NCBI GenBank assembly: GCA_964435825.1
Contig: CAYTAB010000001.1
Coordinates: forward strand, 1-47,363
Direction of reading: 5' to 3'
DNA from: Candidatus Woesearchaeota archaeon
Lineage (GTDB): Archaea > Nanobdellota > Nanobdellia > UBA10117 > JABICX01
Length of the DNA stretch: 47,363 bases
Every line of letters starts with the position of its first letter. Positions within the stretch are counted from its first letter, which is position 1. Positions 1 to 47,363 of this stretch are shown piece after piece. Below the pieces are notes generated by a model, which saw only the letters and a program-made list of their open reading frames with translations, had not been told where the DNA came from and did no database searches. A program made the translations under genes and the position numbers.

Positions 1-2133
1 GGAGCAAATACTTCCTTTACTTTTTCATCAATTGGTTATTTAGTTGTTACAGGTGATCTTATTCAATTTTCAAATCAATATCCTGGATTGAGCAATGTGA
101 TTGCTGGAAGCTTAAGTTTAAATAATGCAGGTGGAACTATAATATTATATAATTCATCTAATGATGCTGTTTTAGATTTATATACATATTCAAGTCATTT
201 AAATCATGAAGGTGATTCTCAAGGATTGAATGAAGATGTCGGTCCTTGGACTTTTTTTGAAGACCCAACACCAACAAACCCTAACCCTGACGTATTACCT
301 CCAGCTAACCCAACCATAACTGCTGCTGATGTCGGTTTGTCCACTATTACATGGTATTGGACAAATCCGACTGATGCAGATTTTGATCATGTAGAGGTTT
401 GGTTAAATGGAGCATGGGTTTCAAATACATCTAGTCCAGATTACATAGCTACAGGATTGACTCGAAGCACATCATATACTCTTACTCTTTATTCAGTTGA
501 TTCTGTTGGAAACCGACAATCAACAGGAGTTTCTGATACTCGGATTACAAAAGAAACAGGAGTAGATATAAATGATATAACTCAAACTCATGATGTTGAT
601 TCTGAGAGAAAATCCTATAGTGTAAGTTCAAATATTACAAATACTGTAGGTGAAGATTATAATGCACTAACCTATGAGATTTCTGAATTAACTTGGGAAG
701 GTGAAGATGAGACAGTTTATGATGATTTAGTTTCAATTAGTGGACCAAGTTCTTTGTCAGATGGAGATACTTCTCAATTAACTTTTAATTATAAGGTTCC
801 TTCAAAATCTGAACTTGATGATGAATATGGCTTTTATTCTGGAGTTTATAAGGTATATAATAATGGCGTTGAAGTTGGTTCTGCAGAATTTAACTTGAAG
901 ATTACTCCAAGAGACTATGATTCTGATTTATTGTTTGATGATGTTGATGTTGATGAAGATGAATTAACTCCTGGTGAAAAAACAAAAATAGAAATCGATA
1001 TTGAGAATAATTTTGGAGATGATATTGATAGTGTTTCTGTGACTGTTATTAATAATGACTTAGATATTGATGAATCTTCAGATATTGGTTCAATTGATGA
1101 AGATGAAACAGAAACAACAACAATTGAGATTGAAATTCCATATGATGCAGATTCAGGAGATTATACTTTAGTATTGCTTGCTGAGGCAGATGATCCTGAT
1201 GGAGACCTTGTTACAAATTATTATTTAGTAGATATTAGTGTAGAAAAAGATAAACATGATTTAATGATTACTGGAATTGATTTTAGTGAAGATGAAGTTG
1301 AATGTGGTTCAATTGTTTATGCAACAGTTAGTGTTTATAATGTTGGTGAACGAGATGAAGATGATTTAGTTGTTAGATTAAAAAACATTGGATTAAAATA
1401 TGAGGAACTTAAGACAGAAGATACTCTGGATAAAGGAGATGACAAAAACTTTGATTTTATGATTCAAGTTCCTTCAGATGCAAAATCTGGAATCTATATG
1501 TTTAATGCTTATGTTGATTATGACCATGCAGATGACCAAGATAAAGAAGAGCATTTAATATTTTCAAATGGTTTGACTGTTACCTGTTCTAATGAAAAAA
1601 GCAAAGAAAAGGAGACTGGCGCTAAACCTCAAGCATCAATTTTTGGAGAATTCAGTAAGGTTATAGGTGTAAGCAGTCCTGAGAAATTTTCATTTGAATT
1701 AAGCAACATTGGAATAGTGCCTACAAGTTATAGAGTTGAAGTTGATGGATATGAAGATTGGGCAAATAATGTGATTGTTGAGCCAGCAGAAGATTTTACA
1801 TTAAATCCTGGAGCATCTATTCCTATTTCAGTTTATTTTTACTTGCCTTCTTTAACTGAGGTTTCTGAAGACTTGTCAGCAAATCTAAAAGTTTATTCTG
1901 GAGAGGAATTAATCTTTTCTGAGAAAATAACACTTATGCTTAGAGAAGACACTAGAGAGGGTGTTACTTATGGAGAAGAAGCTTCATGGAGTGATTTAGT
2001 TAGCTCTACTTTGTTGTTATCTGGCACAATTGTGTTTGGAGCAATAATTGTAGCTGCAATGCTTGTTTATTCAAAACGAGATTACCTCTTTAAACAGAAA
2101 AGCAAGAAAAATAAGAAAAGGAGAGGTAGATAA
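1..2133 (+). CDS. Large acidic surface protein, 5'-truncated by the window edge. Contains a lamin-tail-domain-like segment, an FN3-like domain, CARDB-like Ig-fold modules, and a C-terminal TM anchor plus basic tail.
   Basis: Frame 1 is open from base 1 (GANTSFTFSSIGYLVV...), so the TTG at 88 in the ORF track is probably not the true start. LSLNNAGGTIILYNSSNDAVLDLYTY resembles the last strands of a lamin-tail domain. ITAADVGLSTITWYWTNPTDADFDHVEVWLNG...YTLTLYSVDSVGN is FN3-like. Repeated modules are LTPGEKTKIEIDIEN...IPYDADSGDYTLVL and ...VPSDAKSGIYMFNAYV. The C-terminal helix LLLSGTIVFGAIIVAAMLVY is followed by KQKSKKNKKRRGR. Confidence 0.7.
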   Translation, partial: GANTSFTFSSIGYLVVTGDLIQFSNQYPGLSNVIAGSLSLNNAGGTIILYNSSNDAVLDLYTYSSHLNHEGDSQGLNEDVGPWTFFEDPTPTNPNPDVLPPANPTITAADVGLSTITWYWTNPTDADFDHVEVWLNGAWVSNTSSPDYIATGLTRSTSYTLTLYSVDSVGNRQSTGVSDTRITKETGVDINDITQTHDVDSERKSYSVSSNITNTVGEDYNALTYEISELTWEGEDETVYDDLVSISGPSSLSDGDTSQLTFNYKVPSKSELDDEYGFYSGVYKVYNNGVEVGSAEFNLKITPRDYDSDLLFDDVDVDEDELTPGEKTKIEIDIENNFGDDIDSVSVTVINNDLDIDESSDIGSIDEDETETTTIEIEIPYDADSGDYTLVLLAEADDPDGDLVTNYYLVDISVEKDKHDLMITGIDFSEDEVECGSIVYATVSVYNVGERDEDDLVVRLKNIGLKYEELKTEDTLDKGDDKNFDFMIQVPSDAKSGIYMFNAYVDYDHADDQDKEEHLIFSNGLTVTCSNEKSKEKETGAKPQASIFGEFSKVIGVSSPEKFSFELSNIGIVPTSYRVEVDGYEDWANNVIVEPAEDFTLNPGASIPISVYFYLPSLTEVSEDLSANLKVYSGEELIFSEKITLMLREDTREGVTYGEEASWSDLVSSTLLLSGTIVFGAIIVAAMLVYSKRDYLFKQKSKKNKKRRGR

Positions 2134-2215
2134 TTTATGTTCGCTATGAGTAAGGTTTTTATACTTTGCTCACAGTTGAGAGTAATCCAATCTTGATTGG
2201 AGGTGTAATAAAAAA

Positions 2216-3850
2216 ATGGAATTACTAAAAAAAGGACTTCTTGGATTAGTCGGTGCTATTTTATTAATAGCAGCAATGTCCACAGGAGTTTTTGCACATA
2301 GTATTGTAACAATTGAGAACACTGAAATTACAATTAATGAAAATGACGACATTATACCTATAAGTATTACTGTATTGAATACAAATCTAACTGATTCAAT
2401 GGTTGGTAGTGCTTATATTAAAGACAGCACAGAACATGACATAAATGACTATGTTGAGACAAATTTCGTTATTCCTGCAAACACCCAAACTTCCACACTA
2501 CAAACCCTTAATTTTGCATTAAAAAATGCAGTTCAGGGTGACTATATCATCAATCTTGTAATTAATGGTGATGATATTGATGAAGTTTTTGTTGCAGGTT
2601 TATCAGGAGATAAAAAAGGAGAAGATATTCCTTTAACAATTCATATTGAAGAAGCAGTTTATGATAAAGATACAGAAATTGCTCCTGGTTTAATTGACGA
2701 AATTGATGTTGAGGAAGATACACTTGCTCCTGGTGAGACAGTTGACTTTGAAGCAACACTTGAAACAGATGAAGGAGAAAGATACGAAGATGTTAAATTA
2801 ATTGCTTGGTTAGAAGATGAATTTGGAGAAAGATTAACAAGTAAATATGAAACTTCAGAATTCAATATTGGAAAAACAAGCGATGATGACAAAGAAGTTA
2901 AATCAATGTCAATTCCAATACCTGTTGACGCAGATGAAGGTGAATATACTCTTGTTGTAAGAGTTGAAGGAATTATGGAAAGAGATAGTGTTACAGGTAA
3001 CAGAGGTTTACTTGATATGTCAAGATCAGAGACAATTGATGTTGAAAAAAGAGACCACTCCTTTAAACTTGAGTCTGTAAAGATGGCTGATACTGCTGTA
3101 GCAGGATCAACAATTAATTTTGAAGTCACTGTTTTGAACAATGGAAACAATGATGAAAACGACGTGTTTATGCAGGTGGCAATTCCTGAATTAGGAATCG
3201 CACAAACTTCAAGTGGAAAAACCCTTGAAGAAGGATCAACTATAACCAATTACTTCACTCTTTCAGTTCCAGCAAGTGCTGAAGCTGGTGAGTATAATGT
3301 ACTTGTGAGTGCATACAATAACAAATTTACAACAGTAAGCCAATTCAAGTTAAAAGTAAGTGGTGAGTCTATTGTTGATCAAGAAGAACCTGAGATTCTT
3401 GTAAATGAACCTGTAAAATCTGTTGGAGATATAGGTGTAGTTTACACTTTATCTATTACAAATACTGGTTCTACAGTAAAAACACTTTCTTTTGAAACTG
3501 CAGGATTAAGAGACTGGGGAACAGGAAGCATTAACCCTCCAGTAGCTGTAATTCCAGCAGGTGCAACAAAAATGATTTCAGTTTTTGTAACACCTAATGA
3601 AGGTGTAACTGGATCACAGCAATTTACTGTATTTGTAAAAGAAGGATCACAGGTTATAGACAGTGTTGTTTTCACTGCTGAAGTTGAGTCTGATGAAACT
3701 TCAGAAGGAGTAGTTACTGCTGCTCTTAAATGGGCAATTGGAATTTTAATCCTTGTTTTAGTTGTTGTATTCATTGTTTGGACTTGGAGACGAGAAATCA
3801 GTGGAAACACTAAACAGACAACAAGAAAAACTAGTAGAAGATACTACTAA
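2216..3850 (+). CDS. Secreted, C-terminally anchored surface protein with CARDB-like modules (paralogous to the upstream gene)
   Basis: GGAGGTG at 2199-2205 lies 10 nt before the ATG. The N-terminus LLGLVGAILLIAAMSTGVFA is signal-like. Modules are LAPGETVDFEATLE...IPVDADEGEYTLVV and VAGSTINFEVTVLNNGN...VPASAEAGEYNVLV. The C-terminal helix WAIGILILVLVVVFIVWTW is followed by RREISGNTKQTTRKTSRRYY. Confidence 0.7.
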   Translation: MELLKKGLLGLVGAILLIAAMSTGVFAHSIVTIENTEITINENDDIIPISITVLNTNLTDSMVGSAYIKDSTEHDINDYVETNFVIPANTQTSTLQTLNFALKNAVQGDYIINLVINGDDIDEVFVAGLSGDKKGEDIPLTIHIEEAVYDKDTEIAPGLIDEIDVEEDTLAPGETVDFEATLETDEGERYEDVKLIAWLEDEFGERLTSKYETSEFNIGKTSDDDKEVKSMSIPIPVDADEGEYTLVVRVEGIMERDSVTGNRGLLDMSRSETIDVEKRDHSFKLESVKMADTAVAGSTINFEVTVLNNGNNDENDVFMQVAIPELGIAQTSSGKTLEEGSTITNYFTLSVPASAEAGEYNVLVSAYNNKFTTVSQFKLKVSGESIVDQEEPEILVNEPVKSVGDIGVVYTLSITNTGSTVKTLSFETAGLRDWGTGSINPPVAVIPAGATKMISVFVTPNEGVTGSQQFTVFVKEGSQVIDSVVFTAEVESDETSEGVVTAALKWAIGILILVLVVVFIVWTWRREISGNTKQTTRKTSRRYY

Positions 3851-3859
3851 TTTTTCTTT

Positions 3860-3959
3860 GAATTTTTTCTTTTTTTAAATTTATGAAGAAAACATTCATT
3901 AAAAGAAACTAGGAATTTTTTCTTTTTTTAAATTTGTCAAGAAAACATTCATTAAAGAA
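3860..3959. repeat. Two-unit tandem direct repeat (units 3860-3907 and 3913-3959, period 53 bp) in the intergenic spacer
   Basis: Unit 1 is gaattttttctttttttaaatttatgaagaaaacattcattaaaagaa. Unit 2 is gaattttttctttttttaaatttgtcaagaaaacattcattaaagaa. They differ by 2 substitutions and a 1-nt indel by direct reading. Confidence 0.85.
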
Positions 3960-4001
3960 CTGTTTTGTATTTTTGGTTTTAATAATTGTAGTGAATAAAA
4001 G

Positions 4002-4009
4002 TATATATA
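4002..4009 (+). promoter_or_regulatory. TATA-box-like element upstream of the third surface-protein gene
   Basis: tatatata lies about 50 nt upstream of the ATG at 4059 and about 22 nt upstream of the alternative ATG at 4029. GGAG at 4047-4050 lies 8 nt before 4059. Confidence 0.4.
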
Positions 4010-4058
4010 GTAACTTTTTGAATTAAGTATGATTATGTTATTATTTGGAGATGAAAAT

Positions 4059-6395
4059 ATGAAATATATAAAAATTTTTATGCTCTTAGCAGCAATTTTA
4101 TTGTTTGCTCCTGTTGTTTTTGCATCAGCTGATTTTGAAGTTGTAGAAGCTCAGACATCAAAACAAACCTGCCCAACACATTTTGTTGTTTATGAATTTA
4201 AGGTAGTGAACTTAGGAGATGTTTCAGACAGCTATACAATTACTAAATCAGGTATGGCTGCAAATTGGGCTTTAATCTCTCCTGCAGGTTTTATCTTAGC
4301 TCCAGGAGAGAGCCAGGATATTTATGTATATGTTTCTCCAAGTAAAGATGCATTATCTGGAGAATATTCTTTAGATTTAAAAATAACTTCTGGTAAAGCA
4401 GGTTCTAAAACTATTGAAAATGTTCTTAATGTTAAAGAGTGCAATTCAGTTTCATTAAGTTCTGATGCAACAAAAATTAATACTTGTTCAGGAGAGCAGA
4501 TTGAATTTAATTTTGATGTGATTAATGAAGGAATTTGGACTGAAACTTTTGAACTTTCAATGACTGGCAGTGCTGCAAAAGCAGCTTATCTAAACACTGA
4601 AAAGGTACGACTTGATGCTTTAGAATCAGAGGAAGTATCTCTTCAGGTTGATTCTTCATTGCTTGAACCAGGAAGATATTATCTAACTGTAACTGCAGAT
4701 TCTCTTGAAAGCAGAGCTACAGAAAAACTTGATTTTAGTTTTCAATTAGAAGGCTGTTATAATTATAGAATTTCTGCACTTACCTATCAATCACTTTGTG
4801 AAAATTCAGAACTGAAGGTTCCATTAAGGATTGAAAATATTGGTTTGTCTCAAGATACTTATACCCTTGATATTATTTCAGGACCAAAATGGGCTGTTTT
4901 TGAAACTGAGCAGATAACTATTAATGGCGGAGAGTATAAGGAAATTAATCTTGTTTTAACTCCAAAATATGGTGAATCTGGCGCAGAGACAATTAAAGTG
5001 CTTGTTGAATCTGAAAAATCTCAGATTAAGCAATTGCTTGATTTTAAAGTTGATGTTCAAGATTGTTATGGTTTGCGTATAGATTTAGGTAAGGATTCAG
5101 ATAGAATTTGTGTTGGAAATAAAGTAAGCTATCCAGTTAGTATTACAAATCTTGGAAATTTTAGTGAAAATATAGCATTAAGTGTTAATACTGATTGGGC
5201 AACATTGGACCAGAATTTTATTCAATTAGAGCCAGCTGAATCTAGAATTCTTAATCTTGAGGTAGAGCCTGATTCTGAAGTTTTACCTGCTGATTATAAG
5301 ATTAAGATTAATGCAGAGCTTCAGCGTGATTTTAAGGTGAAGGAGACCAAATCTTTAGATATTTTAGTACCTTCAATTAAAGATTGTTTTGGATTAAAAA
5401 CCAAAGCAGAGATTTCAGAACTAGATGTTGCTTATGGAGAGGGCGCTTTAATTCCAATTGTTGTTGAAAATCTTGGAACAGAAAAAGCAACATATTTCCT
5501 TGATTTAAGTGGTAATGGAGTTAGTTATGCTAATTTAAATCCTGCAATTCTTTCAATTGAAGGAAATAGTGCTCAAATAGCTAATCTATATATTTCTGTG
5601 CCTTTAGATGCAGAGAAAGAGGAGTATAGTGTAATTGTTTCTGCAAGAAATTCTGAAGGAATTGTTTCAAGTTCAAGTGAAATTAAATTTTCTGTTAGTG
5701 AAGAAACAAGCCAGCAAGAAGAATCATGGTCACTTACTACAGAAGAGTTTATTAGTGGAAATAAAACCAGTATTTTTACTCATCTAAGTGTTTTTGTTCA
5801 AGATGCATTTGCTAAGTTTAAGAGTATTTTTATTAGAAATCCTGATGTTTCTGAAGGAAAGCAATCTCTTGTTTTGGAAAATGCCACAAATGAATCTGCT
5901 GGTATTCAGATAGAAGAGGAAGCTGAAAGTGTTGAGCAGATGACTGAGAATTATGAGACTCAACAACAGACTGAAGAATATGCAGGATTATTGAGCTTTT
6001 TTAAGAGATATTGGCATTTAATGTTGATTTTAGTTTTAATTGTTTTTTTAACTGGCTCAATTATTAAAGTTGCACTTACAAAAGATGATGAATTTAAAAA
6101 TCTTGTTTTTGAAGAAGAAGTTAAAACAAAGAAAAAGCATCATAAGGTCCAAAAACATCTAAAGAAAACTGAAAAAAAAGAATCATCATTTGGAAAGCAG
6201 TTTTTAGGTTTCTTTAAAAATAAGCAAAAAATGAAATCTTTGAAAGCACCAAAAACTTTACTTAATTTAAAAAAGAGCAAGAAAAAAAAGAAAAAACCAA
6301 TTAAGAAAAAAGCTTCTAGAAAACAGAAAAAAAGAATTGCTACTAAACTTAAAGGTTATTGGAAAAAATTTAAAGACTGGCTTAATGAAGAATAA
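4059..6395 (+). CDS. Surface protein with five ~95-aa Cys-led Ig-like repeats (COG1470-like), a TM anchor and a 105-aa lysine-rich cytoplasmic tail
   Basis: MKYIKIFMLLAAILLFAPVVFA is a canonical signal peptide and is preceded by GGAG. The ORF-track start at 4029 is an alternative, possibly leaderless, start. Repeat boundaries are marked by KECNSVS, EGCYNYR, QDCYGLR and KDCFGLK. Each repeat contains a N(L/I)G...Y-type strand pattern. The TM helix is YWHLMLILVLIVFLTGSIIKVAL. The tail is rich in K runs (KKSKKKKKKPIKKKASRKQKKR). Confidence 0.7.
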   Translation: MKYIKIFMLLAAILLFAPVVFASADFEVVEAQTSKQTCPTHFVVYEFKVVNLGDVSDSYTITKSGMAANWALISPAGFILAPGESQDIYVYVSPSKDALSGEYSLDLKITSGKAGSKTIENVLNVKECNSVSLSSDATKINTCSGEQIEFNFDVINEGIWTETFELSMTGSAAKAAYLNTEKVRLDALESEEVSLQVDSSLLEPGRYYLTVTADSLESRATEKLDFSFQLEGCYNYRISALTYQSLCENSELKVPLRIENIGLSQDTYTLDIISGPKWAVFETEQITINGGEYKEINLVLTPKYGESGAETIKVLVESEKSQIKQLLDFKVDVQDCYGLRIDLGKDSDRICVGNKVSYPVSITNLGNFSENIALSVNTDWATLDQNFIQLEPAESRILNLEVEPDSEVLPADYKIKINAELQRDFKVKETKSLDILVPSIKDCFGLKTKAEISELDVAYGEGALIPIVVENLGTEKATYFLDLSGNGVSYANLNPAILSIEGNSAQIANLYISVPLDAEKEEYSVIVSARNSEGIVSSSSEIKFSVSEETSQQEESWSLTTEEFISGNKTSIFTHLSVFVQDAFAKFKSIFIRNPDVSEGKQSLVLENATNESAGIQIEEEAESVEQMTENYETQQQTEEYAGLLSFFKRYWHLMLILVLIVFLTGSIIKVALTKDDEFKNLVFEEEVKTKKKHHKVQKHLKKTEKKESSFGKQFLGFFKNKQKMKSLKAPKTLLNLKKSKKKKKKPIKKKASRKQKKRIATKLKGYWKKFKDWLNEE

Positions 6396-6428
6396 ATAAG
6401 AAATAAAAAACAATTATTTTTTATCAGC

Positions 6429-6512
6429 TTATCTTTTTTTATAAAAATAATAGCCGACTCCAATGACTGCTACAACAGCAACCACGATTCCAACTGTAAC
6501 TAAGGTTGTCAT
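6429..6512 (-). CDS. Possible 27-aa single-TM micro-protein (below the ORF-track cut-off)
   Basis: Hand translation gives MTTLVTVGIVVAVVAVIGVGYYFYKKR followed by a stop. The segment is visibly GC-richer than the flanking spacer. An AT-rich tttaaataaat element lies immediately upstream of the ATG. Confidence 0.3.
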   Translation of the reverse strand: MTTLVTVGIVVAVVAVIGVGYYFYKKR

Positions 6513-6579
6513 ATTTATTTAAAAGAAATCGCGTATTATAACTTTTATTTATTATTGATGAGTTATAAAATATCAGAAA

Positions 6580-7482
6580 TTAGATACTTATTGTTGAAAA
6601 ATCTTTAGCAAAAATTGTATTTTTAAAGACAGATTCTGCTTCTTTTTCAAGCTCTTTTGTGTTTTTGTATCTTTGGCTTAAATGACAAATAGCTAATTGT
6701 TTTGAATTTGAATTTTTTGCAATTTTTGCAGCTTGCTTTATTGTTAAATGACCTCCTTTTTTCTTTGCTTCTTCTTTTAATTTGTTTGAAAATGTGCCTT
6801 CTGCAATTAATAAATCTGAGTTTTTTACAAAGTCTTCTAATTCTTTGAAATATTCTGTATCTAATATAATTGAGATTTTCTTGCCTTCAACATTGTAAGT
6901 TGCTTTTTTTGGAGTGATTATTTCTCCATTTGTTTCTATACTTTTTCCAGTGAGAAGTTTTTTTACAATTGGATTGTTTTCTAAACCAAATTTTGATAAA
7001 ATGTCTTTTTTTAATCTTTTTTTAGATTTTTCTTTAAAATAATATCCAATGCAGGGAATTGAATGTATTAAATTATATGCATAAACTTCATAATTCTCGC
7101 CATCAACAATTTTCTTTGGTTTTTTTGCTGTAAATTCATGTATTTTAATTCTAAAAGAGAGTTTTATGTTAAATGCTTCAAACATTTTTTTGAAATTTTT
7201 TGCAGTTCCAATTGGACCATATACATTAAGAGTTGTAATTCTTCTACTCATTGACATTGACTCAAGAAGACCTGGAAGTCCAAAAACATGGTCGCCATGC
7301 CAATGTGATAAAAATATCTTTGAAACTTTCATTGGGCTTTCTTTTGAAATTCTAAATTGGCGTTGTGTTCCTTCACCGCAATCAAATAAAAAAGATTCAC
7401 CATTATAATTAAGCAAGATTGCAGGATGACTTCGGTCTTTTGTTGGAAATGATGAACTTGTTCCAAGAAAGGTAACTTTCAT
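6580..7482 (-). CDS. rnz: Ribonuclease Z (tRNA 3' endonuclease, metallo-beta-lactamase fold)
   Basis: MKVTFLGTSS... The HxHxDH motif occurs in LSHWHGDHVFGLPGLL. At 300 aa it is typical of short-form RNase Z. Confidence 0.9.
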   Translation of the reverse strand: MKVTFLGTSSSFPTKDRSHPAILLNYNGESFLFDCGEGTQRQFRISKESPMKVSKIFLSHWHGDHVFGLPGLLESMSMSRRITTLNVYGPIGTAKNFKKMFEAFNIKLSFRIKIHEFTAKKPKKIVDGENYEVYAYNLIHSIPCIGYYFKEKSKKRLKKDILSKFGLENNPIVKKLLTGKSIETNGEIITPKKATYNVEGKKISIILDTEYFKELEDFVKNSDLLIAEGTFSNKLKEEAKKKGGHLTIKQAAKIAKNSNSKQLAICHLSQRYKNTKELEKEAESVFKNTIFAKDFSTISI

Positions 7483-7533
7483 TTAATAATCTTGTAAGTA
7501 AGGTTTTTAAAGGTTCTTTTTATTCTTTAAGAT

Positions 7534-8064
7534 ATGAAATCAGATAAAGTTAGGGGCGAGTTTATTAAAGGAATTGTATTTGTTGAAGATGATTTTAATA
7601 GTGCACTTAAGCTTTACAATCGAAGCTGTTTTGGAGAAGTTAAAGAAAAACATATTGAGCTTTCATTATTTGAAGCAATGTATTTGCTTGAGAAAGATAA
7701 ATTAGCAGTTTTATATAATGGAAAAATACTAAATCAGAGCAAATTTACTAAACTTGCTTCTTCTTCAATGAATGCGTTTTGGGTAAAATATCAGGTTTTT
7801 AAAGACTTAAGAACAAGAGGATATATTCTTAAAACTGCTTTGAAGTTTGGAGCAGATTTCAGAGTTTATTCAAAAGGCACAAGACCTGGAGATAAACATG
7901 CAAAATGGTTGCTTTATTGTGCTGGTGAAAATGATAAAATGACTTGGCAGCAGTTTTCTGCAATGAATCGCGTAGCTCATTCAACAAAAAAAAGTTTGTT
8001 AGTTGGAATTGTTGATTCTGAGGGTCAAGTTACTTATTATGAAATTAAGTGGAAACGTCCTTAA
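7534..8064 (+). CDS. endA: tRNA-splicing endonuclease (short, homotetramer-type)
   Basis: 176 aa. The C-terminal catalytic region RGYILKTALKFGADFRVYSKG...HAKWLL...VAHSTKKSLLVGIVD matches archaeal EndA. Confidence 0.85.
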   Translation: MKSDKVRGEFIKGIVFVEDDFNSALKLYNRSCFGEVKEKHIELSLFEAMYLLEKDKLAVLYNGKILNQSKFTKLASSSMNAFWVKYQVFKDLRTRGYILKTALKFGADFRVYSKGTRPGDKHAKWLLYCAGENDKMTWQQFSAMNRVAHSTKKSLLVGIVDSEGQVTYYEIKWKRP

Positions 8065-8115
8065 TTTTTGCAATTATTAAAAAATTAAAATAAAATTAAA
8101 ATAAATAAAAAATTA

Positions 8116-8448
8116 TTAAAATCCAAATACAAGCTTTCTAAATCTAGGGTTTTCAAGTGCGTCAATAGCATCTATTTCTTCCGGTGTAAGTGTTTTAAAG
8201 GGAGTTTTAGGAAGAGTTTTTTCTAGAGACTCTAAACCCTTTAATAACTCTTTTTTTAAGCTTGATTCTGGTTTAAGTCTTAGTGTATTGTAGATTGTTG
8301 AGTTAACTGAATCTATTGCATTTGGTTCAGTAGTTGGTAGATATCCGGTTTTTGCGCTAAACATCTTAAGTTTATCGTCTAGTTCGTTTCCATTACTCAT
8401 TTCTTTATTTTCTGAGGCTTTTTTTGCTAATTTTTCATAAACATCCAT
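8116..8448 (-). CDS. Hypothetical protein (110 aa)
   Basis: Clean ORF with AGGAGG 5 nt upstream of the ATG. No recognisable motif. Confidence 0.5.
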   Translation of the reverse strand: MDVYEKLAKKASENKEMSNGNELDDKLKMFSAKTGYLPTTEPNAIDSVNSTIYNTLRLKPESSLKKELLKGLESLEKTLPKTPFKTLTPEEIDAIDALENPRFRKLVFGF

Positions 8449-8456
8449 TTTAGCCT

Positions 8457-8485
8457 CCTATTAGTATGACTATATTACTAATAGG
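8457..8485. promoter_or_regulatory. Perfect 10-bp inverted repeat (cctattagta-N9-tactaatagg) abutting or overlapping the SD of the 110-aa gene
   Basis: Read directly from the sequence. On the mRNA strand the 3' arm ...UACUAAUAGG runs into the AGGAGG SD. A tttataaa TATA-like element lies about 20 nt further upstream. Confidence 0.6.
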
Positions 8486-8563
8486 TAATCTATCTCAATT
8501 TGTGTTTATAAATGTTTTGTTCTATGATGGTTTGTGATATATACTAAAAAATAAGAATAAAAT

Positions 8564-9442
8564 TTATCTGAGATGTGCTGATTTTTTAATGGTTTTCCAT
8601 TCATTAACATTAGTAAGCATTATATTGAGATTTTCAATATCTTCTATAACTTCTTCAAGAAAACTTTGGTTTTTAGAATCATATTTAAAAATAAGTTCAA
8701 GTGTTTTTTCTTTTGATTCAATTGCTTTTTTTATTGATTTTGTATCTTTATTGATTTGTGCTAGTTTTTTATAAGCATTGCTTGCATGAAAATGTTCTAT
8801 TAGTGATAACTGGGGATTTGATTTTTCATAAATTTCACCTGCTTTAATTTTAAGTTCTGCCCATTTTTCTGTCCAATATATTCTTTCTTCAAAAACTGAG
8901 CAATAGTTATTTTTTAGAAGATTTGCATTTCGTCCTGCTTTGCTAAAGTATTCTGCAGCTTTTAAGTCATCATTATCATATTCTTCAAAAATTTCACCAA
9001 GTCTGATTTCTAACTTTATTCTTTTTTTTAAATTATCTTTTAATAACTGATTGTTTTCCTCAGTTTCTAATTTATATGTTAGATGTAGGGATTTTTCGCA
9101 CATATTAATTGCTGTTTCATAAGCAGATATTCGTTTTTCTTTCCAATATGTTTTAGCTTGTTCTTCTGTCATTTTAAATGATGCAATTGTTGCTGCTCTG
9201 CCTGCTAAAGTTAGCAATGAAATTTTCTGCTCAAAGACATTGGGATTATATCCTCCTTTTAATGAGTTTGCACTATTTATACAAAAATCATATACTTCTT
9301 GACAAAAGTCGTAAGGATTTCCTTGTGAAAGTGTTTGTGTTATTAAGTCTGTAATGTTTCTTATTTTATTTATTGATTCATCATCAATTGACTGAGTTAA
9401 ATGTTCTTTTACCAAGAGTTCTTTTTCTAGTTCTGATATCAT
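8564..9442 (-). CDS. Hypothetical all-helical repeat protein (TPR/SNAP-like pattern)
   Basis: Recurrent hairpin-like motifs: AKTYWKEKRISAYETA, LGEIFEEYDNDDLKAAEYFSKAGRNA, ELKIKAGEIYEKSN and ASNAYKKLAQ. The family was not identified. Confidence 0.5.
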   Translation of the reverse strand: MISELEKELLVKEHLTQSIDDESINKIRNITDLITQTLSQGNPYDFCQEVYDFCINSANSLKGGYNPNVFEQKISLLTLAGRAATIASFKMTEEQAKTYWKEKRISAYETAINMCEKSLHLTYKLETEENNQLLKDNLKKRIKLEIRLGEIFEEYDNDDLKAAEYFSKAGRNANLLKNNYCSVFEERIYWTEKWAELKIKAGEIYEKSNPQLSLIEHFHASNAYKKLAQINKDTKSIKKAIESKEKTLELIFKYDSKNQSFLEEVIEDIENLNIMLTNVNEWKTIKKSAHLR

Positions 9443-9534
9443 GCTTTTGGATATTGTTATTTGTTTTTAATATTTTATATGTTATAATGTATTTATCACA
9501 AAACTTTTAATATGATTACTTACTTGAATTTATT

Positions 9535-11010
9535 ATGAAGATGCTTAAAACAGTTTTAGATTTTATATCTTTTACTAAGAAAAATCATTTTATCTGGGGT
9601 CCTGAACCTGAGATTTATGGAGGTTCTGCTGGTTTATATTCTTATGGTCCAAATGGTAAACTTTTGAAAAATAAGATTGAAAATAAACTTAGAGAGTTTT
9701 TTATCTCTCATAATTATTGGGAAATTGAATATCCATTAATTGTTCCAGAAGTTGTTTGGAAAGCTTCAGGTCATTTAGATAGATTTATTGATAGAGTTTT
9801 TGTTTGTTCAAAATGCAGAGCAAAAATTAGAGCAGATAGTTATCTTGAAGAAAAAGCCAAGATTGATGCATCTGCTTTTTCAGAATTGCAGTTGATTCAG
9901 GCAATGAAGATTAATAAATTAACTTGTCCTTTTTGCAAAGCAAGGTTTTTAGATAAAGTTGAAGAAGTGAATCTGATGATGAAAACTCAGCTTGGAACTG
10001 AAAATGCTTATCTACGGCCTGAGACTGCTACAACTACTTATTTGCCTTTTAGAAATTATTATGAGTTTTTTAGAAAAAAAATGCCTTTTGGTGTTTTTCA
10101 GATTGGAAAGGCATTTAGAAATGAGATTTCACCAAGGCAGAATGTTCTTCGCATGAGAGAATTTACTCAGGCAGAATCACAATTATTTATTTTTGAACAA
10201 GAAAAAAATTCAATTGATGGTTTTAATGAAATTAAGAATATTAAACTTCCATTGTGGAGCAGTGAGCTTCAGAGGAAGAAAAAGAAAGTTTCAGAAATTT
10301 CTTTAGCAGATGCATTAAAGAAAAAATGGATAGCTAATAAGGCAATGGCTATGACTTTGAATAATGCATATCAGATTGCAATTGCAGTTGGTTTGCCTAA
10401 AAATAAATTAAGATTTCGTCAGCATGCAAAGGAGGAGATGGCACATTATGCAAAAGATGCATGGGATTTGGAAGTTAGAACTCAGACATATGGATGGGTT
10501 GAAATAATTGGAAACCATGACCGCGGAATTTATGATTTAAAGCAACATTCAAAAGCTTCTGGCCAGAAATTAATTGCTGATGGCAAAACTCCAAATATTA
10601 TTGAATTAGCAGTAGGTATTGATCGTGTTTTGTTTTGCCTTTTAGATACTTGTTATTCTGAGGAAAAAGTCAGAGGTGAAGTAAGACATGTTTTGCATTT
10701 TAAAAAAGATATAGCTCCGATTCAGGCAGCAGTTTTTCCATTGGTTAATAAAGATAAATTACCTGATTTTGCAAGAGGTATTTATTCTCAGCTTAAAAAA
10801 GCTTTGCCAGGATTTACAATTGTTTATGATAGTGCAGGTTCAATTGGTAAGCGCTATCGGCGAATGGACCAGATTGGAACTCCTTTTTGCATAACAATTG
10901 ATTATGATTCTTTGAAAAATAAAGATGTTACAGTCAGGAACAGAGATTCAATGGCGCAGAAAAGAATTAAAATAACTAAATTAAATCAATTTATTAAAGA
11001 TAATATATAA
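9535..11010 (+). CDS. glyS: Glycine--tRNA ligase (class II, archaeal/eukaryotic type)
   Basis: FRNEISPRQNVLRMREFTQAE (motif 2), GIDRVLFCLL (motif 3) and the anticodon-binding domain IGKRYRRMDQIGTPFCITIDYDS. Confidence 0.9.
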   Translation: MKMLKTVLDFISFTKKNHFIWGPEPEIYGGSAGLYSYGPNGKLLKNKIENKLREFFISHNYWEIEYPLIVPEVVWKASGHLDRFIDRVFVCSKCRAKIRADSYLEEKAKIDASAFSELQLIQAMKINKLTCPFCKARFLDKVEEVNLMMKTQLGTENAYLRPETATTTYLPFRNYYEFFRKKMPFGVFQIGKAFRNEISPRQNVLRMREFTQAESQLFIFEQEKNSIDGFNEIKNIKLPLWSSELQRKKKKVSEISLADALKKKWIANKAMAMTLNNAYQIAIAVGLPKNKLRFRQHAKEEMAHYAKDAWDLEVRTQTYGWVEIIGNHDRGIYDLKQHSKASGQKLIADGKTPNIIELAVGIDRVLFCLLDTCYSEEKVRGEVRHVLHFKKDIAPIQAAVFPLVNKDKLPDFARGIYSQLKKALPGFTIVYDSAGSIGKRYRRMDQIGTPFCITIDYDSLKNKDVTVRNRDSMAQKRIKITKLNQFIKDNI

Positions 11011-11012
11011 AA

Positions 11013-11972
11013 TTATTTAATGTTTTCAATTCCTTTTTCAGAAATATATTTATTGAATTTTTCAAGAGCAGTTTTTTCTGGTGCAATTCCTGAGAGATTT
11101 GTTATTTTTTCAGATGCTGTTTGATAACCTTGTTCAAGCAAATTTTCATGCAAGTTTTGTATGAGCCTTCCTTCTTCATTTTTTTGAGAGTCAAGCCTTT
11201 TGAAGATTTCTTTTGCATTGATGTTTTCAGTTTCAGGATTTTTTGAGAATTCAGCATAGTTTTTTTCAAAATTATTAATTATTTCACTTAAATTCTCAAA
11301 GAAAGTTTCAGCTTTTTCATCTTTTTTTAAGATAAGTTCAGTATATTCTTTAAGTCCTGATTCAAACAAGTTTTCAACTACATAATTTAGATGATTTTTA
11401 TCAAATTTTTCTGATAATGCATCGAAAAATCCAACAATTTTTGGTAGAGTTTGACTGTTTTGCGGCTCTTCTTTTAAATATTCTTCAAGATGTTTGCAAA
11501 TTAAATTAGCATCAATTTTTAGATTGCATCTAGAATCTGGCAATAGTTTTGTTAGTGAGTTAAATCTTTTTGGAGTTTCTCTGATTGAGTAGAATAATGT
11601 TTCTGTGAATTCATCTACTAGTTTTTCATTTGGCTCAAAATTACTTAATGTCATTACTGTTTGGATTTCTTCTAGCAAGGTTCTCATATTTTTATAAAAT
11701 GTTTCTTTCTTTGTGTCATCAACTATTAATTCACCTTCGTCTCCTGTTATTTTTTCAAATATTTTTCCATATATTTGATTTACAGTTTTTTTAATAAAAT
11801 TAGAATAATTTTCTTTAGAAAGCTTATAGTTTTCATTAAATTTTGTTAATTGTTCTAAGGAAGTAATGTCATGTTTTTCTGCAATTTCAATTAATTTATC
11901 ATCTATGCTTGGAACAATAAATTCTTCATTTTTTTCTTTAAATGGTTTTGTAAGAATATTAAATAATCCCAT
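11013..11972 (-). CDS. Hypothetical acidic helical protein (320 aa after start trimming)
   Basis: The ORF-track start at 12152 overlaps the divergent gene. The first sensible ATG gives MGLFNILTKPFKEKNEE. No recognisable family. Confidence 0.5.
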   Translation of the reverse strand: MGLFNILTKPFKEKNEEFIVPSIDDKLIEIAEKHDITSLEQLTKFNENYKLSKENYSNFIKKTVNQIYGKIFEKITGDEGELIVDDTKKETFYKNMRTLLEEIQTVMTLSNFEPNEKLVDEFTETLFYSIRETPKRFNSLTKLLPDSRCNLKIDANLICKHLEEYLKEEPQNSQTLPKIVGFFDALSEKFDKNHLNYVVENLFESGLKEYTELILKKDEKAETFFENLSEIINNFEKNYAEFSKNPETENINAKEIFKRLDSQKNEEGRLIQNLHENLLEQGYQTASEKITNLSGIAPEKTALEKFNKYISEKGIENIK

Positions 11973-12099
11973 GTTATTATTATCTGGAAGTAAATCTTGT
12001 TTAAAAAGCTTTTTCTTATTTAATTTATATATTAGATTATATAATAATAGATTATTAGTTACAATAATAATTAAAAATAATCTTTTATTTACATATATC

Positions 12100-12594
12100 A
12101 TGAGTTTACAAGATATTTTAAAACAGCTTGATGATGAAGCAGATAAGCTCATTAAGGATTCTTTACATTCAGATTTTTCAATTGAAGATAGCTATCAATT
12201 TTATACAGATTTATTAGTTGATTTTATTAAGGGATTGGGAATTTTAGAAGTTGAAAAAAAAGTTCTTCCATATATTGATCAACAGTTTTGTATTTCTTTT
12301 GATCCTACAAAAAGCAAATTTTGCAGAAAAGACATTCTTCCTGAAAATTCAGATAAAGAAGAGTTGATCAGTCAACCTAAGCCAGAGATCTCAATTTATC
12401 TGCAATATCTTCAAAAAGAAGATTCTCATAGTGTTTCATATTTTAATGTTGAGCTTAAAGGTCTTTCAGAAGAAATAATGCATCAGGAATCTACTTTTCA
12501 AGATAAATATTCTATATTGCAATGGCAGGGATTATTAAATAAATTTTTTAATATTGATTCTGCATTAAAAAATAAGACTCTTTTTGATATTTAA
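12100..12594 (+). CDS. Hypothetical protein (164 aa after start trimming)
   Basis: The ATG at 12100 gives MSLQDILKQLDDEADKL. The upstream part of the track ORF is antisense to the neighbouring gene and is low-complexity L/I/N-rich. Confidence 0.5.
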   Translation: MSLQDILKQLDDEADKLIKDSLHSDFSIEDSYQFYTDLLVDFIKGLGILEVEKKVLPYIDQQFCISFDPTKSKFCRKDILPENSDKEELISQPKPEISIYLQYLQKEDSHSVSYFNVELKGLSEEIMHQESTFQDKYSILQWQGLLNKFFNIDSALKNKTLFDI

Positions 12595-12867
12595 CTATAT
12601 GAACTTTAATTCTGCAATAACTTTTTGATGTTCATTTATTTTTATTTTTAATAAGTTTCTACAGAAATTCACAATATCTTCTTCATCTTTTTCAACATAT
12701 CCATCTTTATAAACTGCCTTTAAAATTGTTTTGTAAATTTCTAATCGTGAGCTGTTTTCTTTTAATTCTGCAAGAGCATTTAAAATCTGGTCTTCATAAA
12801 TTGATACTTTTTTGTCATTTTCTCTTGCACGATGTTCGATTTTATTCATTATTTGAGATATTTTCAT
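12595..12867 (-). CDS. Hypothetical 90-aa helical protein, translationally coupled to the M50 protease gene
   Basis: There is an ATGA overlap at 12864-12867 with the upstream M50 gene. No TM segment and no recognisable motif. Confidence 0.5.
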   Translation of the reverse strand: MKISQIMNKIEHRARENDKKVSIYEDQILNALAELKENSSRLEIYKTILKAVYKDGYVEKDEEDIVNFCRNLLKIKINEHQKVIAELKFI

Positions 12868-13463
12868 AATAACACTCCTTTAATCATATAATATAATCCA
12901 ATTAAAACTTTTGAGCCGTCAAGAGGCGGAATTGGAAGCATATTAAATATAAATAACCATAGATTAATTCTTTTTGTTAGATAGATTATTGGAATATATT
13001 TTTTATCAACTTTTCCATATTTTAATAGCAGAGTGGCCCCACTAAATAATAATATGTTTGCTAGAGGACCTGCAAATGCAATAACAAATAATTGCACAGG
13101 TGTAGGTGAGCCAAGAATTGAGACATATCCAGGTGCAAAGAATATAAAACTAGAATTTGCAAGTCTAAGAACAATTCCAATTAAAAGACCACCTCCAGGA
13201 ATTCCAAAGAAAGTTCCAATAGTGTAATGTGCAGGTATGCCCATAATTAATGATGCAAATTTATGAAAAAGTTCGTGGATTAAAACTGCAGGCACTCCAA
13301 TAATTGCTGCTGTTTTAAATTGTTGCCAATCTATTGGTTTGTATAGTGATTTAACATATTCAAATGGATTTGAACTTCTAGTTATTGGAATAAATGCTGT
13401 AAAAATATAGCTTACAGCAATACTTGTAATTAGTATTTCAATTATTTCTGTTAGTGTAAACAT
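12864..13463 (-). CDS. Site-2-protease family (M50) intramembrane metalloprotease, minimal form
   Basis: HExxH lies in a TM helix (LIHELFHKF) and the second motif is NMLPIPPLDGSKV. The protein is polytopic and hydrophobic. Confidence 0.8.
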   Translation of the reverse strand: MFTLTEIIEILITSIAVSYIFTAFIPITRSSNPFEYVKSLYKPIDWQQFKTAAIIGVPAVLIHELFHKFASLIMGIPAHYTIGTFFGIPGGGLLIGIVLRLANSSFIFFAPGYVSILGSPTPVQLFVIAFAGPLANILLFSGATLLLKYGKVDKKYIPIIYLTKRINLWLFIFNMLPIPPLDGSKVLIGLYYMIKGVLL

Positions 13464-13639
13464 AGTTTTTTGTATGATTATAGATATTTAATGTTTTTTA
13501 ATTAACAGGTATTCAGGTAATTGTTGTATTTTAGAAGTAAAAACAATTTTTAGAACTGCGGTTTAGTATGTCTTTTTTTAAATTAACTACTTTTTTATTA
13601 AAAATTTAATATATAAACAACCTATTCTTAAAATATATT

Positions 13640-13954
13640 ATGTGTGTGGCGGTAAGAGGAGGTAAAAGGATTATTCCTTTAATTTTTGCATCTATGGCTA
13701 TTGCTTTAGTTGGTTTTCTCCTTTATTCATATTTAATTAGATTATTAGCTCCTGAAGAAAATGGAGTTACTTGTAGTGTTGATGAAGATTGCGTAGCTTC
13801 AGAGTGTTGTCACCCCTCTGAATGCGTACATGTAAGCCAACAGCCAGACTGTAAAACAGTGTTTTGTTCAATGGATTGTCAAGAGGGAACAATGGATTGC
13901 GGTCAAGGCAAATGTGGTTGTGTTAACGGCAAGTGCGAAGTAATTCGTGCTTAA
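13640..13954 (+). CDS. Membrane-anchored, cysteine-rich small protein (104 aa)
   Basis: The N-terminal anchor is IIPLIFASMAIALVGFLLYSYLI. It is followed by TCSVDEDCVASECCHPSECVHVSQQPDCKTVFCSMDCQEGTMDCGQGKCGCVNGKCEV, which has 12 Cys in about 60 residues. The stop is 17 nt before the subtilase ATG. Confidence 0.6.
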   Translation: MCVAVRGGKRIIPLIFASMAIALVGFLLYSYLIRLLAPEENGVTCSVDEDCVASECCHPSECVHVSQQPDCKTVFCSMDCQEGTMDCGQGKCGCVNGKCEVIRA

Positions 13955-13971
13955 AGGTATTGAGGTACTCA

Positions 13972-16900
13972 ATGAAGTACAAACTGGTACGAGAAGGTAT
14001 GTTAGCATTTTTGTTATTATTCTTAGTTATCCCTTTTTCTTTTGCATCTTTAAATTATCAGTCTGATGATTCAGTTCATATTCCTTCTAAGGTAATTGTT
14101 GTTCTAAAAGAAGGAGCAACAATTGATGATTTAGAGCTTAATAGAGTTTCTGAAATAGAGAGCAGTGAAAAACAAACTGCGTCACGAAATTATGCTTCTC
14201 GTGCCGTAACACAACAAGTAACTTTTGATTCTACAGATGACCATTTTAAAGTTATTAGAACCTTTGGAGGTGCTAATGCTTTTGCAGCAGAGATTACACC
14301 GACTACTTTTCTTGCTTTAGAGCAAAGTTCAGATGTTGAGAAGATTTACAATGCAGATGAATTTAAGTTTATGGCAATGCTTCAAGATTCAGCTGATTTA
14401 ATTAATGCTACCCAAGTTTATACTATTCAGGTGAATTCAACAAACATCACTGGTAAAAATCAGGTTGTTTGTATTGCAGATACTGGAATAGATTATACTC
14501 ATCCAGATTTTTGGGGTGAATATTTAAATCATTCAATTACTGATGCATTTGATTTAACAAGAATTATGCAAAACAGCGGTTTTAATATTGTTTCAGATAC
14601 AATTATTACTTCCTATGCAGATTCTGATTATCTACTAGCAAATATATCTTTTAGTAATAACATTTTTTATTTAAATTCTTTAATTTCAAAAAATTATTTC
14701 ACTGACTTTGAGCAAACTCAATTGCTTCAGAATGAGTCTGAGTTTGAGAGTTATGCAAACATTACTATTAATAATGGAACAGTTTCAGTTGAGAATAAAA
14801 CTGATGCATACTTTTTAGTAAAACTAAACCACTCTTCTGGATATGTGGGCGATGTAGTTCTTAGCTGGCAAGAAGCTAAGGACAATATGACAATAGAGGC
14901 GTTTGTAAGTCTAGATAATAAGACATCCTGGCAGCAGGTAACTAATTCAGAGGTAATATCGTCAGGTCAGACAAATGAAAACTATACGCAGATGTATTAT
15001 TTATTTAATTTTACATTGACTAATGTTACAGGATATGCAAATGTCTCTAATGTCATTATAAACTACACTCTTTATTCTATTGTGTCTGAGCCAGTAGTTG
15101 AGTTTTCTGTTGATGGGCAGGAGTGGATTAATGATTCTGCTCTTGAAACATATTGGCCTCCATATTATAATAATTCAATTTTATATTATCGGGTTAATTT
15201 AACAGATGTTTTGAATAATGTTACAATAAATATATCCAGTATTGAAACAAAGACTGTTTTAAATCCAAAAATAATCGGTGGATATGATTTTGTAAATAAT
15301 GATGCAGATGTTTTTGATGATACAGTTAGTTCTAAAGAAAGTCATGGAACTCATGTTGCAGGAATAATTGCAGCAAATGGCAAAATAAAAGGAATTGCTC
15401 CTGATGCAAAACTTGTGATTGTTAAGGTTCTGGATTCTGTTGGTTTTGATACTGGTGGAAATATAACCTCTGGAATTGAGTATTGTGCAAATTATTCAGA
15501 TACATTTGGAACAGAGATAAATGCAATTAGTGTAAGCATTGGAACATATTCTTATCATAGTTCAACTTATTGTGATGGTGATTTTCCAGATATGTCTGCA
15601 GCAATTGAAACTGCTGTTCTGAAAAATATTTCAGTGATTGTTGCAACTGGAAATGAGAACACAATTGGTGCAATTTCATCTCCTGCTTGTTTTGAAAATG
15701 TAACTCGTGTTGGAGCAACAGATAAAAGTTATAATATTGAATCTTACACAAACAGAGGAGATTATTTTGATATTTATCTTGCTCCAGGTTCTTCTATTAA
15801 TTCAACAGTTAAAACTGCTTCCTATGCTGAAAAATCTGGAACATCAATGGCTACACCACATGTGTCTGCAGTTATTGCTTTATTGTCTCAATATTTGCAA
15901 GAAACAGGAATTGATAGTTTAACTCCAAAAGAGTTTAGAACTTTGCTTGATGGAAGTGGAATGAAAATATATGATTCTCCTTCAAATGGAACATACACTT
16001 TTGTTGATGCATATCAGGCAATTGAAGATTTAAAGGTTTCTTTTTCAGTGGAAAACACAGGATATTATTTTGAAAAAGGAGAGATACTTAATTTTTCAAT
16101 TTCTAGTGATTTCTTTAATATCTCTGATGTGTTTTATGAAAATTCCTCTTCAAATGTAAGTCTGCCTAAATATTCTGAAGAGATGAAATGGTATTTAAAC
16201 ACAAGTGGTTGGAGTGTTGGAGAACATAACATTAGTTTATTTATTAATACAACAGATGACCAGATTTTTGAAAGACAATATTCTTTTGGAATTGATACAA
16301 AACCAAATATTACTTGGTGGAGTATAAGAACAAGAAATGAATCTGGTCAAGATGCAGTATTTAATGTTTCACAGCCAAATAATTATCAGATTTATGCTTA
16401 TGAAAAAAACAGGTCTATTGAGAACTTTTGGGCATATGTATCAGCAAATGATTCTGAGTCAGATTCAATTACTTATTTCTGGAAGGTTTCTCCTCAAATT
16501 AGCGGATCTGATTATTTGAATTATAATGGAACAGATTTTATTCAAAATATTTCTGGCTGGTTCCAGTCTCATGATGCAGGAACATATACTTTGGAGTTAA
16601 TTGCATCTGATAATAAACTTAATTCATCAATTAATTTTAATCTTACAGTTATTGACCCTTATCCACCATCTATTTCAACAATCCAGAATTTTGAAGATTT
16701 AGAAGAAGGAGATGTTTTTACACTTAATGTAACGCCTTTTGTTACTAATCCAGATAATGATGCTCTTACTTATTCTTTAAGTTCAGATGCTACCAATGAT
16801 GGTTTTGTTATTAATTCAAAAGGAATTCTGTCCTATGATGATGGAGCATTTGATTGTGGTGATGCAGATAATTATTATATTATTGTTTATGTTTCAGATG

Positions 16901-17949
16901 GTACAACAACAGTTAGTTCAAATGAATTTAAATTAGTTGTTGCTGTTTCTGAGTCTTGCGTTGAAGAACAACAAGAACAAGAGCAGAATTCTCAAGAAGA
17001 TGAGCTTTTATCTCAAAACAACATTCCTGGAATATCAGTTACTAAAATTTTCTCAATTGTTAGAAAAGATACAGATACTGCATTCTCAATTAGTAAAAAA
17101 GAGGTTCCAGTTTCAATGTTGATGTTTAATACTTTTAGAGAGCTTACTAATTTGAAAATTATTGTTAGGTCTTTTAATATTAGACCAAGTACAATCTCAC
17201 CTGCACCTGGATCAGTGTATAAATATTTTGCAATTGATGAAATAAATCTCAACAACTCTTTAAGAAAAGCTGAAATTACAATCAGAGTTTCAAAAAAGTG
17301 GATTGACAATGAGGAAATTATCCATAATTCAATTTCATTGCTTCATTATGATATTGACACAGATCTCTGGCAGAAATTACCAACTGAATTTAAACGAACA
17401 GATGACGAGTTCTTTTATTATGAAGCAGAAACAAATTCTTTTTCATATTTTGCAATTACTGGAACAAGTGTTAAAGCTGACCCAAAAAACAAACCAACAG
17501 AAACCCCAAAAGCAGGATTGTTAACTTCACCTAAAAATAATTCAAATGCTGTTACTGGAAGATTAGTATCTTCTGATGAATCTATCTTTAAGAAATCAGT
17601 TGAATTTTTTGAAGATAATTTATTTGCATTTATTATTATATCTTCAACTCTTGCAATTATTGTTTTAATTGCTTTATTTAAAACAGATATTTTACTTTCA
17701 ATTTATAAAGATAAAGTTACGCCTCATAAAAAAATGAGAACAAAGGAAAAGCCACCAAAAAGCCATGCAAAAATCCATAGACATGTTCGTTCATTTACTA
17801 AACAGAAAAAAAAGAAGAGATTAACTGCAGATTATCTTTTTGAATTTTTGAAAATGTTTAGAACTCGCAGGTCTTTGGCTAAAGTTTCAAAGAGACTTAA
17901 AGCTAGACAAAGAGATTTAGAGAAAATTAAAAGGAGATATCAAAACTAA
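13972..17949 (+). CDS. Giant subtilisin-like serine protease (S8). It has an I9-like propeptide, a large Asp-His insert, cadherin-like and PGF-pre-PGF-like domains, and a TM anchor plus basic tail.
   Basis: The catalytic motifs are VVCIADTGIDYTHPDF (Asp), HGTHVAGIIAANG (His) and SGTSMATPHVSAVIALL (Ser). The propeptide-like region is KVIVVLKEG...FKVIRTFGGANAFAAEIT. The ATG at 13972 is preceded by tgaggt; the track start at 13933 is a GTG inside the upstream gene. ...DALTYSLSSDATNDGFVINSKGILSY is cadherin-like. The C-terminal TM helix is LFAFIIISSTLAIIVLIALF. Confidence 0.9.
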   Translation: MKYKLVREGMLAFLLLFLVIPFSFASLNYQSDDSVHIPSKVIVVLKEGATIDDLELNRVSEIESSEKQTASRNYASRAVTQQVTFDSTDDHFKVIRTFGGANAFAAEITPTTFLALEQSSDVEKIYNADEFKFMAMLQDSADLINATQVYTIQVNSTNITGKNQVVCIADTGIDYTHPDFWGEYLNHSITDAFDLTRIMQNSGFNIVSDTIITSYADSDYLLANISFSNNIFYLNSLISKNYFTDFEQTQLLQNESEFESYANITINNGTVSVENKTDAYFLVKLNHSSGYVGDVVLSWQEAKDNMTIEAFVSLDNKTSWQQVTNSEVISSGQTNENYTQMYYLFNFTLTNVTGYANVSNVIINYTLYSIVSEPVVEFSVDGQEWINDSALETYWPPYYNNSILYYRVNLTDVLNNVTINISSIETKTVLNPKIIGGYDFVNNDADVFDDTVSSKESHGTHVAGIIAANGKIKGIAPDAKLVIVKVLDSVGFDTGGNITSGIEYCANYSDTFGTEINAISVSIGTYSYHSSTYCDGDFPDMSAAIETAVLKNISVIVATGNENTIGAISSPACFENVTRVGATDKSYNIESYTNRGDYFDIYLAPGSSINSTVKTASYAEKSGTSMATPHVSAVIALLSQYLQETGIDSLTPKEFRTLLDGSGMKIYDSPSNGTYTFVDAYQAIEDLKVSFSVENTGYYFEKGEILNFSISSDFFNISDVFYENSSSNVSLPKYSEEMKWYLNTSGWSVGEHNISLFINTTDDQIFERQYSFGIDTKPNITWWSIRTRNESGQDAVFNVSQPNNYQIYAYEKNRSIENFWAYVSANDSESDSITYFWKVSPQISGSDYLNYNGTDFIQNISGWFQSHDAGTYTLELIASDNKLNSSINFNLTVIDPYPPSISTIQNFEDLEEGDVFTLNVTPFVTNPDNDALTYSLSSDATNDGFVINSKGILSYDDGAFDCGDADNYYIIVYVSDGTTTVSSNEFKLVVAVSESCVEEQQEQEQNSQEDELLSQNNIPGISVTKIFSIVRKDTDTAFSISKKEVPVSMLMFNTFRELTNLKIIVRSFNIRPSTISPAPGSVYKYFAIDEINLNNSLRKAEITIRVSKKWIDNEEIIHNSISLLHYDIDTDLWQKLPTEFKRTDDEFFYYEAETNSFSYFAITGTSVKADPKNKPTETPKAGLLTSPKNNSNAVTGRLVSSDESIFKKSVEFFEDNLFAFIIISSTLAIIVLIALFKTDILLSIYKDKVTPHKKMRTKEKPPKSHAKIHRHVRSFTKQKKKKRLTADYLFEFLKMFRTRRSLAKVSKRLKARQRDLEKIKRRYQN

Positions 17950-17969
17950 TACTCGACCGTCACTGTTCT

Positions 17970-17996
17970 GAGTCTGCCGTGAAGCGCGGCGGGCTC
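17970..17996 (+). terminator. GC-rich hairpin followed by T tracts, immediately 3' of the subtilase gene
   Basis: gagtctgccg-tgaagcg-cggcgggctc forms a 10-bp stem (8 Watson-Crick pairs plus 2 G-U) with a 7-nt loop. It is followed by ctttatactattttt...tttttt. It is a striking GC island in AT-rich DNA. Confidence 0.5.
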
Positions 17997-18150
17997 TTTA
18001 TACTATTTTTGACTATTTATTTTTTATAAGAAAGATTTAAGTGTTACTCTAAAAAAAGAGAATATAGCAAGTTTTTTAAACCCTTATCTGCGATTAATCT
18101 TAGTTGGAATGTGGAGTCCGTAACTGGCCTGAACCAACGAGGTGATTATT

Positions 18151-18651
18151 ATGAAGAGTGTATATCACTATGTTAGAGAACTTTGGAAAAAACCAAAAAA
18201 GAATTTAGGAAGAGAATTTGTTAGAGATAGACTTGTTGAGTGGAGAAAAGAGCCTTCATTTATTAGAGTTTCCAGACCAACGAGAATTGATAGAGCAAGA
18301 GCTCTTGGTTATAAAGCAAAGCAGGGTTATGTAATTGTAAGAGGAAGGATTTCAAAAGGAACAACTAAAAGACCTGCAATAAAAAAAGGAAGACGACCAA
18401 AAAGATATGGTTTATCTAAATTGCCTCTTAGAATTGGAAAACAGCATATTGTTGAGCAGAGAGTTGCTAGAAAATACCCAAATCTTGAGGTTCTTAATTC
18501 ATATTGGGTTGGAGCAGATGGACAGCATGAATGGTATGAAGTTATTCTGGTTGACCCAGAACATCCAGTTATTAAGAAAGACAAGAAAATAAACTGGATT
18601 TGCGAGCCACAAAACAAAAGAAGGGTTTTTAGAGGTTTAACTCGTAAATGA
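18151..18651 (+). CDS. rpl15e: 50S ribosomal protein L15e
   Basis: MKSVYHYVRELWKKPKK...RPTRIDRARALGYKAKQGYVIVRGRI. GAGGTGA lies 5 nt upstream of the ATG at 18151; the track start at 18142 is the GTG inside the SD. Confidence 0.9.
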   Translation: MKSVYHYVRELWKKPKKNLGREFVRDRLVEWRKEPSFIRVSRPTRIDRARALGYKAKQGYVIVRGRISKGTTKRPAIKKGRRPKRYGLSKLPLRIGKQHIVEQRVARKYPNLEVLNSYWVGADGQHEWYEVILVDPEHPVIKKDKKINWICEPQNKRRVFRGLTRK

Positions 18652-19244
18652 GATTAGATATTATTATTCCAAAAAACAATGAAGTGGAGCTTTATGAAGA
18701 GTTATTAAGGATGAATAAAGTTCCGGTTTTTTTATATTCTAATTTAAATTATTCTCAGCTAAGTTTACAGCTGAAAAGATTAGAAGGTTTTAAAAAAGGG
18801 ACATATAAAACTGCTTATCTTTTTAAACCAGAGAGTGCTGAAGAATTAGTTCTGGACAAGAAAATCAGAAAAGCTGTTGATTATATTGTTGGCACTGCTC
18901 AGGACCTTAAATTACTTAGAGTTCTAATTGAAAAAGGCAGAATTAATTTTTTTGTTAATATTGAGACAGCAAGTGGTAGAGACCATACTCATTATAGAAG
19001 AAGCAATTTTAATCAAGTTTTAGCAAGGATTTGTAAAGAAAATAATGTTGGTTATTTAATTGATTTTTCTAGAATTAGAAATATGGTGTCTATGGAAAAA
19101 AGAGCAACTTTAATTGGAAGAATTTCACAAAATACTAAGTTTTGCAGAAAATTTAATGTTCAGGTTAATGTGATGTCTTTTGCATCAAATGTTGAGGATA
19201 TAATTAATAATGATATTTTAGAGAGCTTTGAGAAAATTCTTTGA
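18648..19244 (+). CDS. rnp3: Probable RNase P protein component 3 (Rpp30 family)
   Basis: There is an ATGA overlap with rpl15e. Size (198 aa) and position next to L15e match the conserved archaeal L15e-Rpp30 arrangement. Sequence similarity was judged only by eye (ETASGRDHTHYRRSNFNQVLARICKENNVGYLIDFS). Confidence 0.55.
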   Translation: MRLDIIIPKNNEVELYEELLRMNKVPVFLYSNLNYSQLSLQLKRLEGFKKGTYKTAYLFKPESAEELVLDKKIRKAVDYIVGTAQDLKLLRVLIEKGRINFFVNIETASGRDHTHYRRSNFNQVLARICKENNVGYLIDFSRIRNMVSMEKRATLIGRISQNTKFCRKFNVQVNVMSFASNVEDIINNDILESFEKIL

Positions 19245-19264
19245 GTAAGTATTGAAAGAGTAAT

Positions 19265-20509
19265 TTAGATGTTTATGATCTCACCATTTATAGGAGCAAT
19301 TGCATCAATTCCAAATCTGCTTCGCATTTCAACTGCAAATTTTTGCGGATATTCTCCATGCATGCAGATTAATTTTTTCGGTCTTATTGTTTTTACTAAT
19401 TTAATTAAATCATCTCTTCCTGCATGTGCTGAAAAATCTAATTGATGAAGCTTCATTTTTAGTTTTAAGTTCATTGTGTCATTTACATAGTATCCTGTGT
19501 CTACAAGATAACGACCTGCAGTTTTTGGAATCTGAAATCCAGTTAATATTAACGAGGAGCGTTCATCAGTATATAGGTGTTTTAGAAATCCAACAACTGG
19601 TCCTCCATCGAGACATCCCCCTGTTGTGATAATTGCACATGGTTCATTAACTGCATCTCTCATGTTTTTGTAAGTTATTATTTCAGCCATTTCATATGCA
19701 TCTGTTAATTTATCTGAATCTTTAAGATATTGCGGGTTTCTTAACATGATTTTTGTTGCTTTGTTTCCCATTCCTGCAAGATATATTGGATATGGAAAGT
19801 TGTATTTTTGAAAGATTAAAAGTAGTTCTGGAGCTCTGAGTGCAAATGCAGGTATTAATGCAATTCCATTATTTTCAATTGTTTCTTTTGCAATTTTTAT
19901 TAATTTTTTTTCATTTTCTTCTCTAATACCATGATTTTTACTTGAATAAGTTGTTTCCATAAACATTACATCTATTTCTTTTTCAGTTGGAAGTTGCAAG
20001 CCATTGATTAATTCCCGAGGTTTTGTATTGAGGTCGCCAGTGTATAATATTTTTTTACCGCGAGTGCTAAGCAAAAACATTGCTGAACCAGGCAGATGAC
20101 CTGAATCCAGAACTTCAATTACAGACTCTTGTAATTTTATTTTTTGATTGTATTTTATTTTTTGAGCATTGAATACAAAATTCATAATTTCTTTTTCTGT
20201 GAATAAAGGACGAATATTTCGTAATTTAGCCACCTTGATACTGTCTGCTAAAATCAGTTTTCCTAATTCAAGTGTTGCAGATGTTAAAAATGTTCGAGGT
20301 GTTGATTTTTTATAAAAAGCAGGCACAACTCCAATGTGATCCAGATGCGCATGTGTAACAAAAATGTTTTTGGGTGTTGCACTTGGTTTTAATGGAGGCA
20401 AATGCTCTTCAACATTTAATCCATATTCAAATAGAATTTTATCTCTGTTATTAATATAAACTGCATTTCTACCAACTTCTCTAAACCCACCAAGACATTC
20501 TGCTTTCAA
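19265..20509 (-). CDS. Metallo-beta-lactamase / beta-CASP ribonuclease (aCPSF2-like, about 410 aa class)
   Basis: HAHLDHIG (HxHxDH), DSGHLPGS, YTGDLN, and the beta-CASP motifs METTYSS, DFSAHAGRDDL and CMHGE. The start codon is TTG. Confidence 0.8.
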   Translation of the reverse strand: MKAECLGGFREVGRNAVYINNRDKILFEYGLNVEEHLPPLKPSATPKNIFVTHAHLDHIGVVPAFYKKSTPRTFLTSATLELGKLILADSIKVAKLRNIRPLFTEKEIMNFVFNAQKIKYNQKIKLQESVIEVLDSGHLPGSAMFLLSTRGKKILYTGDLNTKPRELINGLQLPTEKEIDVMFMETTYSSKNHGIREENEKKLIKIAKETIENNGIALIPAFALRAPELLLIFQKYNFPYPIYLAGMGNKATKIMLRNPQYLKDSDKLTDAYEMAEIITYKNMRDAVNEPCAIITTGGCLDGGPVVGFLKHLYTDERSSLILTGFQIPKTAGRYLVDTGYYVNDTMNLKLKMKLHQLDFSAHAGRDDLIKLVKTIRPKKLICMHGEYPQKFAVEMRSRFGIDAIAPINGEIINI

Positions 20510-20510
20510 T

Positions 20511-20675
20511 TTATCCTTCCTTTTTTGTGATATCTACTCCAAGTTTTTTTAACTCTTCTGCATGAGCATTTACAAGATTATCTATGATGGTAATAATCTT
20601 AAGCATCTCTTCTCTTTCTTTAAGAAGAGTAGATATTGAGCCTTTATGAAATCCTATTTTTTCGTTGTTGTCCAT
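20511..20675 (-). CDS. Small 54-aa ORF between rps2 and the beta-CASP RNase gene (below the track cut-off)
   Basis: Hand translation gives MDNNEKIGFHKGSISTLLKEREEMLKIITIIDNLVNAHAEELKKLGVDITKKEG. Its TAA is separated by 1 nt from the TTG start of the downstream gene. Confidence 0.4.
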   Translation of the reverse strand: MDNNEKIGFHKGSISTLLKEREEMLKIITIIDNLVNAHAEELKKLGVDITKKEG

Positions 20676-20744
20676 TTTATTATTTGTGTCTGTATCTATT
20701 TAAAGATAACTGTTAATGCGTGATTTGATTTAAAAATAAATAAA

Positions 20745-21338
20745 TTATTCAAAATCTTCACGATTTAGAGAAATATCTTTTGTAAGTTTACCTTTATTTT
20801 TTAAATACTCATTTGTTAAAATCCAGTATACTAATCCTAAAGATTTTGCTCCTTTGTTATTGCAGGGTATTGCAATATCTATTTTTTTTGTGACATTGTT
20901 TGAGTCACATAAAGCAACAATTGGAATACCATTTGTTAGAGCATCTCTTATTGCATTTTTATCAATCCATGGGTCAGATACAATAAGCAATTTTGGTTCA
21001 ATATAATCTTTTAGATTTGGATTAGTAATAACTCCTGCAGGATATCTTCCAATATAATAGTTTGCACCAATTGTTTCTGCAAATTTTTTTACACCTTTCC
21101 AGGAATTTTCTCTTCTACCAATTACAAGAATGTTTTTAGCATCATATCTTGAGATAAATGCAGATACTTTTTTTAAACGTTCATCAATTTTTTGAACATC
21201 TAGAATTGCAAGCCCATTTGGATTTATCTTATAGATAAATTCTTTCATATCATTTGTTTTAAATTTGGTTCCAATATGTATTCCTGCAGATAGATAATCT
21301 TCTACAGGGATTAGTGATTTTGTTTCTTTTGTAGTCAT
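20745..21338 (-). CDS. rps2: 30S ribosomal protein S2 (uS2)
   Basis: MTTKETKSLIPVEDYLSAGIHIGTKFKTNDM... The ATG at 21338 is preceded by AGGAGA. The longer track ORF (to 21395) runs into rpoK. Confidence 0.9.
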   Translation of the reverse strand: MTTKETKSLIPVEDYLSAGIHIGTKFKTNDMKEFIYKINPNGLAILDVQKIDERLKKVSAFISRYDAKNILVIGRRENSWKGVKKFAETIGANYYIGRYPAGVITNPNLKDYIEPKLLIVSDPWIDKNAIRDALTNGIPIVALCDSNNVTKKIDIAIPCNNKGAKSLGLVYWILTNEYLKNKGKLTKDISLNREDFE

Positions 21339-21348
21339 TTTATCTCCT

Positions 21349-21522
21349 TTAGGGTTTTGGTCTTTTAATTGTGATTGGAAGAACATTTTTTTCAAGTTCT
21401 TTTTCAGCTATTTTTACTGGGTCTGTTTCTTTAATATTTTTTATTAATAATGGTGCACCCATTGCTAACTGCAGTGCTCTTGCGCCAATGATTCTTGCAA
21501 TTTCAAATCTTGTGTATTTCAT
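21349..21522 (-). CDS. rpoK: DNA-directed RNA polymerase subunit K (Rpo6)
   Basis: Not in the ORF track (57 aa). Hand translation gives [57 protein letters not shown]. This closely matches the archaeal RpoK consensus ([21 protein letters not shown]...iPItI.RP). Confidence 0.9.
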
Positions 21523-21568
21523 TATTTTAATTAGATTTTTACGTCTCTATTTAAAGTTTTTGGAAGAT

Positions 21569-22360
21569 TTATTTTATGAGCTTTTTATTTTTTGTTGCAT
21601 ATTTTTCTGCTTTGTTTACAAGCTCATAAATTTCTTCTTCTGTAAATGAGTCTTCTCCGCCTTTTTGCATAGCACAAATTCGTCCATCTGCCATTGCAAT
21701 ATGAATAACTGCATCTGAAACATCCTGTTCTTTGCTCATTGGGTCAATTAATAAAGTGTTTCCGATTTTAACAAAAGTACTCATTATTGGAATTCTTTTT
21801 TCAATTAAAGGTATTTTTTCTTTTGTTTGTTCTCTGTAGTCAACTTTTTCTGTTTTCTTATCATATTTTGGGAATGTTGCGCTTTTTAGAGCAGCAATTG
21901 CACCTAGTGTGCATGCATCAAAGAGATTTCCATCATTATTTAAAATTACTGCATCAATGAAAATCATCCAGACTTTTTCTCCTTTTTTAATACATAGTTT
22001 CTTGAGGTCAACTACTTTTGATTCTCTAATTGCTCGGTCTACAACTCTTGATAGTTCAATAGCATTTTCACGAGGAGGTCCAGGTTCAAAATCTGGATCT
22101 GCAATTGGAGTCATTTCTGCAGAAACCATTAGTATTCCTTCGTCTTCTGAATCTGGGAAAGGTTCACCTACATCAAGTTTTACTCCCATAATAACTTGCG
22201 TTTCTCCAATTGTTACTTTTGCAGAGCCATTTGCCTGTGAAATAACATTGGTTTCAATATTGATTTTTCTGTAATCTTCCAGTTTTCTTCCATCATATCT
22301 TAATTTCTTTTTTATTAATGAATCAATATACTTTCTTAGTGCACTGAATTCTTGTTCCAT
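21569..22360 (-). CDS. rrp42: Exosome complex component Rrp42 (inactive RNase PH-like subunit)
   Basis: RYDGRKLEDYRKI...ANGSAKVTIGETQVI. The TAATG overlap means its start shares 1 nt with the rrp41 stop. Confidence 0.85.
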   Translation of the reverse strand: MEQEFSALRKYIDSLIKKKLRYDGRKLEDYRKINIETNVISQANGSAKVTIGETQVIMGVKLDVGEPFPDSEDEGILMVSAEMTPIADPDFEPGPPRENAIELSRVVDRAIRESKVVDLKKLCIKKGEKVWMIFIDAVILNNDGNLFDACTLGAIAALKSATFPKYDKKTEKVDYREQTKEKIPLIEKRIPIMSTFVKIGNTLLIDPMSKEQDVSDAVIHIAMADGRICAMQKGGEDSFTEEEIYELVNKAEKYATKNKKLIK

Positions 22361-23130
22361 TATTTATTCACCTCTTTTATTTTTTTGTCTATATTTTCTT
22401 TTGCATGCTCTGCATCTTTTTTAAATTTCGTTATTAATGCTTTTTGCTGGATTTTATATATTTCCTGGCAACCTTTTTTGCAAAGAGCAATTGCTTCTTT
22501 AAGTTCTTTTTTTGTTAAATCTCCATCCATTTGAAGTAGTGTAATCTCGTTTGTTCTTGGAAGAATTGCTATTGGCAAATCTGCTTCACCAAAATTATCT
22601 TCTGGTTGGAATAAATCTAGTGCGATTTTCCCATTTATTTTTCCTGCTGCAATTGATGTTACTAAATCTTTCATTTCAATTCCAGCGTCTGCAAGTGCTA
22701 CTGATGCTGCGTTTATTGCAGCTGTTCTAGTGCCTGCATTTGCATTTATAATCTCAATAAATACATCAATTTTAGCTTGAGGATATTTTTCAAGCAATAT
22801 TGTTTTTGATAGTGCATCTTTGATTACTTTTGAGATTTCTCTGCTTCGCCTTGATGGTCCTGGTCGATTTCTTTCAGAAGTTGAAAAACTAACCATATTA
22901 TAAATTACATTAAGATATGCTTTAGTATCTTCTCTTAAGTGTCTTGGAATCATTTTTTTTGGACCATAAACTGCAGCTACTGCAACAGTTTCTCCGATTC
23001 TAAATTCTGCTGAACCATCTGCTGAAGGAATTACTCCTGCAGTTACACTAACTGGACGGATTTCATCTAATTTTCTTCCATCAAGTCTTTTACCTTTTAC
23101 AATTAATATTTCGTCTCCAGAGCCTCCCAT
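22360..23130 (-). CDS. rrp41: Exosome complex exonuclease Rrp41 (RNase PH domain)
   Basis: RLDGRKLDEIRPVSVTAGV...ADGSAEFRIGETVAVAAVYGP...RPGPSRRSREISK. Confidence 0.9.
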   Translation of the reverse strand: MGGSGDEILIVKGKRLDGRKLDEIRPVSVTAGVIPSADGSAEFRIGETVAVAAVYGPKKMIPRHLREDTKAYLNVIYNMVSFSTSERNRPGPSRRSREISKVIKDALSKTILLEKYPQAKIDVFIEIINANAGTRTAAINAASVALADAGIEMKDLVTSIAAGKINGKIALDLFQPEDNFGEADLPIAILPRTNEITLLQMDGDLTKKELKEAIALCKKGCQEIYKIQQKALITKFKKDAEHAKENIDKKIKEVNK

Positions 23131-23131
23131 T

Positions 23132-23827
23132 TTATTTAACCTCCGATAGTAATGCTTTTACAGCATCAGTTAGTCCATGGGTGTGCGATTCTTTTTCAAT
23201 TTTTTTAATTGCATTTGAGACTGCCATTACATTTTCTGGCTCTCCTTTGATCCAAATCCATCCATTTTGACCAACAATTATATTGCATTTAGATTCGTCT
23301 TTTAATATCTTTATCATACTACCTTGTTTTCCAATTATTCGTGGAATTTTTGATGGAGAAACTTCAATTAGCACTCCTCCAGATAGCTTTTGATAAGGTC
23401 GATTTTTCATACTTAATTTAAGATAACCTTGTTTGTTTATCTCATAAACTTCTGCAAATACAAAATCTCCAATATTCATTAGTTTTGTTAATGGAGTTCT
23501 AGTGTCAACTCTTCTGCTTGAGTAATCAAGTACATTTAATTCTGCTTCATAATGACATCGTATTTCAATACTCCAGCCATATTTGTTTATTCCAACTACT
23601 TTTCCAATAACAGAATCTTTTGGTTTTGGATTGTATCTTCCAGCAAGGGGGATTGATTTAACAACTCTGCCTTTTATAGAAATAAGTCCTAGGCTTGTTG
23701 AAATAATCTGTTTCCCTTCTCTAAGTGCATTGCCAGAAGGAATAAAATCCATTCCTTCAGCCAGAATTTGGCCAGGAAAAACAATATCTCCGGGTTTTAC
23801 TAAAATTTCGTCTTTCATAAAATTCAC
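23132..23827 (-). CDS. rrp4: Exosome RNA-binding subunit Rrp4 (S1 + KH)
   Basis: The N-terminal domain is VKPGDIVFPGQ. An S1-like core is followed by KH with IPRIIGKQGSMIKIL. There is an ATGA overlap with the upstream SBDS gene. Confidence 0.85.
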   Translation of the reverse strand: MNFMKDEILVKPGDIVFPGQILAEGMDFIPSGNALREGKQIISTSLGLISIKGRVVKSIPLAGRYNPKPKDSVIGKVVGINKYGWSIEIRCHYEAELNVLDYSSRRVDTRTPLTKLMNIGDFVFAEVYEINKQGYLKLSMKNRPYQKLSGGVLIEVSPSKIPRIIGKQGSMIKILKDESKCNIIVGQNGWIWIKGEPENVMAVSNAIKKIEKESHTHGLTDAVKALLSEVK

Positions 23828-24543
23828 CTTTTTTCTTCTATAATCACGGTTCCAGATGTAAGTTTATTTAAGATTGAATAAATATCTGACTTTGCACCAG
23901 CTACTATTGACATTTCAAAACTTACAGATCCGTCATTGTTCCATGATTCATTGAATATGTTATATTTTTTTACTGCATTATATGTATGAGCAGCGTGCTC
24001 TTTTGGAATTATAACTTTTAAATGTATCTTTTCAAAAGAGAGAGGTAAAACAGTTTTTAATTTTTCAATAACTTTTTTAAGAATATATTCAAATTCTTCT
24101 TCAGGGTTTATATTTATTTTTGCCTGTTCCATTGCGTTTTCAATTCTTTGAACAGGGTGAGGTAATCCTGTTTTTGGGTTAAAACCATTTTGATGAATAT
24201 AATTAATTATCTTCTTCTTTTTTGCTTCATTGAGCTTTTTTCTTTGTTCTACAGTTAAGTTAATTTCTCCTTGTAAAATTATTTTTTTTGCAATTTCTAA
24301 GATATTTGAGGTATTGAATGTTTTTTGTAATTCAGTTTCAGAAGCAAATTCACCTTTTTTAGCATCTGTAAAAATATGTTCAGAATTAATAATGTCTCTG
24401 ATATTTTCTTGTTGTCCTTGTCTAAAGAGGTATGCTTTTTCTGGATCTTTTAACACAACTTCAAACGTTGAACCTGATTTTTTTAGACGAGCAAGGTTAA
24501 AATGGACTCGCTCTTTTGTAAATATATTCTCTGGTTTATTCAT
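23824..24543 (-). CDS. SBDS-family ribosome maturation protein
   Basis: ARLKKSGSTFEVVLKDPEKAYLFRQG at the N-terminus, 239 aa, in the conserved position between psmA and rrp4. Confidence 0.85.
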   Translation of the reverse strand: MNKPENIFTKERVHFNLARLKKSGSTFEVVLKDPEKAYLFRQGQQENIRDIINSEHIFTDAKKGEFASETELQKTFNTSNILEIAKKIILQGEINLTVEQRKKLNEAKKKKIINYIHQNGFNPKTGLPHPVQRIENAMEQAKININPEEEFEYILKKVIEKLKTVLPLSFEKIHLKVIIPKEHAAHTYNAVKKYNIFNESWNNDGSVSFEMSIVAGAKSDIYSILNKLTSGTVIIEEKR

Positions 24544-25246
24544 TTTTCATCTTTTTTAATTTAGCTTCAGAAAGAGTTTTAATTTCTGAAGCAGTTGCTA
24601 TAGCCACTTCAAGTCTTTCAATATTAAACTCCTTTCCCTGTGTTTTTTTGAAAATAGATATTGCTAGCCTTGTTGCCTCTTCTTGAGACATATTTTCTTT
24701 ATAGTTTTTTTCAAGAAGTTTATTTGCTTCATCGCTTTTTGTACCAATGGCTTTGGCCTTGTATTCAAAGTAACTTCCACTTGGTTCTGTTAAAAACAAT
24801 TTTGGCTTTTTTGTCACACCGCCAACTAACAGGGAAATTCCAAATGGTCTTGCGCCACCATATTGAGTATATGCTTGTTTTAAATCTGCAATATATTTCA
24901 CAATACTTTCTGTTTCAATATTTTCGCCATATGTTAATTTGTGTTGTTGAGCTCTTACTCTTGCTCTTCTAACTAAAATTCTTGCATCACTCATGAATCC
25001 TGATGATCCAAGAACAATATAATCATCAATATTAAACACTTTACTTACAGAGTTTTGAATTAATAATTTATCAGTTCTATATCTATCTGCAGCTATAATT
25101 ACGCAGTCTTTAGCTACGATACCAATTACTGTGGCACCAAGTGAAACAGCTTTTTTAGCATATTCTACTTGAAGAAGTCGTCCATCTGGACTAAACATAG
25201 TAATAGCTCTATCATATCCCATTGCTTGATTTGGCATAAATTGCAT
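24536..25246 (-). CDS. psmA: Proteasome subunit alpha
   Basis: GYDRAITMFSPDGRLLQVEYAKKAV... Confidence 0.95.
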   Translation of the reverse strand: MQFMPNQAMGYDRAITMFSPDGRLLQVEYAKKAVSLGATVIGIVAKDCVIIAADRYRTDKLLIQNSVSKVFNIDDYIVLGSSGFMSDARILVRRARVRAQQHKLTYGENIETESIVKYIADLKQAYTQYGGARPFGISLLVGGVTKKPKLFLTEPSGSYFEYKAKAIGTKSDEANKLLEKNYKENMSQEEATRLAISIFKKTQGKEFNIERLEVAIATASEIKTLSEAKLKKMKNE

Positions 25247-25327
25247 TCTTATTCATCTCCTAATTTCCTTTCTTTAATGAAAGGTTTTGATGGAATTTCT
25301 CCACATCTTTCAAAATCAATGATTTTA

Positions 25328-25657
25328 TCAGTTTTGAATTTTTAAGTTTTTTAATTTATTTATTACTCCTGAGGTTTTTAATGTTTCTATTTTTGCATCT
25401 TTTATAAGAGATAATGCAACTTTGACGTGGTTGACATATTTTGTATTTACAGCAATAATTCCTGTTTGTGTTTTTTTATTCCACGTCTCTTTTAGGAATG
25501 TAACTCCGGCCTTTGATATGCCGAACTCTCCTAGAAATGCCAGACAGGCTTTCGTGACCATATCTGAAATTTCTTCTTTATCTCTCTTCAATTTAGATTT
25601 TACTTTAAAGAGTATATAATGTTTTCGTTCTTTTAAAGTTGGCAATATTGGTTTCAT
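25328..25657 (-). CDS. rnp2: RNase P protein component 2 (Pop5 family)
   Basis: MKPILPTLKERKHYILFKV... matches the Pop5 N-terminal signature (LPPTLRerkRYI.F). It occupies the conserved position upstream of psmA. The track start at 25678 is a TTG inside the upstream hairpin. Confidence 0.7.
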   Translation of the reverse strand: MKPILPTLKERKHYILFKVKSKLKRDKEEISDMVTKACLAFLGEFGISKAGVTFLKETWNKKTQTGIIAVNTKYVNHVKVALSLIKDAKIETLKTSGVINKLKNLKIQN

Positions 25658-25664
25658 TTTAATC

Positions 25665-25686
25665 CCTTTTCTTCCCAAAGAAAAGG
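25665..25686 (-). promoter_or_regulatory. Perfect 9-bp stem / 4-nt loop hairpin 8 nt upstream of the pop5 ATG
   Basis: On the mRNA strand it reads ccttttctt-tggg-aagaaaagg. The purine-rich 3' arm lies where an SD would be. Confidence 0.4.
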
Positions 25687-25801
25687 TCTTAACCCCAAAA
25701 GAAGGGTACTTTTCGTTAGGATTTAATTAAATAAAGGAGAATTTCAGGGTTTTTAAATGTAATTTTTTTAGCTAATTGAATAAAAATAAGTATATTAAAA
25801 A

Positions 25802-25978
25802 TTATTTGTTTTTAGTAGACTTTTTTGCCCATTCAATTTTTGAAGGATTTCTTTTTAATTTAAGGAGGTTTTTTTCACATTTTGAGGAGCAAAACCATTG
25901 TATTTTTCCATTTTTTCTAACAAACATCTTTCCAGTTCCCTGAGGGATTTCTCGTTTGCAGAAGATGCAGTTTGCCAT
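25802..25978 (-). CDS. rpl24e: 50S ribosomal protein L24e
   Basis: MANCIFCKREIPQGTGKMFVRKNGKIQWFCSSKCEKN. The start lies in a TAAAATGGC junction with rps28e. Confidence 0.9.
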   Translation of the reverse strand: MANCIFCKREIPQGTGKMFVRKNGKIQWFCSSKCEKNLLKLKRNPSKIEWAKKSTKNK

Positions 25979-25979
25979 T

Positions 25980-26246
25980 TTAACGTCGTCCTCCTTTGAG
26001 AGGTGATGCTTCAATTTCTGTTTGAGTTAGCATTAAATAATCTCCGATTTGAACAGGTCCGAGAACATTTCTACGCATAACTTTTCCAGCATCTTTTCCT
26101 TCAAGAACCTTGCATCTTATTTGATACCCGCCTTTAGAACCTAAAGAACCTAGAATTTCAATTACTTTTGCAGGAACAGAACCTTCCATCTGCATTAATT
26201 GTTCTTTTTCTGTTCTTTTTTCTTTTTTACCTGCACCTCTGGCCAT
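25980..26246 (-). CDS. rps28e: 30S ribosomal protein S28e (with a short K/E-rich N-terminal extension)
   Basis: PAKVIEILGSLGSKGGYQIRCKVLEG...RNVLGPVQIGDYLMLTQTEIEA. The ATG at 26246 lies in a TAAAATGGC junction with rpl7ae. The track start at 26255 is a GTG and an internal ATG at 26195 is also possible. Confidence 0.85.
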   Translation of the reverse strand: MARGAGKKEKRTEKEQLMQMEGSVPAKVIEILGSLGSKGGYQIRCKVLEGKDAGKVMRRNVLGPVQIGDYLMLTQTEIEASPLKGGRR

Positions 26247-26247
26247 T

Positions 26248-26703
26248 TTACTCACTCTTTTTTCCTTTTTCTAAATCTTCTTTTTTTTCTGTTTTAGTTT
26301 CATCAGTTTTTTTGTTTTCTTTTTTAGGCTCTTCTTTAACAGGTTTTGACTCTTTTTTTCTTAGTGATTCAAGAGACTTTATTATATTCTCGAATTGTTT
26401 TTTAGCTTCTCCAACTTTAACAATTGAGATTGCAGTGGTTCCTACAGGTAAACCTGCTGCTGCTCCAAGTTCTGCTTTTTCTGGAACAATTACAAAAGGA
26501 ACATTTTTTTCCTGAGAAAGTTGTGGAAAATGAAGTGTAATTTCTTTTGGATTAACATCAGCTGCGACAACAACCATCTTAGCTTCGTTTTTTTCCAAAC
26601 TTTTAGTGACTTCATTAGCACCTTTTCGTAATTTTCCGTCGACTTTTACGCTTTCAATGAGCTTATATATTTTTTCTGATAGTTCTTGTGGTACTTCCAT
26701 CAT
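26248..26703 (-). CDS. rpl7ae: 50S ribosomal protein L7Ae (kink-turn binder) with a ~35-aa K/E-rich C-terminal extension
   Basis: LRKGANEVTKSLEKNEAKMVVVAADVNPKEI...EKNVPFVIVPEKAELGAAAG. The tail is SKPVKEEPKKENKKTDETKTEKKEDLEKGKKSE. The ATG at 26703 is preferred over the TTG at 26712. Confidence 0.9.
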   Translation of the reverse strand: MMEVPQELSEKIYKLIESVKVDGKLRKGANEVTKSLEKNEAKMVVVAADVNPKEITLHFPQLSQEKNVPFVIVPEKAELGAAAGLPVGTTAISIVKVGEAKKQFENIIKSLESLRKKESKPVKEEPKKENKKTDETKTEKKEDLEKGKKSE

Positions 26704-26756
26704 ATTCACCAATGTATGTTTAATTTGATTGATTTAAAAAGGTTATGTTTTGGAGT

Positions 26757-28415
26757 TTATTTATGAGTGAAAATAAATTCTAGCTTGTTTTTAGTTTTCT
26801 TTTCAAGTCGAGCAAATCCAAATCTTTCAAATTGAACAATTTCACCAACTTTTATTTGTACGCAATTTGGTTCACATAGTCCTTTTATTTTTTTTCCATT
26901 TGTCATTAAAACTTCAGCAGGAATGTTTTCTTCAGAAATCCAGTGTATTTTCTGAATTGAATGCTTAATATTATTGTCAGTTATTTTTGCTTTTTTAGTT
27001 AACATTATGTTTGTTAGGTCTTTTAGTCTGATTTCTTTTCCTTTGTTTTTTTCAAAATCACTCTTTGTTATGAAGATTTTGTTTGTTGCTTTAATTTTTC
27101 TTGTTTCTTTTTTATTTGGATGTAATGGCAGTACTGAAACTTTTTTGAAGTTGTTGTCTAAAGTTATTTTAACAAAAGGCTTTGCGACAAAAAAATACCT
27201 ATTGCATTCTGCATCAAGGAATTTGCGATTTATTGAAGACAAAAGGCTATCATCAATTGGTGTTGGTGTTTTTGAGAGTCCGACTTTTTTTGCAAGTTCA
27301 TAAAAAGTTTCTGGTTTAAATCCTCTTCTTTTTAATGCTGCAAGTGTTGGAAAAGAAGGATGGTCCCAAGTGTATTTTCCTTTTGTTACTAGCTCTCTTA
27401 AATGCCTTCCAGATGTTTTTTCTAATCCAGCTACATTAAATCTGCCATATTGAATATAGGTTTTTTCTTTAAAACCCATTAATTTTGAAAGATATTTTTG
27501 AAGTTCAATTCTTTCATTTCCAAATTCAATACTTCTTAAAATATGTGTTACTCCTGTCCATTCTTCTTCACATGTTGAAGCAAAATCATACAAAGGCCAC
27601 ACTATATATTTTTTTCTTTGCCGATAATGTTCAGAATAGTTGATTCGAAAAATAGAAGGATCACGCATCACTGCATTTTTGGATTTCATATCTCCGCGCA
27701 ACCTTAATGTACATTCTTTTTCTTTGAAATCTCCATTAAGCATTTTGTTCCATAATTTTAGGGTTTCTTTTTCTTTTGCTTTTGAACATTCACATGATTC
27801 TTTTTTTGTTCTTAATTTTGAAATTTTTTCTTGATTACAGAAACACACATATACTTTGTTTTCTTTAATTAATTTATTGATTTGAGAATACATTTTTTCA
27901 ATATCATCTGAAGTGTAGACTGTTTTTGATGGTTTTATTCTTAAATATTTAATTCCATCTAAAAAGGAATTTACAAATTCTGCTTTATCTTTTTCAGGAT
28001 TAGTATCATCTATTCTGAGAATGCATTTTCCATCATATTTTTTTGAATACATATAATTGATTAAGAAAGAGATTGCATGACCTGCTGTCATAAAATTACT
28101 TGGTCCTGGAGGCATTCGTGTAACAACTTTATTCATAACTGCATTTGGTAATTCAGCTAATTCTTTTTCTTTTTTTTCACGATGTAAAAGATTTGGGAAT
28201 TCTCTTTTTATTTTAAGTTCCTGTTCTTCTTTTGTCATTGAATTAATTTCATCAACAATTTTCTTAATAATTTTTGAAGTTGTTTTTATCTCTGATTTAG
28301 TGATTTCTTTTGATGCAAGAAGCTTTCCAAGAACAGCTTTTTCATTTGCAGTTCCTTTATGTAAGTATGCATTCTCTAAAGCAAATTTTTTAATAGAAGT
28401 TTCTAATTTTTTCAT
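26757..28415 (-). CDS. gltX: Glutamate--tRNA ligase (archaeal type)
   Basis: An archaeal GluRS N-terminal helix domain (KKFALENAYLHKGTANEKAVLGKLL). Class I core ...GHAISFLINYMYSKKYDGKCILRIDDTNPEK, VTHILRSIEF, and WDHPSFPTLAALKRRG. There is an ATGA overlap with tyrS. Confidence 0.85.
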   Translation of the reverse strand: MKKLETSIKKFALENAYLHKGTANEKAVLGKLLASKEITKSEIKTTSKIIKKIVDEINSMTKEEQELKIKREFPNLLHREKKEKELAELPNAVMNKVVTRMPPGPSNFMTAGHAISFLINYMYSKKYDGKCILRIDDTNPEKDKAEFVNSFLDGIKYLRIKPSKTVYTSDDIEKMYSQINKLIKENKVYVCFCNQEKISKLRTKKESCECSKAKEKETLKLWNKMLNGDFKEKECTLRLRGDMKSKNAVMRDPSIFRINYSEHYRQRKKYIVWPLYDFASTCEEEWTGVTHILRSIEFGNERIELQKYLSKLMGFKEKTYIQYGRFNVAGLEKTSGRHLRELVTKGKYTWDHPSFPTLAALKRRGFKPETFYELAKKVGLSKTPTPIDDSLLSSINRKFLDAECNRYFFVAKPFVKITLDNNFKKVSVLPLHPNKKETRKIKATNKIFITKSDFEKNKGKEIRLKDLTNIMLTKKAKITDNNIKHSIQKIHWISEENIPAEVLMTNGKKIKGLCEPNCVQIKVGEIVQFERFGFARLEKKTKNKLEFIFTHK

Positions 28416-29452
28416 ATTAGGGTGGGGTATGCTTTTTTTAGAAGCATCTGTTTAGCAAAAAGTTTTGTTCTTATTTTTGAAATAATTTTAATTAACTCTT
28501 CTGCGCATGAATTTTTTAAATCAATTGGATGAAGCCCATTTTTAAAAGCTTTTTTAAGTTCATTAATGTTTTTTGGTTTTAATGTACCTCCAAACTTAGC
28601 AGGACGCTTTATTTCAAGAGTTTTTTTCTGATATTCGAGAACTGGGAAGATAATTAATTCAAATATATCTAAAATTGGATTGTTTTCTGTTTGATTTGCA
28701 GGACAAAATGCATTTGAAATTTTCTTTTTTATATCTGAATCTGAATCAATTAAGCTTATTTTCTTTCCTGAAGAACTTGACATTTTTCCATTCATTCGCG
28801 AGCCTTCAATATTATTAAGCAGTGGTGTGAAGATACAAACTGGTTTTTTATATCCTAGTTCAGGCAAAAGTTCTCTTCCAAGCATATATATTCCTCTTTG
28901 GTCAATTCCTGAAAATGCAATATCTGCTTTAAGTGCGACAATGTCTTCTATTTGCATAAATGGGTAAAAAAAGCCACCCATTTTTGGAGCATCTCCAAAC
29001 CTAACAACTTCAGATGTTGCTCTTTTTGTTCGATTCATTGTAACTAAATTTGACATTTGAAGAATATCCAACCAGTATTGTTTATTAAATTCAAAATCAG
29101 AGCCTTTTACTAATTTTATTTTTTTTGAATTAACATTAAGCAAATTCATTACTGCTTTAATAACTTCAAGATAAACTTTTGCACGTGCATCTAAAAGCTT
29201 CCAAGGAGATTTTTTATCATCTAAATAAGCATGAATATCTGCAGCCATAAAAGTAAAATCAACTCCTGCAGTAATCATATCTGCTATTTTAATTATTGGA
29301 ACCAGATGACCAATATGCATCATTCCAGTTGTTGCATAACCAATATATGCTTTTATTTTCTTTTTTTCTGAAAATAAGTTTTTAAATTCTTTTTCTTCTA
29401 TAATTTCCTGAACATTTCTTTTAATCAGGTTTAACTTATCCTTAACTTTCAT
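28412..29452 (-). CDS. tyrS: Tyrosine--tRNA ligase (archaeal type)
   Basis: GYATTGMMHIGHLVPI (HIGH), ADIHAYLDDKK and GKMSSSSGKKI (KMSSS), comparable to the Methanocaldococcus TyrRS motifs. Confidence 0.85.
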   Translation of the reverse strand: MKVKDKLNLIKRNVQEIIEEKEFKNLFSEKKKIKAYIGYATTGMMHIGHLVPIIKIADMITAGVDFTFMAADIHAYLDDKKSPWKLLDARAKVYLEVIKAVMNLLNVNSKKIKLVKGSDFEFNKQYWLDILQMSNLVTMNRTKRATSEVVRFGDAPKMGGFFYPFMQIEDIVALKADIAFSGIDQRGIYMLGRELLPELGYKKPVCIFTPLLNNIEGSRMNGKMSSSSGKKISLIDSDSDIKKKISNAFCPANQTENNPILDIFELIIFPVLEYQKKTLEIKRPAKFGGTLKPKNINELKKAFKNGLHPIDLKNSCAEELIKIISKIRTKLFAKQMLLKKAYPTLI

Positions 29453-29492
29453 TAAGAATATACTGGAGAAAATTACATAAAAAGATTATTGT

Positions 29493-30188
29493 TTATCTAT
29501 ATTCGACTTTTTCAATATATTTTTCTGCTGTTTCTTTTAGTGCTTTTAATTGAGCTTCTGAAAATGATTTTTCATTCATATAGTCTGGATTAAGAGTATT
29601 TAATGGCCTGAAGTTTTGTATTATGTATTTTTTAGCTCCTTTAAGATGCTGGGATATTTTTTTAATATCCTCTTTAGTGTGGTGTTTTGGAAGAACTGTT
29701 GTTCTAAATTCATAATCTGGTGCAGATTTCTTAATAATTTCAATGCTTTTTTTGATTTTTTCAATATCCACCTCTGTTCCTGAGGTTTCTGAATATTTTT
29801 CAAAGCAGTTTTTGACATCCATCGCAATATAATCAATTAATTTCTTGTCAAGAAGCTCTTTTATTTTATCAGGAAATGTTCCATTTGTATCAAGTTTTGT
29901 CAGAAACCCTTGTTTTTTTATTTGCTGCAAAATCTGTTTAAGTTCTGGATGCAGAGTTGGTTCTCCGCCAGTTATTTCAACAGCATCAACCCATTCTTTT
30001 TTTGAAGCAATGTCTTCTAAAACTTCAAAAAAGTTAATAGATTCAAGTTTATCACTTTCTAAAACAAGCGAACTATTATGGCAGAATGGACAGCGAAAGT
30101 TGCATTTATCTAAAAAAATTATTGATACTATCTTTCCAGGCCATTCTACTAAAGAAGTTGGTTCATAACCAAACACCTTAATTTCCAT
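29493..30188 (-). CDS. nrdG: Anaerobic ribonucleoside-triphosphate reductase activating protein (radical SAM)
   Basis: CNFRCPFCHN (CxxxCxxC) and VEITGGEPTL. It lies directly downstream of nrdD. Confidence 0.85.
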   Translation of the reverse strand: MEIKVFGYEPTSLVEWPGKIVSIIFLDKCNFRCPFCHNSSLVLESDKLESINFFEVLEDIASKKEWVDAVEITGGEPTLHPELKQILQQIKKQGFLTKLDTNGTFPDKIKELLDKKLIDYIAMDVKNCFEKYSETSGTEVDIEKIKKSIEIIKKSAPDYEFRTTVLPKHHTKEDIKKISQHLKGAKKYIIQNFRPLNTLNPDYMNEKSFSEAQLKALKETAEKYIEKVEYR

Positions 30189-30384
30189 TATTATAGCTTA
30201 TTAGTTTTGCAGGATTTGTTTTGTCATTAGAAAGGTTTTGCTTGAATTTTCCTTCATGCAGTTTTTTTCCTGAAAAGGTTCTTCTAAACCTAAACTCTTC
30301 TGCTTTTCCTTTATTCCATTGTTTTACAGGTCTGAAATATCCTACAATTCTAGTATATACTTCACATTCTTTTCCACATTTCAT
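30178..30384 (-). CDS. Stand-alone NrdD C-terminal zinc-knuckle + glycyl-radical segment (68 aa)
   Basis: MKCGKECEVYTRIVGYFRPVKQWNKGKAEEFRFRRTF matches the canonical NrdD extreme C-terminus (RxxGY radical loop, wNxGKxxE). There is an ATGA overlap with the large nrdD ORF, and GGAGGT lies 8 nt upstream. Confidence 0.75.
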   Translation of the reverse strand: MKCGKECEVYTRIVGYFRPVKQWNKGKAEEFRFRRTFSGKKLHEGKFKQNLSNDKTNPAKLISYNNGN

Positions 30385-32837
30385 TCTTTTTTACCTCCAT
30401 CAAAAAAAGTGTCTATCTCTTTTTCTTTTTCAATTTCATGCGGGCAAATCCAATGCTCTCCAGAGATATAACCATGTTCAGGACAGATACTAAATGTTGG
30501 GGTGATTGAAAAATAAGGAATTTTTGTGTTATATGCTATTTTTTTTACAATTGCTTTGCAAGACTCTGCATTAGCAAGTCTTTCTTTTAGAAAAGTGTGA
30601 AAAATTGTTCCTCCAGTGTAGAGTGGTTGTATGTCGTTTTGATGTTTTAGAGCTGCAATTGCATCATCAGAAAAATCAACTGGAAGCTGTGTGGAGTTTG
30701 TTAAAAAAGGTTCTTTTTCTCCAGAAGTATAAATGTCTGGATACATTTTTTTATCTAGTTTTGCTAGCCGATATGATGCGCTTTCTGCAGGTGTTGCTTC
30801 AAGATTATAGAGATTATTTGTTTCTTTTTGAAATTTAATCAAAACCTCTCTCATAAAGTTCAAAGTTCTTATTGTTAGTGATTTTCCTTGTTTTGAGCTA
30901 ATGTCTTTTCCAATTAAATTTACACAAGCTTCATTCATTCCAATTAGGCCTATTGTTGAAAAATGATTTCTAAATGTTCCGAGATATCTTTTTGTGTAGG
31001 GCATTAGTCCGTTTTTTAGATTTGTGTTTATAATTTTTCTTTTTATTTCTAGTGATTCTTTTGCAAGATTCATGTAATATTCAATTTTTTCAAAAAATTC
31101 TGGTTCTGATTTAGATTCATATGCAAGTCTGTTTAAGTTAATTGTAACAACTCCTACTGAACCTGTGCTGTCTCCCATTGCAAAAGTATGACCTGGTCTG
31201 TTTATTAATTCAAGCATATTTAAATTAAGTCTGCAACACATTGCGCGAATTGACTGCGGGTCAAGACCAGAACCAATGTAATTTTGAAAATACGGAGTAC
31301 CATATTTTGCAGTTACTTCAAAAATAAGGTTTGCAATTTCTGAGTTCCAATTAAATTCTTTTGTTAGATTATATGTTGGTATTGGAAATGTGAAAATTGC
31401 ACCAGATGAATCTCCAGCAATCATTATTTCAAGAAATGCTTTGTTTATCATATCCATTTCTTTTTGGCAGTCTTTATAGTAAAAATTCATTTCTTTTCCA
31501 CCAACAATTGCTTTTTGTTTTTTCATATCTTCAGGTACAACTAAATCAAAAGTTAAATTTGAAAAAGGATATTGTGCCCCCCATCTTGAAGGAATATTTA
31601 GTGAAAATATAAGTTCTTGCATGCATTGTTTTACTTCTCTGTAAGAAAGATTATCTGTTTTTACAAATGGTGCAAGTAGAGTATCTACTGATGAGAACGC
31701 CTGTGCTCCTGCAAATTCCATTTGCAAGCAGCCAATATAGTTAATCATATGATTAATTAATGTTCTGAGATGTTTTGCAGGTTTTGAATTTACCTTATTT
31801 TTTACTCCACCAAATCCCCATAGAATTAGATTTTTTAATGACCATCCTGCACAATAACCGATAAGTCCCTGACCTAAATCATGTATATGGATATATCCTT
31901 TTTTATGTGCATCTGCAACTGCAGAAGGAAGTTCATTTAAGATATAATTTGAGATGATTTGACCTCCTGCATAGTGCATTAGTCCTGAAAAAGAATATGC
32001 TTCACTTGCATTTTCTTTTACTCGCCAGTCTTTTTGTTTTAAATAATTTCTTATTGTTTCAGAAACATCTAGGAAGATTGATTTAGTTGATGAGATTTTT
32101 TCTTTAATTTTTCTTGTTAAAATATATGTTTTTGCAAGTTCTGCACTGCAATTATTAACCAAAACCTGTTCAATTGTATCTGCAATTTCTTCACTAGTTA
32201 CAATTGTCGGACTATTGAATTTTTGTTCAAGCAAATAAACAACTTCTTTTGCAAGTTCTCTTGCAAAATCTGCATCAACTTCATTTATTTCTTGCTGGCA
32301 TTTAACAATAGATTCAGCTATTTTATTTTTATCAAACAGACTAATTGCCCCTTTAGCATTTCTAACTTGAAGTATTGTGTTTTTTACTTTTTTTCTCTTT
32401 TTTAGTAATTTTACTTCTCTTTCAAATGAAGAATAATCTGAGAACTCCCTATAAACTGATGCAAACCGAATATATGTTACTGAGTCAAATTTTTTTAATT
32501 CTTTAAGAATAGTTTTTCCAATTTCAGATGATTGAATTTCTGTTTTTTTTGTTTCAAAAATTTTTTTCTCAATTTTTTGAACAACTGCGAGTATTTCTTC
32601 TTCTGTTTTTCTGTTTTTTGCAGCAGTTTTTATACCTTTGATTATTTTATCCCTGTCATATGCCTCTTTTTTCCCAGTTTTTTTAATAACTGTTAAAGAA
32701 GGACCTTCAATTTTCTCAAATGTTGTAAATCTATGATGACAGACTAAACACTCTCTTCTTCTTCTTATTTCTGCATTAACAGTGTCTCGAGTATCAAGAA
32801 CTTTTATATCTTCTGAAGAGCATCGTGGGCATTTCAT
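30381..32837 (-). CDS. nrdD: Class III (anaerobic) ribonucleoside-triphosphate reductase large chain with an N-terminal NrdR-like module (Zn-ribbon + ATP-cone) and a second ATP-cone. It lacks the glycyl-radical tail.
   Basis: The N-terminus is MKCPRCSSEDIKVLDTRDTVNAEIRRRRECLVCHHRFTTFE...VTYIRFASVYREF (NrdR signature). The second ATP-cone is ILQVRNAKGAISLFDKNKIAESI...AKTYILTRK. The NrdD core contains AMCCRLNL. It ends ...ICPEHGYISGEHWICPHEIEKEKEIDTFFDGGKKE. Confidence 0.85.
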   Translation of the reverse strand: MKCPRCSSEDIKVLDTRDTVNAEIRRRRECLVCHHRFTTFEKIEGPSLTVIKKTGKKEAYDRDKIIKGIKTAAKNRKTEEEILAVVQKIEKKIFETKKTEIQSSEIGKTILKELKKFDSVTYIRFASVYREFSDYSSFEREVKLLKKRKKVKNTILQVRNAKGAISLFDKNKIAESIVKCQQEINEVDADFARELAKEVVYLLEQKFNSPTIVTSEEIADTIEQVLVNNCSAELAKTYILTRKIKEKISSTKSIFLDVSETIRNYLKQKDWRVKENASEAYSFSGLMHYAGGQIISNYILNELPSAVADAHKKGYIHIHDLGQGLIGYCAGWSLKNLILWGFGGVKNKVNSKPAKHLRTLINHMINYIGCLQMEFAGAQAFSSVDTLLAPFVKTDNLSYREVKQCMQELIFSLNIPSRWGAQYPFSNLTFDLVVPEDMKKQKAIVGGKEMNFYYKDCQKEMDMINKAFLEIMIAGDSSGAIFTFPIPTYNLTKEFNWNSEIANLIFEVTAKYGTPYFQNYIGSGLDPQSIRAMCCRLNLNMLELINRPGHTFAMGDSTGSVGVVTINLNRLAYESKSEPEFFEKIEYYMNLAKESLEIKRKIINTNLKNGLMPYTKRYLGTFRNHFSTIGLIGMNEACVNLIGKDISSKQGKSLTIRTLNFMREVLIKFQKETNNLYNLEATPAESASYRLAKLDKKMYPDIYTSGEKEPFLTNSTQLPVDFSDDAIAALKHQNDIQPLYTGGTIFHTFLKERLANAESCKAIVKKIAYNTKIPYFSITPTFSICPEHGYISGEHWICPHEIEKEKEIDTFFDGGKKE
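30393..30398 (-). promoter_or_regulatory. Shine-Dalgarno site (GGAGGT) for the small glycyl-radical ORF, embedded in the 3' end of the large nrdD ORF
   Basis: The mRNA reads GGAGGU-aaaaaaga-AUG, with a spacer of 8 nt. Confidence 0.6.
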
Positions 32838-32853
32838 CTTATCACTTATTTAA

Positions 32854-32863
32854 TTTTATATAA
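32854..32863 (-). promoter_or_regulatory. TATA-box-like element about 22 nt upstream of the nrdD ATG (short or no leader)
   Basis: The minus strand reads ttatataaaa. The 11-mer agaattatata recurs 50 bp further upstream (32907-32917). Confidence 0.4.
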
Positions 32864-32969
32864 TTCTAAAATACTTTTTTGGTGTGTATTATTATCTTGC
32901 TAGAAATATATAATTCTTTGTGACACTTTTGATACAGTAACAAAATGTAGTATCTATTGAAAGAAATTA

Positions 32970-32985
32970 ACACTAGATATAGTAT
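32970..32985. promoter_or_regulatory. NrdR-box-like imperfect palindrome
   Basis: acactagatatagtat matches the published NrdR-box consensus acaCwAtATaTwGtgt at 14 of 16 positions by hand alignment. It lies about 135-150 bp upstream of the nrdD ATG. Confidence 0.3.
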
Positions 32986-33195
32986 TTACTTTGAATTTAC
33001 GATTTTTTGAATTTCACTAATAAGTTTCTTTATTTGTTCAGAATTCATTCCATGAGCTCTAGCACCTTGTTCCAGAGTTTCATATGTAGCCATGATACAG
33101 CCAATACATCCTAATCCAAGTTTTGAAAATATTTCTGCAGTTTCTGGATATTTTATGATTAGCTCGCGAATATTGGTGTCTTTTGTGATTTTCAT
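32986..33195 (-). CDS. DUF1858-type small protein (hybrid-cluster-protein-associated redox disulfide domain)
   Basis: MKITKDTNIRELIIKYPETAEIFSKLGLGCIGCIMATYETLEQGARAHGM fits the DUF1858 pattern with a CxxC pair. Confidence 0.7.
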   Translation of the reverse strand: MKITKDTNIRELIIKYPETAEIFSKLGLGCIGCIMATYETLEQGARAHGMNSEQIKKLISEIQKIVNSK

Positions 33196-33249
33196 TTTTA
33201 ATTAAATCTAGTAAGATTTTTATTTAATAAAGGTATTGATTTAATATCA

Positions 33250-33495
33250 ATGGTTAATTGGGAAGATATTAAACAAAATGAAGAACTTAAGACGATTTTC
33301 TTCTGGATACCGCGAGTTCTTGGTTTGATTTTTACACTTTTTATTTATTCTTTTTTAATTGAAGTTTTTTTTAATAGATTTGATTTAATGCTATTTTTAT
33401 ACTCAGTTATTCCTGGAACACTTTTTCTAATCTCTGTTCTTGTTATGCTGAATGTCCGTTGCAATAAGTTTCTCTGTTCTTGTTTCATGGTTTAA
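33250..33495 (+). CDS. Small membrane protein, or the N-terminal part of a frameshifted one
   Basis: It has two hydrophobic helices. The last 15 codons (VRCNKFLCSCFMV) overlap the next ORF in another frame. Confidence 0.4.
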   Translation: MVNWEDIKQNEELKTIFFWIPRVLGLIFTLFIYSFLIEVFFNRFDLMLFLYSVIPGTLFLISVLVMLNVRCNKFLCSCFMV

Positions 33496-33676
33496 TGAAT
33501 TAATTGGTGGATGGCTAATTCTTATTGAGTCTTTAGTATATTTTTTATTTTTGCTTTCATATAGAGAACTTCTAAGTGCATTTTTAATGTCCTTACCACT
33601 TTTTTTATGCGGAATCCTTTTTTTAATTTATGAATATGTATTTAAAGGTAAAAAGAAGAAAAGAGGGCTTAGCTGA
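33452..33676 (+). CDS. Small membrane protein, or the C-terminal part of a frameshifted one
   Basis: It has two hydrophobic helices and a KGKKKKRGLS tail. It starts 44 nt before the previous ORF ends, in the +1 frame. Confidence 0.4.
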   Translation: MSVAISFSVLVSWFNELIGGWLILIESLVYFLFLLSYRELLSAFLMSLPLFLCGILFLIYEYVFKGKKKKRGLS

Positions 33677-33863
33677 TTTTTATGCATTTTCCAGGACATG
33701 CAGCTTCAGCTTGTTTTGCTTTTTCAATTATTGCATTGTCTGTTATTGAAGTTGTTTTTGCTTTTGCTTTTCCATCAGAAGCCATTTCAAATACTTCAGG
33801 ACATAATCCAACACATGCTCCGCATCCAATACAACAATTTCTATCTTGTTTTACTTTTGCCAT
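33669..33863 (-). CDS. Small single-cluster ferredoxin
   Basis: CIGCGACVGLCPEVFEM...EAACPGKCIKI resembles the Pyrococcus/Thermotoga-type [4Fe-4S] ferredoxin layout. Confidence 0.85.
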   Translation of the reverse strand: MAKVKQDRNCCIGCGACVGLCPEVFEMASDGKAKAKTTSITDNAIIEKAKQAEAACPGKCIKIS

Positions 33864-33911
33864 AAATTAACATTTCTTAGCTTCTATATAAATTTTTAGG
33901 AGAAAAGAAAA

Positions 33912-35258
33912 TTATTGTATTGTTTTTCTTATATCTGAATTAATTCCAAAAAACATTCCAGCATCTTTTGAAAGAGCTAAGAGGTTTTTTCTCTTTTTTC
34001 TAAGTTCAGAAATGCTGTTTACTCTTTGAACAGCGCAGAGCAATTTAAGTTCTTCTTTTATTGCAGAAACAAAATTTTTAATTCCATCACCTTTATTTAT
34101 TTCTATTTGCTGTTGAAGAGTTGGAGCATGTTTTTTTGCATTGGCAGCAATTAAAAACGAGCGACCCATTGCAATACCTGAAGCTCCAAGCATTATTGCT
34201 TTTCCAATATCCATTCCATCACTATATCCTCCAGCGAGAATAAGATCAAAAGATAATTTTCGCCTTATTGTTGCAAAAACTGATGCAGAAGGAATATTAG
34301 TTTCATTCATTATTAACCAAGGACTCATTCCTGTTCCACCACCATGGCCATCTATTGTGACTGCATGAATTGGGATATTATGTTTCTTTTTGATTTCTTC
34401 TATTTGTTTTAAGAATCTTATTATTCCTGCACCCATTGAAATTTTAATCCAAATTGGCAAATCATATTTTTTCAGATGGATGAGTTTTTCCTTGAGTTTT
34501 TTTGGATTTAGTTCGCTGACAGGTGTATGTCTTTGATAACTGCCATCTGGATTCTTTTCTATATGATATCCAAGTTTTTTGTATTTTATTGCATCTGCTT
34601 CTTTTGTGAATTTTATTTCACCGCCAAGATTTTGTTTTGCTCCTTGACCAAGCTTTAATTCAATTCCATGTGCTCCGAATTTTTTAGCTGCATTAAATGC
34701 TCCGCCAGTAATATCAACGTCATTTCCTTGAATAATTACTGCACCAAATTTCTTATTAAAATTATCAAGATATGGTTTGATTCTCTTGTAAATTCCTTTT
34801 TCACCATAAGTTGCAATTATATTCTCACCAACAACCATTGGAATTCCAGCTTTTGCAGCACCAATTGCCAGCTCTTCTCCAAGGTCATTTGCAACTTTTG
34901 TAGAACCCATTGCTGAAACAACTAGCGGTGCAGCTACTCTAAATCCGCCAAGAATTAAATCTGTTCTTACTTTTTTAAACAATGTTTCTTTTCCAAATAG
35001 TTCTGGAATTATTTGAATATCATCCATGTTCGGAAGTATTTTTTCTGCTCCAAATTGTGCAATTCCAAAAGGTTCTGGAAATAAAGTTTGTCCAGTTCGA
35101 CTTTTTTTACCAATCTCACAGATTCCATCTTTAGTACAAATACTGCAAATGCCTCCTGCTCCACTTGGATGATTTGGTCTTGTTAATTTAGTTCCTGTTG
35201 CAGCATCAGCATTTTTATGCCTTCGCGCACCTTTTATACTTCCATACATTTTTTCCAT
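33912..35258 (-). CDS. Glutamate synthase large-subunit domain-2-like FMN/Fe-S protein (COG0069 family, stand-alone)
   Basis: LKLGQGAKQNLGGEI, AVTIDGHGGGTGMSPW, LILAGGYSDGMDIGKAIMLGASGIAMGRSF, and an N-terminal Cys cluster CSICTKDGIC. No amidotransferase domain is present. Confidence 0.8.
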   Translation of the reverse strand: MEKMYGSIKGARRHKNADAATGTKLTRPNHPSGAGGICSICTKDGICEIGKKSRTGQTLFPEPFGIAQFGAEKILPNMDDIQIIPELFGKETLFKKVRTDLILGGFRVAAPLVVSAMGSTKVANDLGEELAIGAAKAGIPMVVGENIIATYGEKGIYKRIKPYLDNFNKKFGAVIIQGNDVDITGGAFNAAKKFGAHGIELKLGQGAKQNLGGEIKFTKEADAIKYKKLGYHIEKNPDGSYQRHTPVSELNPKKLKEKLIHLKKYDLPIWIKISMGAGIIRFLKQIEEIKKKHNIPIHAVTIDGHGGGTGMSPWLIMNETNIPSASVFATIRRKLSFDLILAGGYSDGMDIGKAIMLGASGIAMGRSFLIAANAKKHAPTLQQQIEINKGDGIKNFVSAIKEELKLLCAVQRVNSISELRKKRKNLLALSKDAGMFFGINSDIRKTIQ

Positions 35259-35264
35259 TATACT

Positions 35265-36191
35265 TTAATACTCATCAACAGTCCAAAATTTACCTGTTTT
35301 AAGTTTTTCCCATTCATTATTAATCAGTTTTTGAATATAACTTATTTGTTTGCTGTCTAAGTGGTGAAATCTCTTTTGACCAGCCATTGCTTCTTTAACT
35401 GGAATAAATGAAGGTTTTACAGTAATATTTAGTTTTCCTTTTTCATTGATTTCATAAAGTGGCCACATACCAGAATCAACCATTTTTTTTGCAATAATTG
35501 CTCCTTGAGAATCTTCTAATCCCCAACCTGGAATGCAGGGAGTTAATAAGTCAATAAAAGAAGGACCATTTACTTTTGCTGCTTTTCTTAGCTTATTTAT
35601 ATAATCAATTGGATGCGAAGTTGATGCAGTTGCGACATATTTTGCTCCATTTATATGCATCATTTTTGTAAGGTTTTTTCTGAAAAATGTGTTTCCTAAT
35701 TCTTCTTTTTTACCTTCTGGAGTTGTGCTTGTATATGCTCCGAGAGGTGTTGCAGAAGATTTTTGAAAACCTGTATTTGAGAATGCACCATTGTTGTAAC
35801 AAACATAAATTATTTTTTCACCTCTTGAAATCATTCCAGATAAAGATTGCAATCCGATGTCATATGTTGCACCATCTCCAGCATAGACTACAATATTTAC
35901 ATTTTTATCTTTTTTTTGTGCTTTAAGTCCCATTAAAATACCTGTGGCAGTTGAAGCTCCATTTTCAATTGCATTATGCACCCACGGAATTTTGTAAGGT
36001 GTAAATGGATAAAGAGTTGTTAGTGTCATGCATCCTGATGCATTAACCATTATTGTATTTTTTCCAAGTGCCTTTAATGTAAGCCGAATACCATATATAG
36101 CATTACAACCTGAACATGCAAAACTTCCACCACTTATTAGTTCTTCTTTAGGTATATCTGAGATTGTTTTTATTTTTTTTAAAGAATCCAT
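35265..36191 (-). CDS. porB: 2-oxoacid (pyruvate-type):ferredoxin oxidoreductase beta subunit (TPP-binding)
   Basis: CSGCNAIYG..., GDGATYDIGLQSLSG...YNNGAFSNTG. Substrate specificity cannot be decided from the sequence alone. Confidence 0.85.
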   Translation of the reverse strand: MDSLKKIKTISDIPKEELISGGSFACSGCNAIYGIRLTLKALGKNTIMVNASGCMTLTTLYPFTPYKIPWVHNAIENGASTATGILMGLKAQKKDKNVNIVVYAGDGATYDIGLQSLSGMISRGEKIIYVCYNNGAFSNTGFQKSSATPLGAYTSTTPEGKKEELGNTFFRKNLTKMMHINGAKYVATASTSHPIDYINKLRKAAKVNGPSFIDLLTPCIPGWGLEDSQGAIIAKKMVDSGMWPLYEINEKGKLNITVKPSFIPVKEAMAGQKRFHHLDSKQISYIQKLINNEWEKLKTGKFWTVDEY

Positions 36192-37327
36192 CGCCGAACC
36201 TCTTTTTTGTTTTTTAATGTTTCGAGCAGTATTTTTTCATAATCTTTTTGAGATACAGGTTTACCACCTAAACCACCAATATAACTTGAAACAATTTTGT
36301 CATCTTCAAAAAGGCAAGATTTGATTTCAGGATGCAAAATCCCTCCAGATCCTGGAGCTATGTTTTGGTCAAAAACTGAAATATGTTTTATGTTTTTTAG
36401 TGCTTTTTGAATATCTTTTCGTGGCAGTGGCCGAATCACTCTTAATCTTAATATGCCAACAGCATGTCCTTGTTTTCGCAGAGAATCTACAGCTGCTTTT
36501 GCAATTGTTGAATTTGCACCCATTATTACAAGAACTGCTTTTGCATTTTTTGTTTTATATTCTTCAACTACAGAATAACTTCTTCCTGTAATTGCTTTCC
36601 ATTGTTTTTGAACATCTTTTATTACATCTAATGCTTTTAGTTGAGCTGCATGTATCTGAGATTTGAAAAATGGATAATAACCACCCATTGCACCTGCACC
36701 AAGAGTCATTGGTTTTTTAACATCTAGCCTATATTTTTGATTTGGTTTTGGAAGGAATTTATCTATCTTTTTTTGCATAGGTATTTTAACTTCTGTTCTA
36801 GTGTATGAATGAATAAACCCATCCATATTAACTAAAACAGGTAAGAGAACCTCTTTATTTTCTGCAATTTTAAATGACATAATAATTGTATCTAATACTT
36901 CTTGGTTTGTTTCACAGCAAATCATTATCCACCCTGAATCTCGCATTGCTAAAAAATCATTATGGTCTGGCCAGAGAGTAATTGGTGCAGATAAACCGCG
37001 AGATACATTAAGCATTACCATTGGCATTCTGGTTCCTGCTACAATTGGAAGTATTTCATGCATTAACATTAGTCCTTGAGAAGATGATGCTGTGAAAGTT
37101 CTTGCTCCAGTCATTTGCGCTCCAAGTGCTGCAGATATAACTGAATGTTCAGAATCAACTTGATTAAATTCAATATTTGTTTTTCCATTTGCTTTCCATT
37201 TTGCAATTGTTTCAATCATTTCTGTTTGAGGAGTTATTGGAAAACAAGGAATGCATTGAACTCTAGCTAATATTGCTGCATATGCTGCTGCAGCATTTCC
37301 ATCAAGTATTTCAACTTTTTCTTTCAT
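36179..37327 (-). CDS. porA: 2-oxoacid:ferredoxin oxidoreductase alpha subunit
   Basis: LDGNAAAAYAAILARVQCIPCFPITPQTE... It is 382 aa and overlaps porB by 13 nt. Confidence 0.85.
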   Translation of the reverse strand: MKEKVEILDGNAAAAYAAILARVQCIPCFPITPQTEMIETIAKWKANGKTNIEFNQVDSEHSVISAALGAQMTGARTFTASSSQGLMLMHEILPIVAGTRMPMVMLNVSRGLSAPITLWPDHNDFLAMRDSGWIMICCETNQEVLDTIIMSFKIAENKEVLLPVLVNMDGFIHSYTRTEVKIPMQKKIDKFLPKPNQKYRLDVKKPMTLGAGAMGGYYPFFKSQIHAAQLKALDVIKDVQKQWKAITGRSYSVVEEYKTKNAKAVLVIMGANSTIAKAAVDSLRKQGHAVGILRLRVIRPLPRKDIQKALKNIKHISVFDQNIAPGSGGILHPEIKSCLFEDDKIVSSYIGGLGGKPVSQKDYEKILLETLKNKKEVRRWIL

Positions 37328-37328
37328 T

Positions 37329-37613
37329 TTAAGTTTCCTTTTTTGCAGTTATTGCTTTAACTGGGCAGTGTGCTACACAGGTTAAACAACCCTTACAAAT
37401 ATCATAATCAATTTTTGGCTTTCCATCTTTTCCCATTGTTATTGCACCTTCAGGACAGACCAGCCAACAAGTTTTACATTTTATGCATTTCTTTTTATCA
37501 ATAACTGGTTTATAAACTCTCCATGAACCTGTTTTTTGTTTAACTCCAAATTGCATTGCTGGAATTCCTTTTTTCTTATTAATTTTTATTTTGTTTTCAT
37601 CTATAAATGCCAT
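37329..37613 (-). CDS. porD: 2-oxoacid:ferredoxin oxidoreductase delta subunit (2x[4Fe-4S])
   Basis: CIKCKTCWLVCPEGAI and CKGCLTCVAHCPVKAI. Confidence 0.85.
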   Translation of the reverse strand: MAFIDENKIKINKKKGIPAMQFGVKQKTGSWRVYKPVIDKKKCIKCKTCWLVCPEGAITMGKDGKPKIDYDICKGCLTCVAHCPVKAITAKKET

Positions 37614-37614
37614 T

Positions 37615-38145
37615 TTATCTTATATTATCATAACATTCTTTTGCTGCTTTAATGTTTTTTGTAATAATTTCTTTTGATAATTTGTCTTTAAATTCAATCT
37701 TTATTGCATTGATTAATTGATTAATTGAAATTTTTTTGAAAACGCGAATAAATGCTCCAAGAATTGCAATGTTGCTAATTGCTTTCCCAGTTTTTTCTAT
37801 TGCAATGTTTGTTGCATCAATTGTATGAACATTTGTTATGTTTTTATATTTCTTTTTTGTGTTTATGATTACTTGTGTTTCAGGTTTTCTTCCTTTAAGG
37901 CATTTGTTTACATCAATAGTCTCATCAAGTATAATAATATAATCTGGTTCAAAAATATATCCGCGCGTGTTAATTCCTTTTTTATCAATTCTTACAAAAC
38001 TTGTAACTGGAGCGCCTTTACGTTCTGCACCATACATTGCAAAATCCTGAGTTTTGTATCCAGAAAGATATGCTGCTCTTGCAATAATCTGAGCTGCTTT
38101 TTTACCTCCCTGACCGCCCCGACCATGAATACGAATTTCAATCAT
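37615..38145 (-). CDS. porG: 2-oxoacid:ferredoxin oxidoreductase gamma subunit
   Basis: MIEIRIHGRGGQGGKKAAQIIARAAYLSG... Confidence 0.85.
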   Translation of the reverse strand: MIEIRIHGRGGQGGKKAAQIIARAAYLSGYKTQDFAMYGAERKGAPVTSFVRIDKKGINTRGYIFEPDYIIILDETIDVNKCLKGRKPETQVIINTKKKYKNITNVHTIDATNIAIEKTGKAISNIAILGAFIRVFKKISINQLINAIKIEFKDKLSKEIITKNIKAAKECYDNIR

Positions 38146-38192
38146 ATATATACTATAAAATATAGATTCTACTTAAATGTTTCGCATGAACC

Positions 38193-38211
38193 TTTTCTTT
38201 TAGAAAGAAAA
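38193..38211. promoter_or_regulatory. Perfect 8-3-8 palindrome in the por/acd divergent spacer
   Basis: The sequence is ttttcttt-tag-aaagaaaa. Confidence 0.5.
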
Positions 38212-38238
38212 TGTTCACCAAAAGAAACTTATCTTAAA

Positions 38239-38259
38239 TGAAGCTTTTCTAAAGCTTCA
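38239..38259. promoter_or_regulatory. Perfect 9-3-9 palindrome in the por/acd divergent spacer
   Basis: The sequence is tgaagcttt-tct-aaagcttca. It shares the core CTTT-N3-AAAG with the palindrome 47 bp away. Confidence 0.5.
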
Positions 38260-38365
38260 GCAAAAATGAGATCTATCAATAACTGTTGAATAATTATGTT
38301 CTTGTCAGAGTTTAAATGTTATGAAAACCATAACTTTAATATATATATTTGAGAATATATTTAAC

Positions 38366-38968
38366 ATGAGAATTCTTTTAAACCAACAGGCGTTTGATCT
38401 TTTTAATAAATATAACATTAAGTGCCTTGATTACAAAGCAATAAATAGCACTGCAGATTTGAAGAAAATTAAATTTCCAATTGTAATGAAAATTTCTTCA
38501 TCTAAAATTGTTCATAAAACTGAGATGAAAGCAGTTAGAGTTACAACTTCGTTTGCAGAAGGAGTTAAAAATTTCAATCAAATGCGTAAATATGGACATG
38601 TTGTTTATCAGCCTTTTTTTTCAGGAAGAGAATTAATCATTGGTGTTGTTAATGATAGAACTTTTGGACAGGTGCTTATGTTTGGTTTAGGAGGGATTTT
38701 TACTGAAGTTCTTAAAGATGTTAGTTTTAGAGCATGCCCAATTACTAAAAGAGATGCATTTGAGATGATGAAAGAAATAAAAGGAAGCATGATTTTAAAT
38801 GAATTTAGAGGCCATAAAGCAATAAATAAAGATGATCTTGCAGAAGTTTTAGTTAAATTAAGCAAGCTTGCAGTTAAAGAAAATGTTCATGAATTAGATA
38901 TAAATCCCTATATGGTTTCTGAAAAAACGGGATTAGTAGTTGATGCAAGGATTGTACTTGAAAATTAA
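38366..38968 (+). CDS. acdB: Acetyl-CoA synthetase (ADP-forming) beta subunit (ATP-grasp)
   Basis: ELIIGVVNDRTFGQVLMFGLGGIFTEVLKDVSFRACPITKRDAFEMMKEIKG...ELDINP closely parallels Pyrococcus ACD beta. The ATG at 38366 (MRILLNQQAFDLF) is preferred over the track start. Confidence 0.85.
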   Translation: MRILLNQQAFDLFNKYNIKCLDYKAINSTADLKKIKFPIVMKISSSKIVHKTEMKAVRVTTSFAEGVKNFNQMRKYGHVVYQPFFSGRELIIGVVNDRTFGQVLMFGLGGIFTEVLKDVSFRACPITKRDAFEMMKEIKGSMILNEFRGHKAINKDDLAEVLVKLSKLAVKENVHELDINPYMVSEKTGLVVDARIVLEN

Positions 38969-38969
38969 A

Positions 38970-39260
38970 ATGGAAAAAAAGTTAATTATTAGGTTTCTTG
39001 AAGCAATAAAAGTTTGTTCATATATTCGCAATTCTCCAAATGCAAAATTAATTAAATTAAATAATAAGTTCGCCATGATTTATTTTTCAGAAGTTGTTTT
39101 TATTTTATTGATGCTTATAGTTCTTTATTATCTTTTTAATATTTGGGTAGCATTAATTGTTTTAGGTTTAACAATACTTATAGTTAATCCAGTTGTTTCA
39201 GAAATAAAATATCAGCTTAAAACTGAAACAAAGAAAAGAAATATTAAACTAAAAAAATAA
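38970..39260 (+). CDS. Small two-TM membrane protein coupled to acdB
   Basis: A TAAAATGG junction joins it to acdB. The hydrophobic stretch is FSEVVFILLMLIVLYYLFNIWVALIVLGLTILIV and the C-terminus is basic. Confidence 0.5.
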   Translation: MEKKLIIRFLEAIKVCSYIRNSPNAKLIKLNNKFAMIYFSEVVFILLMLIVLYYLFNIWVALIVLGLTILIVNPVVSEIKYQLKTETKKRNIKLKK

Positions 39261-39261
39261 G

Positions 39262-40626
39262 CTAGTCTTTGTGAACTGCATTAATGATTTTTGCTATTGC
39301 TCTTACAGCTTGTTCTGGTGTTTCATAAACAGGAATTCCTGCTTCAAGCATAATGTTTGCTAATTTTCTTGCATAACCTGAACCTGCAGAAACAACAAAA
39401 ATTGGTTCTTTTGGATATTTTCTATTAAGACGTATGACTTCATTAACTGCTTTTTCACCAAGATTCGGAACCTGTAGCAGAGCAATTAATAAAATCAAAT
39501 CATATTCTGGATCTTTTAAAACAACTTCCATTGCTTTTGAAAGTCTTTCAGCTGTAACATCTCCATTTAAATCAAGAGGATTTGATATCACGCAGTAATC
39601 TGGAAATTTCATTAAATCTAGATGTTTTTTTGTGTTATGTGGTAGTTCAGGCATTTTTATTCCAGAGAGATCTGCTGCATCTGTTGCAAGAACTCCAAAA
39701 CCACCACCATCAGTTACAACCAGCATTTTTTTACCTTTTGGAATTGGTTGTGAATATGCTTTTGCAATGTCAAACATTTCTTGCCAGTCTCTTGCCTGGA
39801 CAACACCTGCTTGTTTAAAAATTCCTTCATAAATTTCTCCAGAACCTGCCATTGATCCAGTGTGCGAAGATACTGCTTTAATTGTTCTTTCTGTAACTCC
39901 GCCTTTTAGAATTACAATTGGTTTTTTGCTTTTTTTGCATATTTTAATAAATCTTTTTCCTTCTCTGACTCCTTCAATATAACATACAATAACTTTTGTT
40001 TCCTTGTCTTTTGATAAATATTCAATTAAATCTGATTCATTAATATCTGCAGCATTTCCATATGAAATAAATTTACAAATTCCAAGTCCTTGGTCAGTTA
40101 AATAATCAAGTAAGATTGAACCCACTGCTCCTGATTGAGATATCATGCTTATACCTCCGTGTTTTGGACGGGTTAATTTATCTCTAGGTAAAAAGATTGA
40201 ATCTGCAAATGTTTTTGAATCATAAGTTCCTACGCAGTTTGGTCCAATTAATCTTGTTTTAGTTCCTTTTATTATTTGTTTAAGTTCTGTTTCAAGGTCA
40301 TTTCTTCCAACTTCTGAAAAACCTCCTGCGAGAATTGTTACTGTTTTAATCTTTTTTTTAACACATTCCCTTAACACATTAGCACAAAATTTTGCTGGAA
40401 CTGCAATAACTGCATGGTCTATTTTATTTGGAATGTCAATGACTGAAGAATAGCATTTGTCTGAACCAATTTTTTTATATTTGGGATTGACAGGATAGAC
40501 TTTTCCTTTAAATTGTTTTAATTTAAAGTTAGAGAAAACAACTGTTCCAATATTCATTTTTTTAGAAGCACCAATCACTGCAACAGTTTTTGGTTTAAAA
40601 TAATAATCCATGTTTTCAATTGACAT
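39262..40626 (-). CDS. acdA: Acetyl-CoA synthetase (ADP-forming) alpha subunit (CoA-binding + ligase-CoA domains)
   Basis: KPKTVAVIGAS...KVYPVNPKY...AVIAVPA, SQSGAVGS, and the phospho-His loop SSHTGSMAGS. Confidence 0.85.
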   Translation of the reverse strand: MSIENMDYYFKPKTVAVIGASKKMNIGTVVFSNFKLKQFKGKVYPVNPKYKKIGSDKCYSSVIDIPNKIDHAVIAVPAKFCANVLRECVKKKIKTVTILAGGFSEVGRNDLETELKQIIKGTKTRLIGPNCVGTYDSKTFADSIFLPRDKLTRPKHGGISMISQSGAVGSILLDYLTDQGLGICKFISYGNAADINESDLIEYLSKDKETKVIVCYIEGVREGKRFIKICKKSKKPIVILKGGVTERTIKAVSSHTGSMAGSGEIYEGIFKQAGVVQARDWQEMFDIAKAYSQPIPKGKKMLVVTDGGGFGVLATDAADLSGIKMPELPHNTKKHLDLMKFPDYCVISNPLDLNGDVTAERLSKAMEVVLKDPEYDLILLIALLQVPNLGEKAVNEVIRLNRKYPKEPIFVVSAGSGYARKLANIMLEAGIPVYETPEQAVRAIAKIINAVHKD

Positions 40627-40657
40627 AATTATAAAGTATATACTGAATTATATAAAT

Positions 40658-41551
40658 TTAACTTATTAGTTTGTAAAATTCTTCAAAAACTAAATTAAAT
40701 ATTTTCCTGCGGTAAGATGGCGCCCATGAAAAATGATTAATTGCATATTCAATAATTTCTGTGAAATTTCCTGCGATTTCAAAAATTGAAGACTCATAAT
40801 AATTTCTAATATGCTGTATAAATTTTTTAGCAGGTATGCTTCCTTTTTTAGCAAGCAGTGTAAATGGAATAACAACAGACATTAAATTTGTTTCATATAT
40901 AAATGCTTTTTTAAGTGTTTCAATATCTTTTTTTGCTTTAATCTTTCCAATTGAATCAAAGAAAAAAGGAGTTGTTTTCTTTTTATATAAGTTTGAGTAA
41001 TCTTCTAAAATAAAACTGCCTTCTCCTTTTCTTACAATTTCAAGATTATCATATATTTCTTTAAGCATATAGCTGCAAGCTTCAAAAACTTCAAAAAAAG
41101 CATCTTCTACTTCTTTTTTTGGATAATCTAGAGTGATAACTTTTGATGCGATTTTTCTGATTTCTTTTTTACCATCTCTTTCAATTTTTGTATCAAGCCC
41201 ATGTCTTCTTTGCTTAAGATGCATTAGTTCGTGCATTAGCAATCCTGAAAGTGCTTTTCTGTTTGTTTTTAGATATTGTTCTTCTTTTGAAGTCACACTA
41301 ATAATTATTATATCAAAATGTTTGTAAGTAATTGAAAGAGAAGTTGGATCTGAGCTATACACAGATTTAATTTTTTTTCTTGCCTCAACAGGAATATATT
41401 TTATTATTTTTTCAAAATTTGAGGCATTGTCTAAAAACACAATATATTCTACAGAACCAGGCATCTCATCTTTAAGGTAAATTTCCAATAAAGCAGAACG
41501 AACAAAATCTTCATTAAATTCTCCTTCAATAATTATCTGAGGATTCTTCAT
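40658..41551 (-). CDS. Hypothetical HExxH protein (putative zinc metallopeptidase of unassigned family)
   Basis: The only motif is LLMHELMHLKQRRHG. The ATG at 41551 is preferred. The TTG at 41593 in the track would leave almost no divergent promoter space. Confidence 0.5.
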   Translation of the reverse strand: MKNPQIIIEGEFNEDFVRSALLEIYLKDEMPGSVEYIVFLDNASNFEKIIKYIPVEARKKIKSVYSSDPTSLSITYKHFDIIIISVTSKEEQYLKTNRKALSGLLMHELMHLKQRRHGLDTKIERDGKKEIRKIASKVITLDYPKKEVEDAFFEVFEACSYMLKEIYDNLEIVRKGEGSFILEDYSNLYKKKTTPFFFDSIGKIKAKKDIETLKKAFIYETNLMSVVIPFTLLAKKGSIPAKKFIQHIRNYYESSIFEIAGNFTEIIEYAINHFSWAPSYRRKIFNLVFEEFYKLIS

Positions 41552-41627
41552 AATAAAACTTATATGCTGAAGTATATAATCTTTTTTGTTCAATAAATTT
41601 ATATTCTTGAGAATATACTTTAAGTTA

Positions 41628-42911
41628 ATGCCAAGATTACAAAGAGCATTAGGAATTTTTCAACTTACTCTTGCGGGAGTGGGTATGCTTGTTGGTGCAG
41701 GAATTTATGTTTTGATTGGCAGTGTTGCAGGTGTTTCAGGAAATGCTTTATGGATCTCTTTTTTAATTGCAGCTTTTTTGTCACTTTTAACTGCTTTAAG
41801 TTATGCAGAATTAAGTTCAATTTATTCTCGGAGCGGTGCTGAATTTGATTATGTTCGGAACAATTTAGGTAAGGCTCTGGGATTTGTTGTTTTGATGTTT
41901 ATGTTTTTTGCAGGTATTGTTTCTATTGCTACAGTTTCTCTTGGGTTTGCGAGTTATTTGTCTGCTTTTTTTAACATTCATATTCCATTTTTTTTATTTT
42001 CAATTTTTGCAGTAGCACTTTTTTCTTTGATATCAATTAAAGGAATTAAAGAAAGTTCATGGACAAACATTATTTTAACAATTATTGAGGTATCTGGATT
42101 ATTGTTTGTGATTTTTATTGGCATTCCTTTTTTTGGTAAAGTGAATTATCTCCAGCTTCCTCCAAATGCTAATTTATTTGCAGTGTTTTCTGGAGCAGCT
42201 ATAATCTTTTTTGCGTTTCAGGGAATTGGAGGTTTAGTGAAATTTGCAGATGAAGCAAAAAATCCGAAAAAAACTATTCCATTGGCTATTGTTTTAACAA
42301 TTGTGATTTCAGCGATTCTTTATTTATTAGTTGCTCTTTCAGCAGTTTCAGTTGCAGGTTGGCAGGTATTATCTACTAGTAAGGCGCCATTATCAGAAAT
42401 TGCTAATGTTGTTTTAGGAAGCAAAGCTTTTTTTATTTTTAGTATTATTGCATTGCTTTCCACTGCAAACACTATTTTACTTAATCTTGTTGCAAATTCT
42501 AATTTGCTTTACGATATTTCACTAAATTCTAAAAAATTAAGTTTCTTTTCAAAAGTACATAAATCTTTTAGAACTCCAATAAGAGCAATAATTTTTGTTG
42601 CAGTAGCAGCATTTTTATTTACTTTGTTTGGAAGCCTGTCTTTTGTTGCTGAGCTTGCAAATTTTTCATTGTTCATTATTTATTTTTTAGTTAATTCTTC
42701 ATTAATTTATTATAGAGTAAAAAGAAAACCTCGCGCAGGATTTAGGATACCATTTAATGTTAAAAATGTTCCATTAACTGCAGTATTAGGATGCATTACA
42801 TCTGCAGTTATGATGTTTAGTTTGCAGAAAGAAGTTCTTTCACTTGGAATGATCTTTATTGCAATTGTATATGCTTTATACATTTCTATTTTTAAAGAAA
42901 AGAAAAATTAG
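41628..42911 (+). CDS. APC-superfamily amino-acid permease
   Basis: LGIFQLTLAGVGMLVGAGIYVLIG. The profile is roughly 12 TM helices. The ATG at 41628 is preferred over the TTG at 41586. Confidence 0.8.
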   Translation: MPRLQRALGIFQLTLAGVGMLVGAGIYVLIGSVAGVSGNALWISFLIAAFLSLLTALSYAELSSIYSRSGAEFDYVRNNLGKALGFVVLMFMFFAGIVSIATVSLGFASYLSAFFNIHIPFFLFSIFAVALFSLISIKGIKESSWTNIILTIIEVSGLLFVIFIGIPFFGKVNYLQLPPNANLFAVFSGAAIIFFAFQGIGGLVKFADEAKNPKKTIPLAIVLTIVISAILYLLVALSAVSVAGWQVLSTSKAPLSEIANVVLGSKAFFIFSIIALLSTANTILLNLVANSNLLYDISLNSKKLSFFSKVHKSFRTPIRAIIFVAVAAFLFTLFGSLSFVAELANFSLFIIYFLVNSSLIYYRVKRKPRAGFRIPFNVKNVPLTAVLGCITSAVMMFSLQKEVLSLGMIFIAIVYALYISIFKEKKN

Positions 42912-44383
42912 ATATTATAAATTTCAGAGTATTTTTTATTTAGATAATCAATATACTCTTTTATATTTAGTTTCTGACCACAGCTTTCTTTTATAATTTC
43001 TTCAGCAACTTTTGTTCTTCCTTTTGAATGAATGTTTTTTCTTAACCATTCTAATATTTTTTTAAAATCATGTTTTTCTATTAATAAATCTAAATTTTTG
43101 ATTTCTTTTTTTATTTGATTAAATAATTGCACTGCATAAATAGAACCAATTGCATATGTTGGAAAGTAACCAAAAGAACCCATTGACCAGTGTATATCTT
43201 GCAAAATTCCCTGACTATCTTTTTTTACATCAATTCCAAACAACTGCTTGAATTTTTTATTCCATTCTTTTGAAGCATCAGCTACTGATAATTTATTGTT
43301 GATTAAGTCTCTTTCAATTTCAAATCTTAGAATAATATGAAGACAATATGTGATTTCATCTGCTTCTACACGTATATAACTTGGTTTAACTTGATTTAAC
43401 ATATGAAAAAAATCATTAAACTTTGGTTTTGGGTCAATGAATTTTTTATATGAATTATAATACTTTATCCAAAATCTTTTGTTTCGCCCAATCATATTCT
43501 CCCAAAATCTTGACTGAGATTCGTGCAGACCAATTGACGGAGCATCTCTAACAACTGTATATTCATATTCCTTTGGCATTCCCAATTCATAAAGTGCATG
43601 TCCAGATTCATGAATTGCAGCTAAAAGAGATTCAAATGCATTGTTGTATCTTGTTGTAAACCGAACATCATTTTTACTTATTCTGATTGTAAATGGATGT
43701 GTTGAGGTTGTAAAATATGAGCTATCTTTTTGCAAACCCATTTGTTTTATAATTTCTCTAACAATTTTGTCTTGATTTTCTTTGCTGATTTTTATATTTC
43801 TCTTTTTTTGATTTTTATATTTTGGAGAGGATTTTATTTTGTTTAGTAGTTTAACTAATTCTGGTTTTAATTCTGAAAATGCTTTTGTTAGTTTATCAGC
43901 AGTCATTCCTTCTTCATATTCATTAAGCAATGCATCATAGAGGTCAACATTAGGGTTTAAGCATTTTGCTTTTTTCTGAAGCAAGTTTACAATTTTTTTT
44001 AAATAAGGTTCAAAAATTTTAAAATCATTTTTTTCGCGCGCTTTTTTCCATGCAAAAGTTGAAGCAGTGGTTGTTCGAGTAAGTTCTTCAGCAAGTTCTT
44101 TTGGAATTTTTCTAATTTTCTCCACATCTTTTTTAAATTCCCGTATTACAATTTTATCTTTTAATTTTAGTTTTTGTTTTTCTGCATTTTTTATTGAAAA
44201 ATACAACTTATTATCTCTCATTTTTTTATGAATAAGCTGTTCAATAATAACTTCCTGTTCTGCCCTCTCAGAAATAGCTTGCTCAGGCAATTGCGTTTCT
44301 TCATCCCAAGATAATAAAGCAGCGATTTCACTAAGTAAGCATATCTCTTTTTGAATAGAATATATGTAGTTAATATCTTTCAT
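42908..44383 (-). CDS. Carboxypeptidase Taq-type (M32) metallopeptidase
   Basis: HESGHALYE (HExxH), HESQSRFWEN, IRVEADEITY and DIHWSMGSFGYFPTY. Confidence 0.9.
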   Translation of the reverse strand: MKDINYIYSIQKEICLLSEIAALLSWDEETQLPEQAISERAEQEVIIEQLIHKKMRDNKLYFSIKNAEKQKLKLKDKIVIREFKKDVEKIRKIPKELAEELTRTTTASTFAWKKAREKNDFKIFEPYLKKIVNLLQKKAKCLNPNVDLYDALLNEYEEGMTADKLTKAFSELKPELVKLLNKIKSSPKYKNQKKRNIKISKENQDKIVREIIKQMGLQKDSSYFTTSTHPFTIRISKNDVRFTTRYNNAFESLLAAIHESGHALYELGMPKEYEYTVVRDAPSIGLHESQSRFWENMIGRNKRFWIKYYNSYKKFIDPKPKFNDFFHMLNQVKPSYIRVEADEITYCLHIILRFEIERDLINNKLSVADASKEWNKKFKQLFGIDVKKDSQGILQDIHWSMGSFGYFPTYAIGSIYAVQLFNQIKKEIKNLDLLIEKHDFKKILEWLRKNIHSKGRTKVAEEIIKESCGQKLNIKEYIDYLNKKYSEIYNI

Positions 44384-44485
44384 ATTTTAATTAGTTATCT
44401 TTATTATAAAATGTTTATTAAAACATTAGAGCTTTTTAACAGCTTAAAAAAGTTTATATTGTAGTTTTATTTACTAGAGTATATA

Positions 44486-45649
44486 ATGGTTGAGATTTCT
44501 GAAAGACAGGAAGACATGCCAGATCTTGCTATTGGCAAGCTTCTCAAAATTGCTGTGGAAGATAAGAGCGTTATTTCTCTCGGTCCTGGAGAACCAGATT
44601 TTCCTGCACATCCTCAAATTGTTGAATTTACAAAAAAGTTTGCAGGTGTTGCAAGTCATTATTCACCTGTTACTGGAAGAGCTGAATTAAAAGAACAGAT
44701 TGTAAAAAAAGTAAGAAAACTGAATAAAATACATACAACAACGCGTAATGTTTTTGTAAGTTGTGGCAGTCAAGAAGCTATGACTCTTGCTACAGCATGC
44801 ACTATGGATGTTAATGACCAAGCAATTGTTCCTAACCCAAGTTTTATGGCATATATACCTATGTTTGAAATGTTTTCAACTACTCCTTATCTTCTTCCTG
44901 TAAGTCCTGAGAATAATTTTGAGTTTGATATTGACCAACTGCAAAAATCAATTACAAATAAAACAAAAGTTATTATGATAAACACTCCTGCAAATCCTAC
45001 TGGTGCAGTATGGAGAAAATCAACATTAAAAGCAATTGCAGATATAGCAGTTGATAAAAATCTTCTTGTGTTTAGTGATGAAGCATATGAAGATATTATT
45101 TATGATAGAGAAAAACACATTTCCTTTGCTTCAATAAAAGGTGCAGAGAATAATGCAGTATCTTTTTTTTCATTTTCAAAATCCTATGCAATGTGCGGAT
45201 ATAGAATTGGATATGCAATTGGACCTGAAAAACTTATCAAGGAAATGGGTGAGGCACATATTTATTCTACAATTTGCGCTCCAACATTATCACAAATGGT
45301 TGCAACAGAAGCTCTGAAAATGGACCGAACATATATTAAGTATATGGTTAATGAGTATAACCGGCGCAGAAAAATGCTTTATAGGAGGCTTGTTGAACTG
45401 GGTTTTAAGGTGAATAAACCAAAGGGAGCTTTTTATGCTTTTCCAAGCATTAAAAAATTTTCAAATGATTCCAAGCAGTTTGCAAAGGACCTGCTTTTAA
45501 AAGCAAAAGTTGCTGTAATTCCTGGAGTTGATTTTGGACCTAATGGCGAGGGATTTGTAAGAATGAGCTATGCAACAGATTATGATCTGATTGAAGAAGC
45601 AATGAACCGGGTTAGTAAATTCTTAAAAAAGTATTATCGCAATTACTAA
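44486..45649 (+). CDS. Class I pyridoxal-phosphate-dependent aminotransferase (aspartate/aromatic type)
   Basis: NTPANPTG, and FSFSKSYAMCGYRIGY containing the PLP lysine. 387 aa. Confidence 0.85.
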   Translation: MVEISERQEDMPDLAIGKLLKIAVEDKSVISLGPGEPDFPAHPQIVEFTKKFAGVASHYSPVTGRAELKEQIVKKVRKLNKIHTTTRNVFVSCGSQEAMTLATACTMDVNDQAIVPNPSFMAYIPMFEMFSTTPYLLPVSPENNFEFDIDQLQKSITNKTKVIMINTPANPTGAVWRKSTLKAIADIAVDKNLLVFSDEAYEDIIYDREKHISFASIKGAENNAVSFFSFSKSYAMCGYRIGYAIGPEKLIKEMGEAHIYSTICAPTLSQMVATEALKMDRTYIKYMVNEYNRRRKMLYRRLVELGFKVNKPKGAFYAFPSIKKFSNDSKQFAKDLLLKAKVAVIPGVDFGPNGEGFVRMSYATDYDLIEEAMNRVSKFLKKYYRNY

Positions 45650-45671
45650 ATATTATAAACAAGAATAGTTT

Positions 45672-46982
45672 TTATCTTACTAATTTTTTAATTTCTGATT
45701 CAATTTTTCTTCCAAGTTCATTAAATTCATAATTAATTTTGAATGCAGGTTTATTGATTTTTACAAGTTTTGAAAGATTAATTGGTGTTCCAATTGCAAC
45801 ATAATCTGCTTTTGTTTTGTTTATTGTTGCTTCAAGTTCTTTAATTTGTTTTGGAGAATATCCCATTGCAGGTAAAATGCTTGTAATTTGAGGATATTTT
45901 TTAAAAATTGCTTTTAATGAACCAACTCCATAAGGTCTTGGATCAACTAATTTTGCTCCTTTTTGTTTAGCATAAATTGCTGCTGCACCATAAGCCATGC
46001 TTCCATGCGTTAATGTTGGTCCATCTTCAACTGCAAGAACTCTCTTTCCTTTTAATCCAGATTTAACTTCTGAAGTTATTACCAATTCAGCATCAATAAT
46101 TTTAGCTTGAGGATTTAAGAGTTTAATATTATTTCTAACCTCTTCTATATTCTTTTTTAAAGCAGTATTTTCTTTGCTAATAACTGCAATATCTGCAAGC
46201 ATCAAATTTGTTGTTCCTGGATAGTATTTTAATTCATGTCCTGGTCTGTGCGGGTCAACTAAAACAATATGCAGGTCTGATTTATAAAATGGAAAGTCAT
46301 TATTACCTCCATCCCATACAATAACTTCTGCTTCTTTTTCTGCATGTTTTAAGATTTCAGCATAATCAACTCCAGCATAAACAACTTCTCCTCTGTTAAT
46401 ATGTGGTTCATATTCTTCTCGTTCTTCAATTGTGCACTTATTTTTCTTTAAATCAGCATATGTTTCAAATCTCTGCCAAATTTGTTTTCGTAAATCACCA
46501 TAAGGCATTGGATGTCTAATTACAACAAATTTTTTATTTAATTTTCTAAGAATATCGCAAACATATCGTGTTGTAGCAGATTTTCCACATCCTGTTCTGA
46601 CTGCGCCGATTGAGATTATTTTTCTTTTTGATTTAAGCTGTGTTTGTTCAGGTCCTAAAAGAGAAAATTGTGCTCCACTAGCTAATACTAATGCAGCTCG
46701 TTCCATAACATATTGATTTGGAATATCAGAATAAGATAAAAAGACTTCATCAATTTTATATTTTTTAATTAATTTTTCAAGTTCCTTTTCTGGATAAATT
46801 GGAATTCCATTAGGATACAAACTTCCAGCTAATTCTTTTGGATATTTTCTTTTATCAATTCCTGAAATCTGAGTTGCTGTGAAGCAGATAACTTCATAGT
46901 TAGAATTTTTTCTGAAAAATACATTAAAATTGTGGAAATCGCGGCCAGCAGCTCCCATTATAATGACTTTTTTCTTGGCCAT
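45672..46982 (-). CDS. COG2403-type P-loop protein (family annotated as predicted GTPase / cyclic 2,3-diphosphoglycerate synthetase-like)
   Basis: The N-terminus is VIIMGAAGRDFHNFNVFFR and the Walker A motif is GAVRTGCGKSAT. The family assignment is from memory of the N-terminal signature only. Confidence 0.5.
   Translation of the reverse strand: MAKKKVIIMGAAGRDFHNFNVFFRKNSNYEVICFTATQISGIDKRKYPKELAGSLYPNGIPIYPEKELEKLIKKYKIDEVFLSYSDIPNQYVMERAALVLASGAQFSLLGPEQTQLKSKRKIISIGAVRTGCGKSATTRYVCDILRKLNKKFVVIRHPMPYGDLRKQIWQRFETYADLKKNKCTIEEREEYEPHINRGEVVYAGVDYAEILKHAEKEAEVIVWDGGNNDFPFYKSDLHIVLVDPHRPGHELKYYPGTTNLMLADIAVISKENTALKKNIEEVRNNIKLLNPQAKIIDAELVITSEVKSGLKGKRVLAVEDGPTLTHGSMAYGAAAIYAKQKGAKLVDPRPYGVGSLKAIFKKYPQITSILPAMGYSPKQIKELEATINKTKADYVAIGTPINLSKLVKINKPAFKINYEFNELGRKIESEIKKLVR
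46935..46957. repeat. GC-rich 23-mer, copy A (inside codons 9-16 of the COG2403-type gene)
   Basis: gaaatcgcggccagcagctccca is identical to 47038-47060. Confidence 0.9.
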
Positions 46983-47037
46983 AGAAAGTATATAATTAAA
47001 ACTATAATATAAATGTTTTTAATTAAATAATAAAAGT

Positions 47038-47060
47038 GAAATCGCGGCCAGCAGCTCCCA
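47038..47060. repeat. GC-rich 23-mer, copy B (intergenic, 103 nt upstream of copy A in gene orientation)
   Basis: gaaatcgcggccagcagctccca. The flanks are colinear with the copy A flanks but diverged: tggcca and taatataaat blocks recur at offsets of 101-103 nt. Confidence 0.9.
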
Positions 47061-47217
47061 GGATGATTGCTCATTTCTGGCCACATAAAGTTTAATATAA
47101 TAGTTTAATATAAATATTGTTTAGAACTTTTGAAAAGTAATTTTTTGTTGTTTTAATTAAAAGTTCTAATTAATTTATCTTATAAATCTTTAAATATTTT
47201 GATCATTAAAATGAAAT

Positions 47218-47363
47218 ATGCACGATCAAATCTATGCAAATGAAATTATCCGAGAAGCAGAATCTTATGGAAGAGTAAAGACAATTTCACTTGAAGTTGG
47301 AAAACTTGCAGCAATTGAAGCAGGTGTTCTTGAAAGAGCAGTTAAAAATTTAAGACCTGGATG
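47218..47363 (+). CDS. hypA: Probable hydrogenase nickel-insertion protein HypA, 3'-truncated by the window edge
   Basis: Hand translation gives MHDQIYANEIIREAESYGRVKTISLEVGKLAAIEAGVLERAVKNLRPG. This fits the HypA N-terminal pattern (MHE...A..I...A...g...V..I.L.iG.L). Confidence 0.5.
   Translation, partial: MHDQIYANEIIREAESYGRVKTISLEVGKLAAIEAGVLERAVKNLRPG

Follow-up and report, generated by a model that had tools for sequence, protein, structure and literature searches.

A class III ribonucleotide reductase carrying a complete N-terminal NrdR module in a Woesearchaeota archaeon, with a predicted NrdR-box pair upstream of its gene

The window analyzed here, a 47,363-nucleotide stretch of DNA from a Candidatus Woesearchaeota archaeon, harbors on its reverse strand an nrdR-nrdD fusion gene (30381..32837; 818 aa plus stop) that encodes a protein of roughly 95 kDa, identical to entry P0271 of a public collection. 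From N- to C-terminus, the protein comprises an NrdR zinc ribbon, an NrdR-type ATP-cone, a linker, a second ATP-cone and a class III ribonucleotide reductase (RNR) core. The gene encoding a DUF1858 CxxC protein (PF08984; 32986..33195, reverse strand) is its direct upstream neighbor, and holds the same position in three related loci (L084, L085 and L086). On the downstream side lie a 68-aa gene (30178..30384, reverse strand) and nrdG, encoding the radical-SAM activase (29493..30188, reverse strand), which is matched by the TIGR02495 NrdG2 model with 196 bits (cutoff 131). Scans of the window for tRNAs and Rfam families returned nothing. The host is an archaeon, as seen from the archaeal-type GluRS and TyrRS and the PACE-CTERM and PGF-pre-PGF proteins encoded in the window.

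The original prediction, namely an in-frame fusion of a complete NrdR with a class III RNR, is borne out by domain models and by an uninterrupted junction, and the residues it quoted are present in the 818-aa open reading frame (ORF). NrdR and anaerobic RNR models matched above their cutoffs, and Pfam assigned two ATP-cone stretches. The NCBIfam NrdR equivalog model (TIGR00244; curated cutoff 124.65 bits) scores 139.4 bits over residues 1-143 and 145.4 bits when residues 1-150 are scanned alone, and Foldseek matched the E. coli and S. coelicolor NrdR folds with target-normalized TM-scores of 0.64-0.70 and 37-41% identity. The module is not a free-standing NrdR, a format of 140-220 residues, but the N-terminal part of a much longer polypeptide.

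The zinc ribbon (residues 1-41; 32715..32837, reverse strand) matches the Pfam Zn_ribbon_NrdR model (PF22811) with 57 bits (cutoff 27.2) and retains both CxxC motifs (C3, C6, C30 and C33), with its residues placed by alignment to E. coli NrdR (PDB 9FVR). The DNA-contacting residues of S. coelicolor NrdR (D15, R17, R/K12, the RRRR block and R37, in S. coelicolor numbering; PMC9110341) have as their aligned counterparts in the fusion D15, R17, K12, R25-28 (RRRR) and R36. Among 102 fusion clusters, D15 is conserved in 98, R17 in all 102, and K/R12 and R36 in 101 each; the RRRR block is near-invariant, while positions adjoining the DNA-contact residues vary freely.

The NrdR-type ATP-cone (residues 49-144; 32406..32693, reverse strand), assigned by Pfam, alignment and a separate scan (64 bits), includes K52, E58, K64 and the YIRFASVYR motif. 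The residues lining the inner and outer sites of the S. coelicolor cone (K50, R51, E56, K62, F124, V127 and Y128, with roles as described in PMC9110341) map, via the E. coli alignment, to K52, K53, E58, K64 and F-A-S-V-Y in the fusion. Fusion K52 aligns with E. coli K53, which PMC9110341 equates with S. coelicolor K50; R51 of S. coelicolor is replaced by lysine. All of the 63 fusions compared retain both K52 and K64.

A basic linker of 12 residues (LKKRKKVKNTIL; residues 145-156; 32370..32405, reverse strand), delimited by junction comparison, occupies the position at which relatives place the nrdR stop and the nrdD start. In the window ORF, the junction sequence (...FEREVKLLKKRKKVKNTILQVRNAKG...) contains no stop codon between NrdR and the second cone and no ATG, GTG or TTG nearby; the first in-frame ATG past the junction falls at residue ~297. 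In the AlphaFold model, flexible linkers separate the domains, and pLDDT drops below 50 at residues 146-150.

The second, enzyme-type ATP-cone (residues 157-250; 32088..32369, reverse strand) scores 54 bits against PF03477 when scanned separately, and is degenerate in this lineage. VRNAKG stands in place of VxKRDG and YILTR in place of YILYR; K160 and R161, conserved in at least 90% of the family, are N and A in the window protein, and the cone concentrates 14 of the 30 departures of this protein from the 90% family consensus. Judging from these substitutions, the phosphate-binding KR pair of the enzyme's own cone is lost in this lineage, which probably leaves the NrdR cone as the sole functional nucleotide sensor, one that may control enzyme activity as well.

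The catalytic core (residues 275-800; 30438..32015, reverse strand) is recognized by NRDD (PF13597) with 557 bits, by the ribonucleoside triphosphate reductase model PRK08270 with 932 bits over residues 157-801 (cutoff 548) and by TIGR02487 with 468 bits (cutoff 326). Its top Foldseek matches are the NrdD structures of S. thermophilus, P. copri, T. maritima and T4. The finger loop (M533-C534-C535-R536; 31230..31241, reverse strand) is of the MCCR type, following the MGCR and MCCR cysteine motif classes of PMC9669993, and is invariant in 63 relatives.

The 818-aa ORF is not a complete NrdD, a point that the original prediction had missed. It ends in CPH and an 18-residue tail, and the zinc-site cysteines and glycyl-radical motif (MKCGKECEVYTRIVGY...; KCGKEC...RIVGY) reside in the separate 68-aa ORF, which overlaps the fusion gene through an ATGA stop/start and is preceded by a GGAGGT Shine-Dalgarno (SD) sequence 8 nt upstream. 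Splitting of the glycyl-radical C-terminus is common to many relatives. By comparison with the closest intact relative, which reads CPTCGKECEVY, the window sequence has ~20 inserted codons at the break, and the closest split relatives display homologous tails at the same point, with small ORFs that each have their own SD and ATG. A homopolymer frameshift, in which one extra A in an A6 run would join the frames, was rejected because of the inserted codons, the SD and the stop/start overlap, together with the similar tails, SD and ATG of the split relatives.

Upstream of the fusion gene, we identified a pair of predicted NrdR boxes. Box 1 (ATACTATATCTAGTGT on the gene strand; 32970..32985) lies 148 nt 5' of the ATG, immediately past the DUF1858 gene stop, and is the top-scoring 16-mer of the 47-kb window (16.45 bits, versus 11.74 for the next best) under a matrix built from just six E. 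coli boxes. It alone in the window comes within two mismatches of CACTATATATAGTG, against a chance expectation of 0.17 such sites. Box 2 (ATACTACATTTTGTTA; 32938..32953) scores poorly when taken singly (7.3 bits, rank 19 in the window) but retains C4 and G13, lies 32 bp from box 1 center to center (16-bp spacer) and forms with it the best pair in the window (summed score 23.7, versus 14.9 for the next best). In 22 of 24 related loci that carry nrdR or the fusion, the best-scoring box of each locus falls within 250 bp 5' of the gene; for fusion loci alone this holds in nine of ten, with the tenth at -261, and spacing in related loci is usually 31-32 bp.

Between the boxes and the gene, the block AAGTGTCACAAAGAATTATATATTTCTA (32901..32930, reverse strand), conserved between the window and its closest relative, L084, is a candidate archaeal BRE/TATA promoter element. 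The window boxes, 100-150 nt before the ATG, apparently lie upstream of this best TATA candidate, and the same arrangement with respect to the conserved TATA-like block is seen for boxes at -146 in L084 and at -143/-111 in L087 (-148/-116 in the window). L084 and L087 carry an additional, proximal box pair; a search for a second proximal pair in the window did not find one. Elsewhere among the archaeal loci, the proximal box mostly precedes the ATG by 21-47 nt, a distance at which one would expect a TATA box or the start of a short-leader transcript.

Among DPANN archaea, NrdD proteins of this fused type form a common subclass. With the full-length protein as query, the 120 closest relatives in the database included about 100, from DPANN archaea, that have the same zinc ribbon, and the architecture occurs in more than 100 distinct 90%-identity clusters from many samples. 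A sister class combines the zinc ribbon with a single enzyme-type cone. Queries with the N-terminal 300 aa had returned almost exclusively free NrdR and two or three truncated fusions, an artefact of query choice and filtering, and the notion of extreme rarity was dropped when the full-length query returned ~100 fusion clusters. The proposed novelty of the architecture is hence qualified: it is not unique, and JGI annotates some members as 'anaerobic ribonucleoside-triphosphate reductase/transcriptional regulator NrdR', but no description of the fusion was found in the literature searched. NrdR has been reported in 22% of archaeal genomes (PMC13584703).

The comparison of fused and separate genes also located adjacent nrdR-nrdD pairs in other loci. 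In five of them (L004, L005, L006, L025 and L036), only 0-15 nt separate the nrdR stop from the nrdD ATG, at the point that corresponds to the linker in the window. The fusion probably originated from such a tightly coupled operon, through loss of both the nrdR stop and the nrdD start. Stop-codon read-through in relatives with both genes in the same frame (L004, L005, L006 and L009) was rejected as unnecessary, since a normal nrdD ATG follows just after the stop in all four.

Taken together, these results suggest that the gene probably encodes a bifunctional class III RNR with a complete, functional N-terminal NrdR that represses its own operon. Among the roles initially offered for the fusion, the strongest case is that for autorepression, in view of the canonical pair of NrdR boxes 5' of the gene and the conservation of the DNA-contact residues; architecture and predicted upstream operator, moreover, recur together across DPANN archaea. 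On a rise in the dATP/ATP ratio, the NrdR cones would load ATP and dATP, NrdR modules from two NrdD dimers would assemble into a DNA-binding tetramer as known for free NrdR, and binding of this tetramer to the two boxes would lower transcription of the nrdRD-nrdD'-nrdG operon. Counting against autorepression, an enzyme is normally needed at far higher copy number than a repressor, box 2 taken singly is a weak site, the scoring matrix draws on just six E. coli boxes, and the position of the boxes in the window is apparently not that of a classic repressor site in archaea. More tentatively, a single polypeptide might close both feedback loops of dNTP synthesis, with the NrdR cone driving operator binding and also controlling reductase activity in replacement of the decayed cone and, in the sister class, the enzyme cone having taken over repressor sensing; we regard this extension as possible but rather doubtful.

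The position of the boxes bears on the proposal that the fusion binds them without acting as a classic repressor in this clade, serving instead to activate transcription, to block read-through out of the DUF1858 gene or to tether the enzyme near the DNA. Archaeal regulators bound upstream of the BRE are often activators, and activation is conceivable here because the boxes, conserved in this position in the window, L084 and L087, sit upstream of the candidate BRE/TATA. This proposal appears unlikely, however, given the proximal boxes close to the ATG in most other archaeal loci, the second, proximal pair in L084 and L087, and the repressor behavior of free NrdR in every case tested. It also seems improbable that the NrdR module has come off DNA altogether and persists merely as an extra allosteric or oligomerization unit, made up of tandem cones and a zinc-ribbon dimerization element, with the boxes as relics. 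Tandem ATP-cones are known in RNRs, the P. copri NrdD is inhibited through dATP-driven, cone-mediated tetramers (PMC11226230), and the NrdR cone could simply replace the degenerate second cone of the window protein. Against this, 102 diverged fusions show near-invariance at D15 and R17, which contact bases, and at the arginines that contact the backbone, and a predicted operator is kept upstream of all ten fusion loci examined, a retention of residues and operator that would be surprising had DNA binding not been under selection.

That the nrdR stop was erased by a fault in assembly or sequencing, or by a mutation of very recent date, is most improbable. The contig is metagenome-assembled, and both the junction and the C-terminal split fall within A-rich runs. 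Nevertheless, the nrdD start is absent as well as the nrdR stop, the same architecture recurs in over 100 independent clusters that stem from many samples, the closest split relatives present homologous tails and small ORFs with their own SD and ATG, and the break includes ~20 inserted codons relative to the closest intact relative. These observations effectively refute an artefact, and the recent stop-codon loss that had been contemplated at the outset is not borne out.

The physical union of NrdR and RNR renders the coupling of the two controls testable in one protein. The free repressor is notorious for its instability, and its study has involved engineered fusion tags (bioRxiv 10.1101/2025.03.28.645925); a natural and abundant fusion family offers fresh material for structural work. 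The juxtaposition of bacterial-type NrdR boxes and archaeal promoters prompts the question of how NrdR would interfere with TBP and TFB, and the progression from separate genes to a two-cone fusion, and from there to cone decay or a one-cone fusion, would provide a clean case of regulatory-domain exchange. The few enzyme-repressor fusions on record would also gain an RNR member.

Like free NrdR (S. coelicolor, PDB 7P37 and 7P3F; E. coli, PDB 9FVR), the fusion combines a zinc ribbon with an NrdR-type ATP-cone, has the same DNA-contact and nucleotide-binding residues and is preceded by paired 16-bp palindromic boxes, with a spacer (16 bp) within the 15-16 bp seen upstream of RNR operons; autoregulation is known for an nrdR-led operon, S. 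coelicolor nrdRJ. Unlike the free protein (140-220 aa), its NrdR constitutes the N-terminal 150 residues of the enzyme it would regulate, which fixes the repressor-to-enzyme ratio at 1:1 and keeps the two from diffusing away from each other, and its host is an archaeon with TBP/TFB-type promoters. The adjacent nrdR-nrdD operons of archaea and bacteria (L004, Nanoarchaeota; L005 and L025, Bathyarchaeia; L006, Woesearchaeota; L036, Thermoplasmatales; L024 and L026) share gene order and upstream boxes with the fusion, with stop and start 0-15 nt apart at the linker position, but produce two polypeptides instead of one.

On the enzyme side, the fusion follows the P. copri, S. thermophilus and T. 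maritima NrdD in placing an ATP-cone before the NrdD barrel, the T. maritima lineage in its MCCR double-cysteine finger loop, and class III RNRs with an N-terminal cone in the adjacent NrdG activase gene. It differs from these three NrdD proteins in the extra NrdR module in front, the lack of the KR pair in its own cone and the encoding of the glycyl-radical piece in a separate gene. Trigger enzymes such as PutA, BirA and NadR are bifunctional enzyme-repressors that join a metabolic enzyme and a DNA-binding domain in one chain and regulate their own operon in response to a pathway metabolite. The fusion likewise unites enzyme and DNA-binding domain in one polypeptide, with a predicted operator at its own operon, yet its folds and ligands are unrelated to theirs, and its DNA-binding portion consists of an entire sensor-repressor that otherwise exists independently and includes a ligand-binding domain of its own. 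To our knowledge, no RNR has been described as a trigger enzyme.

Profile searches of the 818-residue open reading frame (30381..32837, reverse strand) identified a Zn_ribbon_NrdR domain at residues 1-41, two ATP-cones and an NRDD domain at residues 275-800 (Pfam). The NrdR equivalog TIGR00244 (NCBIfam) scored 139.4 bits over residues 1-143, above its curated cutoff of 124.65 bits, and the PRK08270 reductase model scored 932 bits over residues 157-801; scored individually, the NrdR-type and enzyme-type cones yielded 64 and 54 bits, respectively. At the nrdR/nrdD junction the reading frame is continuous, with no stop codon and no ATG, GTG or TTG able to start a separate NrdD. Together, the domain scan proposed with the original prediction and the read-through junction confirm that NrdR is fused in frame to a class III reductase. 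The AlphaFold model of the fusion, built on 63 homologues (mean pLDDT 79), presents four folded units and low-confidence linkers at residues 42-46, 146-150 and 250-254. Among solved structures, Foldseek paired its core with class III reductases; for its N-terminus the matches were NrdR from E. coli and from S. coelicolor, at 37-41% identity and a target-normalised TM of 0.64-0.70.

The first two homology searches, using only the N-terminal 300 residues as query, returned almost exclusively free-standing NrdR and few truncated fusions. The extreme rarity this implied was an artifact of the N-terminal-only query, as a full-length query recovered about 100 fusions. This search retrieved the protein itself (P0271) and 119 relatives (56-72% identity) from sources named Woesearchaeota, Aenigmarchaeota, Nanoarchaeia and Nanobdellota, with the NrdR zinc ribbon present in about 100 of the 120 closest relatives; for several of them, the JGI annotation already names both the reductase and the transcriptional regulator NrdR. 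The relatives fall into two discrete size classes, one of 52 clusters that has a zinc ribbon and two cones, like the window's protein, and another of 31 clusters in which the zinc ribbon leads straight onto a single enzyme-type cone (e.g. P0124/L001 and L008). The two-cone fusion is also found in a second, distantly related NrdD clade (loci L003 and L007, Woesearchaeota; L010, Nanohalarchaeota). Because some 100 relatives, two size classes and a second clade share this architecture, the NrdR-NrdD fusion is a common DPANN subclass and not a singular event. Several fusion relatives harbor one or two LAGLIDADG-bearing inteins within the NrdD core (L001, 6001-10332; L008, 4001-7471; P0315, P0317, P0346, P0349 and P0388). 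In L003, the NrdD core of the fusion contains an in-frame TAA (4180-4182), after which the frame resumes; this could reflect a pseudogene, an error or a further split. NrdR also occurs with other additions, either two or three tandem ATP-cones or C-terminal extensions resembling unrelated enzyme domains (P0001, P0152, P0173, P0229 and L021).

The search for fused versus separate genes in relatives, scanning one genome per species, uncovered both arrangements: many archaea (L004, Nanoarchaeota; L005 and L025, Bathyarchaeia; L006, Woesearchaeota; L036, Thermoplasmatales) and some bacteria (L024, Spirochaetaceae; L026, Saccharibacteria) present a separate nrdR directly upstream of nrdD. In these two-gene loci the nrdR stop lies 0-15 nt from the nrdD ATG, and the two coincide exactly in position with the basic linker KLLKKRKKVKNT of the window's protein, so the fusion derives from a coupled nrdR-nrdD operon via loss of both stop and start. 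The absence of both signals rules out a single-base error as the source of the fusion. It also speaks, together with how common the architecture is in DPANN, against the recent stop-codon loss that the original prediction had entertained.

Structures of NrdR have established that D15 and R17 read bases, that R12, R26-29 and R37 hold the backbone, and that the DNA target of the ATP+dATP-loaded tetramer is a pair of 16-bp boxes with a gap of 15-16 bp (PMC9110341; PMC12051234). Alignment to E. coli NrdR places the DNA-contact residues of the window's fusion at K12, D15, R17, R25-28 and R36, and its nucleotide-site residues at K52, K53, E58, K64 and FASVY. Across 102 fusion clusters, D15, R17, K/R12 and R36 are conserved at 96-100%, with neighbouring positions free to vary, and the 63 two-cone fusions compared all have K52 and K64.

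The enzyme-type cone (32088-32369, reverse strand) looks degenerate when compared with the family consensus. The protein departs from the 90% consensus of 62 relatives at 30 positions, 14 of them within this cone (about 12% of the protein) and only two in the NrdR module. The cone hairpin reads V-R-N-A-K-G, versus V-x-K-R-D-G in every relative, so that the K160-R161 pair, conserved to 90% or more across the family, is gone, and the change from YILYR to YILTR removes an aromatic residue. Similar decay is present in the closest relative, P0272 (72% identity). In this lineage the allosteric cone native to the enzyme seems to be decaying, and nucleotide sensing would then probably fall to the NrdR cone alone.

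A position matrix was derived from the six E. coli boxes given in PMC12176259 and applied to this archaeal sequence. Its highest-scoring site anywhere in the 47 kb, 32970-32985 (16.45 bits; runner-up, 11.74 bits), lies just upstream of the fusion gene. Together with 32938-32953, 32 bp apart, it forms the top box pair in the window, and it is the window's one match to the canonical core CACTATATATAGTG with at most two mismatches (0.17 expected). Of 24 related nrdR or fusion loci of 4-12 kb each, 22 have their best box no more than 250 bp upstream of the gene, among them nine of the ten fusion loci (the tenth at -261); box pairs are usually spaced 31-32 bp. The conservation of contact residues and the boxes upstream of fusions indicate that selection has kept both reading head and operator in the fused state; with both retained, dATP/ATP-responsive repression of its own operon is the most likely role of the fusion. 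In the window, L084 and L087, a distal box pair at about -148/-116 lies upstream of a conserved TATA-like block. This candidate BRE/TATA block, delineated as a stretch that the window shares with its closest relative (AAGTGTCACAA..ATTATATAyTTCTA; 32901-32930, reverse strand; L084, about 4915-4945), sits between the boxes and the ATG. In most other archaeal loci the proximal box precedes the ATG by 21-47 nt, a distance at which a TATA box or start site would be expected. An additional proximal pair is present in L084 and L087 and was not found upstream of the window's fusion gene; for this clade, we infer the sign and mechanism of regulation from sequence.

Downstream of the fusion gene lies the activase gene nrdG (29493..30188, reverse strand; profile match), and the order nrdRD, nrdG, TyrRS, GluRS is common to the window (26757-29452, reverse strand), L084 and L085, relatives at 63-72% identity. 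A DUF1858 CxxC protein is encoded directly upstream (32986-33195, reverse strand), as in L084, L085 and L086, near a small ferredoxin (33669-33863, reverse strand), and L085 and L086 have a glutaredoxin and a ferredoxin-thioredoxin-reductase beta subunit nearby; these neighbours may form the reductant chain for the MCCR-type reductase. The archaeal assignment of the genome (G+C about 30%) is borne out by archaeal-type GluRS and TyrRS, two PACE-CTERM putative S-layer proteins (88-3850) and a 1338-residue subtilisin-like protease with a PGF-pre-PGF domain (13933-17949; all three forward strand), the S-layer proteins and the protease being markers of a Pacearchaeota-like DPANN host.

The fusion ends in CPH and an 18-residue tail, and the last 37 positions of NrdD models are matched by a separate 68-residue reading frame starting MKCGKECEVYTRIVGY (30178..30384, reverse strand), with its own ATG in an ATGA overlap with the fusion stop and a GGAGGT Shine-Dalgarno 8 nt upstream. 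The same split occurs, with differing junctions, in L001, L006, L007, L010, L026, L085 and L087; in several split loci the small gene has its own ribosome-binding site and ATG. Separate genes of 60-72 residues were located in L001 (10334-10519), L085 (7468-7677) and L087 (7458-7676), and the glycine motif is missing from the C-terminus in about 46 of the 120 closest relatives. Since the closest intact relative reads CPTCGKECEVY at the break, the window carries about 20 inserted codons, which rules out a frameshift. The two Zn-site halves are joined by a variable loop, and it is in this loop that the break occurs. The separate gene implies a two-subunit class III RNR in which the radical-bearing, Zn-site piece would be a detachable small subunit. 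The second-best box match in the window (30487-30502, 11.7 bits) lies within nrdD in codons of the conserved TPTFSIC motif, some 100 nt ahead of the small-subunit gene, and recurs in L085; conservation of the protein sequence probably accounts for it.

NrdR has been reported in 22% of archaeal genomes (PMC13584703). Papers on NrdR (PMC9110341, PMC12176259, PMC12051234, PMC13584703, bioRxiv 2025.03.28.645925) and on RNRs (PMC11226230, PMC12662201, PMC9669993, PMC9531940, PMC13450708), screened for fusions, archaea and N-terminal extensions, make no mention of an NrdR-NrdD fusion, and broader literature searches did not find one either. No paper on a split class III RNR with a separate radical subunit was found in the literature searched. 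The fusion architecture is catalogued by automatic annotation yet, as far as the searched literature shows, undescribed; the novelty originally claimed holds for its description but not for uniqueness, the fusion being common in DPANN and JGI-labelled. For the small radical subunit, the nearest analogue is, loosely, GrcA, the spare-part protein of PFL (PMC8683613). As in enzyme-repressors of the PutA and BirA type, NrdR-NrdD joins a known repressor to a known enzyme.
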